64,000 bases of DNA. Origin: Podarcis muralis (taxonomy: Eukaryota). Shown piece by piece: positions 1 to 64,000 of the stretch (the first letter of the stretch is position 1; every line of letters begins with the position of its first letter). Made by a program: the position numbers and the translations under genes. Below the pieces are notes generated by a model. The model saw nothing but the letters and a program-made list of their open reading frames with translations. It was not told where the DNA came from and made no database searches. The stretch is from contig NC_135673.1 in the NCBI RefSeq assembly GCF_964188315.1, forward strand, positions 12,586,001-12,650,000, in the 5' to 3' direction.

Positions 1-207
1 TTCGACCCCTGAAACCGTTCGAAAACCAAGGCGTGGATTCCGATAGGCTGCAGGAGCTTCCTGCACTCAAGTAGAAGCAGCGGAAGCCGCGTCAGACGTT
101 TGACTTCCGAAAAACGTTCACAAACCAGAACATTCACTTCCAGGTTTGCAGCAATCGGGAGCCAATTTGTTCAGGAGCCAAGCCATTTGAGTACCAAGGT
201 ACCACTG
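1..207. mobile_element. Tigger/pogo-like MITE (right part)
   Basis: Ends CCAAGGTACCACTG; related to the 10381-10603 copy. Confidence 0.75.
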
Positions 208-1999
208 AGGAGGAAAAATTGAAAGCAACTGAGAATACAATACAGCATTCAACTATCGCATATTTTAAAAAGGGAGTGAGTCAATTCAGTTCACAATAAA
301 GTCTCTCCACATGTTTATCCATAAAACAGGGGGTTTAGTGGGCTGTTTGATTAACATAGGAGAAAAACCACGTCAAATAAAGAATATCTTTTTAATGAAC
401 AGTTAGGGACTCTCCACTTAGATGTTCTGACAGTGCAATGTCCCATACTTTCACTAGCAACTTCCCTTGGGAAGTTGGACTTCTAGTGGGAGGCCACTAA
501 CAATGTGGCTGTGGCAAGAAGCATAAACCCATGAGGTTTATGCATGATGGGAGAGTTGGTACCGTGCTCCAAGGAAAGGAGCTCCAGACTGGGTCTGGTG
601 ATATTGAGGTGATAATAGAGATAGCGTCAAAAGTAGGTTCCCTTTCCCCTTTTAGTCACACTTTCATAGTTCTGCCTGGCACGCCATGTAAATTTTTAAG
701 GCTGCAATTCAGTACCCTTACCTAGAGGTGAATCCCACTGAACTCAAGTGGGACTTAGTTCTAAGTAAACATGTTTAGTGTTGCATTTTTAGGTTAATAA
801 CTGAGGATATATTTGTAAAGCTAGTTTGAAGGTGGGAATGTTCAATATACTGGTTAGTTGTGAAGTTATGTTCTGTTTCCCCCCCACACATCTAAGTTTT
901 AAACGGACAACTGTTTATGTATGCTGCTGCAATGAAAAGGTCTCGGGTAAAGTTTGTTCAGTTGTTCCTGGCTCAACTGCATGTAAAAGCAAAGGAGGAA
1001 AATGTGAAACAAGTTTCTGAGGGAAAGTAAAGTAATTTGTTTATTTTATTTTATATCCTTCTAGCAATGAACTTCCAAGTATTGAGAGTGCCTTTGTGGG
1101 CAGCAAGAGCAGCATCCCTTGGAATGTTTCAGCAGAAAATAGGCACAGGCACCATGGATTCAATCCAGGTGAAGCTCAATGATTTGATTTAAATTAAAAC
1201 GTATGGGTCCAGAAGCTCTGAACTACGCAGCAATCCCACCACACATGAAGCAGTGTTCCAGGCAGCAGAACAAATATTCCATACCTTGTAACCTGCATGA
1301 GTTGTTACTATATGAAACCAAGCAAGCAAGTGGCTAGTTACAAACCTGTCTTCAACCATCAGCAGACAGAAAAAGGCCACATTGCTACAAATATATCTAA
1401 TATGATTTTTACAGGATGAAAATCATAAATCCACAGTGAATAGTATCACTTCCATTGTATTCAAAGAGGACAAGGTATGTAACTAGAGGATAGTAGCATA
1501 ATCATAAATTTGTTCTGTCTCAAATTTTATGTGAGAGCAGATAAAGGATGGCTAATCAGCCTCTGGGACAGATGGTGCAGTAACTTTGCAATATGTAGTA
1601 AATTCTCACCACCCAGAACACAGTAATGGTTAGTATAAATTTAAGACCTCCTTTGTGGCCTGCACCAACTCCTCCAAATAAGGCAGAAGATCATCATCCA
1701 TGTTACCCTTCTCTGCATCATCTATGCTACACAACTTGACACATTACTAAACAGAGTAATGAACAACAACAAAAAAAATACAAATCTTAACATGAATCTT
1801 GTAAGTAGAAAGACAGCTATATTCCCATTTAAGATCACTCAGACCCAGGTGTTCACCTTTCTCCTAAAGTCCCTGGGGCTGTGTCTGAAGGCATATAAAG
1901 CAACCACCTTGCTGAAGCAAAGTTGAAGTTCAGTGCTAGGATGAGAGACAGTCAGGTAATCCTACATAAGCAGAATTTGCCAACCTGGCACTCTCCAGA

Positions 2000-2113
2000 G
2001 GGGCTGTGGCTCAGTGGCAGAAGGTCTCTGGTTCAATCCCTAGCATCTTCAGGTAGGTCTGGGAGAGAAACCACCCTGAATTCTTGGGAGAGCTGCTGCC
2101 AGTCAGTATAAAC
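2000..2113 (+). mobile_element. tRNA-derived SINE (related copies at about 3270-3423 -, 5289-5410 +, 26380-26575 -, 59160-59320 -, 59810-59945 +)
   Basis: GGGCTGTGGCTCAGTGG A-box and GGTTCAATCCC B-box head, then a shared body ...GCTGCCAGTCAGTGTAGACAA... Confidence 0.75.
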
Positions 2114-2429
2114 CAGGGGTCTGCAACCTTTGAGACAAAAAGAGCCACTTGGACCCGTTTCCGAAGGGAAAAAAACTGGGAGCCGCAAAACCATTGCAAC
2201 ATTTAAAACAAATATATCTCCGGAGCCGCGATCTGACAGCGGGCGGGAAGGTGACGTCGGGACGGTGCGTGACTAACATGCGACGTTACAGCCAGTACAG
2301 CGCCCGCCACAGTGGGGAGTGTCGGGGTGCACAACGCACCTCCTCCCCTCGCTAGTATCCGCCCCGGAGCCGCGGCAAAGGTGTAAAAGAGCCACATGCG
2401 GCTCCGGAGCCGCGGGTTGCTGACCCCTG
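2114..2429. mobile_element. hAT (Charlie-like) MITE nested in a SINE
   Basis: Termini CAGGGGTC.GCAACC / GGTTGCTGACCCCTG; exact 8-bp TSD GTATAAAC at 2106-2113 and 2430-2437. Confidence 0.9.
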
Positions 2430-3673
2430 GTATAAACAATGCTAAATGGCAGCTTATGTTACCTTTTGACATCATCTCCCATGTCTAAAAATGTTTGTAT
2501 GTCATGGGTGAATTCTCAAAATCACTTTCATATGAAAAAACTAGTTGCCACTTTTAAACCCCACTGCCTCCTTTGTCTGATAAGCACACATGTGAGGTTT
2601 GCCCCTTTCTTCTTGGAGAGCAATAATTTTGTTCCCTGCTTAGCATACCAGAAATATGCAAAACAAACCTCCATAACACTCTTGTGGAACTGTGGAACAT
2701 AAAATATGTTTTATCTGATAATTTTCCTGTTTGCTTTCTCCCACAAAAAGAACCATTTTGACACCCAAAATAGAGCTCCTTCTTCAAACAGACTTTGCTA
2801 CTCACCACCACCAATACCCTGAAACAATGCTGCACCCAGGGTAATGTGGGGATTGCAAAATGATGGCTAGTCTGCCAACAGAGCTGGACTCCCTCAGGTG
2901 GAAGGTTGGGATAGAAACAGATTAAATAAAATGAATTTGCAAATAAATAAAAAAAGCCATGATGCTTCAAACGAGAACTCATGCCCACAATAAACTGGGA
3001 TAATTTCTCCTCCCCACGCCTCATAATTTTTGGCAAAATGGTACCGCCTCATTTTACTGCCTGCAAACAGGAAGGGATAATTTCACTATTGGGATGGGAT
3101 AATTAGCTTTTATGCCTGAGTGTCTAACACTGCTTCCAACTTGTAGCCACCTAAGACACATCCATCTAGTATTTATGGACCCACTGCCTGTGTACATGGA
3201 GGCTCCAGGGGGTTATAATGGCTTTGATCATTTGAAGCTACCTTAAAAGAGAGTCTGGTCATTGGCCCATCAAGCATAATACTACCTGCTCTGACTGGCA
3301 GCAGCTCTTCAACATCTCAGCCAGCATGTCCCGTTTCTCCCCCCGTGCCCAATATGATCTGCTGGAGATTGAACTGGGATGCCCTGCATTCAAACATAGT
3401 GTTTGCCACTGAACTACAGCACCTGCCTCATCCACAGGTTTATCTTCCATGATTTTAGAAATAAAGCTATCTAAGCCAGAGGTTGCCAATCACCCACCAC
3501 ACGCTGTGGCCCTGAATTCCTTACATTAATTACGCACAGTGTGAAGCAGTACTTCCTTCTGTCCACTCTGAACCTACCAGAGATTGATTTTGTGAACCTG
3601 CCTGATTCTGAGCCAGACCATGACCCCATCTATGCCAAACTACTGTCATCTCAGATGGGAAGAAACTCTACTA

Positions 3674-3935
3674 CGGTGGTACCTCGGGATGCGAACAGGA
3701 TCCATTCTGGAGCCCCATTCGCATACTGAATAGAACTTAAAACGCGGCAGCGGATTGGCGCGTCTGTGCGTGCGGCGTTTTGCCGCTTCCACGCATGTGC
3801 ATGACGTCATTTTGAGCGTCTGCACATGCACGAGCGCTGAAACCCGGAAGTAACACACTCCGTTACTTCCGGGTTGCAGCGGAGTGCAACCTGAAAGCGC
3901 TCAACCTGAAGCACATTCAAACCAAGGTATGACTG
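3674..3935. mobile_element. Tigger/pogo-like MITE, asymmetric ends
   Basis: TA TSD; left CGGTGGTACCTCGG, right CCAAGGTATGACTG. Confidence 0.85.
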
Positions 3936-5399
3936 TATCTCAGCCAGAATTTTCTCTTTTTGGGGGAAGTGCTTTGAGCTTTATTACCTAGAAATTAAGA
4001 ACTAGAAATTAAGAACACATTCTCTCCCTCTCTCCAGCAGCCCCCATCATTACCACCACCCTCCAATTTGGAGGACTCTTCTACCCCACACTTTTTCTTC
4101 AGAGCCTTACAAGTTTAAGGTTGGAGGAAAATTCCTTTTCTGCAACAAGAAGAGGAGGGAAATATGTCATAGAACAACACAGCAGGGGACAATCCTAACT
4201 GGCAAAGAGAAAATATTCTGACTTTAGACTAAAGTGGGGGTAGAGGCACAATGAGTAGTATAAGTTAGTTGAAATATAGATGAAAACTATAAACACATAA
4301 GGGAGGGAAGGAATGCTCTGACCTGAGAATTAAACTGAGGGAGGACACCGAGAACAGGATGCTGGGACTAGACTGTGTGATGGCCTGAAGCAGATTCTTC
4401 ACACAGCAGGGATGAGGAACCTATGGCCCTCCAGGTGTTCTTGAACTACAACTCTCATCATCACTCACCACCAGTACAGTTGGCTAGGGGTTGATGGGAA
4501 CTGGAGTTCAACAACAAGAGGACCACAAGGTATGGTGTTGGTTGTAGGGCCTGAGAGGGAAAGGAGGGGATGTCAATGCAAAATATGGAGGAGGGACGCC
4601 TAACTTGTGGCAGAGGAAGGACATATAAGAGCTAAATTACTTCTGAGATAAATGCATATAGGTCAAGGTGTAACCTGATCAGAAGTTGAAAGGATGGGGT
4701 AAGCAAATGCAAAATGTAAGGAAAGCAGGTTGTATGTGTGTCAGTGCAACAGTGGCAAGAATTGACAAAGTGAGGAAAAAATAGCCTGCCTTTAAGCTAA
4801 AGGGGCTGTAGACTGGGGGGGTGGGGTGGTAGGATGCAATGTCAATGGTGTGAATAGTCTGACCAGACACTGAAAGGGTAAGGAATAAGACGTGCATGGC
4901 TTTATATATATATATAAAAAGAGGCAAGGCCAGGTGGCTGCTATCTTTGCAAAATTGGGGGCGGGGTGGGGAAGCTGACAATCACGAGGTGGGATAGGAA
5001 CACCTTGATTGTCGGCTGAAAGGGGAGAGGGCGTAGTCTAGGTGAGAGGACGGGAAGCCAATGCAAAATATGGAGAGGGGAGATAAAATAGGCGGTCACG
5101 TGCAAGCTGTAAAGAAGGCAATGCAAAAAATAATAATGGGGTGGGGTTGGGGACAGAAGTATCTTGAATTTAGGCTGAAGGGAGGAGTGTAGGGAGGTAG
5201 GGGGGGGGGGGAGAAAACGTAAAGGGATGCCAAAGCGAAATATGGGGCGTGCGGGACAGCGGAGAGGAAAACGACACGGCGGGGCTTTAGGGGCCGTTCG
5301 CTTAGTGGCAGAGCACCCTCCCCGCGTGCAGAAGGTCCCGGGTTCAACCCCCCAGAGCTACTGCCAGCCAGTGTAGACAACACTGAGGTGGTTGGGCTC

Positions 5400-6010
5400 G
5401 GCGTAAGGTTGAGATAAAGCGGGGCGGGGTGGGCTGCTGCTGCCGTCGCCGCAAACTAGACCAGGTCCGCCCCTTCTTTTGCCCAGGCCGGACTCTGCAC
5501 CCATTGTGCGCCTCTTATCCCCCCCCCAACTTTGCCAGCCCCACCTCGGGCAGCCCCCTCACGGCAGGGCCCGGCGCTGCGAGAGGGCGGGCAGGACTAC
5601 TGCGAGGAGGGGGGACGGCCTGATACGGGCCTTACCCAGCCTATGGGGACCAACCTGTGAGGCGAAGCCGCCGCCGCCGCCGCTGCCTGGGTCTCTCCGG
5701 GGTCCGCCGCCCTGCGCGAGCTCCTTCCAGCAGGGCCGCCGCCGCCGCCGCCAAACCAAGACGCTCCTTCACTCTCCCTCTCGCTTCCCAAGCCAGAGAC
5801 TGCGCATGCGGGATAGAGGGGAGCGCCCTGGAGTGGCTGGTATAAATACTGTCGTCCTGGGAAGGAAGGGTGCTCGCCACCTGCGTAGCCAGCAGGGGGC
5901 AGTGGCGGCGGCAGCTGCAGCAAGGGCGTTGAATTGCTTTTGAAGTGCAGTCACTCAAAGGAGAAGGGGCGGGACGCCACGCCCCGAAGGCGGGGAAACT
6001 GTTTCGTCCT
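5400..6010. promoter_or_regulatory. CpG island / promoter, probably of GAPVD1 (transcribed on minus strand)
   Basis: Dense CpG and (GCC)n runs; NRF1-like TGCGCATGCG at 5801-5810; TATAAATA at 5841-5848. Confidence 0.75.
5636..5790 (-). other. GAPVD1: Probable non-coding first exon of GAPVD1 (TSS approximate)
   Basis: Minus-strand donor TGG|GTAAGG (intron starts 5635) inside the CpG island. Identity rests on conserved synteny (GAPVD1 lies head-to-head with HSPA5 in mammals); no GAPVD1 coding exon was recognised in the window. Confidence 0.55.
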
Positions 6011-6744
6011 CCGGAGTTCTTGCTACCTTCGTTCATTGTTTTCATTCATTTATACGTACCCCGCTTTTCTCCCTGAAAGGGACTCGAGGCGACTTACAGT
6101 TAAAACAGGAACAGCTAAAAACATTGGGGAGGGAAACAATTAAACAATAACAGAATTTAAATTATCTGTATGTATAACAGCTAAATTTTAATAGAATTAA
6201 AACACATGCTATAAATAAGGGGGTTAGTTAGAGGGGGCTGTACAATATTTAGGAGAGGGGGATGCTGCGATTTCACATCGGGCTACTATTTCAGTGTTCT
6301 GTGTGTTTTGATGTTGTACTCGCCCGCCCTGGGGCCTATGGGGTGGAAAGATGGGCAATAAATTATAATGGCAGAACTTTTTTTTATTATTATTCACTGG
6401 AGTATTTTGCTAAGCTTTCTTTGCTCCCCCCCATCCCCCCCCTTTTTTTAATCATGTCAAATTAAGACAGGGACTACCTTAGCTTTTAATACTCTGATCA
6501 TTTGTACAGTTGTTGTTTTTTAAGTCCTCACTACATCTGTATCCATACCTTTCCTTCTTGTGGTCCCCCTGCCAAAAAAACCACTCTGTCTTTACAACAG
6601 ACCTGTGACATAGGTTAGTGCTGAGAGCGTGTGCCTAGTTCAAAGTGAGTTTCCGGGCTGAACCATGATTTGAACCAAGGTCTCCCAGGTCTTAACCCAA
6701 CACCATAATCACCATACCACACTGGCTCTCATACACCATTGCTG

Positions 6745-8460
6745 CTTGTCATGCAATCTACATTCCCAGGGGAGCTGAAGGAAGCAGTGGTGTGTCCGCT
6801 CTTAAATAAAACTTCATTAGATCCTTTAGATCTATCCAATTACCGCCCAGTTTCGAATCTTCCGTATCTGGGTAAGGTGATTGAGAAAGCGGTTGCTGAA
6901 CAGCTTGGCAGGTTTCTGGAGGGAACATCAGATTTAGATCCATTTCAGTCCGGTTTCCATTCTGGTTTCGGGACTGAGACAGCTCTGGTCGCCCTAACAG
7001 ATGATCTCCATAGACAACTGGATCAAGGCGGGTCGGGACTGCTGATTCTCTTAGATCTGTCAGCAGCCTTTGATATGGTCGATCATGATCTTCTGGACCA
7101 CCGCCTCGCAGACGTGGGGATACAGGGCACAGCCCGACAATGGCTGTGCTCTTTTATCTCTGGTTGCAGACAGAGGGTGGCACTAGGGAGGGAAATGTCG
7201 TCGCGCCATTCCTTGGTGTGTGGTGCCACAGGGCGCAATTCTCTCCCCGATGCTTTTAAACATCTTTATGCGCCCCCTTGCCCAGATTGTCCGGAGCTTT
7301 GGGCTGGGTTGTCACCAATATGTTGATGACACTCAGCTCTATCTGCTGATGGATGGCCACACCGACTCGGCCCCGAACACACTGACCAGATGCTTGGAGG
7401 CTGTGGTGGGTGGTTTTGTGGGAGTCGATTGAAACTAAATCCTTCAAAGACAGAGGTCCTATGGCTAGGTCGGGATGGCATGGGGATGAGGGACCAACTC
7501 CCTTCTCTTGCGGGGGCCCAATTAGTGCCAGTGCCTTCTGTTAAGAGTTTGGATGTAATCCTTGACACCTCCCTTTCCATGGAGGCGCAAGTTACAGCAA
7601 CAGCTAAGGCGACATTTTTCCATCTTCGCCACATTAAGCAGTTGTTCCCTTACCTTTCCCGCCCTGATCTGGTCACAGTGATCCATGCGATGGTCACCTC
7701 CAGGCTTGACTACTGTAATTCGCTCTACACGGGACTGCCCTTGAAACAGTCCCACAAACTCCAGCAGGTGCAGAATACTGCCGTGAGGCTCCTCATGGGG
7801 TCTCTGCCATGGGAGCATATTCACCCAGTGCTTTACCAGTTGCACTGGCTCCCGGTGGAGTATAGGGTCAGGTTCAAGGTGCTGGTCTTGACCTTTAAAG
7901 CCCTTTGCGGCTTAGGGCCCTTGTATCTATGGGACCGCCTCTCCTGGTATGCCCCGCAGAGGACCTTAAGGTCCATGAATAACCATAGTTTAGAGGTCCC
8001 GGGCCCTAAAGAAGTCAAACTATCCTCCACCAGGGCCAGGGCCTTTTCAGTGATGGCTCCAACCTGGTGAAATGCTCTTTCCCATGAGACTAGGTGCCTT
8101 CAGGATTTAATCTCCTTCTGTTGGGCCTATAAGACAGAGCTATTCCACCTGGCCTTTAATTTGAATTCAGCCTGATCTTTTATTTTCCTTTCTATTCCCT
8201 CCCCCTCCCCTTTTATGAAGATCACCCACTCTGAGACCCCACAGCTAATTCTCCCCTGGCCTCCTCACTGGCCCAAATAGGACCAATTCAGCCAGCTAGC
8301 CCTGGGGATTATCTAACTGATTTTTTATTTTTATACTGTATTTTATGCTGCTTTTATAATTAACTGTTTTAAAGTGTTTTAAATTTGTTGTTAGCTGCCC
8401 TGAGCCCAGTTTTTGAACTGGGAAGGATGGAGTATAAATAAATTATTATTATTATTATTA
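6745..8460 (+). mobile_element. 5'-truncated L2-clade LINE (degenerate reverse transcriptase plus 3' end)
   Basis: RT motifs PFQSGF..GTETAL, LDLSAAFD, VPQGAILSP, CHQYVDDTQLY, SRLDYCN split across three frames (6739, 7220, 7390); (ATT)n tail at about 8441-8460. Confidence 0.88.
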
Positions 8461-8817
8461 CATCTGCTGAAATTCCCTCTTCTGTTAAAGCTCTGTCCTC
8501 TTTTCCATCTGACCAGTCTAGTTACATTTCATTCTGACCTTATCAAAAGGCAAGCAGGGTTCCTGGGGATGATCTTAAAGCTCAGCTTCGCCCATGTGAG
8601 TGCAATCTGTCTTTCAAATAACCAGGTGTGAAATTCCTCCACTATAGATAACACCTGCTTCAAACATGACAACATTCCCTGAAAGGAAAAATCTAGCACT
8701 TCAGGGAGAAAGGTGCTAGCACTTTTTAGAGTGCTAGATTGTAGTTAATGCAAGTAGTTCATGCATGCATTTTATTCTGTGAACCACCCTAAGACCCCCA
8801 GGCATAGGGCAGTAGAA

Positions 8818-8844
8818 CAACAGCAACAACAACAACAACAACAA
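8818..8844. repeat. (CAA)n microsatellite
   Basis: Read directly from sequence. Confidence 0.9.
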
Positions 8845-8851
8845 TGTGTTA

Positions 8852-9018
8852 CAGTCATACCTCGGGTTACAGATACTTCAGGTTGTGTTTTTTTTCGGTT
8901 TACGGACGCACCAAAACCCAGAAGTACCGGAAGGGGTTACTTCTGGGTTCCGACAGTCACGCATGCATAGAAGCGCCAAATCACGCATGGATCACCTTCG
9001 CAACCCGAGCGTCCACTG
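8852..9018. mobile_element. Tigger/pogo-like MITE, asymmetric ends
   Basis: TA TSD; left CAGTCATACCTCGG, right CCGAGCGTCCACTG. Confidence 0.85.
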
Positions 9019-9081
9019 TACTTTAAAAGTGCCTGAATGAGGACACTTTTTGTCTAATGATCTAGCCAACCTCTGCTTGTA

Positions 9082-9342
9082 CAGTGGTACCTCGGGATGC
9101 GAACGGGATCCGTTCCTGAGCCCCGTTCGCATCCCGAACAGAACGTAAGATGCAACAGGGCGTCTGTGCGTGCGCGGGTTGTGTTTCGCCACTTCTGCAC
9201 ATGCGCGTGACGTCATTTTGACCATCTGCACATGCGCTCCGTGGCGAAACCCAGAAGTAATGCGCTCCGTTACTTGCAGGTCGCTGCGGACCGCAGCCCG
9301 AAAGCGCTCAACCTGAAGCGTATTTATCCCGAGGTATGACTC
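9082..9342. mobile_element. Tigger/pogo-like MITE, same family as 3674-3935
   Basis: TA TSD; left CAGTGGTACCTCGG, right CCGAGGTATGACTC. Confidence 0.85.
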
Positions 9343-10380
9343 TATCTCTTAAATTAGGTCCTCCCCTAAAAGCTGAGCCCCTTTGTTGTTCTCCCCAACT
9401 TGTTGATGTCTGCTATTTCTCTCATTCTCTGTAACTGTAACTAGTTTATGCATTAATAAAGCCTTTGAACTCCAGAAACTTGTAACTAATTGTTCCAATC
9501 TAATTCACTCAAGCTGCAAGGTCTGCTAACAATGGTGAAGAATTATATCTTGAGATTTTAACATTCCTACTTGAGATTTCCACTGGCCTGGGGACAATGA
9601 ATATCTCAATAGGGATCAGAAAGGTGTGTTTTAAAACTTCAAATGGAAACCGTGAGTCTGCCAAAAAGGCAACACCCATCACAGCACAGCTACAAATGAT
9701 GGCTCTCTTGCTAAGATGCATCCAAAAATAATTTGGTATGTATTCAACTTTGGTTCTTCCACAGTATGCAGGGTTAGGGGCAAGGCAGCACACAATTGTG
9801 GTGTTTGTTTGTTTGCTTGCTTGCTTGCTTGCTTGCCTGCCTGCTTTTTGGTGCCAGTTTTGCGGACAAGGAAATAAGAGCAGAGTTGGAACAGATCTCA
9901 AAGATCTAGTCCAACCCCATCGACGCAGGAAATCTGCTGATACAGTTGGTGGCCATCTAGCATCTACCTAAAGAACTCTTAACAAAAGAGAGTTTGACAC
10001 CTTCCAAAGCAATCTGTTCCACTGTTGAACCATTAGTAACATCTGGAAAATACCTTTTAATGTCTGGCCAAAATCACAGCCCCAGATGCATACATCAGAA
10101 CAAGTTCTCTTTTTCCCTCACATCACAATAAGCCAGACTTTCTGGCTCATTGTGGTTTATTGTGAATAAGCAGTGTGCTGAAACATGCAGCTCACTTCAC
10201 TCCTCCCCTGGTACAAATAAGGTAAATGCACCCAGATGCCTTGGCATCTAGCTACATCCGAACCAGGAATCAGAGCTTCTTGCTCCCTGGAAAGTCATGG
10301 TCGCTAGCTATGGTTTGCTGTTGGCTTCCTGATCATGGTTTGTGAAAGGGCAATGGACCATTATTCATGGTTTGGATGTA

Positions 10381-10603
10381 CAGTGGTTCCTTGGTTTTCA
10401 AACATAATCTATTCCAGAAGACCATTCGAGTCCCGAAACATTCGATAACCAAAAACTCAATATGGAAAACTCAATACGGAAGCCGCATGGCATGTTTGAC
10501 TTCTAAAAAGTGTTCGAAAACCAAAGCACTTACTTCCGGGTTTACAGTGTTCCAAAACCAAAATGTTCATCAATGGAGACGTTCGTAAACCAATATACCA
10601 CTG
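10381..10603. mobile_element. Tigger/pogo-like MITE
   Basis: TA TSD; CAGTGGT…ACCACTG termini. Confidence 0.8.
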
Positions 10604-10611
10604 TAACAGGG

Positions 10612-11230
10612 TGTGATGGCCTGTGGCTCGGGCTCGGGCTTGGAACCGGAGGAGTCTCAGTCTGCACCAGATCCTCTGCCTCAGGTGGCATCTGAACCGA
10701 GTCTGGGGCCTGATTCTGAAGAGCCCCAGTCTGCACAGGTTCCCCTGCAACATGCACCAGCTGAGCTGAGTCAGGGACCTGAGCCTGCCCTGGCTCCAGA
10801 TGCGGGGATTACCTCGTTGCCTTTGGCTGAGCAATCACTTACAGCTGCTGCACTACCAGTTGGGTCAGGAGTGACTGAGGCGGACTCTGGGTCTAGTAAC
10901 CCACCGACATCTCCCGAGCTGCAGAGACTGAGGTCTGAGAGAAGGAGAGACCTGAGTACTCGCAGGAGGAGTGCTCACCTTTGGGTGAGACAGGGAGGTG
11001 AGTCACTGGGGGCTCAGGACCAGCTGTTACCCCGACAGAGATAAAAGGCTGCTGGACCCCACCCCAGGTTGCGGGAGCAACGTTGCTGTTTGCCAGAACC
11101 AGCCTGAGACCCCGTGCCTGACCTTACCTGGTTTCCTGCCTCGTGTCCTGCCTTGGCCCTGTCAGACTGACTCCTCACGGAACCCTTGGATTTGGGACCG
11201 GACCTGGACCGCATTGCCCAGCAAACAGGA
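10612..11230 (+). mobile_element. Probable Gypsy-type LTR (3' boundary uncertain)
   Basis: Starts TGTGATGG; GC-rich low-complexity Pro/Glu/Ser pseudo-ORF, then an ATAAAAGG TATA-like motif and a pyrimidine-rich U5-like part; no TSD found. Confidence 0.5.
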
Positions 11231-12181
11231 AGTGAGGGCAGGGCCAGAGGCAAAAGCGAGTAGAATAACAGGCATGTGCAAAAGTCAAAAATTTCTACAC
11301 ATGCACACTTCCACCCAGAGAAGAAAGAGGCAATGTCATAGTTCAATGACATATTCCAGCCAGGCAAAAAAAACATTCAAGGGTAGTGGAGACAGGAAGG
11401 GCGTGGAAGGAAGTTATTCATACCAGCAAAATAGTATGGAGACTGTATTTGGCTCCTGACCCTGAGGCTCCCCACCCTGACTTCAGGACTAATCATAATT
11501 ATATCTTACATCTGAACAGTAGGTAGAACTGAAGCCATAGAAGCTGGGTGTGAGTTGTACATTCTCTGACTCCATTGCGTTCCACTTCTGAAATCAGTGA
11601 GCTGCTCTGTGCACATTTCCACACCCATTTTCCCTCTCCCCAAAATTATAAAAGATCCCCATGTGGGGTCTCAGGAAAAGCCACAGAGGCCTGTTCTTGT
11701 CCTGGTTCCCCCCCCCCCCTAACTGATGCCATTTTGCTTCTGTGAAAACTGCCTGCTTTAGAATTTAGGAGGATGAGCCACAAATATGTGAAGACCATTT
11801 AATGTTGCTAGGCGATTTTCAGGAAAACCTCCCTCTGCCAGGCAATTCTCCCCTTCAAGGTATCCAGGAAGGGTGTCCTGTTTTGATCAGCGCAAGGAAC
11901 CTCGAAAGGGCGGAAAGAAGGGGGGGGGGGGATGCCTATAAAAAGTAAGAAGAAAGGTTGTTTGGTGCAGCTTCATCATCACACTAGTGAGTGTGGCTCC
12001 CCTGCTGCTTTACTCAGCTGAATAAATGAGTGATTATGGGAATCTCCTCTGTCTATGGCATTTATTGGCTTTTCAGTGACCAAGGCAGTTTGGGCCCAAT
12101 TAGTTGACCCCAACACCCATTCCTCAACAGTTCCCATCTTGATACTTGCTTTATATAGTATTTTATTAGTGCCTGCTAAGG

Positions 12182-12973
12182 TAGGGTTACCAGACGTTCC
12201 CGGGGATAGTCCCCGGATTTGCAAATCTGTCCCCGGACAAATTCCGTCCCCAGAATGTCCCCAGATTTGCATATCTGTCCCCGGGAAACGTGGCAGCGGC
12301 AGCCTCAGCAGCCTGGTAGCGCATTTGGTTCTGGCTGCTCACTGCTCACTGCCGTGGCGCCCGCCATTTTCCCTCTCCGGAAGTCCCCATATGATATGTC
12401 TTGTGCACAACACACCATATGGGGACTTCCAGAGAGGAAAAATGGCGGGCACCATGGCCACGAGCAGCTCCTGAAGCCAGCCGGAGCCAAATGAGCGACC
12501 AGGCTGGCTCCAGGCTCCAGGCTGCTGACTGCCTCTGCCGCCACCACTGCCAAAGGGGAACCGGGGACGTCTAGCGGTACAGATCTCCTGCCCACTTCCC
12601 CCTTTGTTTTGACTGATCGGGGAAGGCTCAGGAGTTTCACCCTGTGAAAACATAAATGCGCAGAGTTTTTTAAAAACTGGGCAATGGCGCGCCACATGCC
12701 CGTGATTCCCAAGCCTCCCCCGATCTCTTGCCCCCTTCCCCCTTTGTTTTGACTGATTGGGGGAGGCTTGGGAGTTGCAGCCGGTCAGCCGTTGCCCATT
12801 TTTTAAAAACTCTGTGCATTTATGTTTCACAGGGTGCAAAAGAAGGGTTTTGCACCTTTATACGATATGCATGTGTGCTTGGGCCCAGCATCCCCACTAC
12901 TGACTCCCTGTTGCTACTCAGCTTTAAAAAAAAAAGTGTCCCTGGATTCATTGAAAAAAAATTGGTAACCATA
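12182..12973. mobile_element. Non-autonomous hAT (Tip100-like) element with an internal palindrome
   Basis: TIR TAGGGTTACCA / TGGTAACCATA; 8-bp TSD TGCTAAGG / TGCTAGGG; subterminal GTCCCCGG repeats. Confidence 0.82.
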
Positions 12974-14374
12974 TGCTAGGGCACATTTTCTCGCTTGGCT
13001 TCAGTATTGGCTTTTGAGTATGTTGGGCTGGTAGGAGAGGCTAGCACCTTGAAAGACAACTGGCAGAAAAAGAAACATACCTGCATCCTCGGCTCTGAGG
13101 CTCAGCACCATATGCTTGGGTGAAAAATAATAATTTTGTGATGTATTCACAGAGTTCTGCACACATCAAACAGGTAGTTTAAAGTGTCTGTAGAAAACAG
13201 TTTTCTTTCTAGGCAAAGAAGAGCCAAGCTCATTAATCTGAATTGGTTCTGCAGTTATTGTGTTTGTAGCAGCATTAAGGCCTTTCAGTGGCACTTGCAA
13301 AAAGGCTGGAGATATAAGTGTGTTAGAGAGGGATTGTGTACTGCAAGGAGCAGGACACACACCCCTTCTCCCATTTGGGGCTGTAATCTACACAGCTGGC
13401 AATAGTAGTGGGTGGGACGAGAGCAGATGGTAGCCAGAACCTCCCATCCCATTCTCTCTTTCTTACCCCAAATCAGCTTTCCCATTGCCCAAAATAATTA
13501 CCCAGCCAGATTATCTGACCGGACATTCTTAAAGTAGGCTTTGACCACCAGGTGGCTTCCCCAAGGTTTTGTTGGACAACTGGCTGCCAGCCTGCCATAC
13601 TGTCTGAGGCTAATGGGAGTTGTAGTTCAGAGTGTCTGGAAGGCATCAAATTGGCAAGGCTCCTTTGAAAGTTTAAAGCAAGGATTCAGATACGCATCTG
13701 AATACCTTGCTGGAAAACAACAGGAATTTGTTGTGCCCATATTTGCCTTCAGGGCTCCCCATAGATATCTGGGTAGCCACTGTGGGAATGCAGGACGCTG
13801 GACTAAGGGGGACTTTGGTCTGGATACCATGCTTTGTCTCATGCGTTTTTATTGTTAAGCAACAAATCAGTTCACAGAAGGAATTACTGAAGGCTGTTTA
13901 CTTTCCACATGGCACATTTCACAACAGCCAGTAGTTTGATGTTAAATTGTTGCTGTAACATCCAGCTGTTGTTTGCAGCTCTCATTTCCCCTTGAATGAC
14001 GGTAGTGTGTGGGACCCCATAATAGATCGTAACTCTCGTATCCTGTTGAGCAGAAGTAATTTGTATGAGGACTGTATAGTGACACAACAAGCTTAGAAAA
14101 GTTTTAACTGTCATGCTTTCTTCCATCAAATTATGGGAATTCTAGTTTGTGAGAATACTGATACATCTCCATTAAAGATCCCCGTCACTGCAGAACTATA
14201 GCTCTCAGGATTCCTTGGGCTTGGGCGCATCCAGGAGGGGGCAGGGGGCAGCTGCCCCCACAGATCAAGTAAAACAATAAAAATACTTAATTAACTGAGC
14301 CCCCCCCCCCCATAAATTCTGGCTACACCTATGGCTTGGGAAGATGGAATGACTGTTAAACCTATTTAATTATG

Positions 14375-14377
<3 letters not shown>

Positions 14378-14421
<44 letters not shown>
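14378..14421. repeat. (TA)n microsatellite
   Basis: Uninterrupted AT dinucleotide run of about 44 bp. Confidence 0.95.
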
Positions 14422-14424
<3 letters not shown>

Positions 14425-14949
14425 CACTGCTTTTTTTCAAAGGTAGACTCACCTCTGTTTTATCCTGCAGAGGGTTAACAACAGCAGCTAGGAGGAAGAT
14501 GTGCACATTAGTGGCATTAAGCCAAATTTAACCTCTTAGAATCATAGAATTATAGAATCTTAGAGTCATAGAATCTTTTTGGTATAGGTCTTGTTATATT
14601 TTATAGGTATACAGGCTTCACATGTTCTTCCTGAAGGCAGCTGAGCAAGTTGAGGAAGTCTGTGCTCAAGTAACCCTAGGACAGCTCCCTCATCTTCTGC
14701 CTGGATGAATGCTAGGAAGTTGAATGGCAGGATATGGTGCAATACTATGAAACTGTGGGGTGACTCATACTATGTACATTTATTGAGATATTAGTCCCAC
14801 TGGGTGGTATCTGACTTAAGTCAGAAAAGACCAATTGAAATAAATGTCTGCTGACTTCTGTAGGTTTACTCTGAGCATGGCTTAGGCTTCCAGACGGTTG
14901 CTGTTTTCAGGTGGGATGCAATCAGATACTGGCAAATTTATGTATTTAT

Positions 14950-15162
14950 TTATTTGATTTATATCCCACTTTTCCTTCAAGGAGCTCAAAGTGGCATACA
15001 TGGTTTCCCTGCTCCTTGTTCCATTCTCGCAACAATGCTGTAAGGTGGGTTAAGCTAAGAGACAGTGAATGGCCCAATCACCCAGTGAGCTTCATGGCTG
15101 AGGGGGCTTTGAACCCTGGTCTACCAGGTCCTAATTCAACACTATAACCACTGCACCACACT
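14950..15162 (-). mobile_element. CORE/MIR-derived (Squam3-like) SINE (related copies at about 6600-6730 -, 17680-17870 -, 27480-27690 -, 29107-29295 +, 32677-32880 +, 44690-44922 +)
   Basis: AGTGTGGTG.AGTGGTT head, CATGAAGCTCACTGGGTGA core, CTCACAGGGTTGTTGTGAG segment. Confidence 0.75.
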
Positions 15163-16203
15163 AGCTTTAAATCCAAGTTGTGCAACTGAAATTGATTTGG
15201 TGCTTTTGTGCAACAAACCTGCTTCCCCAATCCCATCAGAATCTTTATAATAAGTGACAAGAAAATGCACTGGAAAGTGATGGATAATAATTGCTTGATG
15301 AAGTATCTCTGGAAACAATAAGAATAGAAGTTCTAGAAAAGATGGTGTGACTGTTGTCTACCCTCCCCACAAATTTTGTGCAAATAAAAAAAAGAGCAAA
15401 GCGACCTTAATTGGATACCACCCATAGTGTGCAAACCTAAGTGTATTTAAGATTCAAAAGCTCAACCTAAACAATATCCCTTCAGTGGATGGTTATATCT
15501 GTTTTTCCCATGGGGACTCTCAGTTGGACATTCTATGCCAGGGATGCCCAAACTTTTTTCAAAGAGGGCCAGATTTGATGAAGTGAACATGCGTGAAGGC
15601 CGACTTTTTTTCGATTTTACCCCAAAGTTGTTGAGCTTTTTTAACAATTGTTGAGCTTTTTTTAGGATTTGACCCTAATGAATAAACTGCCACAGGGGCC
15701 GGATAAAAACAGACTTTGGACGTGCCTGTGAATGCTTCATGTAAAAAATCATGTGTGACTACTGCACGTGTGTGTGTGTGTGGAGGATCTTCTTTGTCTT
15801 ATCTACCTCTATGCAGTGACATAAAGAAGAAAGATTATATAAGATTACATAAAGAAGAAAGAGTTTATTTGTTGCCAGCAAATATGGACCCTGGCAAGCT
15901 AGTACTTGATATAATGGTTTGAAAAGAGTTTTTCCTTTGCATTAATTATTGTCAGAAGCAGGGGCACGCCTACAACTGGAGTTGCTACACCTGTGACTAA
16001 GGGGGAAATTGCAAGTTGATTTTTTCCCTAGTCACGAAAGCTTATGCAATTTTGAATATTTCCCAACACCTTATACCTTCAAGCTATTGCACTGTTTTTA
16101 TGAGGCTGCCATTCTCATGAACAGTTATGCCACTTTCAGACAATCTGTTAATTGAGCACTCGCATTGATTTGGAAGTTTGCAGGAAGGTTAGACAACCCA
16201 GGC

Positions 16204-16339
16204 CAGGCATAGGCAAACTTGGCCCTCCAGATATTTTGGGACTACAATTCCCACCATCCCTGACCACTGGTCCTGTTAACTAGGGATGATGGGAGTTATA
16301 TTCCCAAAACATCTGGAGGGCCAAGTTTGCCTATGCCTG
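16204..16339. mobile_element. Short hAT-type foldback MITE (relatives at about 4407-4520, 26229-26345, 40260-40395)
   Basis: TIR CAGGCATAGGCAAACTTGGCCCTCCAGAT and its reverse complement; degenerate 8-bp TSD ACCCAGGC / ACATAGGC. Confidence 0.8.
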
Positions 16340-18029
16340 ACATAGGCTATTTATTGAACATGCATTTTGATTTATTTGCAGGGACATTAAGGAACACTGA
16401 GTCAAGCAAGTGTAAGCCCACACTTTCCATTTAATTTTCCTGTCACTTTTCTTATTGCAATAAGTCCATTTTGGGTGGGATGGGGAACAGGTTTGTTTGC
16501 AGTATTCTGGTGAAAAAATAGAACGTAAGAAGAGCTTGCTAGATCAGGCAAGTGGCTAATTTAGTCCAGCACCCTCTTCTCACAGTGGCCAACCACATGC
16601 CTCAATGGGAAACCTGCAAGCAGGACCTGAGCACAGGAGCACGCTCCCCTTCTGCAGTTTCCAGCAATTGGAATTAAGAACTAGAGGCAGAGAATGCCTA
16701 TCATGGCTAGTAGCCATGGATATGCTTTTCCTCCATGAAATTGTCTAATAAGCCATCTAAGTTGGTGGCCATCACTGCCGCATGTGGGAGTGAGTTCCAT
16801 AATAGTCAATTTCTTTTATTTCCTGAATCTTCCAACATTCAGCTTCATCGGATGCCCACAAATTATGGCATTACAAGAAACAGAGAAAAGCACTCTCTAT
16901 TCACTTTCTACATGCCATGCATAATGTTATAAACTGTCAGTTTGCATTTCATAGTGCAGAAAGTATAGATCTGATGTATAGAGATCTTTCCTATTCTCCT
17001 TAATACACGAGGATTCTGGAAGCTACTCTGTGTGACAGAAGCAAGCAGAGGGGTTAATGGTTGGGTTATACCTTCTGGGAAGCTGGTTTGAACTAGTTCT
17101 CTTATCTCTTCCAATTAAGGGCATGCTGACTATAGAATGCTTAGTGTTAAGGTTTAGTCTTAAGTTTTTAAGTTTTTGTAAGTGCTGCAACTGGATTTTT
17201 ATGGACTGTGCCAATCCTGAATGTACAGTACTGTATTTGGACTTGTGACCATTATGCTCATTTGCCTTCAGCAGAAGTAAAGCTCTACTGGATAAAATAT
17301 TGCCTCTGGTCTATTTTTGGAAACTCTGCTACTACGAGTTTAAGTTTTTCCTTCACACGTACAACATACAATGTGTCACCTCTTCCTGGCCTTTTCCCTA
17401 ATCAGAAAGTCCCAAATACTGCAACTGTTGCTGGAGGCCTCCCAATCACTGTTGATTGTGGAACCTGAATTTACAGTCACACGGCTGGATCCCACCAAAA
17501 AACAGCAGCAGTCTGTTGGTTACAAGGGGATGGTGCTAGTAGGGCAAATCTGCTGTTTCACTAGTACCATTAACTACTCATGAATCGGGCTGAAGAAAGA
17601 GTCTGTATTTAGGCTCCCCATTTTCTCCTACATTGAATGAACTGTGTTACAACACCATATAACACAGTTTGTCTGCTTAATTATATACTCCCTATTTTGT
17701 CTGGGAAACTCAAGGGTTGAAAACGAGGTTCCAACGTTATACCCTCACAATAACCCTGTGAGGTAGGCTAGGCTGAAGCAGAATGACAGGTCTATCCACA
17801 GGCCAGTGAGCTGCATGGCCTACAGAATATAGCAGCCAGCATCTGCCCCAGTCCTAGTCTGACACTTTAACCGGTGCAAAGCAGCCTTCAATACTGCCTA
17901 CGGAGACATTGTGGCAGCCATAGGCACAGCAACCCACGCCTTTTTCTGCCCCCGCCTATAACAGGCTGCTAGGCCTCGTAACCATAGAAACTTCCAGAAA
18001 GAGCCAACCCTTCCTGCCTAGAGATCAAC

Positions 18030-18340
18030 ATGACGCCCAATTCCAGCCAATGAGCTCGCTCCGCTTGGCTCATGCAGCAGCCCTTGATTGGACTGCAACA
18101 CCGGTAGGGCGGCCCAATGAGGCTCGAGGACGGCCGAGAGGAAAGAGAAGGGGTGGGGAAGGAGAGCGACACAACCAAGCCTGACGGAGCGGTGCGCGAC
18201 GGGGCCCTGACGTCACAAACGGAGCGGACCTATCGGCTCCGGCCAGCTTGGTGGCAAGCGACCAATCGGGAGGCTCCAGCGAGAGAAAATGGGCCAATAG
18301 TGCGACTCCACGCAAGGCCACGGGAGCGTATATAAGATCC
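18030..18340 (+). promoter_or_regulatory. HSPA5: HSPA5 ER-stress promoter: three ERSEs, CRE, extra CCAAT boxes, TATA box
   Basis: Perfect ERSE CCAAT-N9-CCACG at 18294-18312; CCAAT-N9-CCAGC at 18262-18280; CCTAT-N9-CCAGC at 18229-18247; TGACGTCA at 18208-18215; TATATAAG at 18329-18336; further CCAAT at 18037, 18047 and 18114. Confidence 0.93.
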
Positions 18341-18357
18341 GCGGGGGATATCTGGGC

Positions 18358-18444
18358 CAGACCGTGATCTTTGAGTGAGAAAATCACAATTCAGATCGCT
18401 GCGTTCGTCGGATAGAGCGTGAGGCGACCGCGAGGTCCTGTTAG
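18358..18444 (+). other. HSPA5: HSPA5 non-coding exon 1 (TSS approximate)
   Basis: Begins about 25-30 nt after the TATA box, contains no ATG, ends at donor TAG|GTAAGG (18445). The ATG is 1.2 kb downstream. Confidence 0.7.
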
Positions 18445-19616
18445 GTAAGGCTCGGGGTGGCCTAGTGCTTGAGCGGAGGAGGGGGCCGGGGCCTAACGAG
18501 AAGGGGAGGGCGGCGTCTCCAAATCTATCGGGCCTTGTGGGGTCCCCCTTGCCCTCAAAATGCCCCTTCGTTCTCATTTATCCAGGTTCCCATTGAGAAA
18601 AATCCTATTGCGGCTCACGGTCCAAAGCGCGCCATTTTTATTCCCATTTCCTGCTAGTTCCATATTCCCCTTGGTGGTGGTGGGGTGGCGATTGCAACGA
18701 TTACAGTATTTGGCATGCATGCATGAATAAAAGGGGTTTATATCGCGGGATAGGAACAGAGGTTTGTGCGGGGTATTCTTTTTCGTTCCCCATGCTCCTT
18801 ATCGGGGAGAGGGGATTTATGCAAAAAGCAGAACTTGCTAGGCGTCTCTGTGTGGTGTTTGTTTTGTATATTGATAACCTTTACCGGTTTGGGGTAAATA
18901 GTAATGGCTGGGTTTCTGGTGGTGAGTACAGCGACTACTCCCTTCTCCCACTTTTTACGATGGTTTTCTTATGAGAATGGGTGAAGGCAAAACAGCTGCG
19001 GTTGTAGTGAACAATGTTAATTAATTGATTTGAGGCTGCTACTCGTTTTACAGTGGCTCCGTATACCAAAAAATGGGAGGGGGGAGCAGGCTATCTCTGG
19101 CACTGGATTACCAATTTACTCTTTGCCTTTAATGTTGGGATTGTCTGAACTAAAGTTAAGAGGTTGGTAGCCCTTTTTTGATGTGTTACGTTTTGCAGCT
19201 CTTACACACTGCCTTTCCACATGATTTTTATCAATGAATGTCTGTAGAATTTAGCACAGTGTGTGGGTTCACATTCATGTTTAAGTATCACGTCAGCTAC
19301 ATATTTTCTTAACCCCTTGCCTGCCTTTTCCTTGAACAGAAAAGTTTCCTTTGTATAGGATTTAGGGTGTTTTCTTTGAGCTGCCTGCATGTTTGCAGGC
19401 TGTGGGTCTTGGTAGCCTCTAGTCCTGATTGGCCCTCCCAGCCTTTGCTAATGATATGTGGGACCAGTAATACTTACTCTGTAAATCTGCCCCCATTTCT
19501 GTTAAATGGGCATCATGGTATTGTCTTTTTGCTCATAGTATTGCCACTGATGATTGATTTTACTTATTACAGGGTTTTTTTCCTCCCTGATTGTGAATAC
19601 TTGGTACAAGGGCAAA

Positions 19617-19735
19617 ATGAAGTATGCGTTTGTCTGCCTGTTGCTCATTGGCAGTGTATTTGCTGCTGATGACGACGACAAAAAGGAAGATGTGGGGACT
19701 GTGGTTGGCATTGATCTGGGAACCACATATTCCTG
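19617..19735 (+). CDS. HSPA5: HSPA5 (BiP/GRP78) coding exon 1, signal peptide
   Basis: [39 protein letters not shown], with the Hsp70 GIDLGTTYS motif; 119 nt; donor GTAAGT. Confidence 0.95.
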
Positions 19736-19855
19736 GTAAGTAAAAGAAGGGTGCCTATTTGATTGAGTGGCTTCTGGGTGTCTTGAATAGCTTATGGTCA
19801 CTGCACCAAAATATGGCCAAGATTTTTCTTGGTTGTGTTAATGCATTTTAATGTA

Positions 19856-20125
19856 CAGTGGTGCCCCGCAAGACGGAAAACCCGCTAGACGAAAGGGTTT
19901 TCCGTTTTTGAGTTGCTTCGCAAGACGATTTTCCCTATGGGCTTGCTTCGCAAGACAAAAACGTCTTGCGAGTCTTGCGATTTTTCCCCCGCTCCCCCCC
20001 CTTTTCTAAGCCGCTAATAGCCTTTTAGCAGCTAAACCGCTAATAGGGTTGCTTCGCAAGACGAGAAAACCGCTAGACGAAGAGACTCGCGGAACGGATT
20101 CTTTTTGTCTTGCGAGGCACCACTG
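19856..20125. mobile_element. Tigger/pogo-like MITE in an HSPA5 intron
   Basis: TA TSD; TIR CAGTGGTGCC(C/T)CGCAAGAC. Confidence 0.88.
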
Positions 20126-20193
20126 TACTGTATCTTAGGTGTATTATATTTTGTGAACCACCCAGAAGACTTTAACTAATACATATATTTTAA

Positions 20194-20496
<303 letters not shown>

Positions 20497-20801
20497 TGAA
20501 CACCTTTTGGTGTGAAATTTGAACCCAGCGTGTCCCCAATCATAGCACTGTCTTAGAGACACTAGGTTACTAAGCAATGTATGAAGTGATTTTCCAGTCC
20601 ACACAACTTATGGCACTGCTTTCACTCTGCTTAAGATACCAGCATCCAAGCATGGGTCATTCTGCATCTGGCAACCCGATGGGCAGGTTGTTTGGTCCTG
20701 CCGCTTCTTCAATGGAACCTCTTTAAGTCCACCACAATATTAATATTGTAGATGGTGTGCTTTTGGTTTGTAACCATGTCCACTTGTACTTGTCTTTACA
20801 G

Positions 20802-20939
20802 GTCATTGAAAAGAAGTCCAAGCCCCATATTCAGGTTGATATTGGAGGTGGCCAAATGAAGACCTTTGCCCCAGAAGAAATTTCAGCAATGGTTCTGACT
20901 AAAATGAAGGAGACTGCTGAGGCCTACTTGGGAAAGAAG
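20802..20939 (+). CDS. HSPA5: HSPA5 coding exon 3
   Basis: [46 protein letters not shown]; 138 nt. Confidence 0.97.
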
Positions 20940-21424
20940 GTAAGATGAAGTTTCTGCTGGAGCACACAAGCAAAAAGAATAGGCACTGAGGGGAGCCTTC
21001 GTGAATCTACCGTGTATGGAGATTGGCCAGTGGTTGGTCTAATCTTTTACTGCTTACTCTAGTTAGCAGCAGGTCTCGATGCCTTTCTGGTCTAGAGATC
21101 ATTCTAAACTGGCTTGAACATGTAATATTCTACTTACAATGTAAGTGCTCTGCCACTGAGCTTTGATGCCTCCTAAGAGGCCTGGCTGCTTGTACACGAG
21201 GAGTCCCTGCTTTTTTGGTTCCCCAGGACATAAAATGGATGGGGGTGGTAGAATTGTTCTCCAAGCTGAGAAGGCCAATCTGTAGCCTTCTGGATGTGTT
21301 TTAATTCCAATTTCCAATATCCCTGACAGTTGACAATGCCGGATGGGGCTGATGAGACCCCTGCAGCATCTAGAGGGCAACAGGCAATCCACTCCTCTAA
21401 ATAGTCTTGAAAGGTGCATTCTAG

Positions 21425-21625
<201 letters not shown>

Positions 21626-21697
21626 TAAGTAGGGTTTTAATAGTCTTCTGCCAGTATTTGGAGTTTGTGTGGGCTTTTCTCACATTTATCAAACTAA

Positions 21698-22141
<444 letters not shown>

Positions 22142-22610
22142 TAATAAAATGGCTCTACTATTTGGAGCAATTGCTGTACACAAAACATAAAATTGGGAGA
22201 GAAGTAAGATTATAGTAATGTAATAACATGTAGTACATGCCCGTCTTGGGAAAAATAAGGTGGTGCCCTCCTATGTGAAACTCCCAAGTTAAAAGGGAAA
22301 AATAAGGTGGTGCCACTCCCAAGACACTATGCTGGTCAAACTGCACCAACAGCAGAGAATAAATTGGTTCCCTAATGGCTTGAGTCAAAATTGCTTGCCC
22401 TCTAAAAAATAGCAATGACTGATCTTTGTAGATTCTCCTGTTAAAGAAAAATGAGATATTAAGAGTAGGCCCATCTGATCTCAAATAGCATCATACATGG
22501 GCATTTTGGGGGCGGGATGTATCTGATAATTTGGTGACTGTATCATCTTGTGGCCTTGTTCTGTGATTGCCTTTCCACATCAATTAAGTGATTTTAAATT
22601 CTGCTTGTAG

Positions 22611-22859
<249 letters not shown>

Positions 22860-23045
22860 TGACTTAAATGCTGCATGAGGTATTGGGCAGAGTAGCCTGT
22901 ACAAGTGAAAAGCTTCTAGTCAGCCTCATAACTGTTTGGAATGGAAGATCTTTGTCTTTGCTGGCTGTCAAGTTTGTCACTACAGCTAGATAAATTATGG
23001 TGACGCTTCATTGCTCATTGCTTAAAACCTCCTTTTCATTCTTAG

Positions 23046-23213
23046 GGGATCTGGTGCTGCTTGACGTGTGTCCTCTGACCTTGGGCATTGAGACTGTTGG
23101 TGGAGTAATGACCAAACTTATCCCAAGGAACACTGTTGTTCCCACCAAGAAATCACAGATCTTCTCCACAGCTTCAGATAACCAGCCAACTGTGACAATT
23201 AAGGTTTATGAAG
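23046..23213 (+). CDS. HSPA5: HSPA5 coding exon 7
   Basis: [55 protein letters not shown]; 168 nt. Confidence 0.97.
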
Positions 23214-23490
23214 GTAAGTGGCCGACCAACATCATTTGGTTTGGAAACTTTTATTAGAGTTTTTTGTCTTCTGGGCAGTAAAGAGTAAAAGGTGACTCCA
23301 ACACAGCTTAATTTTGCAATGTATGTTTCCACATTTGTGAGGTTCCTTAACATGCTTTGAGTATCACTAGCTGTTGATTATTAATAGAAACACAAGTGAG
23401 ATGCCTTTAAAAAATGATAATCTTGTACTTGCGTGATTACCAGAGTATAATCTGAGTGATTTCATGTGAAATGAAATTTCCCCCCTGTAG

Positions 23491-24056
23491 GAGAACGTCC
23501 TCTTACAAAGGATAATCATCTCTTGGGAACTTTCGATCTGACTGGAATCCCTCCTGCTCCCCGTGGCGTCCCTCAGATTGAAGTTACCTTTGAAATAGAT
23601 GTGAACGGAATCCTTCGTGTTACGGCTGAGGACAAGGGCACAGGCAACAAAAATAAGATCACCATCACCAATGACCAGAATCGTCTTACTCCAGAAGAAA
23701 TTGAGAGGATGGTCAATGATGCAGAGAAGTTTGCTGAGGAAGACAAAAAGCTGAAAGAGCGGATTGATGCTAGGAATGAGCTGGAAAGTTATGCCTACTC
23801 ACTGAAAAACCAGATTGGAGATAAGGAGAAGCTCGGTGGCAAGTTGTCATCTGAAGACAAAGAAACAATAGAGAAGGCTGTAGAGGAAAAGATTGAGTGG
23901 CTAGAGAGTCACCAAGATAGTGACATCGAGGAATTCAAAGCCCAAAAGAAGGAACTGGAAGAGGTGGTGCAACCAATTGTGGGCAAGTTGTATGGTAGCG
24001 CAGGCCCACCCCCTACCGAGGAAGAAGCAGCAGGAGGAGATAAGGATGAATTGTAG
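23491..24056 (+). CDS. HSPA5: HSPA5 final coding exon, C-terminal KDEL
   Basis: [16 protein letters not shown]...GGDKDEL, TAG at 24054-24056. The eight exons sum to 1965 nt = 654 aa + stop. Confidence 0.98.
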
Positions 24057-24343
24057 ACATCAGTTTCCTAGATGTTGGTGCTGTAAATATTGGACTTTGA
24101 ACTTTTGTTTAAACTATTTGAACTCTAGATTTGGAATGTGATCTGAATCTTCACATTGGGTGGAGTTGGAAATGCTAGCCCAAAAGTGGCTGTATACTGC
24201 TTTTCATTAGCAGTTGATAAATGTCCAGCAGGGGGGTGGGCAACCTGACACGGGGAGCGGGTGAAGTATTGAAACCATTCTATTTAACAAGTTGGGTTGT
24301 GTGTGTTATGTGGAGAACTTTTCTACCCTCCACAAGTGACAAC

Positions 24344-24349
24344 AATAAA
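24344..24349 (+). terminator. HSPA5: HSPA5 polyadenylation signal
   Basis: First AATAAA after the stop (about 290 nt downstream), followed by a GT/T-rich tract. Confidence 0.75.
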
Positions 24350-25548
24350 TTTGTTACTTACACTGGATCTGAGTCTATTTGATCTTTGTAACACAAAGGC
24401 TTATAGGAACTAAGAACACACCAGGACCAGAGCTATGGTTTTGTCTGCATGTTTCTTGGTCTGACCCCCTCAGAAACCACCTTCCTCGGAGCAGAATACA
24501 ATTGGGCGAAGAATTATTCCCATGCATGTATGCTAGGTGGTAGCAGGCCACTGGGTGATGACTTGGCATATGTAGACAAGCCACAGAAATATTAGAATCA
24601 GAATTGTACAGTTGCAAGATGCCCTCAGGGTCATCTAGTGGTCCTTAATGTTTGCATGTTTTGTTTCTAGATGAAAAATGATGTGTAAATGAGCTCAGAG
24701 TAAGTATGCATTATTGTGCCAGGTCAGAATACCTCAAGCTGGATCTCTGAATGATTTAAGGAATTTCAGGCCCAGAAATATACAAGAGAGAAGCTAAGGG
24801 CTGGACCAAGCACACAAGGGAGATGATTTTGGATAACTTAATCCCTAGCTTTATCAGCTGCTCAACTCTGCAGTTTGTTTGTTTGCTTGATCACACAAGA
24901 ATCAGCCCATCTACTATTTTAGTTAACCATAACTAACTCTGAGAGCCATGATGTGTTGCTTATTTAATATTCAAGCTGTCTGGCTCTTTCGTCAACATAA
25001 GCTAATGCAATGAAACCACTTGGCCAATAACCTGTGTTAATTACAATCTGCTGCCCATTGTTGGCAAAAGCTGTGTGCCCTTAGGAGTTAATGGTACTTT
25101 CCTATCTGTACTGAACTGTTTCAGTGCAGTAAATCTGTTATATGGGAAATTGTCCAATCCTGAACCCTCCAGCACTAATTCTTATTAGGTTCTTCTAACA
25201 CATCCTGATTCATCCCATTGTTGGCAAGAGAGCACCATTTGGGATTCAGTGCCTGTAGAAACTACACATTTCATTTTCTGAGGGTCTTATTTCACTTCCA
25301 TGGTAGTAATATGAAGCAGTCAACCACCCAAATTTGCAAATTTGATTAAAGGAGGGCAACTCACTTGTATTTTATTAAACACTCCCCTTCCTTTCCCAGC
25401 CATTCCAGCCACTGGACATGCTGAAACTTTCAAGAGGCAGAAATATGCGCACACACTTAATTTGTAGTCCTCCGGCACAAAATGTGGATTGTCTTGCATT
25501 ACAAGGAGGGAGGCAGATTTAGATTATTAAACATTTATTTAAAACATT

Positions 25549-25796
25549 TTACTTAAGAAGAGTTACAGCACTGTCTTTGTAGATTTCCCCTTTAATATCC
25601 ATTCCACCAAACACTAAGCACAAGTGTTCATCTGGGCAGCCTTGAGATAGATTGTCTCCATTAGAGCCTCCAGCTGCTTCCTTCCTGTTGCTGTCCTCAC
25701 TGGAAGACACTTTCCATGGAACAACACACATAGACTGGTCCAGACGAGCAGAAGGCACAGGAGTTTTAAACTCCAACTTTGTCCAATGTCCCTTTT
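25549..25796 (-). CDS. RABEPK: RABEPK (Rab9 effector p40, kelch repeats) final coding exon 7
   Basis: KGHWTKLEFKTPVPSARLDQSMCVVPW...LCLVFGGMDIKGEIYKDSAVTLLK, TAA; 248 nt. The seven exons sum to 1098 nt = 365 aa + stop. Confidence 0.93.
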
Positions 25797-27058
25797 CTGC
25801 AGTTAAAAATAAATAAATAGAAAACTATGCAAAAAAAGAGGGGGGGAAAGCAGCAGCTTCTTGTAAATTAAAACATCACTATTTGTCAATCTTAAAAGCT
25901 GGAAAATTAGACCTGAAGCTTCTACAGGGAGTGGAAATATTGGGGATCTCTTTTCCCTCTTAACATTTTAAGTGACATACATGTGAATAGTGATGGCTGC
26001 CAGCTGTATGGTTTTAAAAGCAGCAAAGAAAGATTCTTGGAGGATATGGCAAACCAGTTGTTTGGAATCAAAAAGGGGAGACTGCAGTTTCGTACAATTC
26101 CTGCTTGCAGGCTGCTGACTGAGAACAGTATGTGGGGCTATTTAGACCAGAAGGGCTCTTGTGGGTGTTATGGAACACTGAAACACTGAGCGGCTCTTAG
26201 GCACCTTTCAAACTATTCCCATCTAGACCAGGAGTAAGAAACTCATGGCCTGCCAGATGCTGTTGGATTCCTAACTTCCATCAGCTCCAACTGGCATGGC
26301 CAAGGGCGGGGATCCAGCAACATATTGCAGAGCCACAAGTTCAGATGGGTTGGGTAAAAATAATAAATTACGTACTATTATTCCTGATCTAGCCCCCTGC
26401 TGCCTAATACTGAGAGCAGCTCCTCGAGGTTTCCACTAGTGAGAGAGGAGAGAGAAGCCCCTTTCCTAACACCTGCTGCAAAAGATCCCTTTAACTGGAG
26501 AATATTTGGGATTAAACCTGGGACCTTTCTGCATGCAAAACACCTGCTCTTTCACTGAGCTATAGATGCTTTTGATAAACATGAAGCTGCCTTATTCCAC
26601 ATCAGATTTCTTTTGCACACGAAGCCCAGGTGAGCCTACTCTGAATTGACCACAACTTTCCAGGGTTGCAATCAAATCTGTTTCAATATCGCCTGTTCCC
26701 TGATGCTCCTCCCTCTCCATCTTGTTAAAAAATTGCAGACTTAAGGGACTAAGCCTGGGACCTTTTTCATGCAACAGGTGAGCTCTACCTCTGATCTACC
26801 ACTCCCTTTAGTATGTGGTGATCCAGGGCGGGGGGAGTCACACTACATAATCAGAGGCCACATAAGCACTCTCTGTTTTGGATTACAGCTCCCATCAGCT
26901 TCAGCCACTACTAGCTTCAGATAAGATTGTCATGCGGGGAGGTTACGTGGCTGGGGCTGCCATCTCAAAATTGCTGGCGATGGCACATACGCAAAGAGGA
27001 CTCCCCAGTATAATGTTCCCAAGGGAAGCTAACCAAAGATATCATAAGAAACACCCAC

Positions 27059-27208
27059 CTATGTGATATTTATACATTGTGTCCAGTGCTCCTGTTGGGT
27101 CCATTCCACCAAATATATACAAATGGCCCTGAAACACAACTGCTGAGTGGGCTGCCCGCCCTGCTGGTACAGATCCAGTAGCCGACAGGGTCTCCCACTT
27201 CATTTCAG
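27059..27208 (-). CDS. RABEPK: RABEPK coding exon 6
   Basis: EMKWETLSATGSVPAGRAAHSAVVFQGHLYIFGGMDPTGALDTMYKYHI; 150 nt; AG/GT. Confidence 0.95.
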
Positions 27209-27897
27209 CTGCAAGCACATTAAACCAATCCACATCAGTGCTCATCAGGTGCAAAGCTTAAGCAAATTGAGCTTGAAACACACATAACAGGGCTGCATGC
27301 ACATTCAGCGATTCTGCAACAGGAAAATGAATTTGGTAAAGAGTTTGGGACAGTTACTTCAAAGTTAAGTTTCTAGCTGTAATGACAGCAAAGATTATTG
27401 GGGGCGGTGGCTTAAACAGATGGGAAATGCCTGGAAAATAGGAATCAAAGGAAGGCTAAATGGTATTTAGAATTTGTTTTTCCCATTAATGTCTGCCTTT
27501 CCATAAAGGAACTTGTGGCAGCATACACGGTTATCCTCCCCTTTGCTCCCTTGTATCCTCACAACCCTGCACGGTAGGTTAGACTGAGAGATTATGCCTA
27601 ACCTAAGGTCACCCAGAGAGATCTGAGTGGGGATCTGATTCCTCGTCTTCCTGGATCTTGTCAAACGCTACCCACTACCCCACACCACCTCTTAAGGCTG
27701 TACCACAATTCTGTAGTAACACAGCCTGCAGGTGGAAACTGTAATCAGGATCCTACAGTATTTCTCACATTCTTAGCCTTTAAGGCTTTATAATGTGTGG
27801 CTTCTAAAAGTTAAAGATCTATGGGTTGTTGTTTTTTTAAGGCAAGGTGTGAAGATAATAATCCCTTTCCACAAAGTTTGCACCACTGAGTACTTAC

Positions 27898-28047
27898 TTG
27901 TATCAAAGCAGAAGAGATCATCAAAAAAGGTATCACCAGCCAATCCGCCATGTATGTAGAGCCTGTTCTCGACAGCCACCACGGCATGGCCATGTCGAGG
28001 AGCAGGAGGGTCGCCCTGAACTTCTGGTTGCAGCCATGTCAGAGTGG
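27898..28047 (-). CDS. RABEPK: RABEPK coding exon 5
   Basis: TLTWLQPEVQGDPPAPRHGHAVVAVENRLYIHGGLAGDTFFDDLFCFDT; 150 nt. Confidence 0.95.
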
Positions 28048-28291
28048 CTACAGGTGGCAAGAGAGAAATGTATTAAGATGAAGCAACAGCTACCTCAAGG
28101 GCCTTGCTCCCTGCTTCCCACACATAGGGTTAAAAGGCCTACATTAGTCATGTTTATCCATTTCAACGGGTTTTCTCTAAGTAGGACTAACAGGATTCAA
28201 CTCCTACTTTGCTCCATCTGCTGCCAGGCCCAGGGGAATCAGCTAAACATTTGGTTCGGGAAATATCTGCACAGAAGCAGAGGAAGCTTAC

Positions 28292-28453
28292 CAGAGTCAA
28301 AGATGTGAAGCTGCTGGTCTTTGACTGGATCCACCCCTTTATCACCTCCTCCAAATACATATAAACGGTCCCCAATCACTGCTGAGGATGTATGATAAGT
28401 CCGAGGGGATGGTGGAGTGCCGGTCACCTTAGGGCTCATCCAAGTTCCAGCTT
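28292..28453 (-). CDS. RABEPK: RABEPK coding exon 4
   Basis: AGTWMSPKVTGTPPSPRTYHTSSAVIGDRLYVFGGGDKGVDPVKDQQLHIFDS; 162 nt. Confidence 0.95.
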
Positions 28454-29295
28454 CTAACGTGGAAAACAAAAATATTTGTAAGCTACAATATAGAAAAATT
28501 GGGGATGGCACACAAGTAAATTATAGGCACAGAAAATGAGGGTGGGTGCAAATTACACGTCACGTGTGGAAGAAAGAAATGGAATTCCTAGTCCCCTTTG
28601 GTTACCAGGCGAGTGCTTAAATGAAAGGCTAATCTAGTGGTACTTTGATTCAAAAGAATGTCAAAGAGAAACTAGAACTTGAAACTACTGAACTGTAGTT
28701 CCTCAAGAGATTTAGTGCTATAGGTTAGGGACTGAAATGAAACATTTTGGGGGTTTTAAATCAAATTACATGTGCCAGTTTGCTGACCAACGGCTTGGAT
28801 GTTAGGATGTTATAAACCAACTATTTTGTGTGTATGTCAATGGCCACTGTTAAAACACAATTATCACCATCTCTACATATTATTTCCTTCTGATCTCACA
28901 CTTCCACCTTCTGACCCACCAGTGCAGTAACTCAGGATAATACTTCATGCATCTAAAGAAGCCAGATTGTAGTGTGCATAGGCTGATGCCATAATAAATT
29001 TATTAGATATAGACGGTGACACAAGACACTGTTGTTTTTGCTGCAGTACAATAACCCAGCTACCACTCTGAAATAAGTTTTATTGTTATTTTCATCATCT
29101 AACAGATAGGCAGTGTGGTGTAGTGGTAAGATTGTTGGACTAAGTCCTGAGAAACTAGGGTTCAACCCCCTGACTAAGGCCAAGTGAACTTGGACCAATC
29201 ACTCTCTCCTAGCTTAACCTACCTCACTGGGTTGTTGTGAGGGTAACCATTCTCAGGAGAGCTATATTTGCTGCTCTGAGCTCCTTGGTGGGATA

Positions 29296-29652
29296 AAGGT
29301 AAAGGTACCCCTGCCCGTACGGGCCAGCCTTGACAGACTCTAGGGTTGTGCGCCCATCTCACTCAAGAGGCCGGGGGCCAGCGCTGTCCGGAGACACTTC
29401 TGGGTCACGTGGCCAGCGTGACGAAGCTGCATCTGGCGAGCCAGAGCCGCACACGGAAACGCCGTTTACCTTCCCGCCAGCAAGCGGTCCCTATTTATCT
29501 ACTTGCACCCGAGGGTGCTTTCGAACTGCTAGGTGGCAGGTGCTGGGACCGAGCAACGGGAGCGCACCCCGCCGCGGGGATTCGAACCGCCGACCTTTCG
29601 ATCGGCAAGTCCTAGGCACTGAGGCTTTAACCCACAGCGCCACCCGCGTCCC
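29296..29652 (-). mobile_element. Full-length Sauria SINE
   Basis: tRNA-related head GGGACGCGGGTGGCGC, (ACCTTT)n tail, 13-bp TSD CCTTGGTGGGATA at 29283-29295 and 29654-29666. Confidence 0.9.
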
Positions 29653-29785
29653 CCCTTGGTGGGATAGTGGGATGCAAATATTGGATATGAATAAATTTAG
29701 AAATTGGACAGCTGCATGTTTGAAATCTTAAAAAAAAAAATACTCCAAGAAGTAATAAAATGAAAAGGAAATAACTAATACTCAC

Positions 29786-29938
29786 GGAGGTCCAGAACTT
29801 GAACACAATTCCTGTTCCCAGTTTCACTGGCTCCTCCAAACACCCAGAGGCTCGTGGGCCAGCTTGTGGGAATGAAGGTGGCATGCTCATACCGCGGCAA
29901 GAGACCCCGCCAGGCAGGTGCCGTCCAGCAGTGTGCAT
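29786..29938 (-). CDS. RABEPK: RABEPK coding exon 3
   Basis: AHCWTAPAWRGLLPRYEHATFIPTSWPTSLWVFGGASETGNRNCVQVLDL; 153 nt. Confidence 0.93.
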
Positions 29939-30501
29939 CTGGGAGCCAGAAAGACACGTAAGAGCCTGGTAGTAGGGTCAGGTCAAAGGGGGCTCATCTA
30001 GTCCAGCATCCTGTTCTCACAGCAGCACCTGATTTCGGGTAGTGTGGGTGCTTCCCATACATAGGGCGCCAAAAGAGGGAGAGCAAAATTGAGATGGTCC
30101 ATTTCGGTGTGCCAAATTTTGTCATAACTCAGCACACCATATTACCAAAGATTACCAAAGTCTGCCCCTGCTCAGAGTCCAGCCAGATGCCCCAATGCAA
30201 AGCCCACAAGCAGGACCTAAAAGCAGCAGCACTCTCTGCAATTGCTGTCAGGTAAAGGGTGGATGGGCAGGGCTTTCCCAAAATGGCCTGGTGGGACAAA
30301 TGGAGTGGACTGGTGAGCCAAGTTTGGCCCGTGGGCCAGAGGTCCTCCTCTCTTTCCCTATGGCAATGGCACCACCAGGGCAGAGCTTTTTGGAAGAAGT
30401 CCAGGGCACCAAAATGCCACAGGGCTCCTTTGAGTGTCGAGATCCTGCAGCCACCCCCTCGTTGGAAAATAACTCACACAAGGACACAGATACTAAGTTT
30501 A

Positions 30502-30859
30502 TGTTATTGGGCAAATTTGGCCACAACTTTATTGAATTACAGAATGAGAGCGGTATTGGCTTAGGCATTGATTGGACCTGACTATATCTGACTCCTGCCC
30601 GCTGTGCGGGAAGTCCAGTAAGGGTAAACCACCAGTAGGGGGAGCCCTGTCCATGCAAGAGGAAGTCCTCCGGCTCACTCCTCAGTTTAAACTGTCCCCG
30701 GCCACACCCCACCGGCCAGCGGATTGGCTGGCTGGGCTCTGACATGGCTGGGATACCCCCAGGCAAGGGAGACAAAGTCCCCCGCCCCCGGTGGGGAGTA
30801 GGTGGCCACATGGTCCACCGCAACTCCTCCCCACTGGGAAGTGGAGCAGATTTACCACA
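30502..30859 (-). mobile_element. Probable solo LTR in RABEPK intron 2
   Basis: TGT…ACA termini; minus-strand order GC box (30788), CCAAT (30727), TTTAAA (30691), AATAAA (30533); TSD imperfect (TTTA / TTTG). Confidence 0.55.
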
Positions 30860-31061
30860 TTTGGAAACCTGGTGAAGAAATACAGGTCGTCACCTAAAGA
30901 GGGAGAAAGAACCCCATGAATCCAGGTCTAAAATTGCAGCCATGAGGACCAGGAACTTGCTTTTTTTTACAAACAAAAAACAAAAGCAGTTTGCTTGGGA
31001 AGCTGAATTCTGCCACATATCATATGCTTCCTTCCTGCTCTAATGACACTCTAGCCCTTAC

Positions 31062-31222
31062 CAAGATCCATGACGTAGGAGTCAGCAAAACTGCCACTCG
31101 GGTCTGCTCCCCCGACAAGGATGACTTTCCCTTTCCTGCTGCCTGGCTCTGCAGGAGGTAGGTACAAGGAGTTCTGCCCCACACGGGCACAGGGACTGTC
31201 CCCAGGTAGGAGAAGGGCATAC
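31062..31222 (-). CDS. RABEPK: RABEPK coding exon 2
   Basis: YALLLPGDSPCARVGQNSLYLPPAEPGSRKGKVILVGGADPSGSFADSYVMDL (hand-translated; this frame is not in the ORF track); 161 nt; CAG/GTAAG. Confidence 0.92.
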
Positions 31223-33399
31223 CTGGCATGGAGAAATAAGCAAAAGGGATCTCAGCAAGGCTGCTGTTCCATGTGGAGCAGAAGATGGAGCGTGTCTCTT
31301 TAAGCCTGCAGTGGTATCTATGCACACTTACCCAGGAGTAAACACCATCGAACAAACATGCATACCGTAAATGGTGTAGCAGCTATTAGGATGAGCTGGG
31401 AACCAGGGTAACCCTGGGCCATGAACTCAGTCAGAGAGTCCCAGGGAAGTCACTCTCAGCCTCTCCATCTACAACATGGGGATAAAACAAGGCTGGGTAA
31501 CCTTGCTGGGCTGTTCTATGGATTATTGAGGGCGTATGTGCAAAATACTATGAATACCCCAATCTTATTATTCATACAAGAGTGAAACAAAATGCTGCAG
31601 TATGGACTCTGCCAGACAGCCTCTCTTCCAGGATACTCCATTCCACCACCAAATTTTCTCCTCCCTGCTTCTCAGAAGCCAGCCATTATTCCTTGCTCAG
31701 TGTGTACATTTCACCCTAAGTGAGCTGTTTTGCCCTCTCTGGGTCCAATCACTTGCCCCCCTAAAAAGTTCATTTTAAACTTTTGAAAAACTTCAAGTTC
31801 TTCCAAGCCTGTTGTGGGTGGATGGTGCTGTTTTACCTACATGAGATCACATACCAGAAGATGCTATGCAGCGTTTGCCAAATGGATCCCCTCCAGGTAT
31901 TTGGGACTACAACTCCCATCAGCTGTAGCCAACAAGGTCGTTGTCATCCAAAAGATCTGAAATGCACCTTCTTGGCAAAGACTGTCTTCTCTCTGTCCCA
32001 TCAACACCAGAAGCCCATTAGGTGGTGAAAGGAGAGAGAGCCCCTTCTGTGGCTGCTCCCCTAGATAGGATTCCCTCCCAAGAGAGGTTAGATGAGCTTG
32101 TTATCCTTCCACCAGCAGGCTAAGGCCTCCCTGTTCAGACAGGCCTTTGGGAACTTAAGGTACAGGCGATGCTGACTACTGGGCTGCTGTCAAGACAAAC
32201 AGGATTTCAATTACTGGTTCCAAATGTGTTCCGATGTATTTTAAACTATTGTTCCTAACTAGTTTGTTTTTATTACTTTGTATTTTATAATGCTGCTTCA
32301 AAATGTTGAATCCCAACTTGGGAGAAAGGTGGGATATAAATATAATAGGCAAACGAATAAATAATGCACAGTAATATACAAGATAGCATCCTCATCCCCT
32401 GGTACACCAGATTTCTGCAACCTGATGTACAGTCATGTTCTTTTGAGGATAACGAGAATTGTTCTTTAAACCATCTGGAGGACACTAGGGTTGGGGGAGG
32501 TTGATGTGCACAACATTTTAAAAATTTAGTTCTTTACTGAGGTTTGCATATTTCAAAAGAAAGAGCCACAACACAATCATAAGGTAATACCACCAATAAA
32601 TAAATTACCAGAGTCGCCACCCCCTACAGCGATAAACAAGATCCATACCCCACACTACAATTCAAAATGTACAGTAAGTGTGGTGTTAAAGAGTGTTGGA
32701 CTAGGGGTCTGCGAAACAAAATTCCAAGTCTGCACTTAGCCATGATGCTTACTGGGTGTCCTACCTAGAGTCAGCCCCTTCACTCTCAGCCTAACCTACC
32801 TCACAGGGTTGTTTTGAGCATAAAGCGGGAAGAAAAAGTACTATAAGGGTCACCTTGAGCAGTTTTGAATAAAAGATGGGCTATAAAATAAACATGGCAA
32901 TACAATTAATATAAAAACCTGTCAAAAGCTGCATTAGAACATTGTCGCTGTTGTCTTCCCCCTTTTATTGGATTTTTCTTTACAAAACACAATACTGTAA
33001 TTCTTTCTTTCATTTTTTAAGTATTTACTTATGCATTTTCATTAGTACAGTAATGCAAGAATTCTTCTGATGCGTGCAGACCATTTGACAGGGCTGCAGG
33101 AGATCAGGGCCTTGCCTCGCGGAGCCTACGGTCTAAAATTCAACCTAGGAAAGCAACAGCAGAAATGAATGGCGTGCAAGAAATCCGCTATAAAATCGGA
33201 GGCAGGAGTAAATATCGGAGGCAGAATCTTGTAAAGGAAGGGCTATTAATAATTTAAGCCTCTGGCCGCAAGCAGAGTTTGACTTCATATTGCATGTCGT
33301 CTTCCGCAAATTAATACTCCCTATTCCCCTCTGCTGGGGGGCACAGGCGAGAGAGCTCCCTGATCGATGGCTGCCCCTTCCAGGTAGGCTGAAGCGGAT

Positions 33400-33850
33400 C
33401 TAGGGGGCCCACGCCTCAGTTCAGCACCGACCTCCCCGCACCCTGTTTCCCTTTGCACGTCAACTCCCTCAAACTGCATCCCACGTGCACTGATGCCCCG
33501 CCTCGAGAACGCACCAGTTGCCTTCCTCCGGGTTTCCTCCCGGCTTCAGCTCCAGCAGCGCCGTCCGCGAGCCCGGCTCCGGCCCCATGGATGCAGGCCG
33601 AGGGAGAGGGGTGAGATAAAAAAAACCGACGCCCCGCCCCCGGGTCCGTTGCTAGACGACCAGCAGCTCCGCCCTCAGCGTGGCTACTGTGCAAGCGGAC
33701 AGCGCTTCACGGTAAAAACCACCCCGCTGCTGCACACTTTTAAATTGCATATTCTTTCTCCTCAGTTCATTCTAAGGTGCAGCATACTTTCCTCCCCGCT
33801 TATTTTTTTTTTTAAGAAAGAGGGCCACGTGAGATCGTTTCCGAGCATGT
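33400..33850 (-). promoter_or_regulatory. RABEPK: RABEPK CpG-island promoter
   Basis: CpG-rich; GC box GCCCCGCCCC at 33631-33640; E-box CACGTG near 33826. Confidence 0.7.
33515..33588 (-). CDS. RABEPK: RABEPK coding exon 1
   Basis: MGPEPGSRTALLELKPGGNPEEGN+TG, aligning to the mammalian N-terminus LPVLEPGDKPRKATW; Kozak-like CCATGG; donor GTGCGT; the split Trp codon joins exon 2. Confidence 0.85.
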
Positions 33851-34258
33851 GCAGATCTCTTCCTATTTCATCACACACGGTTACTTCCTCTTGCTTCAGA
33901 CATGTGGGATTGCTGGTGGCCAGACTGCTATTAATTTGTTTATAAGGTGTATCATGTATATTTATATAAAATATTTCTTATTTATATCTGTTTATTCAAA
34001 ATGCCTTACAAGGAGTTGCAACCAACTGAGAGTAGGCCTACTGAAATCAATGGGCCTGTCCATTAATTACAATGGGTCTATGCTCTGTGAATGCCTAACA
34101 TTAGATACAGACCAACATTTTTTACCTGCCCTCCACCATGTGGTCCCCATGTGGGTTACACAACAACTGCTTAATAAATATAAAATTACAACAAAAACAA
34201 CAGAATTCCAGACAAAAGCAGCACAAATACAGATTAATCCAAAGAGAGGAGTCAGCTA

Positions 34259-34487
34259 CAGTGGTACCTCGGGTTAAGAACTTAATTTGTTCTGGAGCTC
34301 CGTTCTCAACCTGAAACTGTTCTTAACCTGAAGCACCACTTTAGCTAATGGGGCCTCCTGCTGCTGCTGCTGCACCACTGCTGCATGATTTCTGTTCTCA
34401 TCCTGAAGCAAAGTTCTTAACCTGAGGTAATATTTCTGGGTTAGCGGAGTCTGTAACCTGAAGCGTGTGTAACCCGAGGTACTACTG
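34259..34487. mobile_element. Tigger/pogo-like MITE (family also at 46363-46595 and 60915-61132 in opposite orientation)
   Basis: TA TSD; CAGTGGTACCTCGGG / CCCGAGGTACTACTG. Confidence 0.85.
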
Positions 34488-34871
34488 TAAAAGATACTTT
34501 AATGACTGCAGTTTCTGGATGAAACATGAGGGAAGCCCCATATAGAGTGCATTATAGTTATCTGGTCTTGACAAAATTGGTTGACAGCTCTCAGGATCTA
34601 TTGGGTTACAAATGATTTGTGGCACATCAGCCACCATCCCTTGTTTAAAAATATTTGTTTCTTTCATCCAGTTAAGTCCTCTTTGCTGCAGTCTAGGAAA
34701 AGCCACACTTTTTCCTCTCAGCACCTATAAGTTAGTTTAGCCCATCCTCAGATATGATTAATCTGTGGCATAGCCAGTTCTGGAACACTGCACTTACAAA
34801 AAGAAATAACAAAAAAGATTAGAAGAATAGGAACACCAGTTGCCAACAACAGTTTTATTTCATATCTTATT

Positions 34872-35770
34872 CTTTGGCGATCACTCATAGCCGAGTAAGA
34901 TAGTTTTCCATGAACATGATTTTAACAGTGAGTCCGTAAGTGACTATGGAGGCCAATTCTGGATCCACACATTCTTCCACAGTGGGGACATAGGTTTCCG
35001 GGCGGGAGTTGATCACAGTGAGGGTTTGCCAAGCATTCCTTCCTCTTAGCACGTTTCTCCCTTTCATCCTGAGTCTGAGTCTCTTCAAAGCCCATGACAC
35101 CTTTGGTATAGGCTGTTCTCCAATTGCAGCACTTGCAGGCTAGTGTTTCCCAGTTGTTGGTGTCTATACTACATTTTTTAAGATTTGCCTTGAGAGAGTC
35201 TTTAAAACTTTTTTGTTGACCACCAGCATTCCTCTTTCCATTTTAAAGTTCAGAATAGAGTAGTTGCTTTGGAAGACGATAATCAGGCATCAGAACAACA
35301 TGAGCTGTCCAACGAAGTTGATGCTGAAGAATCATTGCTTCGGCACTGGTGCTCTTTGCTTCTTCCACTACACTGGCATTAGTTCACCTGTCTTCCCAAG
35401 TGATGTGTAGTTCATCCCCGGACACATGGTTGATGGAATCTTTCAAGGAGTTGGAGATGGCGTTTCTAAGTGGTCCATGTTTCACAAGCATACAGTAAGG
35501 TTGGTAGTACAGTAGCTTTGTAAACAAGCATTTTGGTTTCCCTGCAAATTTCCTGGTCCTCAAACACTGCACTTCAATCAGTAGAAAGCTGGACTCGCAG
35601 AGCTCAAGCGATGCTGGATTTCGGCATCTATGTTGGCTCTTATAAGGGATAACTGCCCATATACACCCCAGAGAAAACATGACTGGAACCTGCTCACAAC
35701 ACACATGTAACCCTGTGGAGGTTATTACCTGGCGTAAACTGCATTTTATGTACATATATGCACACAAACA
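34872..35770 (-). mobile_element. RTE-clade LINE 3' fragment
   Basis: The minus strand encodes YKATVLPTLLYACETWT-like RT-thumb sequence and a C-terminal zinc finger CPHCGRMCGSRIGLHSHLRTHC-stop; multiple disruptions. It lies between the RABEPK and PPP6C promoters. Confidence 0.85.
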
Positions 35771-35949
35771 CATACATACTGCAGATCTCATTTAACTAAT
35801 GTACTAGGCACATTTTTATATAATTGGACTGATGAAATGTGAATCAACCTTTAGATGAATTTGCATGTGTCTCCTGTATTGTGCTCTTGTATTCTGGTTT
35901 TTTATAAATATAACAAAGAATTGCTGGGTGGGGGAGGTAAACAAAGGCA

Positions 35950-36484
35950 AAAGAGCACCGTCTGGCACCCACTTTATATCCCGACCTCCCTGTGGCGTAG
36001 AGCTATTGGTTTTGCGCCAGACTACGAATCCCAGAATGCAATGGGGTTGGGATTCACCTCAGAGCGCTGTAGGAGTAAGAAGCCGGTAGTCGTCTTCTAT
36101 CTTATCGGAAATCAGTCTCCCGACGTCGAGTTTCGAACCTCCAGCGGAAGTGGGTCCCCTCGTTTCCGGTCTGGCTTCCCTCCCGCCGTGGGAGGGGAGG
36201 GAGCGAGAGGAAGAGAGAAGGAGGCGTTCTTGCGTCCTCCTTACTTTTTGCTTTCGCTTATTTATTTATTTATTTTAAGGGACGTTCGCCCTATTTCATC
36301 CGGAAATTCGAGGGAGTGGGTTTCCCGCTTCACCATCAGGAATTGCCGTGTCCTCGCTTCCAGTCCTCTCTCTCTTCTTACCTCGCACCCTCCTCCTCCT
36401 CCTCCTCCTCTTCTCTCTCTGTCTCTCTTTCCCCCCTCTTTTCCTACCTCCCACCTTCTCCCCCGAGAAAGCTGCCCTCCCAAA
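35950..36484 (+). promoter_or_regulatory. PPP6C: PPP6C CpG-island promoter and 5'UTR
   Basis: ZNF143/SBS-type ACTACGAATCCCAGAATGC at 36021-36039; ETS GCGGAAGTG near 36143; CT-rich 5'UTR; YY1-like CAAAATGGCG overlapping the ATG. Confidence 0.8.
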
Positions 36485-36559
36485 ATGGCGCCTTTGGACT
36501 TGGACAAGTATGTGGAGATTGCGCGGCTTTGCAAGTACCTGCCCGAGAACGACCTCAAG
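36485..36559 (+). CDS. PPP6C: PPP6C (protein phosphatase 6 catalytic subunit) exon 1
   Basis: [25 protein letters not shown]; 75 nt; donor GTAAGA. Confidence 0.97.
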
Positions 36560-37211
36560 GTAAGAGGAGGAGGGGAGGTTGGGTCTTAGGAGGGGCAGGG
36601 GGCGAGTGGGGACCCCTTCCCCCCTCTCTTTCCACGTAGGGCTCTCCTTGAGTTTCCGCTTTCACGGAAGGCGCCCCAGCGCGTAGCGGCAACACGGGCA
36701 CCCGCTGAAACGCTTTAATCAGTGGTCCCCCAATTAGCTAATTACTGGGCACCCCTATTTGTTAAAAGCCAAGCCATGGACCCTCCACTTTTGAATCCCT
36801 AATAAGCAAATCATTTTAGGGATACTTAAAAATAACCGTAAAATTTGTAATATTACAACAAAAAATGGCAAAGACTTAATTGTGGGGGGGGGGGAGAGAC
36901 AAATTTAATTTTATTCATGTATAGTGCTTCCTTGCCGCTCATCTGTGGCGGCTCCCAACAAAACACTAAACCTCCCATGATGGGAGAAATCATGTCTTTT
37001 TTGCCCCCCCCCCCAATTTCCTTCCACGCTCAGTTCAATATTGCCCACTTTTATTCTCAAATCTGGTTCAAAATCAAGCCAACTTCTAGGTATTTCAAAG
37101 CTTTTTCAACTAACTTCTTACTGGTCCAGTCTACATTCTTTGAAAAAATGATTGTAATGAATCATCACTAATCACGTCAACAAGTGCATCTTGCTCTTCT
37201 GCTGATACAGC

Positions 37212-37503
37212 TTAGGACTTGCCGATCGGAAGGTCGGTGGTTCAAATCCCCGCTACGGGGTGAGCTCCCGTTGCTCGGTCCCTGCTCCTGCCAACCTAGC
37301 AGTTCAAAAGCATGTCAAAGTGCAAGTAGATATATAGGTACAGCTCTGGCAGGAAGGTAAATGGCGTTTCTGTGTGCTGCTCTGGTTCGCGAGAAGCAGC
37401 TTAGTCATGCTGGCCACATGACCTGGAAGCTGTACGCCAGATGAGCGCCGCAACCCCAGAGTTGGCCACAACTGGACCTAATGGTCAGGGGTCCCTTTAC
37501 CTA
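37212..37503 (+). mobile_element. Sauria SINE, 5'-truncated
   Basis: Collinear with the 49587 copy; ends GGTCCCTTTACC. Confidence 0.88.
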
Positions 37504-38050
37504 TACTTGTAATGCCTAATAAAGATTTGGCGAAGAAGAAGAAGGTGTACATCACATTCAAAAGGATTCTGTAGCCATGAGTTTTCAGGATTTGATACAG
37601 AGAAGTAATCTCTGAAGCTAGTCACTAAATCATGCAGGTGCTCAGTGGTGTAATATTTACTTCTGGTATCAATTTTTCGTCAGTAGCCTCCAGAAATGTC
37701 TCCAGTGTTGGAATATTAGTGAGGCTACCATCTTCTCAGCTTGCCCATAACCATAATTTTTAAATCATTGCCTCAATCTTATCTTCAACGTAAAAAATAT
37801 TCACATCACTACCTTGGAAGCTTGTGTTGAGAGTGTTTACGTGAAACCGTCTGCTAAGTAGTCTACCATACACAACTGCGCAAAGTTGTTAAACTGATCA
37901 CATGGAAATTTTGAGTCCGTCAGAAAAAGTCATACTGCATCATGTAATTCAGAGAATCGCTGTAAGTCTGGACCCTTTAAATGAGAGTCTGTTTTATATA
38001 ATCAGACATATCATATATGCTTCATTTCACAGTGTTGTTCAAAAGAGGTA

Positions 38051-38288
38051 CAGTGGTACCTCGGTTTAAGAACAGTCCTGTTTACAATTCGGTTTACAAA
38101 ACTCCGCAAAACCGGAAGTGGTGTCCCGGTTTGCAAACTTTACCTCGGTCTAGGAATGAAATCTGAATGGTGGAAGGGCACCGGCGGCGGGAAGCCTCAT
38201 TAGGGAAAGCGCGCCTCTGTTTAAGAACGGTTTTGGTTTAAGAACGGACTTCCTGAACGGATTAAGTTTGTAAACTGAGATACCACTG
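38051..38288. mobile_element. Tigger/pogo-like MITE
   Basis: TA TSD; CAGTGGTACCTCGGTTT / AAACTGAGATACCACTG. Confidence 0.85.
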
Positions 38289-39222
38289 TACTGTGTTGAT
38301 TTCCTTAGCTGCAGACTCACCAAGTACTCATTTGCATATAGCTGGCCCTATAGCATGAGCCTTTCCTGCTTTGGCAATGATTCTTGTCATATCATAAGAA
38401 GCTAAGGTTGATTCTCCTGAGTGGTCACACCAGAGTTTTTCCTATGGCTTTTTGCCCCTTCTTCAACTGCAAGTTTGATCTTGAAAAAAATCCATTGGTT
38501 TGTTTTTTGTAGTGGTTATGTTTTGTCTCCAAATGGCATTGAGGCGTAGCAGGCGTCATAGTTTCATTAGCCAGAAGATCGTCATCATTGTACTTACGGA
38601 TTTTTGTTTTTTCCTGTGATTGAGATATGAGATATAAACACTAGTAGATGTGCTGACACTAAGCATACTAGGAAGTATCCACAGAATTAACAGTACTAAT
38701 GGGTGGCACCACCTGATACTTTTTTGTTTCCTGTTCTGTAGTACTCCTTGGTCTTTTCAAAGATCCCATCTTTTATCATGAATTTGTTTTTTACTGGCTG
38801 TTTTTCTGTAAAAAATTACCCAAAACATAGTGTTACAAAAGCTGGGTGCCACCCACTCTCTGCTGAGCTCTTTCTTCCCAGAACACCTGTTCCTGTCACC
38901 TCATGCCCAGTTACCTTGGGAACCTTCTGTCTGCCCAGGTCCAAAATACCTCCTAGATGGGCCATCAACACCTTTTGTCTTGTAAATCCCTCTGTCTCAG
39001 TTGAGGCCTTGGTTTGGAAGGAAGCTTAGCTTGTACTTTTCCACTGACCTCCAATTTTCCCTTCAGGTAATCAAAATTCTACAATTTATTAATTTCTAGG
39101 TTTTGAGGGGGGTGTCCCCCAAATCTATAACAAGAATTCCAGTATGTGTTCTAAAGACCAGGATACTTCAAGCCATTTGAAGTAAAACTCTATGTAGACT
39201 GCATTGTAGAAGGCTGCTATTA

Positions 39223-39471
39223 GTAAAGGTAAAGGTACCCCTGCCGATACGGGCCAGTCTTGACAGACTCTAGGGTTGTGCGCCCATCTCACTCAAGAGG
39301 CCGGGGGCCAGCGCTGTCCGGAGACACTTCCGGGTCACGTGGCCAGCGTGACATCGCTGCTCTGGCGAGCCAGAGCCACACACAGAACGCCGTTTACCTT
39401 CCCGCTAGTAAGCGGTCCCTATTTATCTACTTGCACCCGGGGGTGCTTTCGAACTGCTAGGTTGGCAGGCG
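39223..39471 (-). mobile_element. Sauria SINE, 5'-truncated
   Basis: Close match to the 29296 copy; 12-bp TSD AGGCTGCTATTA at 39211-39222 and 39472-39483. Confidence 0.9.
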
Positions 39472-40424
39472 AGGCTGCTATTATATTGTATTTATTTATA
39501 GAATCTTCTCTTGGGCTGTTTAGTGTATACGACTAATCATAGTGACAGTCTGCTTAACTATTTCCCCTGTTGCACTTCCAAAATGAGACATGAATCCCAA
39601 ACTCAGAAGGCAAGATTTACTGAAATTCTACCTACAAGCAGTGTTAGAGTTCTCTAAACTTAATTGTAGTTGAAAGCAATTATAAGTTATTTTCAGTTAA
39701 AAAGGGAAGGGATCCTTTACATTTTTAAAAAAAGATAAACATGTGATAAGCAAGTTCCTTGGTTTGCACTCTTTCTCCCTCTTCACTCCCTACAATCGTA
39801 GGAGCCCTAAGAAACTGTGTCAAAGGTTTTTGCCCAGTCCCAGTTTACTTGCCGACCAGCAACAAGTTTTTCCCTGCCAGCAAGGAGAGCAGAACCTGGA
39901 TAATCAGTGAAAGGCTTTCACTGTGCAATTAGCAAGATTAGCGAGTCCCTTGGACCTCCTGGGTGCTGTTCCCGGACCTTTAATTGGGAACTTTAAACTA
40001 GTAGGTTGAATTTGAGTGGGGGTGTTGAGCCTTTTAATGGGTAGAATCTTTTTTCTTTATGTATACCTTTGTTGTTGTGTTGACTTTTCTAATATTACTG
40101 CTGTTGTTATCAAATTGTCTCAAGTGCATTTATCTATGTTACCTTCAAGTTTAGAGTTCCACCTCCATTCCCGCAACGGCCCTGTGAGGTAGGCTAGGCA
40201 GCAATTTGACAATGGGCTCAGAGTTAGACATGAGTGCGGGAGCCAGTTCTCCTCAGCTGTTGGCAAAAGGGTGGGTTATTTTTGGCCCTCCAGACGATAC
40301 CGGACTACAGCTCCCATCAGTTCAGAGCATTGGGTGTGTGGATAGCAGGGTGGCATCCAGGAACCTCTAGAAGGCTATACATTCCCCATCCCCAGCTGTA
40401 GCTACCTCTAGCTAACAAACTATG

Positions 40425-40564
40425 CTATATGGCAGTTAGTTCTGTGGTCTAGATTGAGGTGCTGATAATGCCAAAGTTGTGGGTTCGATCCCCATATGGG
40501 CCACCTGCATGTTCTTCCATTGTAGGGGGTTGAACTAGATGACCCTTGGGGGTACCTTCCAACT
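40425..40564 (+). mobile_element. tRNA-derived SINE with a CR1-like 3' tail, interrupted at its 3' end by a hAT MITE
   Basis: GGTTCGATCCCC B-box; tail GGGGTTGAACTAGATGACC...CCTTCCAACT resembles the CR1 3' end. Confidence 0.65.
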
Positions 40565-40821
40565 CATGGGTAGGCAACCTAAGGCCCATGGGCCAGATCC
40601 GACCCAATCACCTTTTCAATCCAGCCCGCAGACGGTCTGGGAATCAGCATGTTTTTACATGAGTAGAATGTGTGCTTTTATTTAAAATGCATCTCTGGGT
40701 TATTTGTGGGGCATAGAAATTTGTTTATACCCCCCCCCCAAAAAAAAAATATCGTCCGCTCCCTTCCACAGTCTGAGGGACAGTGGACCGGCCCCCTGCT
40801 CAAAATGTTTGCTGACCCCTA
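40565..40821. mobile_element. hAT MITE
   Basis: 8-bp TSD TTCCAACT at 40557-40564 and 40822-40829; ends GCTGACCCCTA; the interior is the reverse complement of the unit repeated at 55362-55560. Confidence 0.82.
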
Positions 40822-41379
40822 TTCCAACTCTTCAATCTAATCAATATTTTGTGTTAGAGTCCTATATATCTTTGCTCAGTGAGGTTTATTCAGATGTATG
40901 TGACTTTAGAAAGACGCAAAGCTTAGTGGAGAGCAGTAAGGGGCTCTTGCTCCTTTCATCAATTGATAAAAGGATTTTGCAGCAGTTGAAGCTTTTATTT
41001 TCTCTGTGTAGAAAGTGTCACCAGTCAACATTACCTCTTCAAAAAATTTTCCTCTGTTGGGATTAGCTGAGAAGCTGCAAACTGTCCCCCTCCTCATCTT
41101 CAGAGTATCAAGGCAGTGACTGATAGTGATGTGTGGGTTCCTTTTTCTTTGAGTGGGAGTTTGGTGGAAGGTTGCCTGGCAGCCAACTCCATGAAATGGG
41201 CTTGCAGTTAATATTGTGTTGTATGTTTGCTGCTTGGGATTAGGTTTTGTGTATGTGTGTGTTTTAAGTCTTTGCATGATCCCTCTGTGTTGGGTACTTT
41301 GAGTAGGGTGTATTTTTTCTTTCTTTCGTGAAACCTTCTCTTATCCACTTTACGGTAGCAAAAAAGCTATGCTAACATA

Positions 41380-41540
41380 CAGTCATACCTCATGTTACGT
41401 TTGTTTCAGGTTGAACATTTTCAGGTTGCGTCCCGTGGCAACCTGGAAGTACCGGAAAGGGTTACTTCCGGGTTTTGCCACGTGCACAGACGCGCAAAAT
41501 GACGTCATGCTCAGAAGCGGCGAATCATGACCCGCACACA
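41380..41540. mobile_element. Tigger/pogo-like MITE, truncated
   Basis: Left TIR CAGTCATACCTC with the shared CCGGAAGT/ACTTCCGG core; right end not found. Confidence 0.7.
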
Positions 41541-41965
41541 TTGTGAACCCTCATTGTGAAGCCATTGTTTTCGAGAGGTCAATTTATGTTTGATCTGCTG
41601 TTACCTTCCTCCTGCCACCTATTGAAATTTGACAGTTCTGAGAAAAGTAGATAAAATCTGGGATAACTGGCTCTTTCACAGATCAGAAGCCTTTAATTAA
41701 CAGGAAATTAATTATGGGGTCATGAAGTGTCGGACATGACTAAATGACGACGACAACAACAACAACAACACCACAGTTGTCTATAGACAGCTGCTTAAAG
41801 TTCCTGTGAGTTAGTAACTTCAATGTACATGTTTACAAAGCTGACCCTTTCACAAGTTTCTGGTTTGACATGTTCATAACCTTGTTAGCTGGCTATGTGC
41901 CATTGTGATGACCGTAATGCAGAGAAATCCTGTATTAATGACCAAAATGCACTCTCTCTTTGTAG

Positions 41966-42061
41966 CGCTTGTGTGACTACGTCTGTGACCTTCTTCTAGA
42001 AGAATCTAATGTGCAGCCAGTGTCTACACCAGTTACAGTCTGCGGTGACATACATGGACAG
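41966..42061 (+). CDS. PPP6C: PPP6C exon 2
   Basis: [32 protein letters not shown] (GDxHG motif); 96 nt. Confidence 0.97.
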
Positions 42062-43761
42062 GTGGAGTTTTATATGGATTGTTCATTTGATGCTATACCC
42101 TCCAATAATAAAGGATTGACACTTGCAAACAATCTTTTGCATTGTAAAAGAATGTGCAAGTATTCACTAGGGGGACATGGAAACAGCAATACAACATAAT
42201 ATCCCTCCCTTTTTTATACCTTGAAAGAAAATGTTTTTGTTGTCATTTGTTCATAACAATAAAACTATACATTCCACAAAATTCAGAAGTGACGGTTGGT
42301 TGAGTGTACTCAAGAGCAAAGTGTGTTAATTTTCTGGAAGTAAGCATGATCTATTCATTTCTTTCCCCCCCTCCAAACAAGTAATCCAGTTTGCAGAATG
42401 GGGACTCAGCTGCATAGCTGCAAATGAAATATTTTAAGTGTGTTGCAAAGACATTAGATGGCAATGGGTGAGCTATGGCAAATTCAATATATTTTTCAAA
42501 ACTTTTTTAAAAAAATGCATTTTCACAGCGTTTTTTTATATGTGTGTAGATTCCACCTGAGTCGATTCCTTGAATCATTTTCTGAATAACCAGGCTACAT
42601 AGTTTCATTGGTTTTGGTTCTTGGCCTTTAGACTGCAGTTAATTGAACTGCTTAACATTAACAGGAGTATTATCCCTGAAGCCTCTAATACAGAAGTAAT
42701 TCTGTTCAAAGGTTATAGATATTGTGCCCAGAGGAAGCTTGCAGGATTAAATCAAAGGCTTCCTTTAGATCAGCACTCTTGCAGTAAAACCAATGGTGCT
42801 GCTTATGATTTGCATTGCAAGATTAAAAAAATAGAGAAACAGAGTTCTTGCAGTGATGCCATGTTACAAAGTTATGGCAGTATTTCGTTGTGGGTGGTGC
42901 ATTTGCAGTGCTTTAGAAGTGATAGTCTGAGTGTACTTTGCAAGAACTAAATGTTGGTCAAGAGGCTGGGCATGGTAGGGAGAGCATCACTTAGTGATGC
43001 GTGGAATACTTATTTCCTCCCAATGCACCATTGAAACCATAAAACAAATATTAACATTAGTTTTTGAAAGGAGTACCAAGGCCCATAATTGAACACAGAA
43101 TATTTATGAGGAATAGTTAAGATGTTGTCTGCCTTGCACTGATTCAGCATCAAACAGTTTAGGCAAACCCCAGGATCTAGCTAGTAGCATTTTAGCTGTT
43201 TGAATGTGGGATTCTAACACTTGAACATCCCCTAACACACCTATGTCTGTCCAGCCTGTGCCTTTTCTTCAGATGCCTTTCAGAGCCACCTGTTTTTTAA
43301 AAAACCGAAAGTTCATAACTTTTGGGGCGTTTTAAGTCATTTGGGTTTAACACAGAATGTTTTTTTAAAAAAAATATTTTCAGAGTTTCAAAAAAACACA
43401 ATTTTTTCACACACACACTTGTTTACATTAAACCGTAGTCCATATCAGTACCTTTATGGGGTTCCCTGAACCCCCTGATTTCCCCCCACCCCTGCCTTGG
43501 CTTCCAAAATTTATCTTCCTTTTTAAACTGCATCTAATTACATTTATCCAAATTATTATACTGTACTTCATTTTTATCCTTTGTCATTTTAAATTACAGG
43601 TGCTATATCAATCCTGCTAGAGTTTTTACAATTTTTCCAGTGTTCTTTAATATACTGTATTCTATAAAGTTATGCCATTCTTTGTTGAATTTGTTATCCT
43701 CTTTGTTTATCACAGAATGTTAATGATACAAGCCTTCCCTCCTTTTGTTTTTGTGTTCCAG

Positions 43762-43827
43762 TTTTATGATTTATGTGAATTGTTCAGAACTGGAGGTCAG
43801 GTTCCTGACACAAACTATATATTTATG
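43762..43827 (+). CDS. PPP6C: PPP6C exon 3
   Basis: [22 protein letters not shown]; 66 nt; CAG/GTATGT. Confidence 0.96.
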
Positions 43828-45254
43828 GTATGTACAAATTAAATTCTAAAAATAACTAGCAGGTTTTTTAATGTAGTACATCCATGACTTGGTTCTGTGT
43901 ATGTTTTAATTTGGGTCCTGCTTCCTTGCTTGCTGTGTCTTGCCTCTGCTTTTTTCTCTCTTTACCATCTCAGAAAATAAAAATCTAATTAATGAAGGCT
44001 TGGATTGAAGTGCTTGATTGCTCACGTTCCTGAAATTTCAAACCTTTGCTCAGCGCTGTACAAAACTGGTAGAAGTAGAAAATGGTTCAAATTATTTTCA
44101 GGGCAACGAGGAAGAGATTTGTTTGTTTGTGAGGGGGTATCTTATTATTATTGATGCAACTTTCATTATTGTGGGAATTCCTACTTTGCATGAATCAGTT
44201 ACTTGAGATAGGTGAGGTTCTGAATCTGAACAGAACATTTGAAATGTATTTTATATGAGTAGAAGGGCAGAGGCTGTGGTTTTCTGCAAGTACAGTTTTT
44301 AACAGTCACGATCCTAGAACTTGCGAGGGGCCATAGCTCAGTGTTAGAGCACATGCTTAATACATCAAAGGTCCTGCATCAGAATTAAAATTTGCTCATG
44401 CCACACAGATATTTTTTATTGATAAGAAATATATTGGAAAACAAAAAGAAATAACTCCTAGCAGTGCCAGGTTTATAACATAGAACACAACTACTTTATA
44501 ATATCACAGGATATCCAGAAAGTATAAAATAACACAGCTACATAAGAACGTGAATCATTCCCAAAATATAATTATAAACGAGCCTTGTAGTACCTTAAGT
44601 ATGTATACAAACTCCTCGGTATGAGCTTTCTTTTGCTGGGTAATCTTATTTATATTAGGCCTAATTTGAGGCACACTCATTTTATCAGCAGTGTGGTGTA
44701 GTGGTTAAGAGTGTTAGACTTGTAATCAGGTGTCCGTCTCCGCTCCTCCACATGCGGTTTCTGTGTGACCTTGGGCTAGTCTCACTTCTTTGGAGTCTCT
44801 CAGTCTCATAGAGTGTTTGTTGTGGAGGAGGAAGGGAAAGGAGAATGTTAGCCTCTTTGAGACTCCACTTCGGGTAGTAATAACGCGAGATATCAAATCC
44901 AAACTCTTCTTCTTCTTCTTAACAGCACAGAGAATCCTTTCTCTTTTATGATCTTTCGTATTTGTCAGAGTTGAAAATCCCTGTTCCCAACAATATGTCA
45001 AGGAGAACTGTAAAAGAATAGTCAATACTATTCTCCAGCACAATTATGGATCTCAGTTAGGATTGTCCTCAGTATCACTTGATGCTCTTGCTTTGAAAAG
45101 ATATCTTTCCATATCCTGCAACTAAAATAAAATATTTTCATACTATACTATGCTGCACAACACTGAAATGTTTAGGTGTTTCTTTGATTGTCCTTTAGTC
45201 TACCTAAAGGTAGACTACACCCTTTGAGAACTACTGTCCTAGATTCAATCATTG

Positions 45255-45803
45255 TCATAGAATCATAGAGTTGGAATAGACCACAAGGGCCATCGAGTCC
45301 AACCCCCTGCCAAGCAGGAAACACCATCAGAGCACTCCTGACATATGGCTGTCAAGCCTCTGCTTAAAGACCTCCAAAGAAGGAGACTCCACCACACTCC
45401 TTGGCAGCAAATTCCACTGTCGAACAGCTCTTACTGTCAGGAAGTTCTTCCTAATGTTTAGGTGGAATCTTCTTTCTTGTAGTTTGGATCCATTGCTCCG
45501 AGTCCGCTTCTCTGGAGCAGCAGAAAACAACCTTTCTCCCTCCTCTATGTGACATCCTTTTATATATTTGAACATGGCTATCATATCACCCCTTAACCTC
45601 CTCTTCTCCAGGCTAAACATGCCCAGCTCCCTTAGCCGTTCCTCATAAGGCGTCGTTTCCAGGCCTTTGACCATTTTGGTTGCCCTCCTCTGGACACGTT
45701 CCAGTTTGTCAGTGTCCTTCTTGAACTGTGGTGCCCAGAACTGGACACAGTACTCCAGGTGAGGTCTGACCAGAGCAGAATACAGTGGCACTATTACTTC
45801 CCC
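45255..45803 (-). mobile_element. CR1 LINE 3' fragment in PPP6C intron 3
   Basis: [13 protein letters not shown]...[10 protein letters not shown]...[13 protein letters not shown]; (TTCTATGA)n-type tail. Confidence 0.93.
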
Positions 45804-46362
45804 TGTTATCATTCATTATTTAAATTCATTGCCCACCCTTCACCAGCAGGTCCCAGGGCAGCAAGTTAAAATTCAGAATTAAAAACAGTTAAAGCAGATT
45901 GGGGTCACAGAAATAGAACAAGTCCCAAAAATGCACATTTCAGATGTCAAACACCAAGGTAAAGAAGTGTTCAGCACTCACTGAAAACTGTATGGTGAAG
46001 AAGCCAAATGCATTTCTCTGCAGAATAGGCCTGGGTGATTTTGTGATAGATAGTTGAAAACCAGTTCGATGACAACTGGTTCAAAATATTTGCTCTGATG
46101 ATAAACCTTATGAAGCCAAGCCAGAATGCTTTTGTCTGTTGTTCTGACGGATTAGCTCTCCCCCTGCCTCCTGCAGGGGGCAGCAAACCACAGAGCAGCC
46201 GTAGACTGGGAACTTCCTCTGGCGCCACTGCCATAAATTTTGCTTCTAGGCAGGCTGGTAGGTGCTGGGATCTGCATTCTGCCATGGGGTTATACCGAGT
46301 TTAGAAAATAAATAAATAAACCTTGCACCACTTAAGCCTCTTCTTTCCCAAGTTTCCTGCTA

Positions 46363-46595
46363 CAGTGGTACCTCAGGTTACATACGCTTCATGTTACATA
46401 CGCTTCAGGTTACATACATTTCAGGTTACAGACTCCGCTAACCAAGAAATAGTGCTTCAGGTTAAGAACTTTGCTTCAGGATGAGAACAGAAATCGTGCT
46501 CTGGCGGTGTGGCAGCAGCAGAAGGCCCCATTAGCTAAAGTGGTGCTTCAGGTTAAGAACAGTTTCAGGTTAAGTACGGACCTGAGGTACTACTG
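46363..46595. mobile_element. Tigger/pogo-like MITE with an internal 15-bp triplication
   Basis: TA TSD; GTTACATACGCTTCA-like unit three times at about 46377-46425. Confidence 0.82.
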
Positions 46596-47106
46596 TATTT
46601 TTCTTTTTCCACACGCCACCCGTGTGTGTCTGCTTTCCCTTTCTCTCTTTCTCTGTGTGCTTGCATGTGTTTCCCCCCTTGTTCTGCCTGCCTGCGTGTG
46701 GCTTCAAGGAAGCCCCTACGCCCCACATGAGCTGAAGTGGTATCGCTCATCTGTAGGGCTGGGCAAGGTATCTCAGCTGCTTCTTCCTTGCCTAAGGTGG
46801 GAAGAAGCAGCCAAGATACATTTCAGATATTATGATATATTATTATATCACAGTATTTAACTGCTGATGCATCACAATGCTGAAAACCAGATATTGCCCA
46901 GCCCTATTGGGGAGGAAATTCCACAATTTGGGGGCTGCCCCAGTTAAAAAAAAGTACCTGGTCTACTGACTCCTCTGAAGGGGATTGCTTGTTTTTATAA
47001 TAGTATGTAAGCTGTTTTACTATCCCTCCTTTTCTTTTTTCTTTAATTGTATAATTATGTGTTGTGCCCTGGGACCTTAAAGGCAAAGTGCAGATAAACA
47101 GTCTTA

Positions 47107-47153
<47 letters not shown>

Positions 47154-47182
47154 GCAAGCAAGCAAGCAAGCAAGCAAGCAGG
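47107..47182. repeat. Compound (AAAT)n(AAGC)n microsatellite
   Basis: Read directly from sequence. Confidence 0.93.
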
Positions 47183-47331
47183 CATACATATACTTCTGGA
47201 AGCAGAGGCTAGCAGCCCAGTCCTATGCATATTTAGTCTGATACAAGTGCCTCAGAGTTCAAGCACTTGTAACATTGCAGCCTGAGTGTCTCATGTCATG
47301 CAGTATAGTAAAACGTTGTTTAACTTTTCAG

Positions 47332-47473
47332 GGTGACTTTGTAGACCGAGGCTATTATAGCCTTGAGACGTTTACCTATCTTCTTGCCCTAAAAGCAAAA
47401 TGGCCTGATCGCATCACACTTTTACGTGGGAATCATGAGAGCAGACAGATAACTCAAGTGTATGGATTTTATG
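47332..47473 (+). CDS. PPP6C: PPP6C exon 4
   Basis: [47 protein letters not shown] (GDxVDRG and GNHE motifs); 142 nt. Confidence 0.97.
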
Positions 47474-48780
47474 GTAAGTTCTCTTCCTACCCTACCTTCA
47501 GTTTCATAGTTATAATCAACATAAGCGCGTGATGAGTTGGCTTGTCCTCTTAGAAGCTGTAGAACAAGGGTGCTGAGCCTCTGGCTCAGGGGCCAGATGT
47601 GGACTCCAAGCCTCTCATGTTTGGACCTTAAGATTCACCCCGGGCCATCCAGCTCACCTTCCCTTCTTCACATCCTTATTGAGCCTTCTTGCCTGTCCTT
47701 TAACACTAACAATAACTCTTGCTTGTCTGGATGGAGGACAGAGAGGGGTGTGTTAATGTGTGCAGAAACTAGCCTCCTGTACAAAAGTAAACAACTCTAA
47801 TTGCTCCACCTTCTTTTGCCTCTGATTCCACCCATCACTGGCTGTGGCTCCTGCAACTTTGCCAGACGTGAATGTGATCCTTGGGCTGAAAAAGTCCTTG
47901 ACTCTTGGGCTGAAAAAGTCCCTAGCCCTTCCTGTAGAGTTTGGAACATTTTTAGAAGGATTGTAAACAAGGGGTTTGTTGTTAAAACAAGCATAAGCTT
48001 CTGCTTTATAATGTAGGAAGCTGTCCTTAGAACCTTAGAGTGATGCGTAGTGCTAAGATATAGAAATAGAGATTCTGTGTTAATTTTCCTCACAATATAT
48101 TTTGAAGTGCACCCACCCACCCAAAGAATCCTGGGAACTCTTGTTTGTTGAGGCTGCTGGGAATTGCTTTTCTGAGGAGTAAACTATAGTTCCCAGGATT
48201 CTGGCGGGGACACGATGGAATGAACAGTGCTTTAAAAATATGTTGTAATATGGACAACTGATTGGACTTGTATCTGCAACTGTGTGTGAAGGAAGAATAT
48301 GGCTTAATTAGATTTGTCTAATGGAGTATTGGACTCGAAATGGAGCAGGTTGTTTGTGGGCACGCTGAGTGATGCTGGGCATGCAATTATATTTAATTTA
48401 CTTTTTGAAAAAGACATATCTGTCAAAGTCTCACAATTGATGTAAAAATCATGTTCATCTGCTCATTGAGCATTTCTTTCTTCATGATAGATTTAAATGA
48501 TTACACATTTTTTCAAGTTATTCAAGAAATGTGAACCAGTTAGGATAAAACTTTTTAAGTAGTTAAATCTGTTTTATAAGGTTGTTGTGATTATAATGAA
48601 TTTTGGATGCAACCCAAATTAAATGAGTGATTAGGTGAACAGATAATGCTGAGTTTTCAGTCAACATGGGAGCTCCTATCTCCGCTGTTGTTCCTACAAC
48701 CCGTCTAGTTTAGTCTGAGAAATTATGATCACTAAAACATTATTCTCTTCACCTCTTTCCCCTGCTTCTTTCTCCAATAG

Positions 48781-48860
48781 ATGAATGCCAAACCAAATAT
48801 GGTAATGCTAATGCCTGGAGATACTGCACCAAAGTTTTTGACATGCTCACAGTAGCAGCG
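48781..48860 (+). CDS. PPP6C: PPP6C exon 5
   Basis: [26 protein letters not shown]; 80 nt. Confidence 0.96.
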
Positions 48861-49001
48861 GTAAGGGTTTCTTTTAAGTGAATAACAAGTGACTTTCTGT
48901 CTCTGTTTCTCTAATTATACATTTACCAAAGGTTGTTTTTTTTTAATTTCAGGGTTGTGGTCCTAATAACATCTTTGCCTTCTGTCTTTTTCCCCTTCAA
49001 G

Positions 49002-49211
49002 TTAATAGATGAGCAAATCCTCTGTGTACATGGGGGCCTGTCTCCAGACATAAAAACACTGGACCAGATTCGGACTATCGAGCGCAACCAAGAGATCCCA
49101 CACAAAGGAGCTTTTTGTGACCTTGTTTGGTCTGACCCAGAAGATGTGGATACCTGGGCCATAAGTCCCCGAGGTGCAGGCTGGCTGTTTGGGGCAAAAG
49201 TCACAAATGAG
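49002..49211 (+). CDS. PPP6C: PPP6C exon 6
   Basis: [22 protein letters not shown]...DLVWSDP...GAKVTNE; 210 nt; AAG acceptor. Confidence 0.96.
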
Positions 49212-49586
49212 GTAAGAAAACCCAGTTTCCCAACCACGTCTCTGGCAGTGACTCTGGCCTGCAATCAGAAAGTATTGCCTGAGAAAGAGAAATGATGGGG
49301 AGTTTAAGACGGTGTTTGCCTCAGAAAACAGGTTTGCGTTTTGGGAACAGTTTCGTTTTATGATTCTGTTTTTGCTTCACACAACTGTTGCATTTGATAT
49401 CCTGTTACTTGCACGAGGCAAGTTAAGTCTGGGTGTGCCCATTCCATCTTATTCATGTTGCTGGGGGTACAAGTGCTAATAGTACTATTATTTTTATTAT
49501 ATCCCACCTGTTCTCCAAAGAGGTCAAGGTTACTAACATATGTGGTTCTCCCCCTCCTGATTTAATCCCCACCACAGCCCTATAAA

Positions 49587-49946
49587 GGGATGCGGGTGGC
49601 GCTGTGAGTTAAACCACAGAGCCTAGGACTTGCCGATCAGAAGGTCAGCAGTTCAGATTCCCATGACGGGGTGAGCTCCCGTTGCTCAGTCCCTGCTCCT
49701 GCCAACCTAGCAGTTCGAAAGCACGTCAAAGTGCAAGTAGATAAATAGGTACCACTCCGGTGGGAAGGTAAACGGCGTTTCCGTGCGCTGCTCTGATTCA
49801 CCAGAAGTGGCTTAGTCATGCTGGCCACATGACCCGGAAGCTGTATGCCGGCTCCTCCGGCCAATAAAGCGAGATGAGTGCCTCATCCCCAGAGTCAGCC
49901 ACGACTGGACCTAATGGTCAGGGATCCCTTTACCCTTTACCTTTAC
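49587..49946 (+). mobile_element. Full-length Sauria SINE inserted in an older CORE-SINE
   Basis: Head GGGATGCGGGTGGCGC, tail CCTTTACC; TSD ACAGCCCTAT at 49574-49583 and 49945-49954. Confidence 0.9.
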
Positions 49947-50535
49947 AGCCCTATGAGGTAGGTTAAGGTGAGAGGCTGTGACCCACCCAAAGGCACCCAG
50001 TGAGCTTCATGGCTGAGTGGATATTCAAACTCCCATCTTCTAGGTTCTTTTCCAACACACTGCTATATAGTATAAATCTTGTGCTTGGGGATATTTTATT
50101 GGAAAATACGACACTGGTGTAGGATGTCTTGTCTGGATACAGTAATCAAAATGGTTGCACTTCATGTTACTTCATATTGAAAGTGCCTTAGTGCTGTGTC
50201 ACTGCTGCCTAGTTTGGTTAACATATTCTTAAAGATTGCATTCGGCTTTCAGGATCACATTTTAAAAGCATCAACTCTTAAAGAGAAACTGAGAGTTTAA
50301 GGGGAGAGAACAAGAGAGTATTTGAAAGGAGACTTTAGTATGAGAGAAAGAACATCGCTGCCTCCTGCTCTGTGTCCTTGTGCTGGGCTTCTGAAGTGTT
50401 GCCATGGCTCCTTGTCAGTGGAATAGAATGCGTGTGTGTCCGTGCATGTGTGTGTGTGCGCGCGCACTACCTCCAACATTTTTACTGTAAATATTTTCCT
50501 TAACTTCCTTCCTTATTTTTTTGTTTACACCTTAG

Positions 50536-50784
50536 TTTGTCCATATCAACAACTTAAAGCTCATCTGCCGAGCCCACCAGCTGGTGCACGAAGGTTATAA
50601 ATTTATGTTTGATGAGAAGTTGGTCACAGTGTGGTCTGCTCCGAACTACTGCTATCGCTGTGGAAATATTGCCTCAATCATGGTATTTAAAGATGTAAAT
50701 ACAAGGGAACCAAAGCTCTTCCGTGCAGTTCCAGACTCAGAACGTGTGATCCCCCCAAGAACAACCACACCGTATTTCCTCTGA
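50536..50784 (+). CDS. PPP6C: PPP6C final exon 7
   Basis: [21 protein letters not shown]...[11 protein letters not shown]...[11 protein letters not shown]. The seven exons sum to 918 nt = 305 aa + stop. Confidence 0.97.
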
Positions 50785-51163
50785 GATGTGGCTTTGCCCT
50801 TTTCTTTTGTGACATACCCTTTTAGCACTTTGCTGCTGAAATGCTGCCTCTTGCCTTTTATATACTTAAATTATCTAAATGTGTTGTATATTGTCAATAG
50901 GGGTGCATATTTAAATCTCTCTCCCTCCTCTTATCCCTACCTTACCTTTCTTGCCAGCTTTTGAAACGTCTCTGAGCACCCACCTACCTACCTACCTACC
51001 TGTTTTGTAGTACTTGTGATTTTTTTTTTAGTTCACTTCTTTTTTCCCCAAAAAACATAGGAACACGAATTTTCCCTTTAATGAGATAAATCTGAACAGC
51101 AAAACATCAGAACTAGTCTGATCTTTCATTCAGGGGGTTGACTTTGGGGAGGCTATTGTTTTT

Positions 51164-51490
51164 AATAAACTCTTTAAAAATTTCAGCAGCAAAGTTGTAT
51201 TTGGTGTGCATGATGGGACTGTCTGAGCCCTGCTAGTGAGTACATTTCCAAGATGTAAAAAAAATGTCCTGGTTTATATTTTGCTTTGTCAGCATAAATA
51301 AATGGTGTTAATGGCTGCCCCTGATCTCCCTCCACCCGTTGCTTTATTTTTTTAGGATTTAAACTAAAATGCAAAAACTCGTACAGGTAAACGAATTTGT
51401 ACAACGAAATAATTGTTCTGATTTTTCTCAGATACTTTGTCTTTTTAATAAAGTCATAACTCAGTCTCTAGGTTAAGCATTCAAAATAAA
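51164..51490 (+). terminator. PPP6C: PPP6C candidate polyadenylation signals
   Basis: AATAAA at 51164-51169, 51447-51452 and 51485-51490; which one is used is unknown. Confidence 0.6.
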
Positions 51491-51734
51491 GCCCTACATT
51501 GTTGATGTGAATTCATGTCTTTTCATTCTCCCCACCCTCTTTTCACAAAGAAATTTCACATGTGTGGTTATGGTTTGATTGATAGAATGTTTGGATTCTG
51601 CTAATACAGGACTTCCTTTTCCTTAGCTAAATTTCCACATAGCAGCCCCTGATTTTCAGGTGTGTCAGAGCTAGCAGTTGTACAAGGAAGTAAACAACTT
51701 TTAATAAGAAAAAGTGATACCTAGGCATTTGTGT

Positions 51735-51859
51735 CCCTAGATGTTTTAAATTATATGGCCCACAGAAGGATCTGACTTGGTTGCTTAATATGTACAGTAG
51801 TAATATTATGCAACCAAGTCAGACCCTTCTGTGGGCCATATAATTTAAAACATTTAGGG
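51735..51859. repeat. Near-perfect inverted repeat: 57-bp arms, 11-nt loop
   Basis: Arm 51735-51791 matches the reverse complement of 51803-51859 at 54 of 57 positions. Confidence 0.95.
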
Positions 51860-54047
51860 GTTATAAAACTGTAAGTTGTGATATAGTTGAATGAGTTGAA
51901 AGGCAATGAGACTTGCACCATGCGTGCTTAATACAAGCATTAGATGCATTAATCTCAGTTCACCTGTCCCATCTAAATGCAGGGCCCTCTTGTCACCTGA
52001 TGTAAATTACAGCTTTGGAGTGTGGCTGGTACTGTTATCTAGTACATAAACTGTTCCCTTGACACTGCCTTTTAATCAGGTATTTCGGATACACTGAAAT
52101 GTTTGCTTCCAGGCACCAGAATACAACTGGGTTGCTTTCATTTGGAGAGCTTGTCTAAAACATTTGGTAGAAATACTTGTATGCCGGAGTTTGCTTTTGT
52201 TTCAATCGTGTGCTTTTTGCTCTCACTGGAGAATGCCCACACTTTCGATTTCCAAGTTCCTCCTTGTTAATAGCCCTTCCTGGTATCACATCAGTAGATG
52301 TTCCAATTCAACCAAGATACAAATATTCAAGCACAAAGTATAAATATTCACTTTATATCGCTTTTACAAATCTTTTTCAAATGACGAAAGTTACCTTAGC
52401 TACACCAAATCAACTAATTCTACAAATGTGGTCAAGCTGTTTTTGCGGATGGACCAACTCCTCTCTCACAAGTTGGTTTTTATGGTTGCCTTGACCACTG
52501 CTTCCTATTTATGTGTGTGACCTTTTGCTTCTCTGCTGTACTTCGCAGCTTGCCTCTCATCAACACTGATGAGCTAATAGCTGTGGAAAATATCTATGAC
52601 TTCCGCTTAAGTGAACAATTCGGTATATGAGACAGTGATGATATATTGATCCTGGTAACAAGGATGCATGGCTATGTGCTTACAGAACCTATGCATAGCT
52701 TCTTCTTTTTTTAAAAAAAAATTAAATTAATTTTCTTTTTTCTCATTACAAATATACTTACCGGTATAACATACAGTTTACATAACGTCCCTCCCTCCCT
52801 TTGGACTTCCCCCAACTTCTATTTCTGATTTATTATCCTCATTATTGTATTCTGCTATTTTCTACAAATATCATATTTTTCCTTTTATTACATTATTTGT
52901 TCCCTATCCATAAAATTGTGAACGTTTATTTAAGTCCTACCATCAAGTCAATATTCTTTCTTTGTTTCTGCAAATATAAAGGGTTCCCACTCTTTTTCAA
53001 AATCCTTGTCCTTTTCCCGAAGTCTGTCTGTCAGCTTTGCCAACTCCACATAACATACATGGCTTCTTAATAGTAGAGCCCTGCTCTGCATTGTGGACTG
53101 CTGTTTTAATCTTATTCCCTGTGTCCATATATTTTAAAATTTATTTAAAAGCCTTTCTTTAACTGCTAAATATTTACACATCTCTTTAAGTGGTATACAA
53201 AAATACAACAATAAAACAGTATCCTAAAAACAGATGTATCCAAAGTTAGCTCTCTTAATCAATGTGGGTTCCTTAATTTCAGTGCGTCTTAGAATCATAA
53301 AATTGTAGAATCAGAATAGAAGGGACCCTGACGGTCATCTAGTCCAACTCTCTGCAATGCAGGAATCTCCGCTGGATTATACTCGGCAGATCACCATCCA
53401 AACTCTTAGAAACCTTTAAGGAAGGAGAGTTCACCACTTCTCATGGGAGTCTGTTCCACTGTTCATTAGCTCTTACTCTCAGAAAGTTCTTCCTGATGTT
53501 CAGTTGAAATCTCCTTTCTTGCAACTTGAATCCATTGGTTCATGCCCTAGACACGAGCAGGATAAAACACGCTTCCTCTATATGACAGTCCTTCAGCTAT
53601 TTGAAGATTGCTATCATATCTCCTCTCAGTTTCCTCTTTACCAGGCAAAACATACCCAATTCTCTCATCTATTCCTCATAAGGTTTGGTTCATCGTCCTC
53701 TGCACACGCTCAGATTGTTAATATCCTTTTTTAATTGTGGTTCCCAGAACTGGTCACAGTACTGCAGGTGTGGTCTGATTTCGGTAGATTGGGACACTAC
53801 TGTTGATGCAGCCTAGAATCGCATTAGCTTGATTTGCTGCTATATCATACTGCTGACTCATGTTAAACTTGTGGTCTACTAACACCTCTAGATCCTATTC
53901 ACAGATACTGCTAGTAAGCCAGGTGTCCTCCATCTTATATTTGTGCAGTTGGTTCTTCCTGCCTAAGTTTAGAACCTTACATTTGTTCCTATTGAAACTG
54001 ATTTGTTAATTTGGGCCCAGTTCTCCAGTCTGTTAAGGTTGTTTATA

Positions 54048-54272
54048 CAGTCATACCTCGGGTTGCGAACGTGATCCGTGTGGGAGGCGTGTTTGCAACC
54101 CACAGCACCGCATCTGCGAGTGATGTGCTTCTGCGCATGCACGTGATGTCATTTTGCGCTTCTGCGCGAGCGCCGAAACCTGGAAGTAACCCATTCCGGT
54201 ACTTTTGGGTTTGACGTGGTTAGCAACCTGAAAATGCGCAACCTGCAGCATTTGTAACCCGAGGTATGACTG
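54048..54272. mobile_element. Tigger/pogo-like MITE nested in CR1
   Basis: TA TSD; symmetric CAGTCATACCTCGG ends. Confidence 0.88.
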
Positions 54273-54536
54273 TAATGATGTTGAAAAAGAATGGGCCCAG
54301 GACAGAACCCTGCAGTACCCCATTTAACATTTTTTTCCAGGATGATGAGGAAATGTCAGTGAGCATTCTTTGGTTTCCATCAATCAAACAGCTACAAATA
54401 CACCTAACAGTTACCTTGTACAGTCCACATTTTACCAGCTTCACAAGAATATCATGGGGGACTTTGTCAAAACACTTACTGAAATCAAGATAAACTATGT
54501 TCACAACATCCCCATGAACCACCAAGCTTATAACTA

Positions 54537-54781
54537 CAGTGGACCCTCCAGATACGAATTAAATTTGATTCAGGGGTCTGTCCGCAACCCGAAAAGTCTG
54601 TAGGCAGAGGCACAGCTTCTGCACGCAGCATGATTGAGTGCTTCTGCACACATGTGCGGCACGCAGAGCGCTTCTGCGCATGTGCGTGGGGTGAAACCCA
54701 GAAGTATACACTTCCAGTTTTGCCATGTTCGTATCCCCAAAATTACGTATCCAGAGCGGTACGGAATTAGAGGGTCCACTG
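54537..54781. mobile_element. Tigger/pogo-like MITE nested in CR1
   Basis: TA TSD; CAGTGGACCCTC / GAGGGTCCACTG. Confidence 0.85.
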
Positions 54782-54885
54782 TATATATATAAAACAGATT
54801 TGTATTGCATGAGTTGTTTTGAGAAACTCATGCTGGGTCTTAGTAATCACAGCACCCTTTCCTAGGTGCTCACAGATTGACCATA

Positions 54886-55104
54886 CAGTCATACCTCCAC
54901 GAACATCCACCCCCTCGATCATCCATTTCAGCGGACATCTGAGGCAAACCCAGAAGTACCGGAACGGGTTACTTCTGGATTTGCCGCTTTGCGCATGTGC
55001 AGAAGTGCTAAACCGATACACACGCAGAGCGACGCTGTCAAGTGTCTCTTGTTGAGCGTCCGGGGCTCCGGAATGGATCCTGGACACTTGATGAGGTACC
55101 ACTA
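54886..55104. mobile_element. Tigger/pogo-like MITE nested in CR1, asymmetric ends
   Basis: Left CAGTCATACCTC, right GAGGTACCACTA. Confidence 0.8.
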
Positions 55105-55271
55105 ATTATCTCTTGTAGGACCTTTCCTGGTATTGACGTCAAGCTGACCGGTTGGCAGTTACAGTACCTGGGGCTTATTTCTCCCCCTTTTTGAAGATTG
55201 AGACAACATTTGCCCTCTAGTCTGCAGGGACCTCACCAAGAGTTGTCCAAGAGTTCTCAAAGATTATAGAC

Positions 55272-55621
55272 CAGGGGTCAGCAACCTTTTTCAGCCATGG
55301 GCCGGTCCAGCATCCCTCAGGCTGGACTATATGGGGGGGGGGGAATGAACGAATTCCTATGCCCCACAAATAACCCAGAGATTTAAATAAAAGGACACAT
55401 TCTAATATTGTAAAAACACCAGGCAGGCCCCACAAATAACCCAGAGATGCATTTTAAATAAAAGCACACATTCTACTCATGTAAAAACACCAGGCAGGAC
55501 CCACAAATAACCCAGAGATGCATTTTAAATAAAAAGACGCATTCTACTCATGTAAAAATACGCTGATTCCCGGACTGTCCATGGGCCAGATTGAGAAGGC
55601 GATTGGTTCGCATCCGGCCCC
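55272..55621. mobile_element. Partial hAT MITE with three internal tandem units of about 70 bp
   Basis: Left end CAGGGGTCAGCAACC preceded by TTATAGAC; right TIR missing; inserted between CR1 codons VIS and SIIFENSW. Confidence 0.8.
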
Positions 55622-56164
55622 CAGACACTGAGATTACATCCGCAAGCTCTTTTAGTACCCTTGGATGCAGCTCCTCAAACCCTGAAGATCGGAATTCATT
55701 TAAATTAGGTGTTCCCTTACCACATTTCCTCCTATATTGGGCGGCAGCTCTCTTCTTGCATTGTTTATTTTTTTATCACCAGGTTGGGCACTGTTTTCCT
55801 TTTGGGTGAAGATGGAGGCAAAGTAAGTGTTGAGTAGTTCCACCTTCTCTCTGTCACCCAAATAATTTTCCATCTCCACGCAATGGTCCTACTACTTGCT
55901 GCTTCTACTCTAAGTAGAACTTAGTTGGATATAAACAGTATTATGAAAACAGAAATTCAGTAATAAGAGTGAGCTTATGGTTCAAGGAAAGCCTGTGCAG
56001 ATAGAATATAGAATAAAATATGTTGGCATTTGGGGTGGGTTGGAGTACTTTCTGGGGCTTTCTGAATTGAAGTCAATTACTAACTTACATTTTCACTTGT
56101 ACAATACTGCAAATGATTTATGTTGCTGTATATCTGCTGTGACGCTTGTAATGTCCTTTATAAT

Positions 56165-56608
56165 TGTGGTGTTCGTACGGAGCCCCCGGTCATCTCACGG
56201 ACTGTTGACCCGTACGCTACTAATCCGCTGCCACCAACCAGGTCCTCCCTGGTAAATCACTTAGTCTCAGTCAGGTTCTTAAATTAACAAAGTGTTTATT
56301 GCAAACACAAATAAACTTTAACTGCATTCAAACGTTGTTACTCTTTACCTTCTTAGTCTTATTTTATCCTGTCTCTAACTCTTCTACCTCCCCTCACACA
56401 AGAACCAACTGCGCTAACTGTCTCTCTATTTCCAACTGTCTGCCAACTGCTTTCCCAACTGCCTTTCCCAAACAACCAAAATTAACCCAAACCTCAGGCT
56501 GAGCCCTTTTATAAGCAGGTAGGCTCCGCCTCTGGCTTTTCTATTGGTCTACCTGTTAATCCCCCCTCTCTCTATACAGACATTTTCAAACAAACGGGCA
56601 AAGCCACA
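56165..56608 (-). mobile_element. Solo LTR (444 bp)
   Basis: TGT…ACA termini; exact 5-bp TSD ATAAT at 56160-56164 and 56609-56613; minus-strand order CCAAT (56547), GC box (56532), TATAAAA (56513), AATAAA (56300). Confidence 0.85.
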
Positions 56609-57494
56609 ATAATAATTTTTAAAATTGTAGCTACCGAGTTATTGTCATTAGGATCCTATGGACAACCCAGTTTGAAGCAGCTGTTTTCTCAAAATCGTCA
56701 CAGTGTAAATGTGTGTGGGTGTACACAAGAAACTGTAATTACAGTACATAATGACTAATGTGTTTTTTTTTTTAATAGGGAGGTTTTGCACAATACTTCT
56801 TTAAATACTTTATTTAAGTATTTTATTGCTGTTTTGTTGATTGTTTTAAAGGTGTGGGGTGGAATCTGAGATTGTATTTAATGGAAGCCTACAGCTTCTT
56901 AATATTTTTTGGATATTGCAATCTATGCCCACTAAGCAGCATATTGAGAGCACTCTTGTTCAAGACCTGAATATTTCTTTTGAAAAACACAGTGGAAATG
57001 GATATTGCTCTCACACTGCTTACAAAAAATATATGCCTTAATTCTCCCCCATTCTGAAACATAATTATGGACTAGCAATGTATGCTCTTCTTCCTGTGGA
57101 TTATTTTTAAAGAGTGTGCACATACACAGATGCAGTAATACCTGCCCATGCTCCAAGAATGGAAAAATATAGCGGAGGAGTGATTAAGATGGGAAGTATT
57201 CCCAAACAGCATGAATATATTCTGTCAAGCTCTTGCTACTGGTGTGGATGCCAAATGGCAGAATAGCAATGAATATGAATATGAATGACTTAGAAACTGG
57301 AATGTGAGGACACTAGTGTCCCAGTCACCTGCACACAAAAATAGGATCCAAACAATCCATTTGTGCAATAACTCCCCTTGTCTGGAAGCAACCATAATCT
57401 GGCATTTGTTGTAAATAATTTGCCAAGCTTGATTATAATTTTTTTTAAATGTAGATGTACACTGAGTGATTTGAGAGACTGAAGTGTAACAGTA

Positions 57495-57733
57495 CAGTCA
57501 TACCTTGGGTTACAGACGCTTCAGGTTGTGCGTTTTCAGGTTACGGGCGTGCCTAACCCCGGAAGTACCGGAATGGGTTACATCCAGGTTTCAGCGCTCA
57601 CCCATGTGCAGGAACACTAAATCACACTTTGCGCATAAGCGCCAAATCGCAACCTGTGCGTGCACAGATGTGGTGCTGCGGGTTGTGAACATGCCTCCCG
57701 CACGGATCAAGTTCGCCACCCGAGCGTCCACTG
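57495..57733. mobile_element. Tigger/pogo-like MITE, same family as 8852-9018 and 54048-54272
   Basis: TA TSD; left CAGTCATACCTTGG, right CCGAGCGTCCACTG. Confidence 0.85.
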
Positions 57734-58196
57734 TACTTGTTTTGCAGGCCCCTTGAAATGAAACTGGCTTGACCAGCTTCCTAGACCTGCAGTGATCCCC
57801 CTGCCTCCCACCCTCCCCTGCCTCCTGCCTAGGGATTTGCAATATGATGCATTGAAAACAAAGCAGACTGGCTGGATTTATTTTTTAAAATGAAGCTGAT
57901 TGGAGAGAAATTGAAACAAGCAAAATGTGAAATGAATTGAAGTTGAATTGGACCGAGATAAATTGACCTGGGTGTTGGCCATTTTGAAAAGGGCCAAAGT
58001 TCAACAGAGAAACCGGAGTGAACTGAGGTGAAAGTGAATCAAGTTCTCGCAGCTGTTTATATTAAGAGATTAGGCAGATTAACAAAACCGCATTGTGGTA
58101 CATGAATTGAGGCCGCGGACACGCATATGCATCTTTATTTAAAAGGTGCACTTTTAATTAGAATCCCAAATCGAAGTGGCACCGAAGGGAAGGGGG

Positions 58197-58351
58197 CATA
58201 GCTGTCAACTTTCGGATTTGAAAATAAGGGATCAGTAGCTTCACCTGTCCCGGGGACAGTCTACGGGATATCCAACAATCCGGGATAGCAGCGGGAAACG
58301 GCGCTGGAATAAGGGGATTTGCCGCAAAAAAAGGGAAGGTTGACAGCTATG
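58197..58351. mobile_element. 155-bp hAT MITE at the edge of the ARPC5L promoter
   Basis: TIR CATAGCTGTCAAC / GTTGACAGCTATG; exact 8-bp TSD GAAGGGGG at 58189-58196 and 58352-58359. Confidence 0.92.
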
Positions 58352-58359
58352 GAAGGGGG

Positions 58360-58702
58360 CGAGAGCGATAAAAAAGCTGCTCCGAGCGGGGAAGGTGGTT
58401 GCAGTTTAGAGATCACGTGGGTAGGACCGGCTCGAGGCGGAGTGACGCAGAGCGAACGGGAGCTTCTCCTCTTCGCTCTTTCTCGCCCTCCGCCCTCGCC
58501 GCAGGCCAGGCCCCGCCCAGGGGGTGTGTTGGCCGCGCCTCTCAGTCGGCCCCGCCCTCGCCCTGGCAGGCGGGCGGGCGTGGTTTCCTTTTCCGAGCAG
58601 TGCTGTCCTGAGGAGGGAAGTGTAGCCTCGGCGGCGGCGGCGGCGTGCGTGGCTGTGGCGGCGGCGCCTCGGGAGAGCGCCCGGCTGCCGTCCGGCTCAG
58701 CT
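58360..58702 (+). promoter_or_regulatory. ARPC5L: ARPC5L CpG-island promoter and 5'UTR
   Basis: CACGTG at 58414-58419; TGACGCA at 58443-58449; several GC boxes at 58550-58580; pyrimidine tract at 58463-58490. Confidence 0.8.
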
Positions 58703-58866
58703 ATGGCGCGGAGCTCGCTCTCCTCGCGCTTCCGCCGCCTCGACATCGATCAGTTCGACGAGAACCGCTTCGTGGAAGAGCCCGACGGCGCCGATGCGGG
58801 GAGCGGGGCCGGCGCGGCGGAGGCGGAGGGAGGAGCCGGCCCGGAGGTGGAGGCGGCGCTGCGGCA
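58703..58866 (+). CDS. ARPC5L: ARPC5L (Arp2/3 complex subunit 5-like) exon 1; the rest of the gene is outside the window
   Basis: MARSSLSSRFRRLDIDQFDENRFVEE...EVEAALR+CA matches the ARPC5L N-terminus (SSRFRR, versus SSARFRK in ARPC5); followed by ATATCCTTT. Confidence 0.88.
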
Positions 58867-58875
58867 ATATCCTTT
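58867..58875 (+). other. ARPC5L: U12 (minor spliceosome) AT-AC-type 5' splice site
   Basis: ATATCCTTT is an exact U12 donor consensus and lies where homology to the ARPC5 family (…LRQG) ends; no GT donor is available there. Confidence 0.85.
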
Positions 58876-58974
58876 CTCGGCCCGAGCGAGCGACCCCGGA
58901 GGCCCCTCGATGTCGCCCACCCTTGACTGGCAAGGCGCCCTTCCAGGGTTTCAGGCAGCGGGGTGGGGTGTGGG

Positions 58975-58975
<1 letters not shown>

Positions 58976-59013
<38 letters not shown>
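58976..59013. repeat. (TCTG)n microsatellite in ARPC5L intron 1
   Basis: Read directly from sequence. Confidence 0.93.
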
Positions 59014-59015
<2 letters not shown>

Positions 59016-59946
59016 TCCAACCATCCCTAGAAATGCCGTTGGGGATTGAACTGGAGACCTTTCGCGTGCAAAGCATGTGCTGTGCCACTCAGCTGTGGTC
59101 CACCCCCATTAGAGATAAAGTGAAATGCTAGTGCTGAATAAAGATGTGCTTTTAAATACAGAGTCAGACCGTCGGTCCGCCTAGTTCAGTGTTGTCCGCA
59201 CGGACTGGCAGCAGCTCTCTAATAGGGTTTGAGGCAGGGGGATCTCTCCCATCCTTACCTGGCGATGCTGTTGAGGATCCAGCTAGGGCCCTTCTGCATG
59301 CAAAGCTAATGTTCTGTTGTTTGAGCAAGGACTACTAAATAAAAAAGGAACGTGGGAAGCTGCCTTATTCTTTTCCCCCTGTGTGCATTGGGCATTGCTT
59401 CTCTTCAGCCTCCCCCTATTCCCCCCCCCTACCCGTACTCTTTTGGAGATGCCTTTGTTTTTGCCCACTTTTGTCTCTGTGTGCCTCAATGCCTTCATTT
59501 CCTGCTACTCTCTCCCCAGTGTGCTTTGGGGGCATTTCTCTGCTGCCCACCTTTCTCCCTCTTCTCCCATATGGGCCATTACTTCTCATCTCTATTCTCT
59601 TCCCTGCTCTGTTTCATGGGGCATTCTTTTTAAACCCTTTTCTCCCCATGTGCCTGGGTGCTTTCATCTTTCCCACTTCTTCTCTTCCTCCTTCCCATTG
59701 TCTTTGTATCAATCTGTGAAAAAACATTAATTTTATCCAGAACAGGGATTCTCCTTTAAGCGCAATGTGAATTGAGGGGGCACCTCATAATGTTTTTTAC
59801 CATATAGGGGAAGGACTGTAGCTCAGTGGTAGTCTTTGGTTTGCATGCAAAGTGTCTGATATTTCCCCTCTGACATCTCTAGGTAGGACTAGGACGGAAC
59901 CCAGTTTGAAATCCTGGATATCTGCTGCAAGTCAGTGTGGACAGTA

Positions 59947-60320
59947 CAGTGGTGCCCCGCAAGACGAATGCCTCGCAAGGTGGAAAACCCGCTAGACGAA
60001 AGGGTTTTCTGTTTTGGAGGTGCTTCGCAAAACGAATTTCCTATGGGCTTGCTTCGCAAGACGAAAATGTATTGCGAGTTCCTGCAGGTTTCCCCCCCCT
60101 TTTTCCCAAGCCGTTAAGCCGCTTATCAGCTGATCCGCTAAGCAGCTGATCCGCTAGGCCGCTTATCAGCTGATCCGCTAAGCCGCTTAACAGCTGATCC
60201 GCTAAGCCGCTAATAGCGCTAATCTGCTAAGCCGCTAATGGGCTTGCTTCGCAAGACGAAAAAACCGCAAGACGAAGAGACTCGCGGAACGGATTCTTTT
60301 CGTCTTGCGAGGCACCACTG
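59947..60320. mobile_element. Tigger/pogo-like MITE with an expanded internal 24-bp minisatellite
   Basis: TA TSD; same ends and body as 19856-20125 but 104 bp longer. Confidence 0.88.
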
Positions 60321-60914
60321 TACAGAGAATAATGGACTCAGTAATGGGTACTGACTGTTTGAAGGCCACTGTGCTAGATTGTCCTCCTCTGCCTGATCTT
60401 TCCTTCCCTGATAGATTCTAAGGAGTTGGTTGTATCTCTTGTTGTAGCTGCTTTTATGGAGAAGGCACCATTCTTTTATTTCTCCCCCCTCCCTGGAATA
60501 TTTCTGTCCACTTCACTGCTTATCATTCTCTCTCTTCGAGCAACTGTCACTGAGGAGGAATGTAGACTTTGCAAGATCAGGCAAGTGCGTAGTTAGCCAT
60601 TTACCCTACTGTGAAACTCTGGAAAGCCTTGAGAAGATATTCATTCTCCTAAACACCTCATCTCTGACTTCCCCCTTTTGGAATTGGCCTATCCTGTCAG
60701 AATTTGCTTCACATCGAAACACTGTCTCTCCTTTTGTCCAAGATATATAGAGTTTCTATTCAGTGTTAGTGCTACACCTATTGAAATTAATGTGCATGTC
60801 ACTCTCGGTTCATTCATTTCAGTGGGTCTGCTCTGAGCAGAACTTAGTTGTGCACAACCCTTAGCTTCCTATGATTTCATTTAGTGGGGGGAGGGAGTCC
60901 TCCTTTACCTAGTA

Positions 60915-61132
60915 CAATGGTACCTCAGGTTACAGATACTTCAGGTTACAGACTCCGCCAAGCCAGAAATAGTACCTCGGGTTAATAACTTTGCTTCAGG
61001 ATGAGAACAGAAATCGCGTGGTGGTGGCAGCAGGAGGCTCCATTAGCTAAAGTGGTACCTCAGGTTAAGAACAGTTTCAGGTTAAGAACGGACCTCCAGA
61101 ACGAATTAAGTTCTTAAACCGAGGTAACACGG
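60915..61132. mobile_element. Tigger/pogo-like MITE
   Basis: Collinear with 46363-46595. Confidence 0.82.
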
Positions 61133-64000
61133 TAATGAACTTCATAATAACCATGTTTTTCTTCCATCAGAGGGTCTGGGTAGTCCTCAGGGGTGCTCAT
61201 CCTTTTTTAAGAAGGCAGAGGTTGAAAAGGGAGGGGTATGGATGGAGCTGGCATTTGAAAATTGCCAAGGGTAGGGTGAAGCAGCCTCTAGTGAAGGAAC
61301 TGTCTTAAGGGTTGGTCCTTAGTGCCTGTAGCCTTCTGGAAGTTGCTTTACTTGTAGTGGTTGCTGATTGTAGCCATTCGTGTCTAGTCATTACAAGGAG
61401 AGGCAGCTTGGGTCTGGAAAATTGTGTGAATGATCTGAGGAGCTTCAGATACCTGCAGAAACACTGTCTGAAAAATGGGTGTGTGGGCATCTGAACAGGC
61501 TCTGTTGGGGAAGGATTATGAATGTGTAGAGAGGCCAGGTGATGTTGCAGGGCAGGTCACCATGGTATGAGGTTAGCCCTACCCCGCGGCTTTCCACAGT
61601 GTGTAAGCAATTAAAAACATGCGCAAGGGTCGTGAGGCATGCTTCCGTCATGCATGGAATCAGGTTTGGCAAGAAGGCACTTGCCTTACTGGATCTCTGA
61701 AGGGTGCTGGTGACAGGGGCGGGCTTGTTCGTGCCAGCCGGAATTGGCAAATGTGGCCCTGCCTGTGCCTAATGGTGAAATGGGAGCCTGTGCTTTCTGG
61801 AATGAGGAGCAGAAAGTCCAGTTCAGAGACCAACAGGTCAGGAAGCTATTGCTTCTGTCATTTCCAGGAGAGAAAGAAAGATGTTAAAATATGAGTGTGT
61901 GCTTTTGCTCCAAAAAAAGATGTTGAAATGTAACCAGAGCTGAATTGATGCAGCTCTGTCTTGGACAGTGCTTGCTGAGAGACTGAAATAATGTATTTAA
62001 AGTGTGACCTTGTACCGTCTGTAATATTCCAAGGAGGCCAGTGACAGCTGACGCACTACAAAAGACAGGAAAGGCCAGCATGTTACAGAATCAATAGTAT
62101 TATCAGCTCTTTCGTGGGTTCAAGCAGTATATTTGCTGCTGGGTTTGTCCTAGCTGCTTGCTTGCTTTCTCGCTCTCAGTAGTTGGCATGTGTATCTTTC
62201 CAGTAAGAATAACCCCATAGATTCAGAAGTATAAGCTTTATGAGATGAAGGGGATGTGACTCACAATGGCAGAATTATGAACAGAAGTGTTAAATGCTTT
62301 GAGATTCTCAAGATGAGATGCTTTGAAACAGTATTGTTCATGCTTCTAATGATGAGTCTCCCAGGTGTGGCACCTCTTGGCTTTCTCTACCTTTCATCGC
62401 CTTTGCCATTGGATTTCCATAAGTTGTTCTCTTGGTTAAATGGAACACACTAGTCTCTGCACTTAAATATTGTTATTCTTTGCTGAGAGTAGGCTGTGCA
62501 GTTGGTAGAAGCATATTTCTGCTTGGCTGAAGGAAGTCCTGTGAACTCTGTATGAAAGCAATTTCCAGAGCTTGGGTTCCTGCTTTGGATAGGTGTCTTT
62601 TTAATTTTTAGGTAGCTGTTAGTTATGCCAGAGTCTGAAATCCAAAGTTAACTGCATCCTTGTAGATAACAAGAATTACAAATCAACATGATTGTTTTTT
62701 CACTCCTTCTCATTTTGTTGTTTAAAGCTGTGGTTTACAAACTCTTATTTCTGGGATTCCAGGAGCCCCTCCACAAGATTAGTAATTTGGGGGTGGGGGT
62801 GCTTCCTGAAAGATTGGTTAACTAACAAACTATCTTCCCCTGCGATGTACAGCCTTAGGTTTTTGTGGGGCTACAGTGATGCAGTGCATGGTTACAGTGC
62901 ATGGTTACCTTTAGGATTATCTGCAATGCAAATGTATTCTGCACCAGATATGAATGGGGTTCTTTTGCAGACAGATCTGCATAGAAGGTATTCCCTGTAG
63001 AGGTGTGAAGTTTGAAAAACATGGGTTTGCTGCCGGTGAGGGTAGTGTTGTAGTGTTTGAAATTAGCCAGCTGCATTTTGCACCTGCCTGTTGGCCACTT
63101 GCTACCTGACATCTTCACCATCTGGAGGTGCACGCCTGGGGATCATTGGCTCTTGACTGTTTTCACACACCAATACCACATCCTGTAGAATTCTATCAGT
63201 TATATTTTATCTGCACAATCAGAATGAATTTCAGGAACCAAAATGCTTTTTCTGTGCAGCCTGAGCTGAAGCAGTGAACAATGTTATAATTATTTGTAGC
63301 TTGTCTTCACTTACCCCACCCCACTGCCCTGCTCACAGTTGTGAAGAATATTCTTATGTTATGAATGGTCCATATCACCATTAAGAAAAGAGATAGGAAC
63401 AGGCCAGTACATATGTTGACTGTCCGTGGATCAAGTGACTTTTCTTCTTTAAGTTCTCAAAGCTTTTAACCTAGCTCAAGGTTGTATTCTAAACTAGCCA
63501 GATATTTAACTGATAATCAATCAATCATAGTCAGTCCAAAACTGAAAAATAAGACTTTCGAGATATCTTGCCCAAAAATGGCAACTAGACATTCCGTTTT
63601 GGAGACGGAAACCTTGGTTTAAGGAGCCATTTGGTGCCTAGTTTATATATCTGAGTTTCTAACACTAGGTAAGTGTTGTGGATCATTTAGAGTCTATTCT
63701 TCATCCCTTAGTGAATGAAACAAGACATTTTGGGTGCTGTTCTTCCAGGATTTGCCAAGTTGTGAAATCACCATTACTGGTGAATTAAATCAAACCATTG
63801 AGAGTTCATATGAAGGAAAAGAATATTCCACTCCCTGCTGTTTTCTCTATTCAATGAATGAATAGAGTTAAACTGGTATAAAGATGATCAGAATAACTCT
63901 GCTGCCAACCACCGAGGGACATAACCCAGATTGTTCCTTTTATTAAGAGGTCAATGCCTTTTAAATTTGAATTCTGTAACATGCATAGGTCACACAGGCT

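What the first reader, a model, noticed from the sequence alone, without database searches (positions are those of the whole stretch)
50784..58866. Synteny break: ARPC5L directly follows PPP6C on the same strand, with no SCAI/GOLGA1 between them and no RPL35 partner
Seen: only about 8 kb of repeats separate the PPP6C stop from ARPC5L exon 1 (+), and I found no SCAI, GOLGA1 or RPL35 exons there. Known: read in this orientation, the human order is GAPVD1(-), HSPA5(+), RABEPK(-), PPP6C(+), SCAI(+), GOLGA1(+), ARPC5L(-), RPL35(+), with ARPC5L and RPL35 head-to-head. The first four genes match. Inference: a lineage-specific inversion of SCAI-GOLGA1-ARPC5L, with one breakpoint in 51.5-58.4 kb that split the ARPC5L/RPL35 bidirectional promoter.
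Basis: partly seen in the sequence, partly recalled or inferred. Interest (0 to 1): 0.7.

Follow-up and report, generated by a model that had tools for sequence, protein, structure and literature searches.

The report
Ancient sauropsid inversion junction PPP6C–ARPC5L
The odd gene order is real, but it is not special to this lizard: it is one end of a very old inversion shared by geckos, turtles and birds, while sharks, frogs and mammals keep the original order.

Summary
The PPP6C stop is at 50782-50784 (+). ARPC5L exon 1 is at 58703-58866 (+), 7,918 bp further on. No SCAI, GOLGA1 or RPL35 coding sequence lies between them or elsewhere in the window.

The inversion reading is right in geometry but wrong in age. 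Gecko (Eublepharis), turtle (Carettochelys) and zebra finch all show PPP6C(+) → ARPC5L(+) → GOLGA1(−). Emu and a second gecko (Heteronotia) show the other junction, SCAI(−) head-to-head with RPL35(+). Catshark, Xenopus, opossum and bat keep RPL35 head-to-head with ARPC5L, and a published cattle gene list gives RPL35, ARPC5L, GOLGA1, SCAI, PPP6C in that order.

So a single inversion of SCAI-GOLGA1-ARPC5L became fixed on the sauropsid stem. Mammals are not the derived state, and the order is not an assembly misjoin.

A split "bidirectional promoter" is not shown. The ancestral RPL35–ARPC5L spacing is about 0.4 kb in catshark but 4-8 kb in opossum, bat and probably frog.

RNA reads show that exon 1 is expressed from the + strand. 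It is spliced through a conserved U12-type AT-AC intron, and no stable divergent transcript is seen upstream.

This is an ordinary fixed rearrangement, visible in public annotations. I found no paper describing it. Interest is low.

The parts
50584..50784 (+). PPP6C last coding exon, stop codon at 50782-50784
   Evidence: ORF. tblastx to the last exon of the 305-aa Metallophos gene of gecko L001, turtle L002 and finch L004.
50785..51523 (+). PPP6C 3'UTR, conserved with gecko; AATAAA at 51447 and 51485
   Evidence: Collinear tblastx blocks between window 50799-51523 and L001 4601-5335. Poly(A) signals.
51524..58300 (.). Repeat-rich spacer holding the ancient inversion junction; no trace of the breakpoint itself remains
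   Evidence: Intra-window repeat copies. High word depths in two DNA runs. No SCAI, GOLGA1 or RPL35 coding matches.
54223..54558 (-). Degenerate LINE reverse-transcriptase fragment
   Evidence: Pfam RVT_1, E = 5.6e-07, 29.9 bits.
55361..55558 (.). 71-bp tandem repeat (2.9 copies) belonging to an extremely abundant genomic repeat
   Evidence: TRF. Word depth 2-6x10^5 in X1 and X2, and RNA reads from other copies.
58300..58960 (.). CpG island and ARPC5L promoter (GC 0.69-0.72, CpG o/e 0.8-1.27)
   Evidence: A TTCCGG-type motif and a GGC-repeat block upstream of the ATG align with gecko, turtle, finch and bat.
58600..58702 (+). ARPC5L 5'UTR; transcription starts at about 58600-58628
   Evidence: RNA depth is 0 in 58400-58599 and 31-45 in 58600-58799. 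Reads cover the CGG length variant at 58628.
58703..58866 (+). ARPC5L exon 1 coding part (54 codons plus two bases of the Gln codon)
   Evidence: RNA reads leave the genome after 58867 and continue into sequence encoding GDMLRAFHAA, which is exon 2.
58867..64000 (+). 5' part of ARPC5L intron 1, a U12-type AT-AC intron (donor ATATCCTT at 58867); exons 2-4 lie beyond the window
   Evidence: Donor motif conserved in gecko, turtle, finch, bat and arowana, with a TCCTTRAC-like branch site and an AC end. Only exon 1 was found in the window. Conserved intronic blocks at 61.5-62.6 kb against gecko.

Best explanation
The window holds the proximal junction of an ancient chromosomal inversion. In the ancestral jawed-vertebrate order the genes run PPP6C(+), SCAI(+), GOLGA1(+), ARPC5L(-), RPL35(+). 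One inversion had breakpoints in two intergenic spaces: between the PPP6C 3' end and the SCAI 5' end, and between the ARPC5L 5' end and the RPL35 5' end. It turned the SCAI-GOLGA1-ARPC5L block around. The result is PPP6C(+), ARPC5L(+), GOLGA1(-), SCAI(-), RPL35(+). The inversion was fixed on the sauropsid stem, after the split from mammals and before lepidosaurs split from turtles and birds. This squamate inherited it. ARPC5L kept its own CpG-island core promoter and its U12-type first intron, and it is expressed. RPL35 exchanged its head-to-head neighbour ARPC5L for SCAI. Shown here: both new adjacencies in sauropsids, the old adjacency in four outgroup lineages, and expression and splicing of exon 1 in this species. 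Inferred: that it was a single event, its timing, and that this species' SCAI/RPL35 junction looks like those of emu and gecko.
For: PPP6C(305 aa, Metallophos, +) → ARPC5L(+) → GRIP-domain gene of 800-850 aa(-) is seen in the gecko Eublepharis, the turtle Carettochelys and two zebra finch assemblies, which also show HSPA5(+) and RABEPK(-) upstream. The window is collinear with these. SCAI(PF12070, -) lies head-to-head with RPL35(+) in emu, 680 bp apart and followed by an OLF-domain gene, and in the gecko Heteronotia. The ancestral state, RPL35(-)/ARPC5L(+)/GOLGA1(-), is seen in catshark, opossum and bat. ARPC5L(-)/RPL35(+) is seen in Xenopus laevis. A published cattle list gives WDR38, RPL35, ARPC5L, GOLGA1, SCAI, PPP6C, RABEPK, HSPA5, GAPVD1 (PMC10818672). 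The gene is a true ARPC5L: the best hits carry that name, the AT-AC intron sits at the same codon from arowana to bat, and RNA reads splice exon 1 onto exon 2.
Against: The GOLGA1-SCAI adjacency inside the inverted block was not seen directly in any sauropsid. The two junctions were read in different sauropsid species, and the distal junction was not read in this genome because it lies outside the window. The PPP6C-SCAI adjacency in outgroups rests on the cattle list and on general knowledge of the human map, not on a locus fetched here. Short-read contigs break at the repeats and do not bridge 53-59 kb, so the junction in this assembly is supported by cross-species conservation and not by spanning reads. 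Tuatara and crocodilians were not examined.
Confidence: 0.9

Rival explanations
1. A recent inversion specific to lacertids or squamates, which is the narrow sense of the first reader's 'lineage-specific'.
For: None beyond the contrast with the human order.
Against: The same PPP6C→ARPC5L→GOLGA1(-) order occurs in turtle and zebra finch as well as gecko. The matching SCAI/RPL35 junction occurs in emu.
Confidence: 0.01
2. The sauropsid order is ancestral, and mammals carry the derived inversion.
For: The sauropsid order is widespread.
Against: Catshark and Xenopus, both outgroups to amniotes, share RPL35 head-to-head with ARPC5L with opossum and bat.
Confidence: 0.02
3. An assembly misjoin in the repeat-rich 51.5-58.4 kb interval.
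For: The interval is full of high-copy repeats, and no short-read contig bridges it.
Against: Independent chromosome-scale assemblies of four other sauropsids have the same adjacency and orientation. In finch the gap is only about 650 bp.
Confidence: 0.01
4. The gene is ARPC5, a paralogous duplicate or a retrocopy rather than the ARPC5L orthologue.
For: On its own, exon 1 scores below the Pfam P16-Arc cut-off (E = 0.025).
Against: The top hits are all named ARPC5L. It has the orthologous U12 intron at the same codon and is spliced. In relatives it is followed by GOLGA1, as ARPC5L is everywhere.
Confidence: 0.01
5. The same end state was reached by two or more events rather than one inversion, for example nested inversions or a transposition of RPL35 and its distal neighbours.
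For: Only the end states are observed. WDR38 is not called between RPL35 and the OLF-domain gene in emu, so further local change did happen.
Against: One inversion explains both new adjacencies and all orientation flips. No intermediate arrangement appeared in any lineage sampled.
Confidence: 0.05

Closest known systems
Mammalian 9q33.3-type gene order (OLFML2A-WDR38-RPL35-ARPC5L-GOLGA1-SCAI-PPP6C-RABEPK-HSPA5-GAPVD1), as listed for cattle chr11 in PMC10818672
   Same: The same genes are present, with the same HSPA5-RABEPK-PPP6C block and the same ARPC5L-GOLGA1 tail-to-tail pair.
   Different: The SCAI-GOLGA1-ARPC5L block is inverted. ARPC5L follows PPP6C on the same strand, and in the other sauropsids examined RPL35 faces SCAI.
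Sauropsid orthologous loci (Eublepharis L001, Carettochelys L002, Taeniopygia L003/L004)
   Same: Identical order and orientation of PPP6C, ARPC5L and GOLGA1, and the same AT-AC first intron.
   Different: Only the spacer length differs: 7.9 kb here, 5.4 kb in gecko, 4.4 kb in turtle and 0.65 kb in finch. The extra length here is transposable-element debris.
Human ARPC5L U12-type intron (PMC3958305)
   Same: ARPC5L carries a U12-type intron. Here the donor is ATATCCTT, and relatives show a TCCTTRAC-like branch site and an AC terminus.
   Different: Nothing notable. It is a conserved feature and not a novelty.

Membership tests
ARPC5L orthologue (ARP2/3 complex 16 kDa subunit, P16-Arc, ARPC5L branch) | Sequence closest to proteins named ARPC5L rather than ARPC5 | tested here: met
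   Exon 1 matches squamate, bird and turtle ARPC5L with E from 1e-22 to 1e-9. No ARPC5 entry ranks above them.
ARPC5L orthologue (ARP2/3 complex 16 kDa subunit, P16-Arc, ARPC5L branch) | P16-Arc (PF04699) domain | tested here: inconclusive
   Only exon 1 is in the window. Pfam gives E = 0.025, 15.4 bits, below the 21.9 cut-off. The full-length homologues carry PF04699.
ARPC5L orthologue (ARP2/3 complex 16 kDa subunit, P16-Arc, ARPC5L branch) | Conserved synteny with GOLGA1 tail-to-tail | not testable with these tools
   GOLGA1 would lie beyond base 64000. The pairing is present in every relative examined.
Fixed chromosomal inversion | Two new adjacencies, one at each end of the block | tested here: met
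   PPP6C 3' end next to ARPC5L 5' end (window). SCAI 5' end next to RPL35 5' end.
Fixed chromosomal inversion | Genes inside the block are flipped relative to the flanks, with internal order kept | tested here: inconclusive
   The orientations of ARPC5L, GOLGA1 and SCAI are all flipped. The GOLGA1-SCAI adjacency in a sauropsid was not observed because the look-ups were exhausted.
Fixed chromosomal inversion | Polarity fixed by outgroups | tested here: met
   Catshark, Xenopus, opossum and bat share RPL35 head-to-head with ARPC5L.
Bidirectional promoter pair (head-to-head starts less than about 1 kb apart) for ancestral ARPC5L/RPL35 | Start sites within about 1 kb on opposite strands | tested here: inconclusive
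   434 bp between the called genes in catshark. About 4.2 kb in opossum. At least 5.2 kb from the ARPC5L ATG to RPL35 exon 2 in bat. 1.1 kb by the gene model, or 8.3 kb to the true exon 2, in frog.
U12-type AT-AC intron | Donor /ATATCCTT; branch site TCCTTRAC 10-15 nt before the acceptor; AC end | tested here: met
   The donor is at 58867 in the window. All three elements are present in gecko, turtle, finch, bat and arowana. The RNA junction is confirmed. The window lacks the 3' end of the intron.

The most novel reading that the evidence does not exclude
The inversion is a clean rare genomic change that marks Sauropsida and swapped promoter partners. RPL35, a strong housekeeping ribosomal-protein gene, lost ARPC5L and gained SCAI as its head-to-head neighbour (680 bp apart in emu). 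ARPC5L came to sit directly downstream of the PPP6C poly(A) site (0.65 kb in finch). This may have changed ARPC5L or SCAI expression in all reptiles and birds relative to mammals and amphibians.
Probability: 0.12. Interest if true: 0.4.

Novelty: new member of a known kind. Interest (0 to 1): 0.22.

Why it matters
The result shows that the apparent synteny break is not a feature of this genome and not an assembly error. It is an inherited rearrangement roughly 280-320 million years old (dates from general knowledge of amniote divergence times). Its uses are modest. It is a shared derived marker for Sauropsida. It warns against using the human order as the reference when flagging rearrangements in reptiles. 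It is also a small natural experiment in swapping the head-to-head partner of a ribosomal-protein gene.

Tried and rejected
- The search of earlier findings by place and by gene names returned nothing.
- The caecilian and bichir look-ups showed no neighbour within 10 kb.
- The arowana look-up showed two ARPC5L copies with an unidentified 314-aa upstream gene, which says nothing about polarity.
- The PDB search could not separate PP6 from PP2A, PP1 or calcineurin catalytic subunits. The name PPP6C therefore rests on the 305-aa length, on the C-terminal ...TTTPYFL, which I recognise from memory as the PPP6C C-terminus, and on conserved synteny.
- Pfam found no family in nine of the ten longest stop-free stretches of the spacer.
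- Promoter-region blastn between lineages gave only one short, near-chance match. The MAFFT promoter alignment has only 49% mean column identity, so the conserved TTCCGG-type motif is a weak observation.
- Short-read Logan contigs do not bridge the repeats, so they neither confirm nor contradict contiguity.
- Paper searches for a description of this inversion found none.
- I did not verify GAPVD1 in the window.
- Spliced protein models were never joined. Exons were searched one at a time by reference: ARPC5L exon 1 inside a stop-free reference, and bat RPL35 exon 2 likewise. The joined-model step was left out.
Primate and human RPL35 or ARPC5L entries that appeared in the hit lists were not looked up or fetched.
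Full report
**What is in the window**

The window has no N runs. The ORF at 50584-50784 (+) ends ...[13 protein letters not shown] and then a stop. It is the last coding exon of a PP2A-like phosphatase. The preceding exon, inside 48933-49292, matches Pfam Metallophos at E = 2.3e-10. Translated comparison shows the window is collinear with zebra finch locus L004. In that locus the called genes are HSP70 (651 aa, +), a Kelch protein (360 aa, −), a 305-aa Metallophos protein (+), ARPC5L (+) and a GRIP-domain protein (−). In window coordinates:
- HSPA5 is at about 19.7-24.0 kb (+).
- RABEPK is at about 25.5-31 kb (−).
- PPP6C is at about 36.5-50.8 kb (+).

I did not verify GAPVD1.

ARPC5L exon 1 begins with ATG at 58703 and ends at 58866. 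Its best database matches are squamate proteins named ARPC5L (Crotalus 90%, Eublepharis 89%), followed by birds and turtles. tblastn with five squamate ARPC5L proteins finds only exon 1 in the window, so exons 2-4 lie beyond base 64000. The PPP6C stop and the ARPC5L ATG are 7,918 bp apart.

**Nothing is hidden in the spacer**

Six RPL35 proteins gave no credible hit anywhere in the window. The best was E = 0.024, inside HSPA5. The same queries hit bat, emu and gecko control loci at 1e-24 to 1e-29. SCAI-bearing DNA from emu and gecko gave no hit. GOLGA1-bearing DNA matched only an interspersed repeat that also sits in a PPP6C intron.

The spacer has three parts:
- About 0.74 kb of PPP6C 3'UTR, conserved with gecko to roughly 51523, with AATAAA at 51447 and 51485.
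- A stretch rich in transposable elements. It holds a LINE reverse-transcriptase fragment (RVT_1), inverted SINE-like copies, and a 71-bp tandem repeat whose word depth in genomic runs reaches 6x10^5.
- A CpG island at about 58.3-58.96 kb.

**Is the order specific to this lineage? No.**

Look-ups of ARPC5L proteins in annotated assemblies give PPP6C(305 aa, +) → ARPC5L(+) → GRIP-domain gene of 800-850 aa(−) in three lineages:
- the gecko Eublepharis macularius;
- the turtle Carettochelys insculpta;
- two zebra finch assemblies.

The spacer is 5.4 kb in gecko, 4.4 kb in turtle and about 0.65 kb in finch. Squamates, turtles and birds bracket crown Sauropsida, so the arrangement predates that crown group. 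Four independent chromosome-scale assemblies agreeing also rules out a misjoin here.

**Polarity**

The outgroups keep RPL35 head-to-head with ARPC5L:
- Catshark (Scyliorhinus) has RPL35 (123 aa, Ribosomal_L29, −) 434 bp from ARPC5L(+), followed by the GRIP gene(−).
- Opossum has a WD40 gene(+), RPL35(−), ARPC5L(+) and an 845-aa gene(−).
- Bat (L007) has RPL35 exons on the − strand at 622-807, 3455-3529 and 4638-4784, upstream of ARPC5L(+) at 10001, followed by the GRIP gene(−).
- Xenopus laevis has ARPC5L(−) head-to-head with RPL35(+).
- A published cattle window lists, in order, OLFML2A, WDR38, RPL35, ARPC5L, GOLGA1, SCAI, PPP6C, RABEPK, HSPA5, GAPVD1 (PMC10818672).

So the mammal-type order is ancestral for jawed vertebrates, and the sauropsid order is derived.

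**The second junction**

An inversion of SCAI-GOLGA1-ARPC5L predicts that in sauropsids SCAI(−) will face RPL35(+).
- In emu, a 641-aa SCAI-domain gene(−) ends 680 bp from RPL35(+), which is followed by an OLF-domain gene(−).
- In the gecko Heteronotia binoei, SCAI(−) again lies upstream of RPL35(+).

Both new adjacencies and all orientation changes are what a single inversion produces.

**The "split bidirectional promoter"**

The head-to-head adjacency is ancestral, but the spacing varies:
- 434 bp in catshark gene calls.
- About 4.2 kb in opossum.
- At least 5.2 kb from the ARPC5L ATG to RPL35 exon 2 in bat.
- In frog, 1.1 kb by a doubtful gene model, or 8.3 kb to the real exon 2.

A shared promoter at the time of the inversion is therefore possible but not shown.

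ARPC5L kept its own core promoter. A TTCCGG-type motif and a GGC-repeat block upstream of the ATG align between this window, gecko, turtle, finch and bat. The alignment is weak, with 49% mean column identity.

**Expression in this species**

Runs of the same, coded organism hold the stretch in at least five studies. Two stranded RNA runs show the following:
- Exon 1 is covered at depth 31-45 with the first mate on the − strand. In most stranded libraries that means + strand RNA.
- There are no reads in 58400-58599, so transcription starts at about 58600-58628.
- There is no opposite-strand signal in the single-copy bins upstream. No stable divergent transcript was seen in these two samples.
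- 36 and 61 reads leave the genome after 58867 and continue as GGTGATATGCTCAGAGCTTTCCATGCGGCT (GDMLRAFHAA). That is exon 2.

**The first intron**

The intron begins ATATCCTT at 58867. In gecko, turtle, finch, bat and arowana the same donor is paired with a TCCTTRAC-like branch site about 12-15 nt before an AC terminus. This is the U12-type ARPC5L intron already known in human (PMC3958305).

**Comparison and verdict**

This is the orthologous ARPC5L in the standard sauropsid arrangement. The finding is a real difference from human, explained by a fixed inversion on the sauropsid stem. I found no paper describing it, but it can be read directly from public annotations.

**Procedural statements**
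- Spliced models were never joined. Exons were searched singly by reference.
- Human and primate entries in the hit lists were not followed.

Noticed in passing
window 58867-58874, and L001-L005, L007: ARPC5L intron 1 is a U12-type AT-AC intron. The donor is ATATCCTT, and relatives show a TCCTTRAC-like branch site and an AC end. It is conserved at the same codon from arowana to bat, and RNA reads confirm the junction here.
   Followed up: yes
window 55361-55558: A 71-bp tandem repeat (2.9 copies, 90% matches) belongs to a repeat family with a word depth of 2-6x10^5 in genomic runs. RNA reads come from other copies of it. The family was not identified.
   Followed up: partly
window 53405-53885 and 45312-45797; turtle L002 30015-30595: An interspersed repeat is present twice in the window: once in a PPP6C intron and once in the spacer, about 70% identical to each other. 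It is still recognisable at protein level (50-68% tblastx identity) in a turtle GOLGA1 intron. It is an old repeat family shared by lizard and turtle.
   Followed up: no
window 54057-54277 and 57490-57724, also 3785-3937, 8849-8984, 9192-9344, 41378-41507: SINE-like element copies (70-78% identical) are scattered through the window. Two of them sit in inverted orientation inside the spacer.
   Followed up: no
window 58849 and 58628: RNA reads show a G/A variant at 58849 in exon 1 (28 of 42 and 30 of 75 reads). They also show a CGG insertion variant after 58628 in the GGC-repeat 5'UTR (7 of 16 and 5 of 23 reads). These are probably alleles.
   Followed up: no
window 58975-59015: A perfect (TGTC)10 microsatellite lies about 110 bp into ARPC5L intron 1.
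   Followed up: no
window 61530-62602 vs L001 11316-12297: Collinear conserved blocks lie inside ARPC5L intron 1 between this species and the gecko Eublepharis. They may be intronic regulatory elements.
   Followed up: no
L004 9355-10000 (zebra finch): Only about 650 bp separate the PPP6C stop from the ARPC5L ATG in finch, and an AATAAA lies a few hundred bp upstream of that ATG. The PPP6C 3' end and the ARPC5L promoter almost abut, which raises the possibility of read-through or interference.
   Followed up: no
L005 and L006 (Scleropages formosus LR584071.1, about 540 kb apart): Two loci encode the identical 150-aa ARPC5L, each with a 314-aa gene upstream on the same strand. This is either a recent segmental duplication or an assembly duplication.
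   Followed up: no
L008 (emu) 11670-21003: No WDR38-like gene is called between RPL35 and the OLF-domain gene in emu, whereas opossum, cattle and possibly frog have one next to RPL35. This may be a loss in birds or an annotation gap.
   Followed up: no
L010 10001-10045 (Xenopus laevis): The 137-aa RPL35 model carries a 15-residue first exon 7.2 kb upstream of the real exon 2 (17200-17346). This is probably a mis-annotated 5' exon, and it inflates the apparent closeness to ARPC5L.
   Followed up: partly
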